Of a stretch of 64,000 nucleotides of DNA, positions 1 to 64,000 are shown one piece after another. Positions within the stretch are counted from its first letter, which is position 1. Every line of letters begins with the position of its first letter. Source of the DNA: Lophium mytilinum. Its lineage: Eukaryota. A program made the translations under genes and the position numbers. The notes under the pieces are model-generated. The model searched no databases and had not been told where the DNA came from. It was given only the letters and a program-made list of their open reading frames with translations. The DNA lies in contig MU004190.1 in NCBI GenBank assembly GCA_010093605.1, positions 744,001 to 808,000 of the forward strand, given 5' to 3'.

Positions 1-1489
1 GTACCAATACCAGCCCTTCGATCGAATTCGTTCGGACAGTCTGCTCCAGTAGGTGTGATCACGGTAGAAGTAACGCTCTGTATCTTCGACTGTGCTAGGT
101 ACTATCCTGCGTTGTCGGGGAGAGAGCTACTGATGAACGGCCACTAAAAGTTTAGATGAACGAAGAAATGTGCGACAATGGAGACGTCCAAGGCCCCAAG
201 ATGTTAGACGGTTGCCGACCCGACGGTTGACCTTTCATTGATACCTTCTAAACTGATGCGACAGATACTTTGAGAGATCAAGCCAGCTTCGGACACGGTA
301 AGCTAGACGACTCAGTGTGAGCAGCGCGCGAAGCCTTGACGACGGACTGGCCATAGCCCCCGAGAATGTGACTGCGATAGAACCTGGCCTCGTCCGCTCT
401 CTCCCTATCTATTCTTCGACATTGGGTCCTCGGGAGCTCTGCTGTCCAGCCCTGAGGAAACGTTTCTCTGTAATCAATGCTCGTTGATTCGTCACTCTGC
501 CGCGTGCAGCGTCCAGGCGTGCAGATCGCGGGATCCAACCGGCGGATCAGGCTGCCAAGCCTCCAAACTTCCTTTCATCGTGTCGACGTGAACAACTTCA
601 AGGAAAGAGCCTCATCCTTCGTTTCGAGTTGAAAGGTGAGGCAGAGGTCAGCCCGTCCAGCTCCCATCGATCTCTAGGGGAAGGACCCCGTATCTGATAT
701 TGACGGTAATTGGATTGGAGAAAGCTGCTGACTGATTGGCGATCACCTTGCAGAGATCAACTGCAGCATGTCGCCGAGGCCTCAACCTTTCGCTGTGCCT
801 CTTCCTTGCACCACAGGCTGCTTCAGAGTGCTCTGCCTCCCAGGCTTTGCCACGACTGCCAACCAGGTTGCTGCACAGCTCTGTTCTGGATGTCTGGAGT
901 CAGCAACAGCATCATCTGAGGTCAGCACGGCGCGCCCCCTGGACAGATCGACTCTTCCCGCCCCATCTCGCGACCTCGACCCCAAATCCAGCAGCCTGCC
1001 CCCTTGGATCTGGTGTCTGGAGTCAGCCTTGCGCCGTTTCTCGCCGCTCGCGGACGGCGGAGCGGCAGGGTTGGCTGTTGGAGATTTTTGGAGTTGATGT
1101 CCCCCGCCAAGCCCCGTAGAAGCTCGTATTCCTCGGTGCAATCTTGATCCAGGCTCGCCGCACTGCGCACTGCCAGCGAAACGCCAATCAGGCGCGGCCT
1201 TTTGGTGATGGTCTCGATGCCGGGAGCCGGCGGAGCATGATCTCCCTCGCTGCGCATTTCTTGGCCTCAGTCGACTCGCGCAACTGCTCGCTGGGCTGAG
1301 GCGCGATGCGGATTTGCCAAGCGCATGCCATGGCGCCAGAGCTAACGCCGCCCGCCAGTGTGCTAAAAGTAACTTTGGACCCTTAGTGAAGCGGCGGGTC
1401 ATCTCACGATCTATCTAAACGTCTTCACCACCTCTCATTTCCGACTGTCTGCCTCCAACTCCTGCCTTTTGTTCCGCCTCTCCCTTGCA

Positions 1490-2700
1490 ATGGTGCTTCC
1501 CATCCTGGGCGCGCGCTCAGCACCATGGATGTCCAATTTCGTCGCCGTGTCCGTCATTGGAGTAGTGCTGTTCGTGACCGTCCTCGGTTTCTGGGCCTTC
1601 CAGCCGCCAATGCCCAGGCCCGGCTACCACGGCGGTACTACCGTTGAAGTGTGCGTATTGTCGTTACAGATTCTGCTTTCCTCTCATCTAAGTCAAAATA
1701 GCACAATTCCCGTCGAACCGTCTGGACCTGTTTCCATACAGGAAGTCCTCCGACTCCTCTATGCGCCTCTCAAGATGAAGCCTACCACTCCTTCTTTTAC
1801 GGACGACCTCGGACGGTCTTATAAGCTCCCCGCGAACCCTCTGTTCCCTAATCCCCTTGGAAAAGACCTGCTGGTGGTGGACTTGGAGACTCGGCCGCTG
1901 GACAAGAATGGTCAGCTTATGCACAAGGGGGCGTTCAAGTGGGGCGATCTAGACTATCTGTCTGGTGGAGTCATGAACCACTATACCTACGGTACACTTT
2001 GCGCTTCTGTTGGGGCGTCCTTCAACTGACTTAAGCAGCAATGATCCACGGATACGACTACAAATTCGTCCAGGCCGCAAGTTTCGACGACCGCCACAAT
2101 ACCTGGATAAAACCAAGTGCCCTGGCAAACCTCCTCAAACACTACAAGTTCGTTGTCTTCCTCGATGCCGACGCCGCATTCCACCAAATGCAGATGCCCA
2201 TGGAGTGGCTCCTGAACTACTGGCAAATCACCCCCGAGATCTCCCTCGCGATGCCCTTGGATCCCTCCGGGCCTCCCGGGACTAACGACGACCGCTTCAA
2301 TCGCACCCTGACCAACACTGGTTTTATAGTAGCTCAGCAGAGTGATCGCACCCAGGAGATCCTCAAGGCATGGCACGAATGCCCCGACGATACCCGATAC
2401 CCAGACTGCTCGCAGTGGAAACAACCGCGCTTCCACGAGCAGAGCGCATTCGGAAACTACATCCGCTACGACTATGAAGATAACATCAAAGAACTGCCCT
2501 GCACAGAGGCCAACGGCTATCCATCCGAGAACGCCCAATGCGAAGGCGTCTTTATGCGGCACTATTGGTACGGCAAGGAGCGCGTCCGCGACGACCTAGC
2601 GAACTCGACCATGGAGGCTATTATGGCACCAATACAGAAGCTTTACATGGACCACCGCAAAGACATCATCACGGAACAGGCCAAAAACGAAATCATATGA
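1490..2700 (+). CDS. Glycosyltransferase family 34 (GMA12/MNN10-like) type II membrane protein
   Basis: N-terminal TM helix. Introns at about 1651-1701 and 1992-2038 (GT..CTRAY..AG) join NHYTYA-MIHGYDYKF. Motifs TWIK, FLDADA (DxD), NTGFIV and HEQSAF are typical of GT34. Confidence 0.8.
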
Positions 2701-5700
2701 GTGAAACATTCGCTTGAGTAGAAGATCTAACATTGCTCGTATTACGTGTCTTCCCTCTATGGAGACCCGACTTTGAGTGGTGTCGGCCCAACAACGACGA
2801 GGCGATGCAGAGGCCGAATCTCCTAGCTTTTGGTCACACGACGATACGCAAACACCTACCTCCGCCCCGCACTTGTCGGTCCTGCGTCTTAGAATTCCTC
2901 CATCCTTTTGCGCCGCAATCCACTGTGTACTGCCTCTCGCCGGCGCTTACTGCCTTGCGCTAGCAATATATCCCATCAGGCATTAGTTCATTGGTCTGAC
3001 TGGCTCCAATCCTCTAAATCCTCCCGCTCGGTGGCATCTCGGTCCGGACGTTCCGGAGACCAGGGTTTCTATGCGCCCCTTAAACAACCTCAGAGCACTC
3101 ACCTACCAAAACCACTTATCCTCCAGTATCTGTACTACTATTCCGCTTCCTTTTTTGCGACTGTCTGGAGCATATGTTTTTGCGTTTCGAATTACCCAGC
3201 GACTCTCTTTTGTCTTCTGCATTTTGCATTAGCGACGGCGTAATGAAATCAAGGGTCTGGATTCGTCGATACCCACTCGAATTTGGCATTTCAGCATGCG
3301 TGCTCTTATCCAGCGCTTATAGAGATTGTGAGATAGCATCGGATAGGCTTACTCACTACCTACCACAAATACGTGCATCAAAGTAACATTGCTCGCTCTG
3401 TATCTTTGTGGTTCACTTTGCATGCTCGCATCAGTTGCAGTAAAATGACCGCGCAATACAGAGACATCGCTGGTGCACCTCAAATATAGACATAGCGTAC
3501 ATGGATTAAATAAACGTAGCGCTATAAGCTCATTGCATTCAATTCTAACTCTCCCTATCGTCCGAATATAGAAATCTACGTCTCTACGGTCCTCAACTTA
3601 CCCCGGCGACTACAGTTCCCAAGCATACCCGCTCTTCTATTACAACACTGTAGATTTCATACAACAAGCTATATCGCCCTTTCCCAATGTGTCGCTGTGA
3701 ACTCCGCACTTCCACAACCGCAAGGAAGCAAAAGTTGGGCTAGACAGATTTAGGATTAGGGCCATGGCGGAACTTCATCCCCCGAACATCATTACCTCAC
3801 GCTCCTGTTCCTTTCTCCTCCTCCGCCAGCATGTCTTTTTCAACGGCTCCCTGCTATGTTCTTTCATTGAGCCTGGATTTCTTCTGTGGTGTGTTCATCT
3901 CACATGTGTGCATTATTCCTTACTATCCCGTGTCGTGTCTTCTCCAGCATCTCGCATTCCGCGCCGTGCCCTTTAGTCAAATCTCGACGACTGGCAGTTT
4001 TGGAGCGCCTGAAACCAGTATCGATATGCAGTGTGTGTGCTTGAAGGTAGGTGATTTATAGTGGGAAGTCGGAGATTACAGGGCCCTTTGCAGTGAGATA
4101 GTCGTATTTGGCGTCTGCGTCAGGTATACTGTCTCCCCCGAGGTAGCACAAAGGATTTCAAAGCATTCAAGGGCTCCAATCCTCCCCAAAGTAGGAACAG
4201 GTAGTGTCTCTCAGGTAGGTATAATAGTCAATACATAATTCGATCTGCCATGTCTCAACACCAAGCTTTCCTCGTCGAACGTATTCCCGCCGCTGGGCTG
4301 TTTCCTCCACAGGTTTCTTTTCCGGTTCCTACCCATTCCACCCACAAACCGTTGACAGTCATCGTCGTATGACACCGAACCGATGCGATAGAGTACAGGG
4401 GAATGAAAATCGAACGGAGCGGGTTACGAGAAATACAGCGACCAAGTCAGCATGATTAATTGGGAATACGAGGCTAGTATAATCCATATGGGACACGAAG
4501 AACCTATCGGTACGATAAATGGTAATGCATCTCATAGATAAAAATGAAACTCCCAGAAACAACCATAAAAGGCATATTTCCAATGTTTTGCAACGTCTTC
4601 AATGCTGTCCTTTTCCTCTGTCTATTGCCCTTCTCTAAGCTATGTCACTCCATTTACGATTAATTCCTACTCCAACTGCGATCTAGTTTGGACCTCGGGA
4701 CTTCGACATCCCAGCCGCCGAAGTGAAAGCATGGGGAGATTCGGCGTCTTTATTCGTCACGTGACCTTTATCTCAGCTCCATATTAACGACTTGCTGGCC
4801 ATTCCAGTACGTTGTTGTTAAGTTCGTAGGCGGCTTTCCCGCCAGTGGCATAGTGGTACTGGTGAAGTAATAATTGAGAGCGCGTTGAATAAGGGTATAT
4901 GTTTTGGGTTATTTCGCCTGCATCTCACTAACAAGCAGGTTTACCCAGTTGGTTCCGCTCTCCCTCCGAGCCCGACAGTGCACCGCCCCTCACCAACCGA
5001 GCCGGCCGACGCCTTCGCAGAACTCGAGGAACCCCGGGTTCGAACCCCGCCTCGAGAATTAGCCATTACGGTACATGCAATAAGCGTCGATTGATACGTG
5101 AGCATGTGAACCGGGCTACGGAGTAAACCCCCGTGGGGTTTCTACACCTTCCATCGGGGAAGGTGGTCTTTTGCTCTTTTTTTCTTTTTTTGTTCTACCT
5201 ATAGCATAGAGGCGATATAGGCTTGCTATATAGTATAGACACTATTTCTATCATTTAAGACAACTGACTTGGGGCACACAGGGCGTTTGTAATAGCTATC
5301 TTTCTACTATCGCCTTCTATTTTCGACGGTTCTAGAAATCTCCTTTGTCGTGTTCCTTTTGCCCCCCTTCCTGCGCTCGCTATCATCGTCCGTTAACACA
5401 ATCCTACAAGCTCGCCATAATACAATCTTAAGCCTAGTAAGCTTCCTGAAGGCTCTCTTGTTATAAATGCGAATCTATCACTTAGTCAATTGCCCGCGCA
5501 TGCCTTGTCCGTAAATCCGTTAGGGCGCGCGTCAAGATTCTCGCGCACGGGAGGAGCGGTCAGCTTCACTCCTCCGCCGAACGCACCCCAACAGCTGCCC
5601 GCCTCTCCCACCACCACAACAACAAGCTCTACCCCCCATTAAGTTTCGCGGCTCTTAAACTTACCCGCAGGATCATTCACTACTAGGTCGGTCTCTTGCC

Positions 5701-6019
5701 CATGGTCGCCTCATTTCTATAAGTTGCAGTCATGTTTACATCCCTCAGCCTCGTCATTCTTCCAGCACACCACCACCACCAGACTCTCACCACCAGACTC
5801 TGTACACCAGGTAAGGTTCCTCTCAACTACTACTCTCTCAGCATTCACCAGCAAGCCGATTGTTTACGCAAGGCCACCCCCCGCCTATAAATTCTTTCTC
5901 ACTGACTAACATTTCCGACAGTTTCTTCATTCCTCTACCAGACACCCACACCGCTCCCAGCCACTAGCTATCACAAGTGGAGCCTTTCTCAATAACACAT
6001 ACACGCTTCGTTATCTACA

Positions 6020-7624
6020 ATGGACTCCAACAATAGCGCTCCGCCTCTGCAACAGCTTCTGGATCAGTGGGGCAATCCTCAGGGCGTGCTTGCCATACTG
6101 CTCCTTCTCGGCGGAGACGTCGTGCAGAAAGCCCTAGCTCAGACTTCCGGAGGCACTATCACGCCAGTCTGTTTCTCGTTCGGCTGGGCTGGCTATTCGA
6201 TCAAAGCGCTCTCCAGCCTCACCGGCGACGGACGACTCCTGCCCGAGCCAGATCACCACGTCAAGGTCTACAACCTCGAAACCGGATACGTACGCGAGAA
6301 CAAAAACTGGGTCATCGGCCGCCTCGTGAGAGACAACATCATCCACCTAGACAACGCGAAGCCCCTCGGCAACGAGGCTCTCCGAATCTCCATCTACGAC
6401 GCCCAGCCCGACACCAACAACAACGCCGCCTTCGCCGGCCATGACAACGCCCTCTCCTCCGCCATCGCCACGACCCTCCTCCAGCTCGCCGTCGCCTACA
6501 AACCCATCCACACCACCGGCGACTGGACCGCCCTGACCACCCTGGCCGCCGGCACCGCCCTCGCTCTGCTCACAGGTAGCCTCCCGCAATGGCGCGCGGA
6601 GAAGCTCGCCTGCCGCCGCAACTCCAACAAACTCATCGCGCTCACCGCCGGCAACGGCTCCCGCGACATCATGCTCATCCGCGGCAACGGCCACTGCCTC
6701 GACCTCGAAGACCTCGCGACGCCGGAACTGCCGCGCTCCGCGCGCATGTGGGAATCCCTCGCCCTGTCCTGGCTCACGCATACCACCAAGGACCCGAACA
6801 CTGGCAAGCCCGTCCACCGCGCTCTCACGGTCTTCGGTGTCCCTCTCGGCTTCGGCATCACGGTCGCGGCGACCGCGCTGCAGAGCCTTTGCTGGCTCGC
6901 GCTGCTCGTCTCCGTCGCGGGCGTGCGCTCCAACAACTGGTCGCTGATTGCGATTGGAGGGCTAGGGATGGTGCAGAATTTAGTTGTTGCGGGTGCGCGT
7001 CGGGACCCGGCGATGCACGGGATCCCGCTGAAGCATGTGGAGACGATTGTGAGTGCGAAGGTTATGGATGGGTTGATGGATGTGGAGGTTGGGTATAAGA
7101 ACGCGGGATATGCGCTGCTGGAGGAGTTTTTCCCGGGATATCTCCGCGCGGATGAGACGGCGTGGTGGGATGGGGAGACCGCGGCGTATGATGGGAAGCG
7201 GATGGGGCAGAAAGAGTGGCGGGGTGTGCCGCGCTCGGTTGGGGTGGAGGTTTCGGAAGTTGGTAGAGATGAGATGGGAGAGGTGGAGGTTGGAGAGACG
7301 AAAGCTGCTGAGAAATCCGATGAAGAGCAAGAGAAGTCTTCTGAGGAGGAGGACAAGTCTTCTGAGGGAGAGGAGAAGTCTTCTGAGGGAGAGGAGAAGT
7401 CCTCTGAGGAGGAGGAGACGTCTTTCGAGGAGGAGAAGAAGCCAGGCATAGAAGGCGAAGCCGGTGAGAAGAAGGAGAAGATTGAGGGTGAGGGTGAGGG
7501 TGAGGGTGCGGTGAAGTCACGCGGAGGCAAGAAGCGCGGTGGCAAGAAGGGGAAGAAGAACCCGCCGCGTGGCCTCCAGGTTGCATCTTCCGGTTATTTC
7601 GACGTTCTAGCCAACGCCGAGTAG
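6020..7624 (+). CDS. Uncharacterised fungal multi-pass membrane protein with acidic/basic low-complexity tail
   Basis: Intact 534-aa ORF. The N-terminus QWGNP..ILLLLGGDVVQKALAQ..PVCFSFGW resembles a widespread fungal hypothetical family. Several hydrophobic segments and an E/K-rich tail. Confidence 0.75.
   Translation: MDSNNSAPPLQQLLDQWGNPQGVLAILLLLGGDVVQKALAQTSGGTITPVCFSFGWAGYSIKALSSLTGDGRLLPEPDHHVKVYNLETGYVRENKNWVIGRLVRDNIIHLDNAKPLGNEALRISIYDAQPDTNNNAAFAGHDNALSSAIATTLLQLAVAYKPIHTTGDWTALTTLAAGTALALLTGSLPQWRAEKLACRRNSNKLIALTAGNGSRDIMLIRGNGHCLDLEDLATPELPRSARMWESLALSWLTHTTKDPNTGKPVHRALTVFGVPLGFGITVAATALQSLCWLALLVSVAGVRSNNWSLIAIGGLGMVQNLVVAGARRDPAMHGIPLKHVETIVSAKVMDGLMDVEVGYKNAGYALLEEFFPGYLRADETAWWDGETAAYDGKRMGQKEWRGVPRSVGVEVSEVGRDEMGEVEVGETKAAEKSDEEQEKSSEEEDKSSEGEEKSSEGEEKSSEEEETSFEEEKKPGIEGEAGEKKEKIEGEGEGEGAVKSRGGKKRGGKKGKKNPPRGLQVASSGYFDVLANAE
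7331..7435 (+). repeat. Coding 21-bp minisatellite, 5 copies (EKSSE(G/E)E)
   Basis: Units gagaagtcttctgaggaggag / gacaagtcttctgagggagag etc. read directly. Confidence 0.9.
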
Positions 7625-8292
7625 AGACGTTAATGGGGCAGCTTTAGGGGAACGTTCTAGTGTAACGCCCCATTGTGTAGTCACTTGAATAGCGCCACCT
7701 TCATGATGGAATGAATGCTTCCCAGGATGGGAACGTTCATTGGAACAAAGCTACTGTCGAAATGCCAATGTGCTTGACCACGTGAAGCGCTCTATGCCCT
7801 TGCATATGGCATGGAACAAGATGTAATGTGTTCGAGCCTGTAATCCGTCAAGTCATCATTAAGAGCTTCAGAATGAACTCATTTTATAACAAGGCTTGAA
7901 TCAGTGCCATGATACGTACGTCTTACGACCCTACATGACTACTTGAGCCACTTCACACACATTTCAAAGCCGCGTGTCCCTCCGTTGAGACACGTTGATT
8001 GCTTGTCTAATTCTAGATGCACACCACAGTGAATCCTATATACGGCTCGTGGTGCTTACAATCTGGCTACCCGCCGGAACAACTGGGCCACCTCATGCGT
8101 ATAGATCGAAAGGCAGAACGTCATGTATGTTGTAGCAGGCTATAAATCAGGATCTCGTTATTGGTCTTCACGGGACCCTTTATCGAGACTATGGTGCGTG
8201 CGATTTGGCAGCCTACTCAACAATGCCAGCTACCCCATGCCCAAACATCAAATTCGAAACAAGATGCCATGCTCACGAGACCTAAATCAGGC

Positions 8293-10203
8293 TCACTCAG
8301 CCTTCCATCGATAAGAAGCCGCAACGTGCTCATCTAGGGGCCCAGACTGCCCAGGCTTTTCGTAGAAGTTCTCCCGGTAAGTACCTCCAGGCACTGCATA
8401 GTCGTCCCAAAAGAGACCACGAGATTGCAGTTCGGGGAGAAGAAGTTCCGCAATATCTTTGAATGACTGCGGGAATAGGGTGTACGCCTGGTAGTTGGAG
8501 TTGTCAGCGATGTACTATTTGCTTCTATGATAGCTCCTCTAAATGGACGCAAACGTACTAAGTTAAAGCCATCCACATCAGCTTCTTCAACCCAGGTCAG
8601 CAAGCCGTCCACCACCTGCGCTGGAGTTCCAACCAGCACAGGTCCATTGCCCCCGATACTAATATGCTCCGCAATCGTATGCTTCGTCCACTTCGACGTC
8701 CCGGGCGAGAACCGCGCGTACCCTTCCACAGTCGACCTATCACCATTAGCCCATCTTCACCACCCAGCCCACCCCCCCTTTCCAGTCACATACCTAACAG
8801 CATTACTCTCCACCTCCCTCAACTCCTCCTCATCCCCATACTTCCCCAAATCAATCCCCGTCCACCCACAAAACAGCGCCAGCGCCCCCTCACTCGACGC
8901 AAACCCCTTATACTCTTCAAACTTCCTCTGCGCCTCCTCCGCCGTGCGCCCCAGCACCGGCGTCACCAGCGCCAACACCTTAATATTCCCCGGCGTGCGC
9001 CCATACTGCGTCTTAGCTAGCTCGCGGATCTCGGCAATGTTCTTCGCGCACACGACGGGCGCGTGCGCGGATACGAAGATGGCTTCGGCGTGCTGCGCCG
9101 CGAATTGCTTGCCGGCTTTGCTGGTGCCGGCTTGTAGGAGGAGCGGCGTGCGTTGCGGGCTCGGCGCGCAGATGTGTGGGCCGGGCACGGTGAAGAAGCG
9201 GCCGGTGTGGTTGATTTCGCGGACGCGGGTGGGGTCGGTGTAGATGCCGGATTTGCGGTCGAGGATGACGGCGTCGTCGCGCCAGGAGGATTCGAGGAGC
9301 TTGTAGATTACTTGGACGTATTCTTCGGCTTGGGCGTAGCGGTCGTCGTGCTTGGAGGGGGTGAGTTATGTGATGAGGAAGTGGGAAGGGGAAGGGAGGG
9401 AGGATGGGATGTACCTACCTTCGGTTGCTCGGTGAAGCCGAGGTTGCGGGCGGCAGAGTCGAGGTAGCTGGTTACGATCTTGACGGGGTTATGGGTAAGC
9501 TTATTTGATGTTGGCTTTGGATCAAAAGCTTACATTCCAGCCGAGCCTAGAGGTGCATATGATTAGTCTATTGAAGCACACCACCAGCGTGGGAATCTGA
9601 ACTCGAGCCGGAAACATGCGATTGGAAGACCAACAAAGCTGAAAGAGGTTGAAGGACAATGATAAGATATGAACAGAAATTTCTTACCGTCCCTTAGTAA
9701 GGTGATCAACAGTGGACAGCCGCCTAGCGAGATGATACGGCTGCTCATACGTCGTCGAAACCGTCACGCCAAACCCAATACTCTTCGTCGCCGCAGCCAT
9801 TGCCGAGACCACTGCAAGTGGCTCATTAACTGGCCACTGGGCACCCGAGCGAATAGCCGCGTCAAGGGTTCCGTTGTAAACATCGTAGCCACCTATTATA
9901 TCCATCAGTACAGCTCCGAAGACCAGATATTACCGCTTTAGGAATAGAAGCCTTACCCAAAACGTCAGCGATGAAGATCCCATGGACCTTAGCAGCCTCG
10001 AGCAACTTCGCTAATTCAACCCAGTGCTCGACATCATTGAACTTGTGAGACTCGTCGTCAGGGTGCCTCCAGAGACCAGGGGACTGGTGCCCACTACCTG
10101 AGAGGATGTCAGTGAGGATGCTACCAGTTCGCTTAAGTCACGTGAGCTTACACATCTCCACGAATGCATTGATGATAAGCTTCTTCTGCTTCTGTTCCGT
10201 CAT
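8293..10203 (-). CDS. Luciferase-like FMNH2-dependent monooxygenase (DszA/NtaA/SnaA family), multi-exon
   Basis: Spliced reading gives [73 protein letters not shown] and ADVDGFN. Includes a 13-nt exon at 9534-9546. Confidence 0.9.
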
Positions 10204-10765
10204 ATTTACTATGTGTGTGATCTAGAACGTTCAGAAAATGAGGAATATGCAGAGGTGATAACGAAACAGTAGTCAATTTCGAGAATATAGAGGTCACGTG
10301 GCTTAGCGTAGATGACGAAAGTCCGGGGTGAGAGAACGCAATATGGCTCTCCAAGAATAAATCCTTAGGCCCACCTATTCGGCTGTGCCCTGAAATTCAG
10401 AAAAGGAGAAAATACCCACGGTGCCCCGCTTGTGCTCTTTCTCCGGAACGACTCAACTAAGGAAGACCGAGGATCGTATCATGCCGTAATTGAGCTATGT
10501 ACAATTGATATTACCACTTTACACTCCCGAGAGTACTCCGGAAGGCATGAGGCAATGCTTAGTCGATGTAGAGCAAGGTCTGTATGCGGATCAAGGTTTC
10601 ACCTTCAATATATGATCTACATACAGATCTAGCTCTTGACCTAGCCTTGATACATGTACAACTGTGTCGGAGATGCAAGGTCTGAATCTGATACTAAATC
10701 GCCCAGCTCTAAACATCCATCTCTATCTTTGGTAGCCCATGTTTAACAACTGAAACCGCAGCTTA

Positions 10766-12106
10766 CTATTTATCGACCGGATCAGGAACATAAGTTACCG
10801 ATAGCTTCCTTTCTTGATTCGAAACACCAACGTCTCCCTTACCCGCACTGTTCGGTGTATCAAGGCCCCCTAATTCTGCCTCCTTGTGTAGCGAGTCGGC
10901 TCCGAAATGCCTCAAAACCAGCCATGCAGGCACGAGTGCAATAGCCCATAGCGCGAAGTTGAGATACACGCTACCTACTTGCGCGAATATCGTGATGGAG
11001 TTCAAGCCGTAACTGAGGGCTTGCCATGCAGACTCGGTGCCTCGAAGTAGAGCGGCGTAGCGGATGACCTCCGGCTCGTTTTTGGCAAGATTGGTGATCA
11101 TGAAGTACCTGAATGCCACGCTCAGATCACTTCGACCGGGAAACAGTAAGGGGGGGACTTACAAGAAGAGATAGTTGATCTGAAATCCGGTGTTCAGGAG
11201 GATAAAAACTCCAAATGCGTGACCGAAACCTGGGTCTGACCAGTCGTAGGTTGGCTTCGTGTGCCGGAACTTGGTTACGACGACGGTGGCCCAGATCCAC
11301 CATGCGCCTTGGAGGACTGCGATGACCGCGAACGAATAGCGAGCCTTGGACTTTAGGGTTGTACCCTTGGAGTCTAAGAAAGCCTGAAGGGTGGTCAGTG
11401 ATAGATTCAAGCTATCGTTAGGTCACGTGGCTTTGGCCTACCCCTAGAATATTGCCCGAAATGACGGCAACAATCCCGGACAAGAACGACCCGAGAGCGC
11501 GGGATCTAACGCTGAACCATACTGGGTTATGTCAGTCTTCGTGCTAGGCCCACTGCACTGGAATACACCACTCACGCGAAACTGCAACTGTGTTAGCTAT
11601 ATGCTCAAAATACTTGAGGAATACGGAGAGCTTCTTACGATAAGTGAAAAATACGGCCTCTGCGAAGACAGCTTGCCCAATCCAGAGCACAACTAGCAAG
11701 AAGTTCTTCGTGAAGAACAATCGCACTGTCTTCTTAATCCCGAGCAACGGGTTATCCACAATGTCCAAATGCACCTGCTTGCCATCCTTCCTTTGAACTT
11801 TGGATGGCCTATTCAGCAGTAGGGCAACGAACGGCCCAGTAGCTTGCAGAGCAATGAAGATAAGAAAAACCGTATACGAGACTTTGCCGGCTTGGTTATT
11901 CTTCGCGTTAATTCCCAGGTTGATGGCACCACCTAAGATCTGCCCAGATAGACGATAGGTCAACCAATAGCCGAGTGCTTTGCCCTAGAAAGAAGGTCAG
12001 TAGGCTTAGAGTTACGAGTTGATCCAGACAATTATAACCCACTTTATTCCAAGGTTCCGGATACGCGATAGCAATAGCAGCTTCGGCCATCCAAAACACT
12101 CCCGCA
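10766..12106 (-). pseudogene. 3' part of an UNC-93-like MFS transporter gene interrupted by the Gypsy element
   Basis: Resumes GVFWMAEAAIAIAYPEP and GQILGGAINLG, with multiple TM exons down to the stop at 10766. Confidence 0.85.
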
Positions 12107-12311
12107 TGTGATATTTCCGATCACGTGATGTAAGAATTTGAAGGACAATAGATATTAATTCTATATAGAAATCTAGCTAGGCTATATATATATTGGGGAG
12201 GCCTATATAGGCCTTAATTATACTAGATCTATATAGAAAAGCGTTTCTATAGTAGATCTATATATTACGTGTATAATATCTAAATATTAACTATATATTA
12301 AGAATTCTATA
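12107..12311 (-). repeat. 3' LTR of Gypsy element
   Basis: Direct repeat of 21632-21836 differing by transitions. Adjacent to the PPT. Confidence 0.92.
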
Positions 12312-14799
12312 TTCTCCCCTTCTAGATCTAATTTACTATTAAATTATGTTTATAATAGTATGTTGCGCTTACTACTTTATACTATGCGCTATTAGTATAT
12401 TAGGCTATTAGCTTCTTTAGAAGCTTTAAAGCTTCTAGGGGTATATAATACTATAAGAGGTGCGTTAGCAGGCGGTAATATTATAGTAATATGCCCGAGA
12501 GGGGTTTAGAATTCTTTAGAGGCCTACTGCTATATTAGTAGAGGGGATAATAAAGGTATTAGGATATTTAATAGCTTAATAGTAAGGAAGAATTAGAAGA
12601 GATTATAAAGTGTTTATAATAGAGGGAATTATAAGGTAATATAAATATTAGCATGCTAGCGCGCATTAGGTTCTAATGCGCAATTAGAGCTATAATAGCT
12701 AATAATAGGCTTATTAGAGATCTTATAAAGTCCCTTATAATCTAGTAAGAAGCTTATAATCTTATATAGGTTTAAGAAGCTGTTAGTGCATTATAGAGCA
12801 GTAAGTAGTAATCTAGAAGTAATAGATTTAAGAATCTAGAGTATATATAAGGCCTTCTTAACACTCTTACACTCTTTCTTCTATACTTAACTTTCTTCTT
12901 TAAGGTTTAAGCTTCTCTTAGCTTTAAAGGTTTATTAAAGACTCTTATAGCTTCTCTTCTTATTACTATTATCTTTTCTTTATTAATTCTTTTATTAGGA
13001 CTCTCTCTCTCTTAGCTTCTAGGCTACTTCTTCTTACTCTAAGTTAGCGTTATAATATTACTTAATATCTAGCTAGGTTCTACAGCCTCTAGCTTGCTCT
13101 ATAGAAGAGGTAGAGATAATAGAGGTAATAATTCTTTAGACCCTAGCTATAGTTGTAAGATTCTACGCTCTTATAAATTCTTAGGTATCTTAGCTTATAA
13201 AGCCTTATAGGCCTATAATAAGTTTCTAATAATAGTTTAGCTCTTTCTCTTAATAAAGCTAATAAGATCTAGTTACTATTATACTTATATTAATTATTAA
13301 CCTTCTAATAGTCTAGAGGTTCTATAATCTATGCTATGCATAGCTAATAGCCTTTAATAACTCTATTCTACTTTCTTAAGCCTTCTAATGCTACGCTGTA
13401 GCTTCTAATTATCTAAACTATACTAAATACCCCCTAAAGTTTAAAGGTAGTAGTAGAGCTTAGAGGAATATACTACTTTAAGAGTTCCTTAGCAATATTA
13501 GAGATAATAAACTAATTTTAAATAAGAACTATAGCTATAATTTACGCTTTATAGGGCTTCTTAAATAGTATTTAGGCTTAAGAGTAGATTATAGTAAGAA
13601 TTCTAGGGCTTCTCCTGCCTTTAGAGCCTGCAACTACTGCTTAAAAATATTCTTAGAAGGCTGTTAGTTTAGCGAATATATTTAGGCTTATAATCTAGAT
13701 AGTTCTCCTCTCTACTAAGGATTCTGTATAGAATGTTATTAGTAGAGTAGTAAGGGGACTTATTTATTCTAAGGTAAGTTTAGCTTTACTTTTAGAGTAT
13801 CTTAGAACTTAGCTAATACCTATTATAGAAGGATAGACTCTAATAGCTTATTAGAAGACTACTAGGGCTTACATTTAATAAGGTTACTATAATATTACTA
13901 AGTTTATATCTTCTCTTTGCGACTAAGAATCTCTTAAGAACCTAGCTAAGAATATAGTGCGCTTAGCCTTAGCTATATAGCTGCTAATAGAATTAATTTA
14001 AAGGAAGACTACTATACTACTATATAATCTAGATATTTCTTATACTTCTAAATCTCTAATAGCTTAATATTACCTATAGGGCTCTAGTAGTACTTCTACT
14101 TAGGCTTCTAGTTTAAGATCTAGCTTCTAGTAATTATCCGCAGCTGCATTAGGTTTAGAAAATACGGCTGCTTTAGGTTCTAGCACTTAAGGTTTAAGGT
14201 AATACTCCCTAACCTCTTCTACTTAGCCTTTAACTTCTCTAACTTCTTTAACCTCTTATTATTCTTCTTTAAGTTCTCTATAGCGCTTCTAAGAGCCTAC
14301 TCCTAATATACTATTAAGCCGCCGCTTATTCTAGTTATCTATTAGTAATAATAATAACTCTACTAGAGAGACCCCTCTAAACTCTACTTAGTGTTAGATA
14401 GGCTCTTTAAATACTATTCTCTAGAAGAACAGGGCTAGCAAGCATAGCTAAAATATATTAACTTAGAGCGCGCCTCTAAAACAGCCTTAGAAGGATAATA
14501 ATAGCTATTCTAGTAGTAGTAGTAGCTATAGAAGTTCTAGTAGAAGGAGTCCTAGTAGTAAAATAGCTACCTAGAAGAACTAAGAGTATATTAGCTTAGC
14601 TAGTATTAATAGAAAAGCGTTAATTTTCCCTTCCCTTCTAGATGTAAGAAGGGTTAAGTGCAATAAAAGTATAAGCTTAGCTTAGTTAATCTCTAATATA
14701 GGTTCTTAAATTTATTATCTTTTTAATTCTCTAAAGATAAAATATGGCTAAATAAGTAATAATAAAGAATTAAACGCTTGAATCTAAATTAATAAAGGA

Positions 14800-17700
14800 A
14801 ATCTAGGTAATAAATATATAGAGTTCTTCTAACACTCTATTAGCTTAGAATAGAAGCGCTATTTAAGCTCTCTTGCGCTTTCTTCCGCGTAACTCTATAT
14901 TAAGAGCTTAGGTAGGTTGTATTATAGGTGCATTAAAATTGCTATCTAAATCTAACTTATAATTACTGCTAGCATTCTTATTATCTTTAATATCTATTAT
15001 GCTAGCATTACTGCTGGAGGAGCTCTCTAATTAAATATTAGAGTTAGTATTCTTATCTAAGGACTTATTATTTATGCGCATTTTAGTATCCTTAGCTCTT
15101 AAGTTAATCCCTTTATCCTGTAGCTCTATAGTATTATTAGTTTAAATAATAGCATTACCCCTCGGCTATATAATAATAGTATCCCTATTATACTTATTAT
15201 TATCTTAGTGCGCAGCATTAGATAATTAGATAGCAGCATTTACACTCTTAGGTGTTCTATTACTATCTTAAGCTATTTCTAATAGTTTCCTATTATTAGC
15301 ATCTATGGCTAGCACTAATGCATTATTAGGTTATTCTATAGGTGCTGCGTAATTACTAGTTCCCTGCAGAATATTAAGCTTATCTTAACTTATCTCCGGC
15401 TTATATATATAAACTTCCTAATAGATATTTATAGTAGTCTTGCCTACATCTTTATATTATATAACTATAAAGCTAGTAACCTATACTAGTATAATAGTTA
15501 ATTAACCCTTCTTAGGTTTCTTTTTCTTAGTAGCCTATTAGTCTCTCTTAAGAACTCTCTCTTTAAAATCTCTTAGTATTTAATATAGCTTTAGTTTAGG
15601 CAGTTTCTAAGCATTCTTCTCCCCTTTCTAGAAGAGCTCCGCGCCCTTATACTGCTATTTTAATTAATACTTAGTAATCTTCTAATTCTATTCTACTTTA
15701 GAAATTATAGTAAACTTAGACTATAGCTTTCTATTAGCGTTGTCTGCATCTAATACATCCGCGATAGCGTTATTACTAGGTTTAACTTCTTCTTAATATG
15801 TAGCACGCTCTTTATTAGTATTATTAAAATCCTCTTAGTTCTAAAGTGCTTAGTTATCTTCTAATACATTATTAGAATATTCTAAGCTATATTTAGGGTC
15901 TTCTTAGTTCTAAAACTTTATATAAGCATTAATGCGTGCATTTACTAACCTATCGCCGTAAATAAGGTTCTTTAATACTTAATTAGTAGGCGTTTAAAGT
16001 ATATAGGTACTAAGAGGATAAGTAGTAATAATCTTAAATAGACTAAACTATTTTGCTCTAAATTTCCTCTTAACCTTATTTTAAAGGAGTACCTAGAAAC
16101 TAATCTTTTATTAAGTAACTAGGTGCTTCTTAGATAGAGGTTATAGATCCTATAGGCCTGCTATAATTACTTTCTTTAGTAGCTAATCTTCTACTAGTGC
16201 GCGCGCGTGTTAAACTTTCCTAATGCGGGCTAAATAATACTCTAATTTAGCTTCTTTATCTGCAGTCTTATTAAGAGCCAGTACTAAAGTATTATTAGGT
16301 ACTTAAGGACATCTACTATATATAAGGTAGTAGGGAGTATAGCTATAGAAGGTATTCTAAGTATATATTATATATACTATAGCCGGCAACTAGGTATTCT
16401 ATATAGCTATATCTTAATTAATTATTAGCTTTATAAGGATATTCCCTAAGACTCTATTAAGCCTCTCTACCTTACTGTTTATCTAAGGGTAATACGGCGT
16501 TATAATATTATAGTAAGTCTTAATAAGCTTTTATAGTGCTGTAATAACTTTAGAAAGAAAGTTTAAACTATTATTAGAAGTAAACGCTGCTAGGGGTCTA
16601 TACTAGTAGTAGATTCTTTTATAGATAAATATTACTATAGTCTTAGCTTAAGTATTAGAAAGCGCTGCAGCTTTAGGCCAACCTATAGTGTAATTAATGG
16701 CAGTAATAATCTAGTAATTTCCGTGGATTAATTATAGTAATCTACTAATTAAATTAATGCCCTATTTATTAAATAGATCTTAATCTTTAACCTAATAAAA
16801 TATTAGTTTATAAATAATCTTTCCCTTCTACACTAGCTAGCATAAGGTATACTTGTAAGCGTATTTATTAGTATTATAACTTATTATTGGCCACTAGCTG
16901 TATACTTGCAGGGCCTCCTGCATGCCGCAGTATATAAAGTGGCCTAGCCGGTGGGTTCTATTAAGAACCTATTAATAATAGAAAGGTGTAATATATAGTA
17001 TAGTATTCTTAAGGGTATATAAATCTAGATTACTATTAGGTTTATAGAAGTAATAGCGTAGTTCTTCTTTTAGAATTATAAAGTTCTAATATAGGGACGG
17101 ATGGATTCTTTAGTAGTAAAGCTGGTATTATTTTAATTTAGCCTTTAATAGCTGTTTAGAGAGAGTAGGCTTAAGGCCTATTATAAGAAACTTCTTTAAA
17201 TCTTTAATATACTCTATATTAGGATCTTTATTCTTAGAGAGGGCTATAAGGTGTTCTTAGGCGAAATTAGGGCGCCTACTAATTATGTCCGGCACTATTA
17301 TAAGGGCTTCTAAGTAATACTATATTATAGGGTTATACTACTAGAAATTCTTAATCTATTAAGTAAGCCTCGGTGAGGCTTTCTTAGTGGTTTATAGGTA
17401 TTGTAATAAGTAGTAATTAGTTATAATTATTAATTCTTTCTCTTAAATGTAGTATTGCTAAATTCTAAGCGCTTCTTTAATCGCTAGAAGTTCTTTTTTA
17501 TAAACTAGATAGTTTAATTTGGCTTTATTAAGCTTCTAACTGTTAAACGCAATAGGGTGCTACTTGCTATCTTCTCCTTGTTAGAGAAGGACTATTCTAA
17601 TAGCAAAATTAGAAGCGTCTATTTTAATCTAAAAGGGCTTTAACTAGTTAATAAGGGCGAGCACAGGGCGTTTAATAAGCTTTCGCTTAAGGAAGTTAAA

Positions 17701-20700
17701 AGTAATTTAACAGCTAACGTTCTATATAATAGCTTAGTACTTTTTCTTTTATATTGCGGCGTTGCTTTTCTTTAGAAGCTTATAGAGAGGTGCTAATATA
17801 TAGGCAAAGTTCTTAATAAACTTTTAATAGTATATTGCTAGTCTAATAAACTATTAGACCTTATAGATATTAGTAGGAATAGGCTAATACTAAATAGCGT
17901 CTAGTTTATTAGTTATTAGTTTTACGGTTCTGTAAGAAACTATATAGCTATAGAACTTAATAGTTTCTTAAGCAATTAAGTACTTATTAGTTTTAGTAAA
18001 TAGTTGTTCCTTTCTAAGAGCTTTAAATAATAATTAGAGGTAGTTAAAATACTCTTCTAATATTTCTAAAAACACTATAATATCGTCTATATAGATAAGC
18101 ATAAATTAATATAGGTATAGTTATAAGGTGTTATTTATAATAGCTTAAAAGGTGGCAGGAGCGTTGCAGAGACTAAAGGGTATAACTAGGAATTTAAATT
18201 TCCCTTTAATTGTGTTAAAAGCAGTCTTATAGATGTCTAATTAATAAATGCGCAGCTAGTAATATCTAGAGGTTAAATTAATCTTAGTAAAGAACCTAGC
18301 CTTCCTGAATAACTATAGGCAGTTATTAATGCGTAGTAGAGGGTAGGTATTCTTCTAGGTTACTAGATTAAGTGCTCTATAGTTAATATATATTTACTAC
18401 TTACTATTTAGCTTTAGAATAAAAAGAACTAGAGATCTCTAGGCACTAATAGACTCTTAGATAAGGCCCTATTCTAGCAGCTTATAGATCTATTAGGTCT
18501 ATTCTTCTATTTAATAATATAAGAGGTAGTATGCAGTATTATTTACTGGCTTTATATCTCTAGTATTAATTAGATAGTTATATCTGCGCTTAGGCGGTAG
18601 AATGTTAGAGAGGATGTTATAGAAATAAGGTTTATACTCTTTAAGAAGCTCTTAGAACTTCTCTTATATAGGAGTAGTAATATAATTAATTAGGGGTAAT
18701 AAATTCTTATCTTTTAATAGCGGATTGGTGCCAGGTTATAGTATCTAATCCGGCGTTAGTTTATTAGAAGCTTTTACAATATAAAGGTAAGTGGAATTAA
18801 GCTTATCTACTAAGAGCCTCTTATACTCCTAATAGGATATTATATTAATAAAACCCTAGTGTTTTAGTTTAGAGAGACTAAGGTCTATAATAGGGCTTAA
18901 TATATTAAGCTAATAAGCTACCGGTTTAATCTTTAGGTTGCGGCTAACCTGCGTTTGCAAGGTAATGGAATTAGTAAAGAAGTTAATAATAGCTTAGTAT
19001 TACTGCAGCCAGGTTATACTAAGGATGTATTAATACCCTTTAAGGTCTAGAATATGTGCAGTTAGAGTACCTAATAGCGTATAGATCTTAAATAGAATCT
19101 CTAAGGCTTTTATACTAATTATAGTTGCATCTAAGAGGAGTTTAACTATCTTAGGGGCTATTATTTTAATATTCTTTAGCTAATATTAAGTATGCTTTAA
19201 TAATATGTAGACGGAATTAGCGCTATAGTTAATTAAGAAGGTAGTCCTTTTCTAATAGTTAGACGGTCCTAAAGTTCCCTTATATTCTAAAAGATATTTA
19301 CCTAGGGAGTTAAGGTAGTAGATTCTTTCTTCTATTAATTTAATAACGATTTAGTTAGAAGGATTATTAAAGGGCGGCTAATCCTTTTCTATTATAAGTT
19401 TATAAAAAGTAGAAGTCTTGTCTTTTAGGTTAGTTAGTTGCTCTAAGGCTACTAACCCTTCTAGTTTTCTAACGGCTTCTTAGCTAGCTAAGTATAGTTG
19501 CGTTTAATATAGCCCTTCTTACTATAATTATAGTACTTACGTGTGTTAGTATTCTATTAAGTAGTACCTTTACTGCGTCCGCTACAGCCTTAACCGCGTT
19601 CTTAAGATCTAGTAGTATTTCTACCTTTAAAGGCGTTAAGTTTAGCGTTATCTTTAGTGTCTAGATATTTATATTTATTAGGATTAATATTAGTTTCTTA
19701 GAAGTAATTATTATCTAATTCTTTATTAGCCCTAGAGATAGCATTAAGGCGGCCCTAATAGTCTCTTGTTCTCTTATACTAGGAGATTTAATACTTATTA
19801 GTAGTAGCGACCTACGCCATCTATTTATTAAAATTAGGAGGGGCCTACGCTTAGGCGTTAATATGAAACTTAAGGCTAGGTTTTAAACCTGCGCGGGCAC
19901 GTTAATATACTTTAAGATTAGATAGAGCTATATTAAGAGGGTATATATAAGTAGCCCTAATAAGCTTATTAAAGAACTAATAAGTACTAGTTATCTATAC
20001 TATTTTATTAAAGCGGTATTAGCGTTGCTCTAGTATATCCGCGCTCTTATAGTGGCGGCTAAAGGTAGTAAAGAACTAATCTAATGTAGTAAACTTAGTA
20101 TTACCTTAGTAGTACTGTTAAATATTTTAGTTTTATTAAACGGCCATAGTTCTAGCTGTATAGCTGCCGGCCAGCTAAATCTTTTAAGTTTCCGGCATCT
20201 ACTAGTAAACCTATTAATAGGCGTCTGCTTATATAGTAATAAAGTTACGCATCTAAACTATCTAGATAGGGTACGCATTATTATTAACTTTACCTAACTA
20301 TATAGCGGGAGTCCTTATAAGGACTTTAGGTAGCGCTATTAAATAAGGTTCTCTTATAGCTAATATTCTCTTAAAGGCTTATTAAAGCTCTTATATAGTT
20401 TATTCTAATACAGGCTTATTATAGTCTAGCATTAGATAATCTAAGGGAGCGTTAGATAATAGACTCTAGAAGTTAGTAGCACTCTAAGAAGTAGGCTACT
20501 ACTAGGGGTTATCTAATATATTCTTAATACGGGTATAGTAATTAGGGACTATAGCTTATAGCTGCCCTAGTATAGTAGCCTGCTACTATTATATAGAAGG
20601 AGCTAATATAGAACTAAAGAGTTCTAGTTTCTAGTAATCTATTATATACTCTATTATAGGGGCTTAGAAGTATTAATAGCTATCTAAAGAAGGCGTAAAT

Positions 20701-20960
20701 AATAGCCCTTAATAGGTAAGCCCTAGATTATAGGCTAGGGCACTACTGTAAATAATTAGAGGACCTTAAACTAGTAGCTTAACGGGTTCTAGAGTAGCGG
20801 CCTGCTTAGCCTATAAGGCTAATATTAGGTTAGATAGATTATAAAATATAGTGCTAAACTAAGAGAGCCTTTAGAAGAGTCCTTAAAGGTTAGAAGGTAA
20901 TCTATTAGAATAATAATATCTATTACTAGATATAAAAGGAAGCTAAGGGTTATAGGACAT
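14800..20960 (-). pseudogene. RIP-inactivated gag-pol (ends approximate)
   Basis: De-RIP zinc knuckle CYNCGKKGHIKRNC at about 19494-19535. Intact RT LIYIDDIIVF at about 18070-18100. Integrase TPY(H)P(Q)(T)N(G)KVERLN at about 16455-16500 and a GPF-type motif at about 16030-16050. Confidence 0.85.
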
Positions 20961-21631
20961 CTAAGGATAAGAAAGAGTAGAAAAGAGTTAACGACTGCAA
21001 TATAATTAAAGTAAAGAGTAAGAAAAGGGTGCTAAGATAGTAATGTTAAGTTTTTTTCTTAAATGCTTTTTAATATCCTGTTAGAGAGGGAGGATTCTTA
21101 GAAGGACTTCTCTGCCTTCTTCTTATAATTAACTTATAAGGATTTCTAATTGCTATATAATTATTAGGCTCCATTAAGCTATAATATTATTCTTCTCGCC
21201 GTCCTGCTATTAATCTTGCTTCGGTAGCTAATAGGACGCGTAGTTAGTTGCGTAGAAGTGTTAAAAGGGATAGGAAAATCCCGCAGTAATATTCTAGCTA
21301 AGGGCTCTTTAGACCTATACTGTTTAATTTTTATAAGGATATTTATAATAGGCGGTTATACTATAACGCCGGCCTAATACTAATTAGGGGCTATTATTAA
21401 TAGTTGTTATTAATCGCTAATTAGGTTAATTTTTAGAAACCGTTAATACGGCTTAGTATTATTATAATAATCTAAAAATTCTACTAATTATAGGAGCTAA
21501 TGTCTTCTATTATTACTAAGGGTTAATTATAAGAATATAGCCTTAGCTAGCTCTATACTATTAAGTTTAAGGATCTAATAGCCCTCTAAGGAGGCCTTAG
21601 AGGCGGCTAGAACTGCAACTAAGCTACTAGA

Positions 21632-21836
21632 TATAATATTTCTAATTATATAATATAAGAATTTAGAGAATAATAGATATTAATTCTATATAGGAATCTA
21701 GCTAGGCTATATATATATTGGGGAGGCCTATATAGGCCTTAATTACACTAGATCTATATAGAAAAGCGTTCCTATAGTAGATCTATATATTACGTGCACG
21801 ACATCTAAATATCAACCGTATATTAAGAATTCCACA
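21632..21836 (-). repeat. 5' LTR of Gypsy element
   Basis: Direct repeat of 12107-12311. Confidence 0.92.
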
Positions 21837-22297
21837 TGCAGAGATACCACAAAGAGCAGCTCTAAAAAGAACGAACCATTCAGTCCTAAAGCGGTTATTA
21901 GTATAGAGGCCAGCAGCGTAGGGTGCGTATCCCAGCGTTCCAAATAGCAGCGCTCCCTTAATGCCAATGTATCTTACGAGCACACTCGAAAAGAGGCAAC
22001 CCAAGATCATCAAACAAAACGTGAGTGCGTTAGCGGAATTGATTAGATGCGGCGATGCAGCGCCACCCGCTCCAAGCGAGTTCATGGCACCCCATATTCC
22101 GGGTGCGGCGAAGTTGCAGAGGCCGAGAATGGTGATGTTGTAGAAGGTCGAGCGGTACCATTTTGCTTCAATCGGGTTAGCTTAGTCGCAATGACGGAAG
22201 TCGCTTCGGGGAACTTACTAGGGTGCGATCTATCCTCAAGCTGGGCATCGTCTCGAACGTGAGAGTCGGACTCTCGAGACTCTAAGGGAGTTCCCAT
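21837..22297 (-). pseudogene. 5' part of the interrupted UNC-93-like MFS transporter gene
   Basis: MGTPLES..., one intron (GTAAGT..GCTAAC..AG), then KWYRSTFYNITILGLCNFAAPGIWGAMNSLGAGG...ALCGISA, which joins GVFW across the TSD. Confidence 0.88.
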
Positions 22298-22954
22298 TTT
22301 GACATAGATAGAGCTGATGGCTCAATTAAAAAAATGGACCAACGCTGTTAGCCTCTTCCGAAACTAAACTGGTAACCAAAGGCAACAAACAGCTCAGTAG
22401 ATCTTTGGGTAGAACTTGAAGCTCGAGATACCCTGCACTTCAATTGAACTCTATGGTGCTGCTGTTGAATATATACACAGCAGATGTCATACACGCCACA
22501 GACGTTTAGCGAAGTCTCTGTCACACGAAGAATGTGCCAGGGACTGCACAGCAATCGCAGGGGTGTGAGCACGCAAGTATCGCGACATATCGAGCAAGCC
22601 CACAAGCCATGCGACCGTGTTCCGGCAGCTAAGCACGGAATATTCTCCCATCTGCTACCCTTGTACGAGCAAATGCCGAGATATGCCCATTCGCCGTAGT
22701 AGTTGTTTCAGCGTGAATAAACTGCAGTTGAGGTCTAGACCATCACGCCAGGAATATGTTTGACATTCAGCGCTTAAAAGCTCCCTCTTGTCTAAATAGG
22801 CGCAATCATGAGCCAGAAAAACCGAAAGAGTATTAGAGTTTCGAATGCAATATCAAAAATGCACATGTGAAAGTAATCTCGAAGCACTCATAAACATCGA
22901 GTCTCCCAATCTTGCAGCACAATCCGTGAGCCTGGTAGCCGGGTTCAGAGTGCA

Positions 22955-24848
22955 TCAAGGCAGGTCCCACCAGCTTTCATGGAGATCCTTCACATTGATC
23001 TCTGATGGCAGCTTCAAATATGTCGTCAAATCGGCGCCCGGTTCAGTCTCACGCTTTGTATAGCCATTGCCAAAATACGCGAACCTGTTCCCGCTGTCGG
23101 TAACATACTCGTACTCCCAATCTTCCCATCTTGGATCACGACGAACGATGGTGATGTGTGCTGCACTGCCGGGCCATAGTCCGTGGATCCGGGCCCCTGG
23201 TCTACCACCGTTGTTCCAGGAGCTGCAATTGTCCGTAAGGACTGTTTTGGGAAAGAAAGCATCCGAATATTCGATGAAGTCATCCGCAGCTTTCTTGCTA
23301 GGAACGATGGTCTTGATGCCTTGCGATGAGACCTTTCGGAGGAGCTTAGCATGATAAGCGAGCTGAGTCTCCACGCTATGTGGCACTGTGCCGGAAGGCC
23401 CAGTGGCATGTGCGCCTGCGAGGATCAGAAGGTTTGGAAACCCTGGCGTGGCAAGTCCGAGATAGGTGTAGGGAAACCCAAACACGCCTCCGGGCCTCCA
23501 TGCATCCTTCAGGTCAATTCCGCGCGATTTCACAGAGAAGGGTGGTGCGAGATCAATGTTTGCGCCAGTCGCGCAGAAAATTGCGTCGTATTCGCGTTGA
23601 CTTCCGTCAACGGTCTCGATTCCGGTTTCAGTAAATCGCTTGATCTTGGTTTGGATGAATTCGACATTGTCCTGTATGATGGCTTCCAGGTATCCAGGCC
23701 CAGGGGTAAGACGTCGGCAATGGGGCGCGAAGTCCGGAATGAGACTAGATAATAGACTAGGATCCTTTTCGGTACGCTTCTTCATGATCTCGATGAATTG
23801 CTCTCTCATGCCTGCATTCTCTTCCGAGCCTCTTAGCATCGCCTTGAATCGCCTCCAGTACTTGACTTCGAGCTCTTTTCGGAATTTGAGATACGTCTCC
23901 GGGTCTTTGAATGATTCACGTTGCTCCTCCGGATATGGTTGTGGGCCGTCCACTCTCTCGTCTCCGGCCCATGAAGTTGCAATCCACGTAGGGTTTCGAG
24001 CGTAGTGGCCTACATGCTTCGCCGTCTTCTGCAAAGCCGGTGTCACCTGAATGCCGCTAGCTCCATTTCCAATAACGGCGACGGTCTTTCCCGCAGGCTC
24101 AAACGTGGTATCCCAATTCGAGGTGTGTCGCAGGAGACCCTTGAAGTCGTTGATTCCCGGATAGTCTGGGAGCTTCCAACGATTGAATCGTCCAATGGCC
24201 AAGATAACAAAATCGAACTTCTCGATGGAAGTCTTGTCAGTCTGCAGGTCACGCACCTTGACCACCCAGCTAGACTCCTTCTCTTCCCATTCTGCATCTT
24301 CGACATAACTTCCAAGCTTGATGTAGCGATAAACATCATGTTTGCGAGCTTGGGCTTGCCAGTAGTCGCGGATTTCCGGGCCTTGCGCGAACTGCTCCGA
24401 CCACTGCGTGTTTGGCGAGAATGTGCTCTGGTAAACGTGGGCTGGAATATCGCAGCGAACTCCAGGATAAACGTTTTCAAGCCACGTGCCACTCTATATG
24501 TTCAAGACAAGATAGTTAGAGACAGTCTTGAGGGCGATAAGCAAGGCTGAATCGTACCACATCCTGATTCTTCTCGAAGATACTCAGGTCAATGCTGGGA
24601 ACCTTTGCTGGCAATAGAATACCGGCTGTAACCCCAGATAAACCTGCTCCAATTACCGCTACTCTCAGCTTCCGTACATCGTCGATGCAGTGGTCCTCAA
24701 GCTTCAAATTGGACTTTGGATAATTCAGCGGCCCGTCTTGGGTTTTTGGCGGGGATGGAAGAATGGTCCAGTTGTCAAGTTTCTCTTCCACGGCTTTGAG
24801 ATGTGGCTCTTGCGTCGCCCGGATCGGGTCTTCAAGAGAAGGTGGCAT
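22955..24848 (-). CDS. Baeyer-Villiger / flavin-containing monooxygenase (type I BVMO-like)
   Basis: GAGLSG, GTWLENVYPGVRCDIP, BVMO fingerprint FKGLLRHTSNWD, second Rossmann motif GNGASG, ATG motif. Intron 24494-24557. Confidence 0.92.
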
Positions 24849-25673
24849 CTTCCACTCTTGATTTAGCGAAGCCTATAGTATGAGCTGTACAAATCTAGTT
24901 CCTCTGATTATCGAATCCGCAAGTTCAGAGCGCAAAACCTTTCTCATTCACCACCCAGAATAGCGGCTTGCAAGGTAGTTCAGGAAGTGTCTTACACGAT
25001 GAGAACAAGTTGAGTGTTTTGGCTTTTAGCATTGCCCTTACGTTGGGGTTGATCCTTGGCACCACCGGACGATGGCGAGCACGCCTTTGCCCCACTCGAT
25101 CACCAAAACCACCACTGGTCCACAGCTTATCAGCGACAGACCGGAGACGCCCTAAAATCTACGTGCCGTTGATCGGCCCGCGCGATACGTTCCTAAGGCG
25201 TTCCGTTGGCTCGTCGTGCCGTGCATGGAACTTGACTCTGTCGTATCCTCTCGCATTGCCAATCTGGGCAACCCCACCGACGAGTGATCCTATCCCAGGC
25301 TATTGCTACCAATTGCGTGATACGCGCTCTAACGATCACGTACGACTTGGGGCGTGGAGGCGTTAGTAACGAGTGTCCAAGTCCAGGCTACGATGTCTCC
25401 CACGCGTTTCGTCTATCCACCACCACATCGCGGAGCCTTTTCTTGATGGTAGCATGTCGGTCTTATTTTTTTTTACCTATGCTCGCAGGTCCGCGCCAGG
25501 CTCCGAAGAAAACCCATTTGTGTGGTAGTAAAGGCAGCTTGCGCCATGTCGTGCCATATTGACGATTTGAAGACTCTTCGTCGTATTCTGCACCAGCAAG
25601 GATAAAAGATGTAGTTCTGGAGCTCCCCTCTGCATCAAGTGCATTTCCTTCTTTCATTTCGATTCTTCTCAAT

Positions 25674-27244
25674 ATGGCAATCCCCAAGAGATCGTCCAGA
25701 TGGTACCGCATCAAGTGGTTCACTCACGAAGATACTGCCGAAGAGCGTAAGCTCATATTGAAGCTGGATTTGCTTATTGTGCCTTATGCTTTTCTTTCAT
25801 ACTGGGTCAAATACATCGACCAAGCAAACATAAGTACGTCGAAACTCCTGGATCACGTGTGTAGTCGAGCGCTAATGATGGGAAAGACAATGCCTACGTC
25901 GGAGGTCTCAAGGAAGACTTGGGCTTTCAAGGCAATCAGCTCGTACATCTTCAAACGCTGTACACCCTCGGTGCAGTCCTTGGGCAGCTGCCATTCTTGT
26001 TCTTGTTCCCAAAGATTCCGATGTATCTGTTGATACCATCTCTGGATGTTATCTGGGGTGTATTCACACTGCTTCAGTACCGAGCTAATTCCTATGCGGA
26101 ACTCGCGGCATATCGCTTTCTAGTCGGATGGTTTGAGGCTGCCTTTTTCCCGGCGATGCATTTCATCTTTGGCTCCTGGTACCGCGGTGACGAAATTGCG
26201 AGACGTGGCGGCGTCTTCTACGTAGGACTCACCCTAGGGACCATGACTGCAGGCTTTATCCAAGCCGGCGCATCAGCGAAGCTGAACGGACTCCATGGAC
26301 TCGCCGGCTGGAGATGGATGTACATCATCTGCGCCATTATCACTATCCCTATCGGCTTGCTCGGACTAGTGGTACTTCCAGGAACACCGGACAAGCCCAA
26401 TCGACTGATCCTGACGCATAACGACATTGAGCTTGCATCTGCTCGGTTGGAAAGGGCCGGCCATGTGCTTACCGGAAAAGTCACGTGGGTTACCGTGGTG
26501 AAGTTGGCGAGGAGTCCGCGAATTTGGGCGCTTCTGCTTCTGGATGTCTTCTTCTGGAACGGCAGCATCAACACCTCGACAGGCGGATATCTGCTCTGGC
26601 TTAAGAGCTTGAAACGATACTCGAAGAGCCGACTGAACGAGCTTGGTACAGCGTCTCCGGGTCTTGGTATCTTCTATACGCTTCTCGTCTGCTTTTCCTC
26701 GGATCTGCTTCTTGGGCCTGCTTGGGCGATTACACTGGCGCACACTTGGAACATTATCGGACTGGTGATTCTGACAATATGGGACGTTCCGGAGACGGCG
26801 AAATGGTTTGCATTCATGACGACGTACTCCGCGGTCGCCATGTCGAGCGTTTTGTACGGATGGATCAACAGTCAGCTGAAGTATTCTCCCGCGGAGCGTT
26901 CTTTTACGCTTCTCCTGTCGAATGCTCTGGCACAGTCAACCACTGCTTGGACTCCGCTTCTGACTTTCAAGACGGTGGAAGCTCCGCGGTTTAAGAAGGG
27001 ATATCCTTTCGTACTGGCGAATGCGGTGTGTCTGATTGTGCTTGCACACCTGATCTCGTGGTACATTGAGCGGAAAGAGTGAGTTTTCGAAATCTTCCGA
27101 ACACTTAAGCAGTTGCTAATGTCGGTGATTAGCAACCCAAAAATTGGAACTATTGATGATAGCGAAAGGGTCGTAGAGGCGCCAGGAGAGACGCCCGTGA
27201 AAGGCCGCTCACCGGAGACGCGGTCGGTTGAAAGTAAGCTTTAG
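25674..27244 (+). CDS. MFS transporter, anion:cation symporter/allantoate permease family (Seo1/Liz1-like)
   Basis: KLDLLIVPY, YIDQANI, GWFEAAFFP, GSWYRGDEIARR, GLAGWRWMYII. Two introns. Confidence 0.9.
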
Positions 27245-27495
27245 GCGACTCTAGTAAGCCAGCAATAGAATAGAAGTATTAGAAAGCGCGCTTGACGGTT
27301 AAGCGGCACTGAGTATCAAATATCATGAGACTCGACTTTAAGCTTCTGGGGTAGCCTGTGCGCCTGACCCGTGAGAAGTTCTGGCAAAACCTCGCTCAGA
27401 AAGCGGCCCTTGAGACTATGTCAAAGTGCTGAAATTTCTAGCGAATGAATTTCAAGGTGTCGTGGAAAGGCGTTGTCCTACTCCACCATTGGCAG

Positions 27496-27505
27496 ATGGC
27501 GCAAT
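27496..27505. promoter_or_regulatory. Candidate CYS-3/MetR-type bZIP site (ATGGCGCAAT)
   Basis: One mismatch from the ATGRYRYCAT consensus, about 180 bp upstream of the second DszA-type gene. Confidence 0.4.
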
Positions 27506-27681
27506 CACCAAGGAGCATTGCGAGGGATCGTGCCCCACCTACTTTACTAGCGCCGTGACCAGGGTGAAGAGAGCCGTTATCGAAGTCCCAGAAAGCCGAC
27601 GAATGTATAAATGACTTGTCTTACTTCGAAAGCTAAAAGCAAAATCAAAATACCACAATTTGACCTACCTGCTTCTTCATT

Positions 27682-29325
27682 ATGTCAGACACTCCAGCCC
27701 TTGCCCAAAATGGCAATGTTACCGAGCCGAAGAAACACATCATTCTCAATGCGTTTGACATGTCTACGATCGGGCATTTGTCTCCCGGTCAATGGAAGGT
27801 AGATTTTGAACCTGGCACTTTCGGGTCCATGTTGCTGATGTTGCGTGCCTCTAGAACCCAGAGGACAGATCTGCTACTAAGCGGACTCTCAAGTATTGGA
27901 TAGACCTAGCAAAACTTCTAGAGCGTGGTGGAATCAATGCGTTGTTCCTAGCCGACACTTATGGTGGATACGATACCTATGAAGGCAGTTTAGATAACTG
28001 CATTCGACGAGCTGCACAATGGCCCGTCACTGATCCGACCATCGTAAGAGAGACGAAACGTACAGAAGGATAACGAGCCCTGGTAGCTGACAATTGATAT
28101 ATGTAGCCAATTTCAGCGATGGCAGCAGTGACGAAGAATCTCTCGTTCGCAATCACCGCTTCGACGTCGTTCGAGCCGCCGTTCCTGCTAGCGAAACGAT
28201 TTTCAACTCTCGATCACCTGACCGGGGGTAGGATAGGGTGGAATGTAGTTACAAGCTGGAAGAAGGCTGCATTCAAAGCCATCGGACTAGACACTCCTAT
28301 CGAGCATGATGAGCGGTATCAGCAAGCCGATGAGTATCTACGAGTTCTGTACAAGTAAGTCTCTAGACAGTGCCCAGCTCAACTTACCCGCTGATCCTGA
28401 ACGCCTCAGGCTTTGGGAAGGCTCATGGGCCGACGACGCCGTTTCCCCCGATCCTGCGAAGGACGAGTACGCGGACCCAAACAAGATCCGCACGATCCAC
28501 CACCATGGTAAGTACGTCAATCTAGACACCAAACACATCGTGGACCCTTCTCCGCAACGCACACCCTTCATCTTTCAAGCCGGCACCTCTCCAGCCGGCT
28601 CTCAGTTCGCTGCCACCCATGCCGAAGGCATCTTCGTCTCCTCCCATTCCACCAAAGTCCTCCGGCCCAAGATCGACGCCATCAGAAAGCTTGCTGCGGA
28701 GAATGGCCGTGACCCGCGCTCGATTAAGTTCTTCGCGACCTTTACGCCCATCGTAGCCGCGACAGACGAAGAGGCGAGAGCCAAGCACGAAGAATTGAAG
28801 AAGTACGCATCTACAGAAGGTGGGCTGGTGCTCGTGAGCGGCTGGACGGGCATCGATCTCTCCAAGTACCCGCTAGACCAAGAACTTACGGCCGCGGACT
28901 CTACGGAAGCACACAAAGTGCGGAGTCTGCTTGATTCGTTCACGACCACGAGTAAGGATATCCCAAAGTGGACGCCACGTGTGATCGCGGACAAGGCGTC
29001 AATTGGCGGTCTCGGGCCTGTGGCGATTGGGAGTCCGGCAACGGTGGCAGATGAATTGGAGAGGTGGGTTCGTGAGGCGGATATTGATGGGTTCAACTTG
29101 GGCTATGTGACGACGCCCGGGACGTTTGAGGATGTAGTCGATCTGCTCATTCCTGAATTGAGGAGGCGAGGGCTGTACCCAGAAGCAATTGAAGACGGCT
29201 TGACCGCCAGGGAGAGGGTGTACGGAAAGGGCCAGAATGGGGTGAGAAAGGACCACATTGGCAGTCGGTACAAGTACGATGTGTACACGGAAGACAAGCC
29301 TTATGAGGCGAATGGTACTAAATAG
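27682..29325 (+). CDS. Second luciferase-like monooxygenase (DszA/NtaA family)
   Basis: KKHIILNAFDM, AAQWPVTDP, STSFEPPFLLAKRFSTLDHLTGGRIGWNVVTSW, PSPQRTPFIFQAGTS, ADIDGFN. Three introns. Confidence 0.92.
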
Positions 29326-30039
29326 GCTGGGGTGGAGAAAGCTGACGGAGGGATCGCGGTAGTAATTGAGCAGGCCATTCCCATGAGATGCTGAAGGTCC
29401 ACGTCTTCTGATATTCCTAGCATATGCGAATTGTTGTCGGACTGTAAACCCTAAACAATATAGGATACGATAACACGTTCTAGACACTTAGATATAGACC
29501 CATCTGTAGCCTATAGAAGATGAATCCACTGCCCTCCTCGGAGAGATTATGGGTTTCCGTCTTTCAACAGTTGGAGAATGAATGATCGACTGCGAATTAG
29601 AAATAGGAATTGTCTCCCAGATGTAGGAACGGCGGCAAACGATGGTGAGCGACTTTCGGTTCTACCGGATATGCCTCAAAGCCATATCAATGATGCATCA
29701 GCCCTAGACTGCGAAGTAGCCGATGAAGAAGATGCTCAGAGAGAAATCTCAGAAAGAGAAACCTGGCGCCCCGGATACTGGGAAGGAATTAGCGCAAAAC
29801 CCTAGATCCACCGTAGCCTAGTGGCTTAGTGGGGACATCAGGCAAGTTGAGGCGAGCTGACCCTTTGCTTACTCCAAGTTTCCGACAAGACAATACAAAG
29901 GTAGCTGCTTTTCAATGTATACAGGCTTCAGGCAGAGACTATCAGCATCGTGCCGAGATATCAGTGGCGTCCTCAGCTGAAGTCAAAATCTCTTTGTAAC
30001 TTTTCCAGTCTGACAACAACTGCACCACCTTCCAACAAA

Positions 30040-31084
30040 ATGGGCGGCATCCTTGGCTTCCTCTACCGCCAATTGACCTTCAAACCCAAACCCCTTCCAT
30101 CTACCATCTCCCTAGCAGGTAGCACAGCGCTCATCACCGGTGCCAACATCGGCTTGGGCTTCGAAGCCGCCCGCGAACTCGCATGCCACAAACTATCCCG
30201 TCTCATCCTTGCCGTGAGGGACACCTCAAAGGGTGAAACCGCAAAGACTACCATCTCAAAGGAGAGCCCCGGCTGCGATGTCCATGTATGGCAACTGGAT
30301 TACGATTCCTACGACAGCATAGTCGCTTTTGGTGCCAAAGTCGCGACTCTCGATCGGCTTGATTACGTCCTTCTCAATGCGGGCTTGAAGCAGGTGACGT
30401 ACACGGCATCACATACGGGCCATGAAACGAATGTGCAAATCAATCATATCGGGACGTCACTTCTTTCCTTGCTCATCCTGCCGACTCTACAGAAGACGGC
30501 GAAAGAGACGGGAAAGCCGTCGCGGATGACGATAGTGTCTTCAGAAGGACATTTCTGGACCCCCTTCAAGGAGCGAAGCGCTCCTAACATCCTTGCGCGA
30601 TTGGACGAGGAAGAGACGTTTGGTCGTGTGATGCAGCGGTACTACACGTCGAAGTTGCTTAACGTATTTTGGACGAGGGAGCTCGCGAGTAGGATTGACA
30701 AGAGCGAAGTCGTTATCAATACGCCCAATCCGGGATGGTGTTATAGCGGGTTGCACAGATATCAAATGACCAGTCTGTATGACCTTGTACTGAGGATGCT
30801 TTCATGGACAAGCGCGGAGGGAGGTCACTGCTTAGTGGATGCATTGGTGCTTCATGAAGAGTCTCATGGTCAATATCTAAGCGAACAGAAGGAGACCCCG
30901 TAAGTCATTGCAGTTGCTGTGACGGGTTGCATCTCGCTGACTATTCCAACACTATGGACCTTCAAGTTTTGTTGTTTCCACGGAAGGCGAAAAGGTCCAA
31001 AAGCAAATCTGGAGCGAGACTTTAGATTTGCTCAAAAGGGAGGTGCCTGGGGCAACCATTCCGGGTCTTGCGGTTGCCACTTGA
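30040..31084 (+). CDS. Short-chain dehydrogenase/reductase (retinol dehydrogenase-like)
   Basis: TGANIGLG, LNAG, YYTSK (YxxxK). Terminal exon FVVSTEGEKVQKQIWSET follows an intron starting at 30900. Confidence 0.88.
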
Positions 31085-31212
31085 AGAAAGCAGGTACTCT
31101 CTTGCGTCCGAGCCAGGTTGAGATGAAACAGCAGTGGGTTAGCATACTACCATAATGGATAGATACGGTAAATCAGCATCACGAAGGCTTCCCATGCGTT
31201 AGAATAGGGAGA

Positions 31213-32621
31213 TCAACTCCTCATATTGTTTAACGGATAGCTTTCTGCATCATCGTCCAGGTCATCAACCTCAAAATCACGAGCGCTCTGGATTCTCTCC
31301 TCCTCATCTTTCAGCTTCCCGAACCCCTTGCCATCCGCAGAGTCCGCTGGATTCGGATACGGAGTATCGCACCCTCTGGACTTGAGGGAAGGGTAGTATC
31401 TCCTGTACGTGTAGAAAGCTACCAATAGACCGATTATCGATCCAGTAGTCACGTCATAAACGTCGTGTCTGTAATCTTCGCATCGTGATATGGCGATCAA
31501 TGCAGCTCCAAGAAGTGGAGCCAGTGCCAAAAGAACCCGCCCGAGATCCGTGCGAGGTCGAAAAACGTGGCATTGCCCTGCTATAAAGAGAGCAAGGTAG
31601 CCGAGGCCGCTGAAAGAGAAGCTACTGTGGCCGCTAGGGAAGCTGCGCCATCCGTCGTGTAGCACGTGGTGGTTCGTTTCTGTGCAAATCTCCCATGTCA
31701 CTAGTTGGTGTTCCGAGGTGCCTTTCTCCTGAGTGATTATGAGAAATCTTCAGAAATATTGCTCAAGCAGATTGATATGTACGTACTGGCTTGCATCGAG
31801 CAATTAAATCAGGCCGTGGTCGGCCGACTGCATTCTTAATCACCTATGTCACGTATAAGCAAGCTGTTATGGCCTATCGAAAGCCATCAAGATCTTACAT
31901 CTGTAATGAACAACGTCAAGATCAAGCTGTCACTGATCAGCCAAATGTCTTTCTGATTTGTGGCTACTGCCAGTAGTACCTTATGAACCAGCCGAGAATC
32001 GTCACATGTGCTTTGTGTCCCTTTGGTCGGAAAGCTAGGGCCCAGAATATCAACACCCCTAGAGGAACGCCGCCAGCGTAGATGAACAGCCAAGCTATAC
32101 ATGCATAAGTATTGGTGTGGTGGTGTATAGGCTTCAAGTTGTTCACGTACTGACTGGTACTCTCTCTTGCTCGGCATGTGGGTATTGTATGGCGAGATTA
32201 TCAAGGGAAAACATGCGGTGGAATGGTTCGGCAAAGAATTGGAGCTGCGACTTGTTAACGCTGTGTTCTAAATAGCCAGTATGATTGGTGTAGATGATGG
32301 GCAATAGAGTTCGTAGCGAGAAGCATCATAGCAATTGTGCAAGTTGTTCATGAAGCAACAGGACAAGGGGCAGCGAGAAGGAGATTCGGCCCGAGGGCAG
32401 GGAATGAGGAGGACGACGTACTAGAATGTATGCAGTAAGAAGAACGGCGAGACCAACGTAGTCTGAAGCATAAGAACGCTGCCGTTTGTCAGTTGGACCC
32501 TTCGAATGGGTACTTACTGGGTCCTCACCTGCCAGAAACGAGCAAAAGAACCCACAAAACCTGGCGACTGGGTCAGGCTGTTGATACGCCGGTGGTTAGA
32601 TTGAGGCCCTTGGCCAGGCAT
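31213..32621 (-). CDS. PAP2-family lipid phosphate phosphatase (DPP1-like)
   Basis: K-x6-RP (KNAVGRPRP), SFPSGHSS and SRCEDYRHDVYDV catalytic motifs. Several introns. Confidence 0.88.
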
Positions 32622-32887
32622 AGTCGCTTCAATCGCGTTGGAAGTGCATTCAGGGCATGACAGGAGAAGGTGTTGAGGCTCGGGGGAGACGTCGTTCACT
32701 CCGCGACGTCTAAATCCTTGGCACGCTATTCGTCGATCTGCCGCCGCCGAATTCCCCGTGCTCTCCTCCATCAACAACAAAGCCTTCATTCTATAGTCGA
32801 CACCAAGCAGCTTTTCAGCACGTCCAGACTCATATCTACACTACAGCATCCTTCCTTATTTTACGCCACGAACACGCGACCATCACC

Positions 32888-33713
32888 ATGGAGGACGACG
32901 AAGAGCCCGCGAGCTACGGACCTCCCCAACCGCCGCCTTTCTACAAACACTTCACTGCGCAGAATCTCGAGCGTCTCAAGGAAATACGGGAAGCTGTAGG
33001 CTCCGAGGGCAACGACGATACCGAAGCTTCAGCTCCCACAATGCTGGAGTTGCCTCCGGAATTGCGATACCTTGTTCCACCTGAGCCACCTGCAGACGGC
33101 ATATACAAGTCATTTGGAGAAACCAAGCATGTAAGTTGAATACGATCGAATGGCTATGTTATACTCTGGCTAACAGTGCTCCAAGATTCAAGCGCCTCTC
33201 TCGTCACTCAAAGAATTCGACATAGAGCAATTATACCCATCATCGCCGACCTCGCCCTCCGCTACTGAAGGCATCCAGTCAGATTGGACCCTTGATCGCG
33301 CATTCTACCTTAAGAAGATTGCCAGATCCATACTTCTCAACTTCTTAGAGCTCGTAGGCGTGCTCTCTGTAAATCCTGCGCAGCACGATGAAAAAATAGC
33401 GGACCTCCGAACACTATACGCAAACGCACACCACCTAATCAATGAGTACCGGCCTCACCAAGCTCGCGAGACTCTAATCCTGATGATGGAGGATCAGCTG
33501 GAGAAAGCACGAGCTGAGGTGGAAGGCATCAAAGGGATGAAGCAGAAAATAAATGATGTTATAGGTGGATTAGGCAAGGCAACGCTGGAGTCTCCAGACG
33601 GAGTCCCCATTAACAGCGAGAACTCGGCTCCCCCGTCACCCGAAAACAAGCGGAAAGAAGAGCAACGACAGATATGGAACGCTCTAAATGATGAAGAGTG
33701 GCTTGATGGGTGA
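32888..33713 (+). CDS. MED7: Mediator complex subunit 7
   Basis: PPPFYKHFT, LRYLVPPEPP, SILLNFLEL, HHLINEYRPHQARETLI. One intron at about 33131-33185. Confidence 0.93.
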
Positions 33714-34861
33714 TACCCTGCTTCGTCGAACTATACGATCAATCAATCTGTTGGAGTGACCTTACGGACTTTTTAAAGCGCAGCCATGGACCCCTGGGAG
33801 CCTCCTATTTGGTTAATTGACAGGATATACCACAGGCTCCACCGTCGAGTCGCGGGCATTGTGGCCTTGATCTCAATTCGATTGGATGGAATCTGGTGCC
33901 TCCACAGCTTGCCTACAAGGTACAGCATCGAGTAGAGCATCATTGAAATAGACGCACTAATCAAAGCTCTTCTGGGCCAGCTCGGTCTATCGAGGAGAGT
34001 ACCAAAAACACCTCAGGTATCACGACGATATATCAATGGATTCATCACGGGCTTTCCAAACTCGCGCCACACAATCTCTTCATAGCTCATTGAAGTATAC
34101 GACTAACTACGTCCATATATAAGAATTTGAAGTTCCCACTATTACTATACTTGCATGAAACCCTCTAAGTCAAGAGACTCACCATTCCAGCAATGCGAAA
34201 CAGCCTCGTTGTCAACCCCTGCTGCTCGGATCATCTCTGAAACTCTCCAACCGACAACATGGCTGCAGCGCACCACTCACACCTCCTATATCACTAGCTA
34301 CTCCACCTCAACTTCTCGAAATGAATGCTTTACCGTGCTTGGGCCCACATAGCAAGTCTTCTCTACTCGAACAATGTGGGGTCGCGGTTACCGGCAATGT
34401 TTGGGAATCCACTTTGCTCACAGACTGTAGGCCTCTCTCCAATCTTCTCTCGTCTGAGAGCTCAAGGCCGTCAGGCGAAGCTACTCGATGCCCGAGGCGC
34501 GCTCTAGGCACCACGTACGTCAACTCCACAAACGCCTTACGACGAGCGTGTGATCTACGAGGTTGCGGAGTGTTGCTCCATTAAGCAAAAGAGGAGATAT
34601 ACGAGACGTGAAATGGAAGAGAGCATGAATACACAGCGCTTCGAGGTCGTGATACGAGACGTAATGGCGAGTCGGCGAGTGGAACTCTCAGCGAGCAACT
34701 AGACGTATAACTGGGAGGCGGTACGCTCGAGTCTCTCGACCATCTACTTCTTCAACACTTGGTTCTGCGAGCTGTGGTAAGGTTTTCAACATCCCCTGTG
34801 CCTCATTTTTGTTCTCTTTTTCTACTGCTGGCCAGTAGGTAATCCTCAACCCACCACCACC

Positions 34862-35514
34862 ATGCACTTCTCCACCCTCACCCAGGCCCTCACGGTCACC
34901 GTCTTAGCATATGCTCCCCTTATTGCTGGTTACAACGATTACGGCACCAGCTTGGCTGAGCGCTTCATTGTACGTTTCCATTACCGTTTTGCCGTACTAT
35001 CAAATGCTAATATAGTCTGTAGGGTGGCTCGGCCAACGCGGCCGCTCATTATATCGCCCAGATCCGCGATTACCAGGAGCATAAGAGAGAAGAGGTTGAA
35101 GCAAGAGAGATTAATGAGATCATCGCGAGGCAGCCGCTTAAGGCCAGACGCCCGCAACGTGGAGGAGGGGGAGGACGAGCTGGAGGGGCGGGTCGTGCAA
35201 AGGCTGGAGGTAATACCGCTGTGGGCAATGCTGGAAACGCGAATGCTGCAAACACTGGAAACACCAACGCTGCGAAATCTGGAAAAGCTGGGAAAGCCGG
35301 GAAAGGAGGTAACCAAGCCGCTTCCCAGCAGGCGGCTACCCAACAAGCTGCATCTCAACAGGCCGCTACCCAACAGGCCGCCGCCCAACAGGCCGCGGCC
35401 AACACAACTGCCGCTGCTTGCACCCGACGCCTGAGAGCACGATTCCCGCACAAGAAGCAGAAGGCGGCGGCGGCTTGTGCGAGGGGCGTGGGGATGGCGG
35501 ATCTTCTAGAGTAA
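34862..35514 (+). CDS. Small secreted low-complexity protein (about 199 aa)
   Basis: Signal-peptide-like MHFSTLTQALTVTVLAYAPLIA. Intron 34970-35022 (GTACGT..CTAAT..TAG) joins in frame to an exon with a KR site, G/N/A-rich stretch and QQAA(T/S) repeats. Confidence 0.7.
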
Positions 35515-35880
35515 CGGACATTACGGACACGGGGACATTTCCGCGGTGGGGACGAATAGATAGCAAGGGGATATAGTAGGAGACGGAGGTTGGAAGAATC
35601 AATAGTCACATTCCCTCGTTATACATCTGTTAGGGCAAGACAAACCTTACTTCAAATCATACTTTGACAACCACTACCATCCGATATCACAGCTGAGCAC
35701 GAGAAATGCGATCACCGCCCTACCCAGCCCAGATTATTCACCTCCCCATCCCAAAACCGAACCCCCCAGAGGGGGACATCTTTCTCCTTCATCGCATCTC
35801 ACCACACCTAACCCCACGCGCAGCGCTCCCTTCCCCCACCCCTTTCTATCTCCTTCCTCCCCCCTGCCCCCCACACCCCT

Positions 35881-37992
35881 CTACTTCGCCTCCTCCGCCC
35901 CCGCCGTCGCCGCATCCCCCTCTCCTCCTTCCTCCTTCTTTGCCTGATGCATCCCCATCTTCACCATCGGACTCTGCATCAGCGTCTCCCACGAGTGGAT
36001 GAACATGCTCTGTTTATACGAGATCTGCATCTCGGTGGTGCCGCGCGCGAGGACTTCTGCGTCGTATGCGTCGATGGCGGCGGCGAGAGACGAGTTGGTG
36101 GAGGCGGTGATGAGGGCGGCGACGAGGTTGGAGGCGTCTTGGAGGGCGTTGTTGAGGCCTTGGCCGCGGTCTGGGGGTGGGGGGTTAGTGGGGGATGGGT
36201 GAGGTGAGGAGTGAGGAAGTAGTACAGGGTGAGAAGTAAGAAGAGTGAAAAGGACAAAAGCAAAAGACTCGTTCGTAGTGTTGTTGCTCCCTTTAACGCA
36301 AGGGACATGACCATCCCCCAAAAAATGCGATTAAAAAAATCCCACACCACCTGCCCCTCGAACCCCGAACCCTAGCCTACGGGAACAAAAACACCACCCT
36401 CCGTAAAGAGGGTGTAGCCACTGCTCCGCGCTTTGCGAAAGTTTCTTTGAGAAACAGACCAACATTGAATCGCCGTTAGGCATGGTATTGCGACATACTG
36501 GGAGAAAGATCCCAAGGGCAAAGTCCGATTCGTTGATTTGATTGGTAGTGCCAAGGAATAAGACGATATATAAACGTAGGCTGGGGAAACATGTGCTCGT
36601 GCATGATTTATGCATTTATGCGGGGATGAAGAGCAGATGAACTCGGAACTCACGGGGTGTCATTGGATGCGCGGCGTCACCGCATAGAGTCAGCCTGCCA
36701 TCGCGGTTGTCCCATTTGGAGGCCTTCTCCCATAAGGTGCCCGGGTCCATGGGGAGGTTGGTGGAGGTTGGGACGGCGGCGCCGAGGGAGCGCCAGGGCT
36801 CGGCGTAGGTTTCTGAGCGCGATTTGAAGAAAGCCATGCGGTCTGCGTAGGTCTGGAGGTGGGAGGGGAGGGGGTCGTGTGTCCAGCTCATGAGGACTTG
36901 GAAGAGCCAGGTGGATGGGTCGGGGGATGGGACGTCTTGGACTAAGGGGGTCAGTGAAATTCGAAGTTCACATTCAGACCCCTCTCACTTCACTCTTGCA
37001 AGCGAGCATCTTAAAGTGGCCCTCTCTCCTCCCCATCGCCACGCAAGAAACGCAAGAGAAAAACAGCACTTACTACTAGTCCAAAACATACTCCCATGAT
37101 CCGGATGAATCGCACTCACGAAAAGCGGACTCAATCCCCTCACCTTCTCCGCCAACTCCGCTGGGAACTTCGTCGTGAAATTAAACATCGTGAGCGGCAC
37201 TTCCGTCAACCCTGCCGCCTCTTTCCCTACAATACACTCTCTTGCCGTGCTCCTCGCCCCATCGCACCCCACGAGCACATCACCCACCGCTTTGCTCCCA
37301 TCTTTAAAAACAGCAACAACCTTCTCCCCCTCCTCCCCTTCAACAGCTTCTATGGAGACAGAAACGAGCTCTTTCCCGTAATGAACATCAAGTCCTTCTT
37401 TGAAGAGGTTTCGTAGCTTCTTTCGCGAGACGCGGCACGGGTTCGCGGCCGCCATGACCATGATCTGCTCGCCGGTTTTGCCGTTGTAGATCGGGAGGCC
37501 CTTGACGGACGTCGGGTCGATAGAGGCGTCGGCGTAGGTTTCTGATAAGCGGGCGACTAGTTCTGGGGGCAGGCAGTTGGAGACGTGCTCGGAGCCCCAA
37601 TGGAGTGTCATGCCCCATTCTCGCGGCCGGGTTTGGTAGGAGGTGTCTGTTTCATATTCGTAGAGGGAGTAGGGGAGGTTGGCCTAGGGGTGGGGAGTAA
37701 GTATGGAAGGATGGAAGGAGAGAGAGAGAATGGAGATTAAAGTGGAGATGAAGATGCACGACGAATCAGAAACACGTCAGGGAAAGATCGTGATAATAGA
37801 AGTGAGACGATGGGAAGGAAGAATGGAATACAGAACGTTGAAATCTGACTACCTTCTTCAAACCCTGAGCTACAAGCAGGCCCGTCGTCCCTATCAACGC
37901 ATCAGTCGTCTATACCTTCTCCCACCAATTGCCCTGGGGCCAGACAAACCTGCTCCAATGATAATCGTATGCAGCTTCTTCTCCGTCGCCAT
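35881..37992 (-). CDS. Group A FAD-dependent monooxygenase (aromatic hydroxylase-like)
   Basis: IIIGAG FAD motif, LVGCDGARS (DG motif), LCGDAAHPMTP|HRGQGLNNALQDA (GD motif) across a 483-nt intron. Confidence 0.88.
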
Positions 37993-39697
37993 AGTTGCGG
38001 ATTCTGTTAGAGGCTGGAACGAAAGGCTGCAGGGCACTACTAGTAATTGGAGCGTGGGATCTCTAGATATTCTAAAGTACCCAGGGTCTAAACGAGAGGC
38101 TCGGATGGTGTGCGTGGCTGTCAACCCAGATCAGATATCAGTGGCAGTACTAGTCGCTAGTTTGTTGTCGTGGGGAGCGGGGCAGATCGTATCTAGGGGG
38201 TGTTTGCGCCAGCTGGATGCAGCTAGGTAAACAAATACGTAGCTATGCGTGGGGGTCTCCGCCTTCCGAGGCGCATCAAATTCCTCGTGCATTCGAGTGG
38301 AGCATTCGAGCTGCCGAGAGCTGGACGGGTATTAGATTGATCTCTATCGCAACAACGTAAGGGGCTCCAAGGTTGGGTTGTACCTCTAAGTGCGCTACTA
38401 CGAGTAGATAGGCAGGTGCCACCACAGATTATTGAAACGTGGGATCCTAATTTGGGAAGTTCGGAGGGTATACGATAAATCGTCCGAAGGCTAGTTTTTC
38501 ACAAGATGGCCAGCATCCGGGATCTATCACTTCCAGAGTGGACGACCTGTCGAAATCATATGGCAGCAGCTCCTGCCCCTTCGCCGAGCAGGTCCAATAG
38601 TGTCAAGGAGATTCAATAGCCTAGCCCATCTAACTAGCCCTCCTCCCCTCCGCAATAGCTCGCTCGACTCCATATACCCAGCTGCTTGGAAAAGCTGTCC
38701 CTTTTTGATTGACACCATGTTCCAATTCAATTACACAGAAGAAAATAGTCCAGACACCAGAAACAAGACAGTAAAAGCTCCGCAAGCTCCGTGTAAATAT
38801 CCCACAGCAACACGCAAGCCACGATTCCCAAGACGTTTCCGCGAGGTGACTGACATCATCCATGGGTTTAGACAAAAAAAGAAAAGGCGTTTTCTGAGGC
38901 TGCTCAGACGCCAGAGATTTCATTTCCCTTCCTCCATGTATTCGCCCGTGATTTCGTTGTTGCTTGCTTGCGTGCGTCAATGCTCTCGTGTGCTCGCTCT
39001 CCGTTGCGACATCGACGCCACGCCCCCAGCTCAGCCAAGCATGCGTCCACAAATCCTACCACAGCTCTAGTGTCAATGAGAATGGCTAGCACGCCCTAAA
39101 TAAGCACCCATGTGCTAGTTTGTCGGAAAAACGACAAATGTAAACCAATTGAAGGTGACGACACCGTGAAAACAAGGAAAAACAGAGGTATACGCGCTTG
39201 AGAGGCCCGCGATTGCCAGGCTTTGAGGCGTCGAAGAAAAGCATAAGCCAGAATATAGCCCAAGCTTAAAATCCCTCCCCTTCCAAGAATCTGGGACTCA
39301 AGAAAGAACTGGACAAGGGAAAAAAGGGAGAAGTGGCGTGAACGAAAAACGACAAACCCGGTTGTCGAGACGAAAGCCGGAGCTGTAACGCAAATGAGGT
39401 CCTCGTCGCCAGGAAACCGCACGTTGCAACGATGATGAGCCCGCATTGTACCTGCATCGTTCATGAAATGGGTGGGTAAAAGCTATGTCGCCAAAGTCTC
39501 CACGGGGGGAAGTGTAATGCTTTATGTTCCCCAGGAAGAGAGTCTCGAACTCGATTAGGAAAATGCGAAAGGTGCCGGGCATGCATACAAAAGGCCAGGC
39601 AGATGATGCAGAGGCTGCTGAAAGGGGGTTTGAGTCCGTGTACAAGGTGGTGGAACAGATGGTATATGTCAGGTACGATGGTGGGCGGCGGACAGCC

Positions 39698-42512
<2,815 letters not shown>

Positions 42513-45319
42513 CCCAGACGTCCTTGTGTCCTGATTGACTGACCCCGTCGGCTGGGCTTGGGTGCTTCGGTGCTTTGGGTGGGCCGCAGAGTGACGAGCT
42601 GGCTGAGGGCACTAGGCGGGGGGCACAGGCGGCACCCAGAGCGGCTTGGGATGCAATGCAGACCGCAGACGGGCAGATTGGGCGCGTGGGAGGACAGCGA
42701 GGGCAGCGAGAGGATAGGAAGAGGGCAGCTAGTACGGTGCAAGAAGAGACGGATGCGCGATGTCGTCGTGCTACCGACGAGTCTTTACACTCAAGCCTGG
42801 GGATTGGCATCCAGCGGGCACAGGACAGCCGCCGGCCCTCGCCCAGGTGGGAGAGCAGAGCCAGATGGCAGAGCTCGCAGGCTCGAGATGCCACGCCCTG
42901 GATAGGTACGCGGTACGAGATGATAGGGGGTAGATATGGCCAGACGTTTGGCAGCTCCCGGTCCGTGGTTGCATATCAAGCCGCTCTCCCCAGCGCTCAC
43001 CACCACCAGCGACGGGGGACGCGCCGCCGCAAGTGAAGCAGAAATACACAGCGCCGCCAGCCCTACCGTATTGCACTCGTTGCTATGGCGCCCTTGCCTG
43101 GCCGCAGCTCTGGCAGCCGTTTCAGCCCGCCGTCCTTCATCTCAAACGCGCAGACAAAACAGCGAGCAGCTAGCCGCAGCGATTCAGGCCCGTTTGTCGA
43201 CTGACTATCATTGGCGTGCATAAGTGCAGGTTGTGCACTTGTAGCGCTGGGCACTATACCTACCCCGCAATGCGTATGTAGAACGTTGCGAAACTTGGTG
43301 AGCCATCATGGCCATCTTGTCACCGCGTTATTTTGCGCAGACTGTGACCGAGTTTATGCACGCTAAGAGGTCTCGGTTTACGCACGCCTGCCTACCCACT
43401 CCCGTGCACCTCCTGCACCCAGCGCCTCATGAAGCCGCCTCTGTCCCGGGCTCTGCTGCATGGCTCCCACAGCCCCGTGCGTCAAACGGGCGGATGTTGG
43501 ACGGCATGCCGGCACTGGCCCCGCGAGTAATGCAAGCCGCCGTTGCGGGCGCGCTCCGTCTGCTCTCCCGCAGGCGATCGCCGTCCTCTGCGGCCGTGAT
43601 ATCAAATCGTAGCCAGAAGCCCTCACCTCCAAAGCAAACCCTAAATAACGACGCAGCAGCCCATCAAATCGCGCTGCATGGCACGCGGCCGGAAGCTGCG
43701 CCACGGGCAGCGATGCTCTGGATGTCAAACGAATTCCCAGCGCCTCTCCCTTCCCCTGACCCCCACAGAAGCAGCTGTACACCAACCATTTCCAGACAGC
43801 TTTATCTGGCCTCACGATGTCTGATCCACTCTCCCCAATGGCCTCTTACAGAGACAACAGCCGCTGGCTAAAGTTTCGTAGTCGTACACTTCCACACCTG
43901 ACATCTAGCCTCCGTCGCACGCCCTCCTTCTTTGTCCACCTGCCATCACCAGCGCCACAAGCCGCGTACAAACCGGCGGGTCTCTTTCACCTCGAGCTTT
44001 TGTTTGATAGTGGCCCTTTTTGGACCCCGTGACACCTCCACGGCTTCATGGGCCTCATTCGGCAGTATCACGGCTCAAAGCAGGCTTCCAAATCAGCTGT
44101 TGGCCCTCCCTTTCCAGCTGTCCCACCCCTTGATATATCTTCTCATCCCTATTGGTCACTGGCAGACTGAGCACGCATGAGCTTCCGAATCGGTAAGGCC
44201 ATCCCAACAACCTCAATATCAGGTACCTGGGACGCAGCTGGACCTGCATTCAACCAATCCTCAAACTGTCCTCCCACTAGACTTAAGGGAATCTCGAACA
44301 GTCTAGACACAATTTGCCACCGACGTGCACTTTATACAGAGACCCTAGACTTCTTTCTTCTTAGTTATACAGTATCTTCACACCCTCAGGAGGAATAGAG
44401 GTGAGATTTTTCATCCATAAAAAGGAAGTCATGTAACCCTAGCATCATAATGAGCCTGACTCGATCCGGCATGTGCTTTGAGTATGTCGATGAGCAGAGG
44501 GCAAAAGAGTGGCATGGTATCGTGTCACTCCAAACGACTATGACAAGCACGCCTGCTCCATAGGCCAGAGCAGGCCTACGTGCTTTAGCCCATCACAAGA
44601 TTCTCACATCTGCAAACCCATCTACAATTCCACACAATCCCTTACCAGGAGAGCTCGGCCACCCGACCAATCCTCCAATAAAAAACCTGACCACACTCGC
44701 GTGATTCTCTCCCGAACATCTATACACCTTCCGCCCAGCGACACCTGTCTCAAGTCACGCACCCACATCCCCCCTCGCATCTCATCTCCAATTCCGCAAT
44801 CCTCCCCCCCATTACAAACGCTGACGGCGGTTCCACCTCAGCTGCGTCCCCACATCTCCACTTCCCAGCCTTACGCACGTGCGTGCACATCTCCGAAACA
44901 TCCCCATCCAGCCCTTCCAAACCGGGGCCGGAAGCACCCCCGACCTCGAAAGAACCTCAACCTCCACCTCCATCCCCTTCCCCCATCCTCTCACCCCATT
45001 TCACGCTCTCAAGAAGTCGTACCAATTCCCCGCTCACCCTCTCCTCATCCCACCCACCTTCAATCCTCCTCGTCAGAATCTCAGCCTCACTCCGCCCCTG
45101 ACGCCCGCCCCACCCACGCACGCGCCACACCCTTGTACATTTATCTTCCCCCAAGGCTCTTCCCTGCTTCCCACTCTCCCTCTCCCAACCTCATCCCGCC
45201 CTCCCCCCATCCCTCTCCGCCAGCCACACCCTGCCGGGACGACGAATTCTCTACCCGAGCAGCCGAAGTACCACCTTCACCCTGTCCCCTGAATAGAAAT
45301 AGAAAAACCCGCGACACGT

Positions 45320-45425
45320 GGCGGGTAGGCGGGCGATTAGGCGGGTAGGGGGGCGATTAGGCGGGTGGGGGGGCGGTCAATTGGGCGGGCGGTCAATTGG
45401 GCGGGTGGTCAATTGGGTGGGCGGG
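45320..45425 (+). repeat. G-rich short tandem repeats (gggcgattaggcgggt; gggcggtcaatt), G-quadruplex potential
   Basis: 2-3 copies of each unit with many G3+ runs. Confidence 0.7.
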
Positions 45426-46441
45426 CCATTCGGTGAATGGGCAAGGGGGGAGGGTTATGCTACATCCGGCACGACAGCACGCTCTTACCTGCACCTAGAT
45501 CTCCTACAATCCAGTCTGAACGCTGAGTGCAGCTAGCACGTGATTAGAGCGTCTCAGAAAGAGTCAGTCATCGCGGAGTTTTCTCCGTAAGTGTGAAGGT
45601 GAAATGAAGTGCTAAAAGCACGTCTGCACATTTTCTTAAATCCCTGATTTTTGTTGAGGTCCTGACACTGAAGATTTTGCTGGAATAGGAAAGAGAGAGG
45701 CCGGGTTATAGGGAGCCGTCTACAAGTCTTCTAGTTCCAAACCCGGCCCCCGTAGTTTCGCTCTTATGCACAAGAAGTTCATATGTGAAGGAGTTATGAG
45801 GTGAAAAATTCATCGGTATGCAAAATAGTTTATTCCCCTCTCCAGTGTATCTCTATGGAGGTAGTTGCCCGCTCCATTCCTCTCCCCTCTGCTCTTCTCT
45901 TCTCATCTCTTCTCATCGCATCTCGTTTCTCGCACCCGTCTTCCCGCTCTCATTCATCCGTACCCGTCATCCCAAAACCCCCAGCACCGCAAAACCAAAT
46001 CACCCCACAACCCAATTGTGCTCTCTATCCGTCCCCACCCAAGCCAGTATGAAATCGTACCAGGACATCAACGCAAAAAGCCACGCTGTAAATGGAAAAA
46101 GGACTCCAGGCCAAGCTACCCGTCTTTACTCCGCCGCTAGCGCCACAATGCAGCCACACCAGGTTCGGTTCAAAAGGAGGTGATGCGGAAAAACACCGCT
46201 CGCAGATTCTATGATCGAAGCACCAGCAAGAGCGCTGTTATGAGAGGAAAGGAATGCTGTGTAGAGGGAAACACAATCACACAAAGGTGCTCAAGTCAAC
46301 GAGCGGCCTCCGGGAAAACCAATAGAGGCTTTGCTTCGGAATGGGGGAGGGGTGGTATAGTACGGAAGCACGCATGCACGCCAAGGAAACGCCACGACGC
46401 CACGCTTTGCATCATGTACGGTGTTGAGGGGGTTTGACAGA

Positions 46442-46488
46442 AGGAGAGGTGGGTTGATTGAGGAGAGGTGGGTTGATTGAGGAGAGGT
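46442..46488 (+). repeat. 19-bp tandem repeat (aggagaggtgggttgattg) x2.5
   Basis: Read directly. Confidence 0.85.
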
Positions 46489-46646
46489 AAAGGAAAATGG
46501 CGGCCATCTCAATATGTCCTTCGCGGACAGTGCGTAGGCGAGTCAGATTGGTGGGTGAACGAGACCATACGAGCAACGGAAAGACAATGGCCATTTCAGA
46601 AGTGAACCGCAGAACCTCGGACGAGTGTTCGTAAAGATGCAGAGCT

Positions 46647-49600
46647 CTAGAATGGGTCGGGAGACGCAACAGGTTCCGGCGTCAGCAACCGCGGCTCCGG
46701 TTCATAATCGTCTTCCTCTTCTGCGTAATGGACATGTCTGCCAGCGCTCGGCTCGGGAGCTGACTGGCTCTTGCCCCGCTTGGCTGCTGCAATCTCCTGT
46801 TCATCCAGGAGGCGTTTCTGTTCCTTGGACTGCTCCCCACCGGCATCCCCGGCCATAGGGTCGTCTGAAGCCGCTGCAATCTTCACAGTCTCGGAGGGCT
46901 CGCTCGGCGGGATGTGTCCGGAAGGTTCGGTACGTGCGGCATAGATGTCTGGCTGCGCTTTGAGGAACCAACCTCCCTTTTCCCATTGCCCGGCTCGGTA
47001 TACCGACGCTGCTCGAACTTCTTTATTTACGATGCCCTCCATGAGCTCGCTGAGCCGGGCAAACGATATAGGTTTTAAGATCCAACCGTCAAATCCAGCA
47101 TCGATGTACATTTGCCGGTCTTTCTCGATGAGCGAAGCCGAGACTGCGATGATTGGTATGCGGCCATTGAGTGCAGCCCGCTTAGACAGAATTTTGGTAG
47201 GATGCGTCTTCTCGAACGAACGTATCATCTTGGTGGAGGTCAGGCCATCGACAATGGGCATCTGCGAAATACGGTTAGTCGCTGTAGTATTTATTCGGTA
47301 CTTAATTTTCGTACCTGCATATCCATCAAGATGCCATCAAAGTCGCCAGGTTTGTCGCCGAATGCACTGGCACACTCTTCTCCATTGATGGTAAGATACG
47401 TCACATGTCCGAGCTTCTCGAGCCTCTTCTTCACGATCTTACTGTTGACCGGATCGTCCTCCGCAACAAGGACGTGCATGTTAGCGGCTGTATGTGGAGT
47501 ACTACTTGGACCACTTTCAATTTCTCCAAGAATCGAGCCTGGTTTCCTCTCCTCTATAGGAGAGCCAACCTCGTCCGGCATTTTGACCGCCTTGACCGAG
47601 GATACGGAGTCCGAGACAAGCTCTTCCCCAGGCTTGCTTTTGATCATCTCCCTTTGGTGTGGCGGAACGTTGTCCTTCTTAGAGAACTCGAGGCTGCGAG
47701 ACCGAGCTAGTCTTGGTGAAGACGACTCGCTCATGTCGTAGCTGTTCCGTTTCTGAAGCCTGGGCTTGTTGGGAGAACGCGCGCCGAAAATCTGCTCCCC
47801 GCTCTTCGGTCGCTTGTCTACCAGGTGAGGTTCTTGGATAGCCTCAATTAATCTATCAACATCGCTCATGTCGCTCTTCTTACTCGACCCGCTCTTGAAG
47901 CTACGCATACTGTTCTTGCTGGTCACACTCTCAGCACTTGCTCGTCTCACTATTTTCCCACTGCCTGAATCTCTTCTTGGCATATCTGGCGCTACCAGCG
48001 TGACTTCAGGGGCGCCATGGTCCGATTTGTCAGGTTGCGGCGTTATCGAGCCTTCGGGCGTGATCTGTGAGCCACGTGAATTTAGGGAATTCTGGGAAGT
48101 TCCATCTGGAACTTCGGTATCTGGCAGGTCAAACGGGAATTGAATAATGAATCGAGACCCTTTGCCTTCTTCGGATTTGAGGCGCAATTGACCGTTCATA
48201 TTGCGCACGATGCGAGCTACTACCGCTAGGCCGAGTCCAAGAGTTCTCTTTGATTCCTTGCTATCCGCTAATTGTTTTGCCGTGGGGGCTAGATTGTCTT
48301 CTAGCATCGCCGCGCTCTCGGATTGGACTTGTTCTAAGTCACGGAAGATCGAGTCGAGTTGCTTAGGACTCATTCCCACCCCTGTGTCCTCGCAGGCAAT
48401 CTCGATATCGACATGATCACTCTCCCATGAAGTAGCGTACATTTCGATTTTGATTCCTCCATGGGTTGTATGCTGGATAGCGTTCGCAGTGATGTTCGAA
48501 ATCGCTTGACGGACTTTCCGCTGATCCCCAATAACATTCTTCGGAACGCCAGGGTGTTCCACAACCTCATATGCGATGCCTTTGCGACGAGCATCGCCGA
48601 CAAATATGTCAGTCGCTTCTCGTAGCGTAGATCGAAGGTCGAAGATCTCGCCTTTGATTAACTCAGCTCCCTCCTCCGTCTTGGTTAAGTCGAGTAAATC
48701 ATTGATCACATAGATCAACGATTTCGACGCAGAATGAGACTTTGCCAGATTGTCACGTGTTTCCTGGTCGATGGCGCCTTCAAGGGCAATTTCGAGGTAA
48801 TTGATGATGGCGTTGAGTGGTGTCCGAACTTCGTGTGCGGAGTTTGCCAGTAATAGACGTGTAAGCTGGCTGCTTTGCAATGCAGCTTCCTTTTGTCGCC
48901 ATACCTCAATGAACTTCCCATACACCAGACACAGTACGGCAGCGGTCTCGATTTCTTCTTCGGTCCACTCCCGGCACTTTCCTACCACCGTCTCACTCCA
49001 AGTTTTGAAGCTCTTTCTTGGCTCCAGGTATCCTTCAGTGCCCTCTTTGATGTACTTTTCGTAAGGGTTGCCAGCCCATTTGACTTCTCTGAGTTGACCT
49101 CTCCGGAAAAAAACGATGAAGTCTTGCCCACCAACTGACAACGGCACTATCAGCATACCTGCGATGACTGAAAATCCTGGGGGGTATCTCAAGTCGGGAA
49201 AATCCTGTGTAATATCCTGTGAAGTCATGACTGATGTGACCCTTCGCATACGTAAGTATTCTAGCATAGCTAGAGCCTCTTGTGATTGTTCCAAATCCCC
49301 TAGAATTTTCGTCTCATCTCGAATTGACAGCAGACCAAAATCAGCGTCGAATAATTTCAGGAGATCATCAGACGACGCAATGATATAGCCAGATGGGTTG
49401 TGTTGCGTGGGCACCGTGTTGATAAGTTTTCGAGCTTGTAATCGAGAAGCGTAGGAAAGTCGCTCAATGTTTCGTGAAGCTGAGTCTCCTACTAGGCGGC
49501 ACATTTTCCGGATAGGAAATGAAACTCGCATGCCCTTTGCGCCGTATGAATGGCATGCAATGAGCCCCCATAGCTCGTTGAAAGCATTAATCGATATGGA

Positions 49601-51431
49601 CATGGACGACCGGACGGCCATGTTGCCTAGGTATTTCAGATGGATCGGTGACATGGCGCGAAGATAGGAATAAGTCAGATCTCCAAAACGGTTAGCTCTT
49701 TCAACTGATACTGACCAATACAAGAAGCTTACCTAGCGGGGTTTCAAGATCTTCAATCGTTCGACATACGAGGCGCGCTGTCTCCTGGGATCGATCGTAT
49801 AGCATTCGGACACGATTTATCTTGTACAGGTCCCGTGCTTGCTTTGGTATATCGGATGCAGGGAAATGGAGGCCTTTGTATAGATCCTTCGTGGCACGGG
49901 GATCCACCAACTCGGTCACGACGCGGCCGTTGAACGTCGCGTCGAATTGATATATCATTACGCGGTGAAACCCTGTTAATTCTTTCACTACTCCCACAAG
50001 AACCTTGAGAAACTTTTCCAAGTTCGGAGCATTGGCAAGCTGTTCCTGAACCTGAGACATGATATTAAACACTTCCATGGCTGCTGCCTCCCCCTTGCGC
50101 TTTCTAGCGCTCCGTAGAACTCGTAGCGGCCGGTTTTTGGCCTCTGTGCTCTCAGCATATTCTTCTGGGGTCGGTGCGCTATTCAAGGTGTCCTCCGGTA
50201 GATCGGGTGTTAAATCGTTGAGTGGCACTAGAGGATTGACTGGATCATCCTCGAGCTCAAACTCGCAAATGATGAGGCCAGGATTCGAGGGGTTTACGTG
50301 TATAGCGCACCAAAGTTTGCGAGAACGCCCAGTGATAGACCTGATAGAGATAGTGAAAACTTCAGGCCCGTTAGTAGCCACGTCAGCATCCTCGTCTTTG
50401 ATGAAATCGATGTGGTCCAGTAGATTGTCAGCTTGCTCTTCGGAGAGTATATCGGTAAAGCTCTCGAGTCCAAAGAGCTCCTTCGGCGACCGTCCAATTA
50501 TGCGCTTCGAATTCTCGCTCACAATCCTAACCGGGAGACAGCCAGAATTGCTGGTGTCCTCCTGGAGTGCGATCAGGAGGCCGAAGCCTTGCACAGCACC
50601 TGGAATGTGTATGGGTTCGTCCTCGCAACGCTGCAAAGTATCACCATCTCGTCCAGTGATAACTGCGTGGCCTCCTTCAGTAACTATATGCTTGAATCGG
50701 GCTGTCACCAACCCTTCTCCGCCTGTGCCACTATGGCCGCTTGTGCCACTCATAATCGAAGCGCTCCGGCTGGCAGAAGGTGCGCTATCTTTATCGGTTT
50801 GGAAAGATCCTGTCCGGTCGCTCTCGCCAGATCTGCTCGAAGCAATGTCGCTGAAGACATGCGCAGGGAGGCGAGGTGCGGGCATTCTCGCCTTCTCTCG
50901 TCCAGGTTTCATCGATGACTTTAAAGGAGGTTGCGTGGGCTGTTCCGCCGGTGCTTGGTCTGGCGGCGCTTGTTCTGCTTGGGGGGTTGCATCTGTATCT
51001 GTATCGTCCGACTTTTGCCTCTGGGTGACACCTCTCTGCGAGGCGTACGACGAATGTGAGGCAGTAGAGTCTGTCGACTGTCGGCGGCGAGCAGCGTCCA
51101 GAGAGGCCCTAGAGGCTTGTTGGAAGTAATCACTCTGCTCGATCGGACCACGGCCGAGGGCTGAGACTGGGTCGACAGATACAACGCTTCGGATGGGGTA
51201 TACGCGGTCTGTAGCACCGGGGCTAAGCTGGGACATGAGATCGATGGACGGGGAGGCGATTGAGGAGGCCGTTTGTGGGGTTTGTTGTCGGGCTTGGGAC
51301 GCACCGGAGTGATTGTCAGTCCACATCCATAGGTTGCTGGCCCGTCGCTCAGGGCGTGCGGCCGAGGGTTCTGCCTTAGCAGGAGGCGGGGCAGGAGGGT
51401 CCGTGGGTGAATTGGCGGATGGTTCAGACAT
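46647..51431 (-). CDS. fphA: Fungal phytochrome, red-light sensor hybrid histidine kinase (PAS-GAF-PHY-HisKA-HATPase-REC)
   Basis: RCEDEPIHIPG (bilin-binding Cys), PASDIP, LRAMSPIH, PRKSF, H-box SAHEVRTPLN, DTGVG, GLGLA, receiver LVAEDD..LMDMQ|MP. Two introns. Confidence 0.95.
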
Positions 51432-53696
51432 TGTCACTAATGCCCGTTCCAGCAGCCTGTATGGTAGTGGTGAAGAACCAGAGGACTAGCACGGGGCGTC
51501 TCGTTCGGGGAAGGGAGAGTATGGGATGCGAAGGCGCGGTGCCGCAAAGAACGGCCGACAGCAGCGCTCGTCCACACAAGGGACGGTCCTCAAACCTCAG
51601 CTCATGGGCTCCCGCGAGCACTGGTTCCAGAGTGACGTATCGAGGTGCCAGATATGTCTCGAGGCGGCGCACGAAGACGTGTAGGCAAGGCCGCTCGCCA
51701 CTGTGGCTCAGGTGGATCTCCCGTCCCCAATCCGGAGTGCTTGCGGCGGTCGACAACGCAGACGGCGAAAGGGAGTTTCAGAAGGAGCGCAATGATTGTG
51801 GGGGCTGCTACATGCGAGTGGACTGCGACTCGCACTCGCGGGCCGTGAGCAAAATGCGATATATGGATGAAGGTACCGTCGATGTGTGGCGAAGTCGATA
51901 GGACCCTGAATCTGTAGGCCGGTTCAAAGCAACCAAGATCGTCGGCCCGACTTCGACGGCGTCGACGGGGGTTGAGGCCGGTCTCGCACGGGGAGGACAG
52001 CAGCGCGCTGCTGAGGGCGTGAATGGGGGTTGCTTGTGCGGTGTTTGGTGTTTGAGTGCGGTGGGACAGTCGCGAGGTTGCAAAGAATTGGGACGGAATG
52101 GGCTCGGGCTCAACATGGGCCGCTAGGCAGTGTCGGGAGGGCTACGGGGGGTCGGCAGAGTTAGGGTGAGGACTGTAGCTTCATGATCACGATTCACGTG
52201 TGGAGGAGACGCAGCTAGCAGGCTGCGAAGCCACATCTCTAGCTGCGACGAGTATGGCACGCCTGTGGCTACCGACGTTTGACGTCAAGGACACCGCCAG
52301 AGGCGCAACTGATCTACGACGATCTTCCCCAGGAGCGGCGGCCAGCCTGTTGCAGTGAGTGGCCCGTATGGAGGTTTCGCGGGGCCCTCGCGCTGCCCGA
52401 GGCCGTCTTTACCGTATAAGACGGCTGCGTTGGGACGCAGGGTGGATGCATGCTCCCTGGGGCGCCCGCTGACATCAACGGCAACGATAAAGTCCAGGAG
52501 TCTGGCAGGGTGGGCAGACGGGGACGGTGGTGTTGTTGATAACGACGTCATCCAACATGCACAGAGTCAGCGGCGTAGGGACGGCATGGCAATTGAGAAG
52601 TCCATCAGGCGTCGAGGGCATTCGTAAACCTAGCCACGAGAACTTCTTCACGCCCCCTTGCAGTTTAGCCAGGGAGGGCCTCCGACGCTGCCTTCAGCGA
52701 CGTCACTGCGCTTTTAACCTGTGATACCGCGCATACAACCATCAGGATGCAACAGCAGCTCGAGGGGATTGCCATGACTGCGAACAAGTCTAGTCCGCAT
52801 AAGTGCACCCCGCGGAATATGACAATGATAGCTTCACAACACGATTCATGGTCAGGTGACGGGGTATACTGCCCCGCGCTAACGTAGCCTTACAGCTGCC
52901 GAACTCTTGTCAATTTAGACTCTCCCCTCTCGGCTCAGACTCCCGCCCCTGCCTGTCATCGGCTTCCCTAGTCATGTGATTCGGTCACAGGACTTTGTTT
53001 GCTCCATTGCACTCACACTTCTAGTTGCAGTACTCTCATTCACCTTAGCCGTGATCTATGTACTAAGGTAATGAGTGTGCTCTGCAGCAGTCTGTCTCAT
53101 GTGTGCCCTAACTGTGCCATAGTGCCATTGTTAAAAGTGTGCCAACACTCTTAGGTCAGTAGACACTGCGTAAAAGACAAGGCAAAGCCGCCGGCGAAGA
53201 CTCATGGCTACATTGATTCACCACAACAGCCAGCTAGGAGGTTGATGGACCTGAGTATCCGAGTCAACGCGGGGCATTTCCACCCGTACTACTAGACTTC
53301 ACCGCGTAGACGCTCCGCGGCGGCTCATCTAGCATCGGCACTACGACTCTCTGACGTTCCATACTTGCGTGCTGTCTTTCTGCTGTCACTCTCGCCACGA
53401 CGCCTTGCACGGTGTTGTACCTCGCTCATTCATCAATCCTTCACGCGGCTCCCGTCCGAGTCAGTGGCGCCAAGACCGACGCCACCCGCTATTTCTCAAC
53501 ACCACATGCGCTGCACGATAATGAAAACACCACACACCCAACAAACCCAACCATTGGAATCCACACTACAATAGCCACTTTTATTGGTCGCAAATTACTC
53601 GCCTTAACTTACTAAGCAGAACTATTACTTAAATAAAGTCCTATTAACGCGTTTTAAGTATTATTTATAATATTATTAAAATAGGTGGGTAACTTT

Positions 53697-55930
53697 ATGC
53701 CTATATTCTAATATACTCTATTATAAGAATATACCTAAATAGTAGAAGAAGCCTACCGCCGCTAGCTATATGCCTATAAAAACGCTAAATTAGTTAATAG
53801 AGTAAATATTAGAGCTATTCTTAAGTTTTATCTTACTTTTACTATTTAAGCTAGTGCTGCCGCCCGTAAGATTAAAGCCTAGAACTAGACTAGCGCCTAG
53901 GTCTATTATAATATTAAGCTTATAATAAAGATACTAACGTTCTAATTAAAGTAAATAGTATACTAGTAGTAGAGATTAGGCTAACTTATACTAGCTAATA
54001 TTAATAACCTCTTTAAGTAAGTAGCTAGTAAAATTATTACTAGCACTATATATAATACTCTAACTAGCAGCGCTACTAGTATAGCGCCGCTAGATAAACC
54101 TCTCCGCCTAAAAATTAAGGGCCCGGGGTTAATTAATGCGCTGCGGACTATAAACTAGAAGAATAGCTAGCTAAAAGTACTTATTAATACTATACTACTT
54201 CTAAGTAGTAAGATAGCGCAAGTAGTATAGATACTACTATCTAGTAATATTAATATCTACTCTTATATAAATAAGAACCGCGACTAGCTTCTTAAGTAGA
54301 ATAAGTAGATATAGATACTAGAAGTAGAAACTAGTATTCTATAAGATATATATAGAGTTATAGCCTATAGGTTTTCTATAAAGAGTATTAATATAGGTAT
54401 AAAGAAAAAGGCGGTAGCTATATAATAGCTACTATAATATAATATTATAGTAATGCTAAAGGCCTAAATTATCTATATTAGATAGCTCTATAGTAATAGA
54501 GTTACTAAAAAGAGTAATAGCTTTCTTATTATTAAGTTTAATTACCTAGAGGATGTAAATACAGCGCTTAATTAATATATTCTTTAGAATAGTAAAATAC
54601 TTAATACTATATAATATAATAGCGGCTATAGGCTTTAATAATACTATAAATATAACTACTATAGCTATATTAAAACCTAGTACTGCGCATTATAGTTCTA
54701 TAGCTACTACGCTAGAGAGTACCTAATAGTAAACTATATAAATAAAAGTTTACTACCTTTCTACTTACTATATAGTAAAAGTTACCCTATATATTCTATA
54801 TAGTATAAAATACGCTAGTAGGTATAGAAGATAGTTAAAAAGAAGTTAAGAAACCTCTCTTATAGGTATACTATTCTATACCCCTAACTTTTAGCTAATA
54901 GCTAGGTGCGTAAACTTATATAGAATATAGGCGAGGTAATTAACTCTAAGAATACACGGACGCTAGCGCTATAGCTAGAAAGGGACTAGGCATAGCCTAG
55001 AAAGAATAGAAGATAATAATATAAAAATAACGCGTTACTAGAAGTTATAATACTAGAACTTAGATTATCTTTAGAAATATTTAACGCGGGAGTCTAGCCC
55101 GCTATACTAAGGATCTAGAAGAATATAATAGAGGTTTTAGTTATTTCTTTATTATAAATAGTAGTTAACTTAGATATTAAGTAAGCCGGAAAGTAAGATA
55201 GATAGCCTAACTCTAGTAGCAATACCCCTACTATAGTAACCCCAACGCTAGAGGCTAGAAAGAGCTGCTAAAAGAAGCCTACCTTTATAAGAATTACTAA
55301 GCCACTAGATAAACTAATAGAGAATAAACTTAAACTCTAGAAGGCTAAAGTAAAATACACTACTATTTAGAAAGAAGCTAAGAAAGTAAAACGGGCGGTA
55401 ACAGCGCGTATAAGAAAGCTCCTTATAGTAGAGAGATAGTATAGTTAAAAGCTTAACTTAAACTAAAAAGAGAATATATAGTTCTCTAGCTAGAATATAT
55501 TAAGCTTTTTAGTAGATATATTAAGCTCTATAGACTTAAGTAAGACTAGCATTATTATTAAGGGTAAAGATGGAAAGCGGAACTATAAGCTATTAGTAAA
55601 GGCAACAGTAGTATAGATTAAATAGAGCACGGCTATAAAAAGAAAATAAGCTAGCTTAGCTATAGCCTCTAGTAAGAAGAACTAGATACTAAAGAAATCT
55701 AAGCTTAGAAATAAAGTAATATATAATAACCTAGACGCGGATAAATACTTCTCTAGCGGCTAGAAAGATATATAGACTTTAGAAAATAAGAATAGTAATA
55801 TAGAAATAGAAAGGAAGTATAGCCTTGCCCCTAAATAATTATATAGAAGAGAATTCCCCTTCTAGAACTAATTCTTAGATAAAGATACTAATAGTAATAT
55901 TATAGCTAATTTAACGCGGCGCTTCTAGCC
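53697..55930 (+). pseudogene. LINE ORF1 (gag-like, CCHC zinc knuckles), RIP-inactivated; ends approximate
   Basis: De-RIP QCYKCN.YGHI.TQC at about 54638-54683, followed by two more C/H knuckles. Confidence 0.7.
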
Positions 55931-55949
55931 TAACTCCTATAATAGAGTA

Positions 55950-58900
55950 TAAATTAGGCCTTAAAATTCTCTAGTAGAATATATAGTATATATATATAAA
56001 TACCTAGTCCCTCTTTATAGATAAGAATATTACTAAATTTAATATTATAGTAATCTAGAACCTGTAGCTTAATATATACTAGAAGGATATTATTATAATA
56101 AGCTAATATAGTAAATTCTAGTGCCTACTTATAGGTAACCTCTTAACTTAAACGGCTCTCTATATTAATAAGAGAATCTATAGCAACGCGTAGTAAATAG
56201 ACTACGTTAGTAACTTTAGAAATACAATTAAAATTATACTTAAGAATAACTAGAAGGTGCTCTTCTCTAATATCTATTAAATACTAGGTAATATAAACTA
56301 AATAAAGGTTATTATAGAACTAGATAGGGCTATAGAAGTATATAACTATATAAACCCGCGGGTAGAATATATTATAGTAGGCAACTTTAATGCGTACTAC
56401 TAAGTATAGAACTTATACTAACCTATAGATATAAGAGAATAGGTAGTAGCTAGACTAATTAGAGAATATAGTCTATAGTAGTATATAGAAAGAGACATGC
56501 CTATCTACCTACTAGATAATAGTAAAAACCGGCCTTTAATAATTAATCTTATATTAATCTTAATAATACTAGAAGAATATATATAGTACTGCGCGCTAGC
56601 TATAGACTTTAACTATAGATTAGACTATATTCTAATAGGTATCTAGCTTAGCGTACTACTACTAGCCTAAATAGTAGTAGAAGAGCGCCTAAAATAGAAG
56701 GAAATAGATAAAGAAAAGCTGCGTAAGGTGCTAAATTACCTGCTGCTAGATATTAAGCTAGTAGAGGTTAATATAGTAGAAGCGCTAGAGCGCTTTATTA
56801 ATATTCTAGTTAACGCAGTTAAAGAGGTAGCCTATAAGGCAACGCTAATATATAAGATATACCTACTATACTTAAGAAAGGGCTTTATAGAGGACCTAAA
56901 AGAAGAATAAGTTAAACTCTAAGCTATAAGGTGGATAATAAAATAGAACTAATTAGAATATATAGTTAACCTCTACCGCTAGTAGAAGAAGAAATAGTAG
57001 AAGCATATATAAAACTAGAAAAGAGACTACTTCTATAAAGATATAATAGAAGTAAAAGATATAGCTAAGCTATAGTAGCTAGTAAAATAGAAGAAAGGCT
57101 AGGCTAAGTAGAAGAGGTAGAAACTAAAAATACCTACCTTTAAAGTTCTAGTACTAAGGGATAAAATACCTATAGATAAAGATACTATAATAGAAGACGC
57201 TAAACTAGCACCTACTAAAATATAAGAAGTATAAAATAGTAGAGAAAAGGCTAACCTACTATAAGAAAAGTTCTTTTCTAAGCTAATAAGGGGAGCTAAC
57301 CCTAGACTATAGGGCTACCTAGAGCCTATAAAGATAGAAGTAATTACCCTCTATAAAATAGTAATAATAATAAAATAATCTATAACTAGTAGTATACTAG
57401 GCCTAGACGGCGTTATCTATAAGGTACTAAAAGCGGGTATAGATAGTAGTAATACTAGCGCCTATAACTCTAAATTAAAACTACTATACTAGCTATATAT
57501 AATATTTAACGCTAGCGTTATACTAGAATACTATCTAGTATACTTCTAGAGCTTAATAATAATTCTACTGCTAAAGCCTGGAAAGCTAAAGGACTAAGTT
57601 AACTTATACCGGCCTATTACGCTACTTAGTACTATTAGTAAGACCCTTAAAGTAGTGCTAGCTAAGCGTATATAGTACTACCTAGAGATATTAACTAGTA
57701 TACTAATTACTTACTTTAGAGAATAGAAGGGGCAGTCTTATAAGCACGCCCTATATAAACTAGTAGAGGAAGTATATACTACCTAGAATAAGAAAAAGGT
57801 AGTAATAATACTATTAATAGATATATTAGGGGCGTTTAACTATATTTATTACCCGTAATTACTATATAACCTCTTAAGAATAGGCCTTAAAGGCCCCTAG
57901 AGGAACTAGGTGCATAGTTTCCTTATAGAATAATAGACGTAGCTATAGCTACTAGATATAATAATAGAACTTAAGGATATATACGTTAGTATTCCCTAAG
58001 AATTACTACTATTGCTAGTGCTATTTATTATCTTTAATACTAAACTTATTATATTAAACTAGGATAAAGATAAGTAAGAGCGTAAGCTTATTACTATTAG
58101 ATAGATTAATAACGCTAATATAGTTGCTATAGGTAAGATAACTAAGTAGATCTATAAGATACTATAGTAGATTACGCTCTAGTACCTAGTATAGAGTAAA
58201 GTATATAGGGCTAAGTTTACTCTAGAGAAATTCTATATAATATACTGCGTCCCTCCCGGTATAAGACGCGTAGAGAATAATAGTAGTAATAGACTACTTG
58301 CCTTTAGAATAATAATAGTAAAAGTAGAAAAAACTATTAAGATCTTAGGCGTTATAATTAATTTATAACTTATATTTATATAGTATATAGTACTTATTAA
58401 GAAGAAGGCTATTAGTAAAATTAATATTTTATAGTGCCTTAGTAAGCCTATCTAGGGGGTAGATATAATTATAATACGCTATGCCTATAAGGTAATAGCG
58501 CTACCCTGCTTTATATTTAGTATATTAGTCTAGTATAAAGGTATAGACTTAGACGCTAATAAGGCTATTATAATAATAGCTAGCCTATAGAGATAGGTAG
58601 CTTTAATAATTATAGGCATGTTTAAGAATATACCTAGGGATATCTTAGGTATTATAGCGCACCTGCCGCCAGCGTAGTAGATATTATAATAAACTATAGT
58701 ATAGACTATAATTAATATAGCTATAAAGGCCTATTATAAGTACCTTATTAAATAAGTAGACCTAATAGTAAGATATAAGAGCCTACTAGCTCTCTATAAG
58801 TAGACGCTACTATAATGTTTTAAGGCTAATGCGCTAAATATATTAGTAGTGCAGGCGTTTATTAACGCCCTATAGGCGCTCTTTCTAATAATATTTATTA

Positions 58901-59950
58901 CTAATATAGTAGAAGAAGCTATTGCGGCGCATAATAAGAACTATAATAGCTTTTCTAGCTATTAGTATACTAATAGATCTAGGTAGAAAGAAAAGACTAG
59001 GTTAGCTATAATTAATATTAAATAAGTATAGAGATATATATTCTATCTAGGCCTAATAGATAAGTACTCTATCTATAAAGCGGAAGCCTAGGGCATAGTA
59101 ATAGCCCTAGACTATATTATCTAAGCCTAGGCTAGTAGTAACTAGGGGCACTCTTCTATAATATATATAGATAATAAGGGCGTTATATAGGCCCTATTAG
59201 ATACTATAGTAAAGAAGAAATAACTATTTCTAGCCTAAATTTATAAGCTCTACTAATAGGTTATAGGCTTAGTTTAAATCTACTAGATACCGGGCTATAA
59301 AGGTATATATAGTAATAAATGCGCTAATAATACGGCTAAATAAGCTATAGGCTAGGTGCTAGATAAGAATAAAGAAACGCCTATCTATACTAAAAAGACA
59401 CTAGGAATTAAGCTATTAAAGAATTACCCTTAGCGCCTAATATATAAATTTACGCTAAAAAGATAGATAAATCTATAGAATAATACTTACTAAGGCCGCC
59501 TATATAAGAAAATTATACTAGTCCTAAGTAAGTATAACTTAGACTAGCTAAAGGGCGTCTTCTAACTACTCTAAGTAATAATAGAATAACTATTAATAGG
59601 TATCTATAGGCTAGTAGACTACCTAATATTAATCTAGGCCGCCTCTATAGATACTACTAAATGCCGCCTATACTAATTAGATAAATACTAAATACCTACT
59701 TATATTCTATATAAGTGCACTAAGCTAATAACTAAATAGAAGGCAATATAGGTAAGTATTAGAAAAAAGATTCTATAGTTATATATTCTCTTAAGTAAAC
59801 CTAGCGCAGCTAAGTATATAGTATTACTAGTAATTAAGTCTAAAGTACTAAATTAATTCTAGTATATTAATGTAGACGCTAAGAACGCTATACTCTATCT
59901 ATAACCTAATATTTTTAAAGAGTAGGTATACTACCTACTATTAGTCTAAA
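55950..59950 (+). pseudogene. LINE ORF2 (AP endonuclease - RT - RNase H - CCHC), RIP-inactivated; ends approximate
   Basis: IIVI(Q)EP at about 56040, G(D)FNA(H)(H) at about 56380, YRPITLL at about 57607, (G)IP(Q)..(S)(P)L at about 57988, (W)I(D)(D) at about 58102, YT(D)(G)S at about 58966, (W)IPG(H)KG at about 59284. Confidence 0.88.
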
Positions 59951-60397
59951 GAATAGGTAGAGGCGGCTAAACTAGATAACTAAAACTTAAATACTATAAG
60001 CCGGGGATCCCTAACTAGAAATAGAATACTATACTTAGGAAGGGCCTACCGGGGGTAAGTTACTAATAATCTAATATACTTATAAGGGCCTAGCCCAGCT
60101 CTATACTAGGTTAAAAGAAACTAAGAACCTACCGCACTTAAGAATAATAATAAGGGAAAGAGAGAACTAAGAGAAAAGGCTAGTTATAGAGGTAGAAAGT
60201 ATAAGTTAGTATATATTCTAGCCTAAACTACTTATAAGCGGTAGGTTAGTTATACCTAATATACTATTAGTTAATAGTTAGTTAGTTAGTTAGTAGTTAT
60301 ACTAGTATATAGTTATATTTATATATAGTTATAGTAATATATAAAAGTGTAAAATAAGATAGCTAGAGGGGCCTATATTAAAGAAATAGTAAACTAT

Positions 60398-61440
60398 CTA
60401 CCTAGAAGATTTTCTCTTTCTCTTTCCGCTACGCTTAGGCTTTACTATCTTCCGCAGCGGAACCTAGGTGCCCTTTAGACGCCTATTAGATTAACTATAC
60501 TACTAGCGATAGCTAATATTATTTAAGAAAAGTACGCCTAAATGCTTTTTATTTACCTAACTATATATTATATAGTAGGAAAAATAGTCTAATAAGTTCT
60601 ATATACTAAACTTAATAGTAATAGTATTATATATAATATATAACCCGCGGAAGAAAATAGTATTACTATAGCGTATCTCTATACAGGCCTTTAGGGGCTA
60701 GAGTAGTAAATCTACCCTCTTATACTACCTAAAGGGTACTATAGTATTAAACCCCTTAGGCTTATTATACTTATTATAATAGGTAGACCTACTAGTAAAT
60801 ATATTATCTTATTCTTAATTAATTATACAGCCTATCTAGAGACTACTTAGTGCACGCGCGCTAACTAGTAGCTTTCTTAGCGTACCTTAAAATTTTCCGG
60901 CTATAGACGGGTCTATAAGGCGCAACTTCTTGCCTAGAAAGTTAAAAAGGGCCTAATTTATAGCTAGAAAGGCGTCCGCCGCCGCCTTCTTATTCTTATA
61001 CTTACTAGAATAGTAGGGTACCTTAGCGTAATAATACTAGAGCATATAATAGCATATAGTAAACTTACTATAAATATAATAGCCGGTCTTCTTAATAGGT
61101 AGAAGAGTAGTAGAGCTCTTCTCTAGGACTAATACTAGTCTAAGTAGAATTTAAAATTAATAGGCTAAAATAATACTACGCGAGTTATATAACTTTAGGT
61201 GCTACTTAGTACTCTTAAAGCGGTAAAAATATTAATACTTTTAGCTACTCTCTATAGGCTGCTAATATATTACTTTTAATATAGAATATAATACTTAATA
61301 GTAGTAGATAGCTATACTAACTACTAGCTAATACTAAATAAGCCGCTTAATACGGGCTTAAGTCTACCCGGGACTTATAGCTAATACATAATTAATAAAA
61401 CTTCTATACGCCTAATTACGGCGTAACCTACTAGTAATTA
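60398..61440 (-). pseudogene. TET/JBP-like 2OG-Fe(II) dioxygenase, RIP-inactivated, antisense inside the LINE; 5' end not resolved
   Basis: One continuous frame whose stops are all TAA/TAG and so RIP-derivable. Unmutated residues: ADAFLA, ALF.FLGKKLRL.DP, PKGFN..VPF, DLLL.PLK, IFFRG. De-RIP HxD at 60773-60781, distal H at 60629-60631, RNS at 60593-60601. Confidence 0.75.
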
Positions 61441-62779
61441 GTAGGTAATATAGTAGAATAATATATCTATATATAGCAAGACCTCTTCTTTAACTAGCTC
61501 TATATTGCCTATAGATATAATAATAGAACTAGCTAAATTAGGTTCTATTTTAGTCTTCTAGATAAATAGTTAGTAGATATTTAATATATTAGCTAAGATA
61601 ACGCTTAGCTAATAGAGAAACTAGCCCCCCTTTAGCGCTAGGCGTAAGGCCTAAAACGCAATACTTAGTATATATTAAGAAGTCTTAGCATTTTAAGACG
61701 CCCCTATAAGGGCCGCCGCTATACTATATAGTAGTAAAGTGTACTAGTAGATATACTTCTTCTCTTACTAGAGACTAAGTCTTAGACTAATAGAGATAGA
61801 AGAATAAAACCCTCCCCTTTAGCTAAAAGCGTAAAGCTTTTTAGAAGAATTTTTCTATTATTACGAGCAACCCTCTATTTAGATAGGCCTATAGTTAGAG
61901 AAAGCCCCGGGCATAAGAGCACCCGGGTAATAGTTCTAGTTTAATTTATAAAGATTTAAGAAGATAAGTAGCTAGAGCTATACCCCTCTATTTAAGGCCT
62001 AGTAGCTAGAGCCGCTAGATATATAATTTAAGGTCTAATAGCTAAAGCTACTATATATATAAGAAAAAGCCCCTAAATTTCTCTATAGCCTTATAAGCCC
62101 TGCTAGAGAGATAGGAAACTACTATATAGTACTTAGAGATAGCTATATCTATTATAATATATTAGAGGGTAATACCTGCTTTATAAAGGTTCTTTTTTTA
62201 CTATACCTAAAAGTAATCTTACTAAGGTTATAATAACTAAGAGATTATTATCTACTTATATAAAAGCGCTAGCTTAAAGAACCTAATAGATTACGCCTAA
62301 CTATAAAGCCTAGTAACCCTAAGCTAATATATATTATTAAATTTACCCTCTAGTAGAATAACCCCTTTAAGGTAATCTAGCGCCTATATAGCGGCTTTTA
62401 ACCGCTGCATTTCTATCTCTAGATAGTAACCTAGCGCCTATAGATAGACTAACTAACTAACTAACTATAGTAAGGCTGTAACTAACTAACTACTTACTAT
62501 AAAGCTACTAGTATAGGTAGAAAGGCGGTATTACTTACCTAAATTATAGTAATAGAGGACTTACTATATACTTATAATTATAAGAGAGGATAGGCTAGGC
62601 GGGCTATATACTAGGTAGAACTATAGCCCCTAGTAGGTGTAGACGGCGGCGGATTTTATATATTATTATAGTTTCTCTCTTTTACCTAGGCCCCTATAGG
62701 TAACCTACGGGCATTTGCACTACCTCTAGCCTCTACCACTAGCTTGCTTAAGGCCGGCGGCGCGCTGCGCAGGCTCTAC

Positions 62780-62980
62780 TTGCCCTAAGTTGCTACGGGG
62801 CCGCTGGGCCCTTATGTATATACTTAGGTGGAACCTACTCCTTAGGGCCTTGGAACCCCGGGGCAGCGGCGCAAGGGCAGGAATTTAGGCACTGGACCGC
62901 CCAAAGATTTGGGCGCTCACGTGCCTAAATACCCCACCCCCGCCGGCTGAAAGGCCACGCGGTATGCGCCTTCGGCGCGT
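62780..62980 (+). other. Structured 3' UTR of the LINE (stacked hairpins)
   Basis: ATTTAGGCAC (62883-62892) pairs with GTGCCTAAAT (62921-62930) around inner CGCCCAAA/TTTGGGCG. Also a GGCT-GAAA-GGCC hairpin, an ATGCGCC/GGCGCGT hairpin and an imperfect nested stem at 62780-62880. Confidence 0.7.
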
Positions 62981-63077
62981 TTCATCCGCAATATGAATGA
63001 ACCAACCAACCAACCAGCTGCACGATAATAATCGGTTTCCCTAGCTCTGACTTTAACACTTCCACTACCATCCAGGA

Positions 63078-64000
63078 ATGCCGTCCCTCGAATATCCACG
63101 CTTCCTTAACGTCCTCGTCGCCGCCACCTCGCCCACCACCCACAACTTTGCCCAGGACGTCTTCAAACGCACCTCCTCCCTTGATCATGTCCGGTCCCGC
63201 ACCATTGTCTGTCTCGACCAGAAGTCCTACCCCACGAACCCCTTCCTAGCCGCCGACTACTACCACGATGGCCTCACCCAGGCCTCTGAAGACATTGCCC
63301 GAGGGCACCAGAAGGCCGCCGAGCTGTGTGCATGGGCTGATCTGCTCATTCTTGCCCCGATGACAGCAGACGATCTCGCACGAATGCTCCACGGCCTGAC
63401 CAACAACCTGCACTTGGGCATTTTAAGGAGCTGGGATGTGTCGAAGAAGATACTGCTCATTCCGGCCATGTCCACCCTCATGTGGGAGAATCCCATGACC
63501 AAGAAGCAGCTCAGCAAAATCCGGAGAAAGTGGAACTGGATACGCGTGTTGCAGCCGCTACTGTGGACTTTTGAGTCGAAAGTTCGCAAAGACCTTCCGT
63601 GGGATGGCGTTGATGGCTTGATTGAGTCCGTCCAAACTCAGGTCGATTTGATGACTGTGGGCAGAGACGTCGAACATGTGGCAATGCCGCTCACGCAGGC
63701 CTTTAAACCAAACGCAAAGCCCGGCCCAGTCCTCCCGCCGGAACTATGGTCTATCATTCTGGATTACACCGGTGACTGGGAGTTAGCAACGGCACTAAAC
63801 ATTCACACAAAAGTATCAACCCCATCGGAGTGGAGGCAAGCGAGTAGCGAAGCCGGACCACAAACCCCCATGGAGAAACTTGAATGGATTCTCCTCATTG
63901 GTACCCTTAGTGAAGTCAAGGCCCTGCTTGCAGCAGACAAGCCGCGACGTCTCTCCCGTCTGTGTATCAAGATCATGATGCGATTTGCTAAAGTCAACCT
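63078..64000 (+). CDS. Hal3/PPC-decarboxylase-like flavoprotein-domain protein, truncated by the window end
   Basis: Open frame to the window end with WADLLILAPMTADDLARMLHG, LRSWD and PAMSTLMWENPMT (HFCD flavoprotein motifs), followed by an F-box-like LPPELWSIILDY. Confidence 0.85.
   Translation, partial: MPSLEYPRFLNVLVAATSPTTHNFAQDVFKRTSSLDHVRSRTIVCLDQKSYPTNPFLAADYYHDGLTQASEDIARGHQKAAELCAWADLLILAPMTADDLARMLHGLTNNLHLGILRSWDVSKKILLIPAMSTLMWENPMTKKQLSKIRRKWNWIRVLQPLLWTFESKVRKDLPWDGVDGLIESVQTQVDLMTVGRDVEHVAMPLTQAFKPNAKPGPVLPPELWSIILDYTGDWELATALNIHTKVSTPSEWRQASSEAGPQTPMEKLEWILLIGTLSEVKALLAADKPRRLSRLCIKIMMRFAKVN

Follow-up and report, generated by a model that had tools for sequence, protein, structure and literature searches.

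Fungal DNA transposons that encode TET/JBP dioxygenases are said to have been described by Iyer et al. in 2014. According to a more recent survey (Kojima 2025; PMC12730594), 11 lineages of DNA transposons have acquired such genes in repeated captures, with carriers among the Kyakuja, Dileera, Zisupton, Plavaka, EnSpm, ESTA, hAT, Harbinger/PHISTA, IS3EU and Helitron elements of fungi, and an anti-silencing role has been proposed for them. For retrotransposons the survey reports no such case (PMC12730594). The 64-kb window of the Lophium mytilinum genome analysed here contains a 9.5-kb, RIP-degraded non-LTR element (LINE) with a TET/JBP-type gene relic as cargo. As in the DNA transposons, a stand-alone dioxygenase is present as an accessory gene, with escape from methylation-based silencing as its presumed use. 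Unlike in those transposons, the carrier is a non-LTR retrotransposon, which moves via RNA, instead of a DDE/HUH transposon, and the gene is antisense, intronless and located in the 3' UTR. The host is Dothideomycete-like, whereas Pucciniomycetes, Agaricomycetes and Pezizomycetes are the three fungal lineages reported in the survey (PMC12730594). An earlier sequence-only reading had considered this configuration undescribed, which agrees with Kojima 2025 (PMC12730594) and with literature searches.

The transposing unit is bracketed by an exact 13-nt direct repeat, GCTGCACGATAAT, which constitutes the left (53510–53522) and right (63017–63029) target-site duplication (TSD) on the plus strand. 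This repeat, already claimed to enclose the RIP block, occurs exactly twice in the window, while 0 of 100 shuffles contained any match and 0 are expected by chance. The (AACC)4 tail, which is not RIPped (63000–63016, plus strand, 4.2 units), directly adjoins position 63017, as the sequence-only reading had it. At the opposite end, the 5' end and 5' UTR of the LINE (53523–54116, plus strand) start with approximately 100 nt that are not RIPped, and the 5' boundary is common to a second copy. Using a RIP index defined as (CpA+TpG)/(ApC+GpT), two parts can be distinguished in the 3' UTR, both on the plus strand. Part A (59901–60273; RIP index 0.06) extends from the end of ORF2 to the cargo and is collinear in the second copy. 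Part B (62493–62999), in which RIP fades from 62700, forms a structured 3' end with an inverted-repeat hairpin at 62880–62933; the RNA fold of 62840–63016 reaches −76.2 kcal/mol (z −3.7), and only 1 of 200 shuffles folds equally well.

Identification of the host element as a LINE is supported by its RT, TSD and microsatellite tail and by 5'-truncated copies of its 3' end. The ORF1 relic (approximately 54117–54680, plus strand, frame 53523+3k) was read by eye from the X-translation and its motif positions; it gives no Pfam match and contains, at 54642–54677, what we take to be a zinc-knuckle-like relic. The ORF2 relic (55600–59900, plus strand) was delineated by RVT_1, matches to LINE ORF2 proteins, tblastn and motifs, all of the latter lying in the single frame 53524+3k. 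Five LINE ORF2 proteins match it at E≤1e-3 (7999 candidates scored; best 2.3e-11), all carrying RVT_1 and Exo_endo_phos, and four of the five map the RT by tblastn to 57352–58050. The Pfam RVT_1 match itself (E 5.7e-4) is under the gathering score. An endonuclease-like motif (56380–56400), RNase H-like motifs (59161–59310) and a Cys/His knuckle relic (59662–59730) are calls made by eye, and a Pfam search of these regions returned nothing. No transposase was found in the six-frame translation. With the last ORF2 motifs at 59662–59730 and ∼59840, approximately 3.1 kb are left up to the tail, close to the 3 kb estimated before. The two ORFs, the RT, the 5'-truncated copies, the TSDs of about a dozen bp and the destruction by RIP are shared with fungal Tad1/I-type LINEs (APE-RT-RNase H ORF2, zinc-knuckle ORF1), the clade being placed by motifs read by eye. 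Unlike these LINEs, the Lophium element ends not in poly(A) but in a microsatellite tail, (AACC)n, and its 3' region measures 3.1 kb and contains an antisense gene.

The cargo comprises a relic of a TET/JBP-type 2OG-Fe(II) dioxygenase of ∼350 aa, intronless and in a single frame on the minus strand (60398–61560, start approximate), as judged by phmmer, alignment and a codon-level RIP test. The minus-strand frame proposed earlier, 60398–61441, yields the same peptide. A phmmer search with the relic retrieves 45 proteins at E≤1e-3, 15 of them at E≤1e-10 (best 1.4e-23), and tblastn matches are confined to 60431–61327. To the closest relative, P0177, 83 of 187 residues are identical as read and 134 of 187 are reachable by TpA-context reversal. 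Pfam returns no family for the RIPped relic as such, and of its 30 best homologues 17 match PF12851 (Tet_JBP) at E<0.01, only one exceeding the gathering score; in the ESM Atlas, 28 of 30 matches belong to the Tet_JBP set. The family profile aligns with the Naegleria Tet-like dioxygenase NgTET1 (PDB entries 5cg8 and 4lt5; E 2e-4), including the positions of the H-x-D motif, the distal H and the R. An AlphaFold model of the homologue P0046 (pLDDT 91.5) has CcTet (E 6.8e-15, TM 0.64), NgTET1, TET2 and CMD1 as its top Foldseek matches. CcTet from Coprinopsis cinerea and NgTET1 from Naegleria gruberi are the best of these (PDB entries 7vpn, 7w5p, 8jkk, 4lt5 and 5cg8; E 7e-15 to 1e-13, TM ∼0.54–0.65), although the sequence identity of P0046 to them is only 13–18% and the window copy is a dead relic. 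Sequence, profile and fold evidence obtained by way of intact relatives bears out the TET/JBP identity advanced from the sequence alone and shows that the frame is a real relic of this family. The region upstream of the ORF (61561–62447, minus strand), which is present in the second copy and contains a 36-nt tandem repeat in two units at 61990–62062, is presumed to hold a putative promoter and the 5' UTR of the dioxygenase gene; it shows no protein similarity and, to the remainder of the element, no similarity above the RIP background.

Between 54000 and 62000 the GC content is ∼0.29–0.33. The RIP index is 0.15–0.16 both for ORF1 plus ORF2 and for the cargo ORF with its upstream region, bearing out the earlier claim of equal RIP on cargo and ORF2, compared with 1.16–1.27 in the flanks. 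Throughout 53621–62700 RIP is uniform, as a duplicated partner that comprises both LINE and cargo would predict. Towards the ends it weakens, the index being 1.0 at 53523–53620 versus 0.15 further inside, and 0.05, then 0.86, then 1.57 along 3' UTR part B. The last ∼170 nt (62851–63016; index 1.57) are thus un-RIPped, a feature that, like the intact first ∼100 nt, was absent from the sequence-only reading. Of 298 columns, 87 carry the family-majority residue of the dioxygenase as read and 143 do so after reversal in TpA context; the controls give 105 (ApT context) and at most 50 (shuffled columns). All 27 in-frame stops are removable as RIP-type transitions, and 0 frameshifts are needed. RIP-type transitions also account for the loss of every catalytic residue, namely H221 (60779–60781, now TAT) and D223 (60773–60775, now AAT) of the H-x-D motif, H271 (60629–60631, now TAT) and R281 (60599–60601, now TAG). 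The dioxygenase was inactivated by RIP-type transitions only, and RIP alone inactivated both LINE and cargo.

Copies were sought among contigs, probably from the assembly's own sample, that could be placed on the window at 80% likeness. One contig of 4488 nt is collinear with 56271–60767, where the window's own contig measures 4497 nt, and another of 2069 nt is collinear with 60739–62873 (window's own contig 2135 nt), such that the collinearity of the second copy runs from ORF2 through to the 3' end, with all of the cargo included. A further contig begins exactly at 53523, preceded by ...GCGGAGAGGGTC, a flank that differs from that of the window, and another matches as far as 63018, the tail with GC added, and continues with GGAGAGGGTC.... 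The flanks of the second copy share a 12-nt duplication, differing from the 13-nt TSD of the window copy. As the second copy is spread over separate contigs, it is by parsimony that the ends with the TSD are assigned to the same copy as the middle with the cargo; the part corresponding to 53724–55991 was not placed at 80% likeness. Other copies stop at 63015–63018 with different flanks, and additional copies consist of 5'-truncated 3' ends starting at 62825 or 62912. The summed contig depth rises to ∼500–560 in 3' UTR part B, and two long copies, both RIPped, are present among the contigs listed. RIP requires only duplication, whatever its origin, and the contigs are probably the assembly's own data; both points would fit a segmental duplication of a locus containing the LINE and a nested element, the terminal repeat being a coincidence or an assembly artefact. 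This is highly improbable, since the similarity of the second copy runs exactly from 53523 to the tail and its unrelated flanks share the 12-nt repeat, the window copy has an exact 13-nt TSD, and further 5'-truncated 3' ends have other flanks. The second copy, with its own flanks and 12-nt duplication, implies that the composite retrotransposed as a unit at least twice. Collinearity across both cargo junctions, combined with a different TSD, supports that the dioxygenase gene travels with the LINE, in line with the joint movement proposed from the first copy.

The cargo is enclosed by a perfect 21-nt inverted repeat (60274–60294 and 62448–62468) that the sequence-only reading had missed. The left arm, (ACTA)5 on the minus strand, is 100% complementary and lies ∼100 nt downstream of the dioxygenase stop; the right arm (62448–62492, plus strand), found by inverted and tandem repeat searches, consists of (ACTA)5, 12 nt and (ACTA)3 (62481–62492). 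(ACTA)n has seven overlapping matches in the window, at three sites that all lie within the element (0.69 expected by chance), and corresponds to the (ACCA)n repeat of the element's tail after RIP, a hint that the LINE's own machinery was involved in the capture. In the second copy a 20-nt piece is found on the left arm (joint 60089>60270), and one additional ACTA unit at the right arm (place 62447). The arms could also be taken as the ends of an independent mobile element, either a small retroposon with a minus-strand (ACCA)n tail or a TIR element, inserted after landing into one copy of a LINE family that lacks it. The position of the minus-strand arm behind the ORF stop is retroposon-tail-like, and homologous dioxygenase genes at three metagenomic loci lie near neither an RT nor (ACCA)n, on contigs of only 1.7–2.3 kb. 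This reading was already disfavoured and is improbable. Collinearity of the second copy extends over both junctions, its flanks at the LINE termini are different, LINE and module are equally RIPped, and the inverted repeat does not extend past the microsatellite. The sequence-only reading had named TIRs or a TSD of the cargo's own as signs of nested insertion. An inverted repeat does flank the cargo; no own TSD was found, the best direct repeat measuring 10 nt in RIP-saturated sequence and the local alignment scoring 22.5, where other windows of the element average 22.9. Among the loose ends listed none lies at 60274 or 62468. Neither a cargo-less LINE nor a stand-alone cargo, both considered at the outset, appears among the contigs listed, a weak indication. 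The arrangement resembles L1 3' transduction and retrogene capture in that foreign sequence sits behind the last LINE ORF and ahead of the tail, is copied by target-primed reverse transcription (TPRT), and has tail-like border repeats that suggest RT-mediated capture. In L1 3' transduction the captured piece is downstream of the element's own tail, whereas in the Lophium LINE it lies between inverted tail repeats, with a conserved, structured 3' end following it.

Taken as a whole, the locus is probably one copy of a low-copy LINE family with an antisense dioxygenase module, moving by TPRT in a Dothideomycetes-like ascomycete. The unit comprises, in order, a 5' UTR, ORF1, ORF2 (endonuclease-RT-RNase H-like-knuckle), the 3' region and (AACC)n as its tail, and TPRT would generate the 12–13-bp duplications. 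Within the 3' region, the 2.2-kb module between inverted copies of the tail repeat encodes on its opposite strand an intronless TET/JBP-family Fe(II)/2-oxoglutarate dioxygenase of ∼350 aa, and also includes the ∼0.9 kb that precedes the gene. Being inside the RNA intermediate, the module would be copied along with the LINE, giving at least two insertions at different target sites. The LINE RT may have retroposed a dioxygenase transcript into the 3' UTR of a master copy or, alternatively, have brought it there by switching templates at tail repeats. Transcription of the gene may start from its own antisense promoter, and we infer that the enzyme would oxidise 5-methylcytosine, or another methylated base, on element DNA and so blunt methylation-based silencing. 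It is unlikely, if less so than the other alternatives, that the composite moved as a unit with the dioxygenase as a functionless hitch-hiker, acquired a single time by a master copy, as a retrocopy or by transduction, shortly before silencing and without a role in the LINE life cycle. Such an origin would fit the small number of long copies, both RIPped and with no evident protection, the inverted arms, which look like what an accidental RT-mediated event would leave behind, and the survey, in which no other retrotransposon has a TET/JBP gene (PMC12730594). Against it, though none of these points is decisive, the absence of frameshifts and the RIP-type nature of all stops imply that the ORF was intact when RIP struck, the upstream sequence and antisense orientation have been kept and would permit independent expression, and the repeated captures by DNA transposons reported in that survey argue for a benefit to the transposon (PMC12730594). 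The Lophium LINE with its antisense TET/JBP gene represents a combination for which the survey lists no precedent among retrotransposons (PMC12730594). Whatever shelter the enzyme may have offered, genome defence prevailed in Lophium mytilinum.

The 13-nt sequence GCTGCACGATAAT occurs exactly two times in the 64-kb window, at positions 53510-53522 and 63017-63029, and is matched in none of 100 shuffles. The right copy is directly preceded by the plus-strand tail (AACC)4.2 (63000-63016). An exact 13-bp direct repeat with a tail immediately before its right copy, as described in the sequence-only reading, is thereby confirmed. Between the two copies the GC content falls to about 0.30. The RIP index, calculated as (CpA+TpG)/(ApC+GpT), is 0.15-0.16 for the LINE coding parts and the same 0.15-0.16 for the minus-strand ORF and its upstream region, in agreement with the earlier impression that RIP is equally heavy on the cargo and on ORF2. 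Values of 0.05-0.07 are found in short spacers and of 1.16-1.27 in the flanks. Within the element RIP weakens only in the first ~100 nt and the last 300 nt (0.86 for 62701-62850 and 1.57 for 62851-63016). Two features go beyond the first description: the element's ends are free of RIP, and the cargo is enclosed by an inverted repeat.

A six-frame Pfam scan of the X-translated element gives one weak match to RVT_1 (E 5.7e-4) in frame 53524+3k, which stays under the gathering score because of RIP; Pfam searches of the RIPped translations return nothing for dioxygenase, endonuclease, RNase H or ORF1. In a word-indexed search with 57400-59898 as query, five proteins among 7999 scored candidates match at E<=1e-3 (best 2.3e-11). 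All five contain RVT_1 and four of them also Exo_endo_phos. Using tblastn with four of the five proteins, of which only the RT is aligned, the reverse transcriptase is located at 57352-58050 on the plus strand. Reading the same frame, 53524+3k, by eye reveals what we take to be an endonuclease-like motif (56380-56400), RNase H-like motifs (59161-59310) and the relic of a Cys/His knuckle (59662-59730). The presence of the RT and these motifs in a single frame indicates an ORF2 of more than 3.5 kb without frameshift. Its stops comprise 119 TAG and 74 TAA codons, with no TGA throughout the RIPped part, and its final recognisable residues lie near 59850. An ORF1 relic with a knuckle-like motif is found in frame 53523+3k. 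Tad1/I-type LINEs carry RNase H and a Cys/His knuckle behind the RT; here such motifs are read by eye, and the clade is a candidate placement. With a LINE-type RT, as shown by the RVT_1 match and the five matching proteins, a TSD, a 3' tail directly before the right TSD copy, and 5'-truncated copies sharing a common 3' end, the element has the features of a LINE, in support of the proposed nature of the carrier.

The LINE is flanked on its left side, at a distance of ~2 kb, by a phytochrome-like histidine kinase gene (47291-51431, minus strand) that is intact and without RIP. It consists of two long ORFs that an intron presumably separates, and is 65-71% identical to named Dothideomycetes proteins and 77% to its best match, which makes a Dothideomycete the probable host; its homologues carry PHY, GAF, HisKA and HATPase domains. 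On the right side a plus-strand open frame of at least 307 amino acids (63078-63998) begins 49 nt behind the right TSD copy and runs off the window, which places the LINE immediately upstream of that gene, in its promoter or in a short intergenic stretch. A second RIP block (11900-22200, GC ~0.30, RIP index 0.40) contains the minus-strand relic of a Gypsy-type LTR retrotransposon, in which a single minus-strand frame matches RVT_1 (1.3e-9), RT_RNaseH_2 (1.1e-21) and RT_RNaseH (3.8e-21). The presence of LTRs is suggested by peptide strings in the plus-strand translations that are nearly the same at either end. According to blastn this block is unrelated to the LINE.

The minus-strand frame in the 3' region had been proposed to be the relic of a TET/JBP-type dioxygenase, recognisable by dioxygenase profiles. 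The second expectation holds in part: the RIPped translation of 61441-60398 taken alone matches no Pfam family, but a profile built from the relic and 10 homologues matches the Naegleria Tet-like dioxygenase (5cg8, 4lt5) with an E-value of 2e-4. In this match the H-x-D, distal H and R columns are aligned with those of NgTET1, and the H-x-D...H triad and the 2-oxoglutarate-binding arginine are conserved in 9-10 of the 10 aligned homologues. The homologues come from an HMMER search of all 1.84 billion representatives, which yields 45 proteins at E<=1e-3 and 15 at E<=1e-10, the best with 1.4e-23 over 277 residues. Two of these carry names, both being hypothetical proteins from metagenome-assembled genomes (MAGs) of ascomycetes, Watsoniomyces obsoletus (Lichinomycetes) and Sclerophora amabilis (Coniocybomycetes). 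Of the 30 top-scoring homologues, 17 match PF12851 (Tet_JBP) at E<0.01 and 13 do not; the gathering score is exceeded by one of the 30, while another is 0.2 bits short of it (34.7 vs 34.9 bits). In addition, the Tet_JBP set includes 28 of the 30 ESM Atlas clusters that lie nearest.

The structural comparison makes use of P0046, a protein relative of the relic, for which an AlphaFold model based on a 48-sequence alignment has a mean pLDDT of 91.5. A Foldseek search of the PDB with this model returns CcTet as the best match (E 6.8e-15, TM 0.64), together with NgTET1, human TET2 and CMD1. The ~20 best-ranked chains listed all belong to these four proteins, and AlkB, FTO and other generic 2OG oxygenases follow below them. 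The TET-type double-stranded β-helix fold is thus present in the predicted structure of the relative P0046, not of the relic itself. As query in a word-based search, P0046 retrieves just five proteins, too few to give a taxonomic pattern. Taken together, the homologues, the profile match to Naegleria Tet and the P0046 model support the assignment of the minus-strand frame as a TET/JBP relic.

The decay of the dioxygenase gene was analysed at the codon level by allowing reversal of C>T and G>A changes only where the present context is TpA. Such reversal raises the number of matches to the family-majority residue from 87 to 143 of 298 aligned columns, compared with 105/298 for a control reversal in ApT context and a mean of 32 (maximum 50) for column-shuffled controls. 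All 27 in-frame stops can be removed in this way, and no frameshifts are needed. The catalytic residues H221, D223, H271 and R281 are recoverable from TAT, AAT, TAT and TAG, respectively, with two steps for R281; 5 of the 56 columns conserved in at least 9 of 10 homologues remain unrecovered. The closest relative, P0177 (a 197-residue fragment from a JGI data set), is identical at 83 of 187 positions as read and at up to 134 of 187 after reversal. Since all stops are of RIP type and no frameshift has occurred, the dioxygenase gene was intact and intronless when RIP struck.

The dioxygenase ORF (~61560-60398, minus strand) has its stop ~100 nt before a minus-strand (ACTA)5 repeat at 60294-60274, which forms the left arm of an inverted repeat. 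The right arm, (ACTA)5 on the plus strand at 62448-62468, is located ~0.9 kb upstream of the ORF and is followed by a further plus-strand (ACTA)3 at 62481-62492. The two 21-nt arms are perfectly complementary, and the motif is otherwise absent from the window. Full RIP converts (ACCA)n into (ACTA)n, so both arms are copies, in RIPped form, of the repeat that makes up the element's tail. The actual tail at 63000-63016 has escaped RIP. Behind the right arm extends a 3' UTR of ~530 nt, the final 177 nt of which form stable hairpins (-76.2 kcal/mol, z -3.7); Rfam gives no matches in the element.

An obvious alternative is that the module between the arms is a separate mobile element nested in the LINE. 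An inverted arrangement at its borders could be read in that sense, but the inverted repeat is limited to the 21-nt microsatellite, with no extension found in either direction, including inward, and no significant direct repeat or TSD was found flanking the module. A 24-nt imperfect direct repeat (60176-60199/62501-62524, 79%) was considered as a candidate module TSD and rejected, as it and the surrounding alignment score no better than other element windows. DNA transposons that carry TET genes (KDZ, Plavaka, Helitron and others) encode a transposase or a Rep/helicase, end in TIRs or Helitron termini and are flanked by a short TSD; no such set of features was recognised in the module. Beyond the dioxygenase ORF it has a capacity of only ~0.9 kb, and a six-frame search of the element, with a sensitivity lowered by RIP, gives no transposase families. 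The region upstream of the cargo is no copy of another LINE part: it and the module as a whole give only background matches to the rest of the LINE, at the level obtained with the unrelated Gypsy block. The RIP-saturated stretches that precede the three tail-like repeats are not similar to one another (z 0.7-4.0, none meaningfully above the shuffle maximum).

Whether the gene travels with the LINE, as had been suggested, can be judged from a second copy. Contigs of two public runs of one sample were aligned to 53400-63100 at 80% likeness. The runs contain 99-100% of the element's sampled words, and their sample is probably the source of the assembly, so that the contigs are not independent of it. 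A paralogous contig of 4488 nt is collinear with 56271-60767 (4497 nt in the window's own contig), with near-constant piece offsets of 56270-56294, and spans the RT, the end of ORF2, part A of the 3' UTR, the left arm and the 3' part of the dioxygenase ORF. Another paralogous contig, of 2069 nt, is collinear with 60739-62873 (2135 nt in the window's own) and spans the remaining ORF, the upstream region, the right arm with one additional ACTA unit, and part B of the 3' UTR. The match of one contig starts exactly at 53523, preceded by ...GAGCGCGGCGGAGAGGGTC, and that of another extends through 63018 (tail and GC) and continues as GGAGAGGGTCCAAGC...; common to both flanks is GCGGAGAGGGTC, a 12-nt duplication that differs from the 13-nt TSD of the present copy. 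The second copy is less RIPped: where the window reads T it has C at 172-180 places, and where the window reads A it has G at 106-108, the reverse differences numbering only 26-27 and 45-46. It is made up of separate contigs that are not physically joined, and 53724-55991 has no placement at 80% likeness. The contig matches listed include no LINE copy without the cargo and no stand-alone module, though either may exist. They are most simply read as showing that the composite inserted a second time, in full length, at a different site; this insertion is collinear across the cargo and has its own TSD, in support of joint transposition. Two joints in the contigs, 57828>60563 and 56571>58398, were discarded as deletion variants, since one side comprises only 21 letters at 80% likeness in low-complexity sequence. 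Both TSDs (GCTGCACGATAAT and GCGGAGAGGGTC) start with GC directly behind the tail, which may reflect a nick-site preference of the endonuclease, although two cases are too few to tell.

Further contigs contain only the last 100-190 nt of the element and end at 63015 with yet another flank. Loose ends with differing flanks are seen, among the matches listed, in front of 62825 and 62912 and after 63015 and 63018. The summed contig depth is ~500-560 in 62796-63100, compared with ~60-170 over most of the LINE body and ~210-370 over the cargo, and in the last bin it is 3-4 times that of single contigs. The 3'-end-only contigs and the raised depth look like 5'-truncated LINE copies. Both ends of the element, 62851-63016 and 53523-53620, escaped RIP, even though the family is repeated most at its 3' end. 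Possibly the 3'-only copies are shorter than RIP requires; alternatively, RIP may weaken near the margins of a duplicated stretch.

Dioxygenase homologues are also encoded at three metagenomic loci, one of them with an ORF that is interrupted, possibly by an intron. These loci, of only 1.7-2.3 kb each, contain no RT, no tail repeat and no neighbouring ORF with a Pfam match; they are too short either to support or to exclude carriage by a LINE elsewhere. At the soil metagenome locus L001 the dioxygenase homologue is followed by a convergent 242-residue ORF (1369-2097, minus strand) without Pfam match. Near-identical copies of the gene are present at L001 and at a second locus, L003, in differing surroundings, and the dioxygenase gene may therefore be multicopy there too.

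Transposon-borne TET/JBP genes as such are known; what is new here is the LINE as carrier. A recent survey reports eleven DNA-transposon lineages with TET/JBP genes, from Pucciniomycetes, Agaricomycetes and Pezizomycetes (Kojima 2025, PMC12730594). Section 4.2 of this survey, the most recent one, remarks that no retrotransposon carries TET/JBP and speculates on the reasons; it also proposes that the TET/JBP genes of fungal DNA transposons counter methylation-linked silencing. Full-text literature searches revealed no retrotransposon-encoded TET/JBP among the papers listed. The sequence-only view that the configuration is undescribed agrees with that section and these searches.

The sequence-only interpretation is thus supported, and it is sharpened by the tail-repeat borders in inverted orientation and by the second copy with a TSD of its own. 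In our judgement the composite is probably a retrotransposing unit. The simplest reading is that it served as RNA template in at least two TPRT events, and it is in this respect that the LINE carries the dioxygenase gene as cargo. An involvement of the LINE's own reverse transcriptase in the capture is suggested by the inverted tail repeats; the capture could have proceeded by retroposition of a dioxygenase transcript into the 3' UTR of a master copy or by template switching at the tail repeats. The antisense orientation and the 0.9 kb of upstream sequence could allow expression independent of the LINE promoter. By analogy, the enzyme might have oxidised methylated bases on the element and so countered methylation-linked silencing; we consider such an anti-silencing function much less probable than joint retrotransposition. 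Both long copies are RIPped, and any protection thus failed in this genome. A more far-reaching reading, which we regard as rather unlikely, holds that a TET/JBP enzyme is standard equipment of a fungal LINE family. An antisense promoter in the 3' UTR would drive its expression, and by 5mC oxidation on new insertions the enzyme would delay methylation and RIP; the gene would have been acquired by the LINE reverse transcriptase, with the inverted tail repeats as the scar, and intact active members would exist in related ascomycetes without strong RIP, the closest intact gene being P0177 (up to 72% identical).

Documented so far are only two dead copies in one genome, and the function is inferred. 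The element provides a counter-example to the absence of TET/JBP from retrotransposons and extends transposon-borne TET/JBP to copy-and-paste elements, in a Dothideomycete-like host outside the three fungal lineages for which the survey reports TET/JBP transposons. It is a concrete case of a LINE that has picked up and carried a complete foreign gene in antisense, and it provides a naturally occurring system for asking whether genome defences linked to methylation, RIP for instance, are open to interference by a base oxidase. If the far-reaching reading were true, this would be the first retrotransposon known with an epigenetic eraser, and RNA-borne elements would be able to capture and keep such genes despite their RNA stage.
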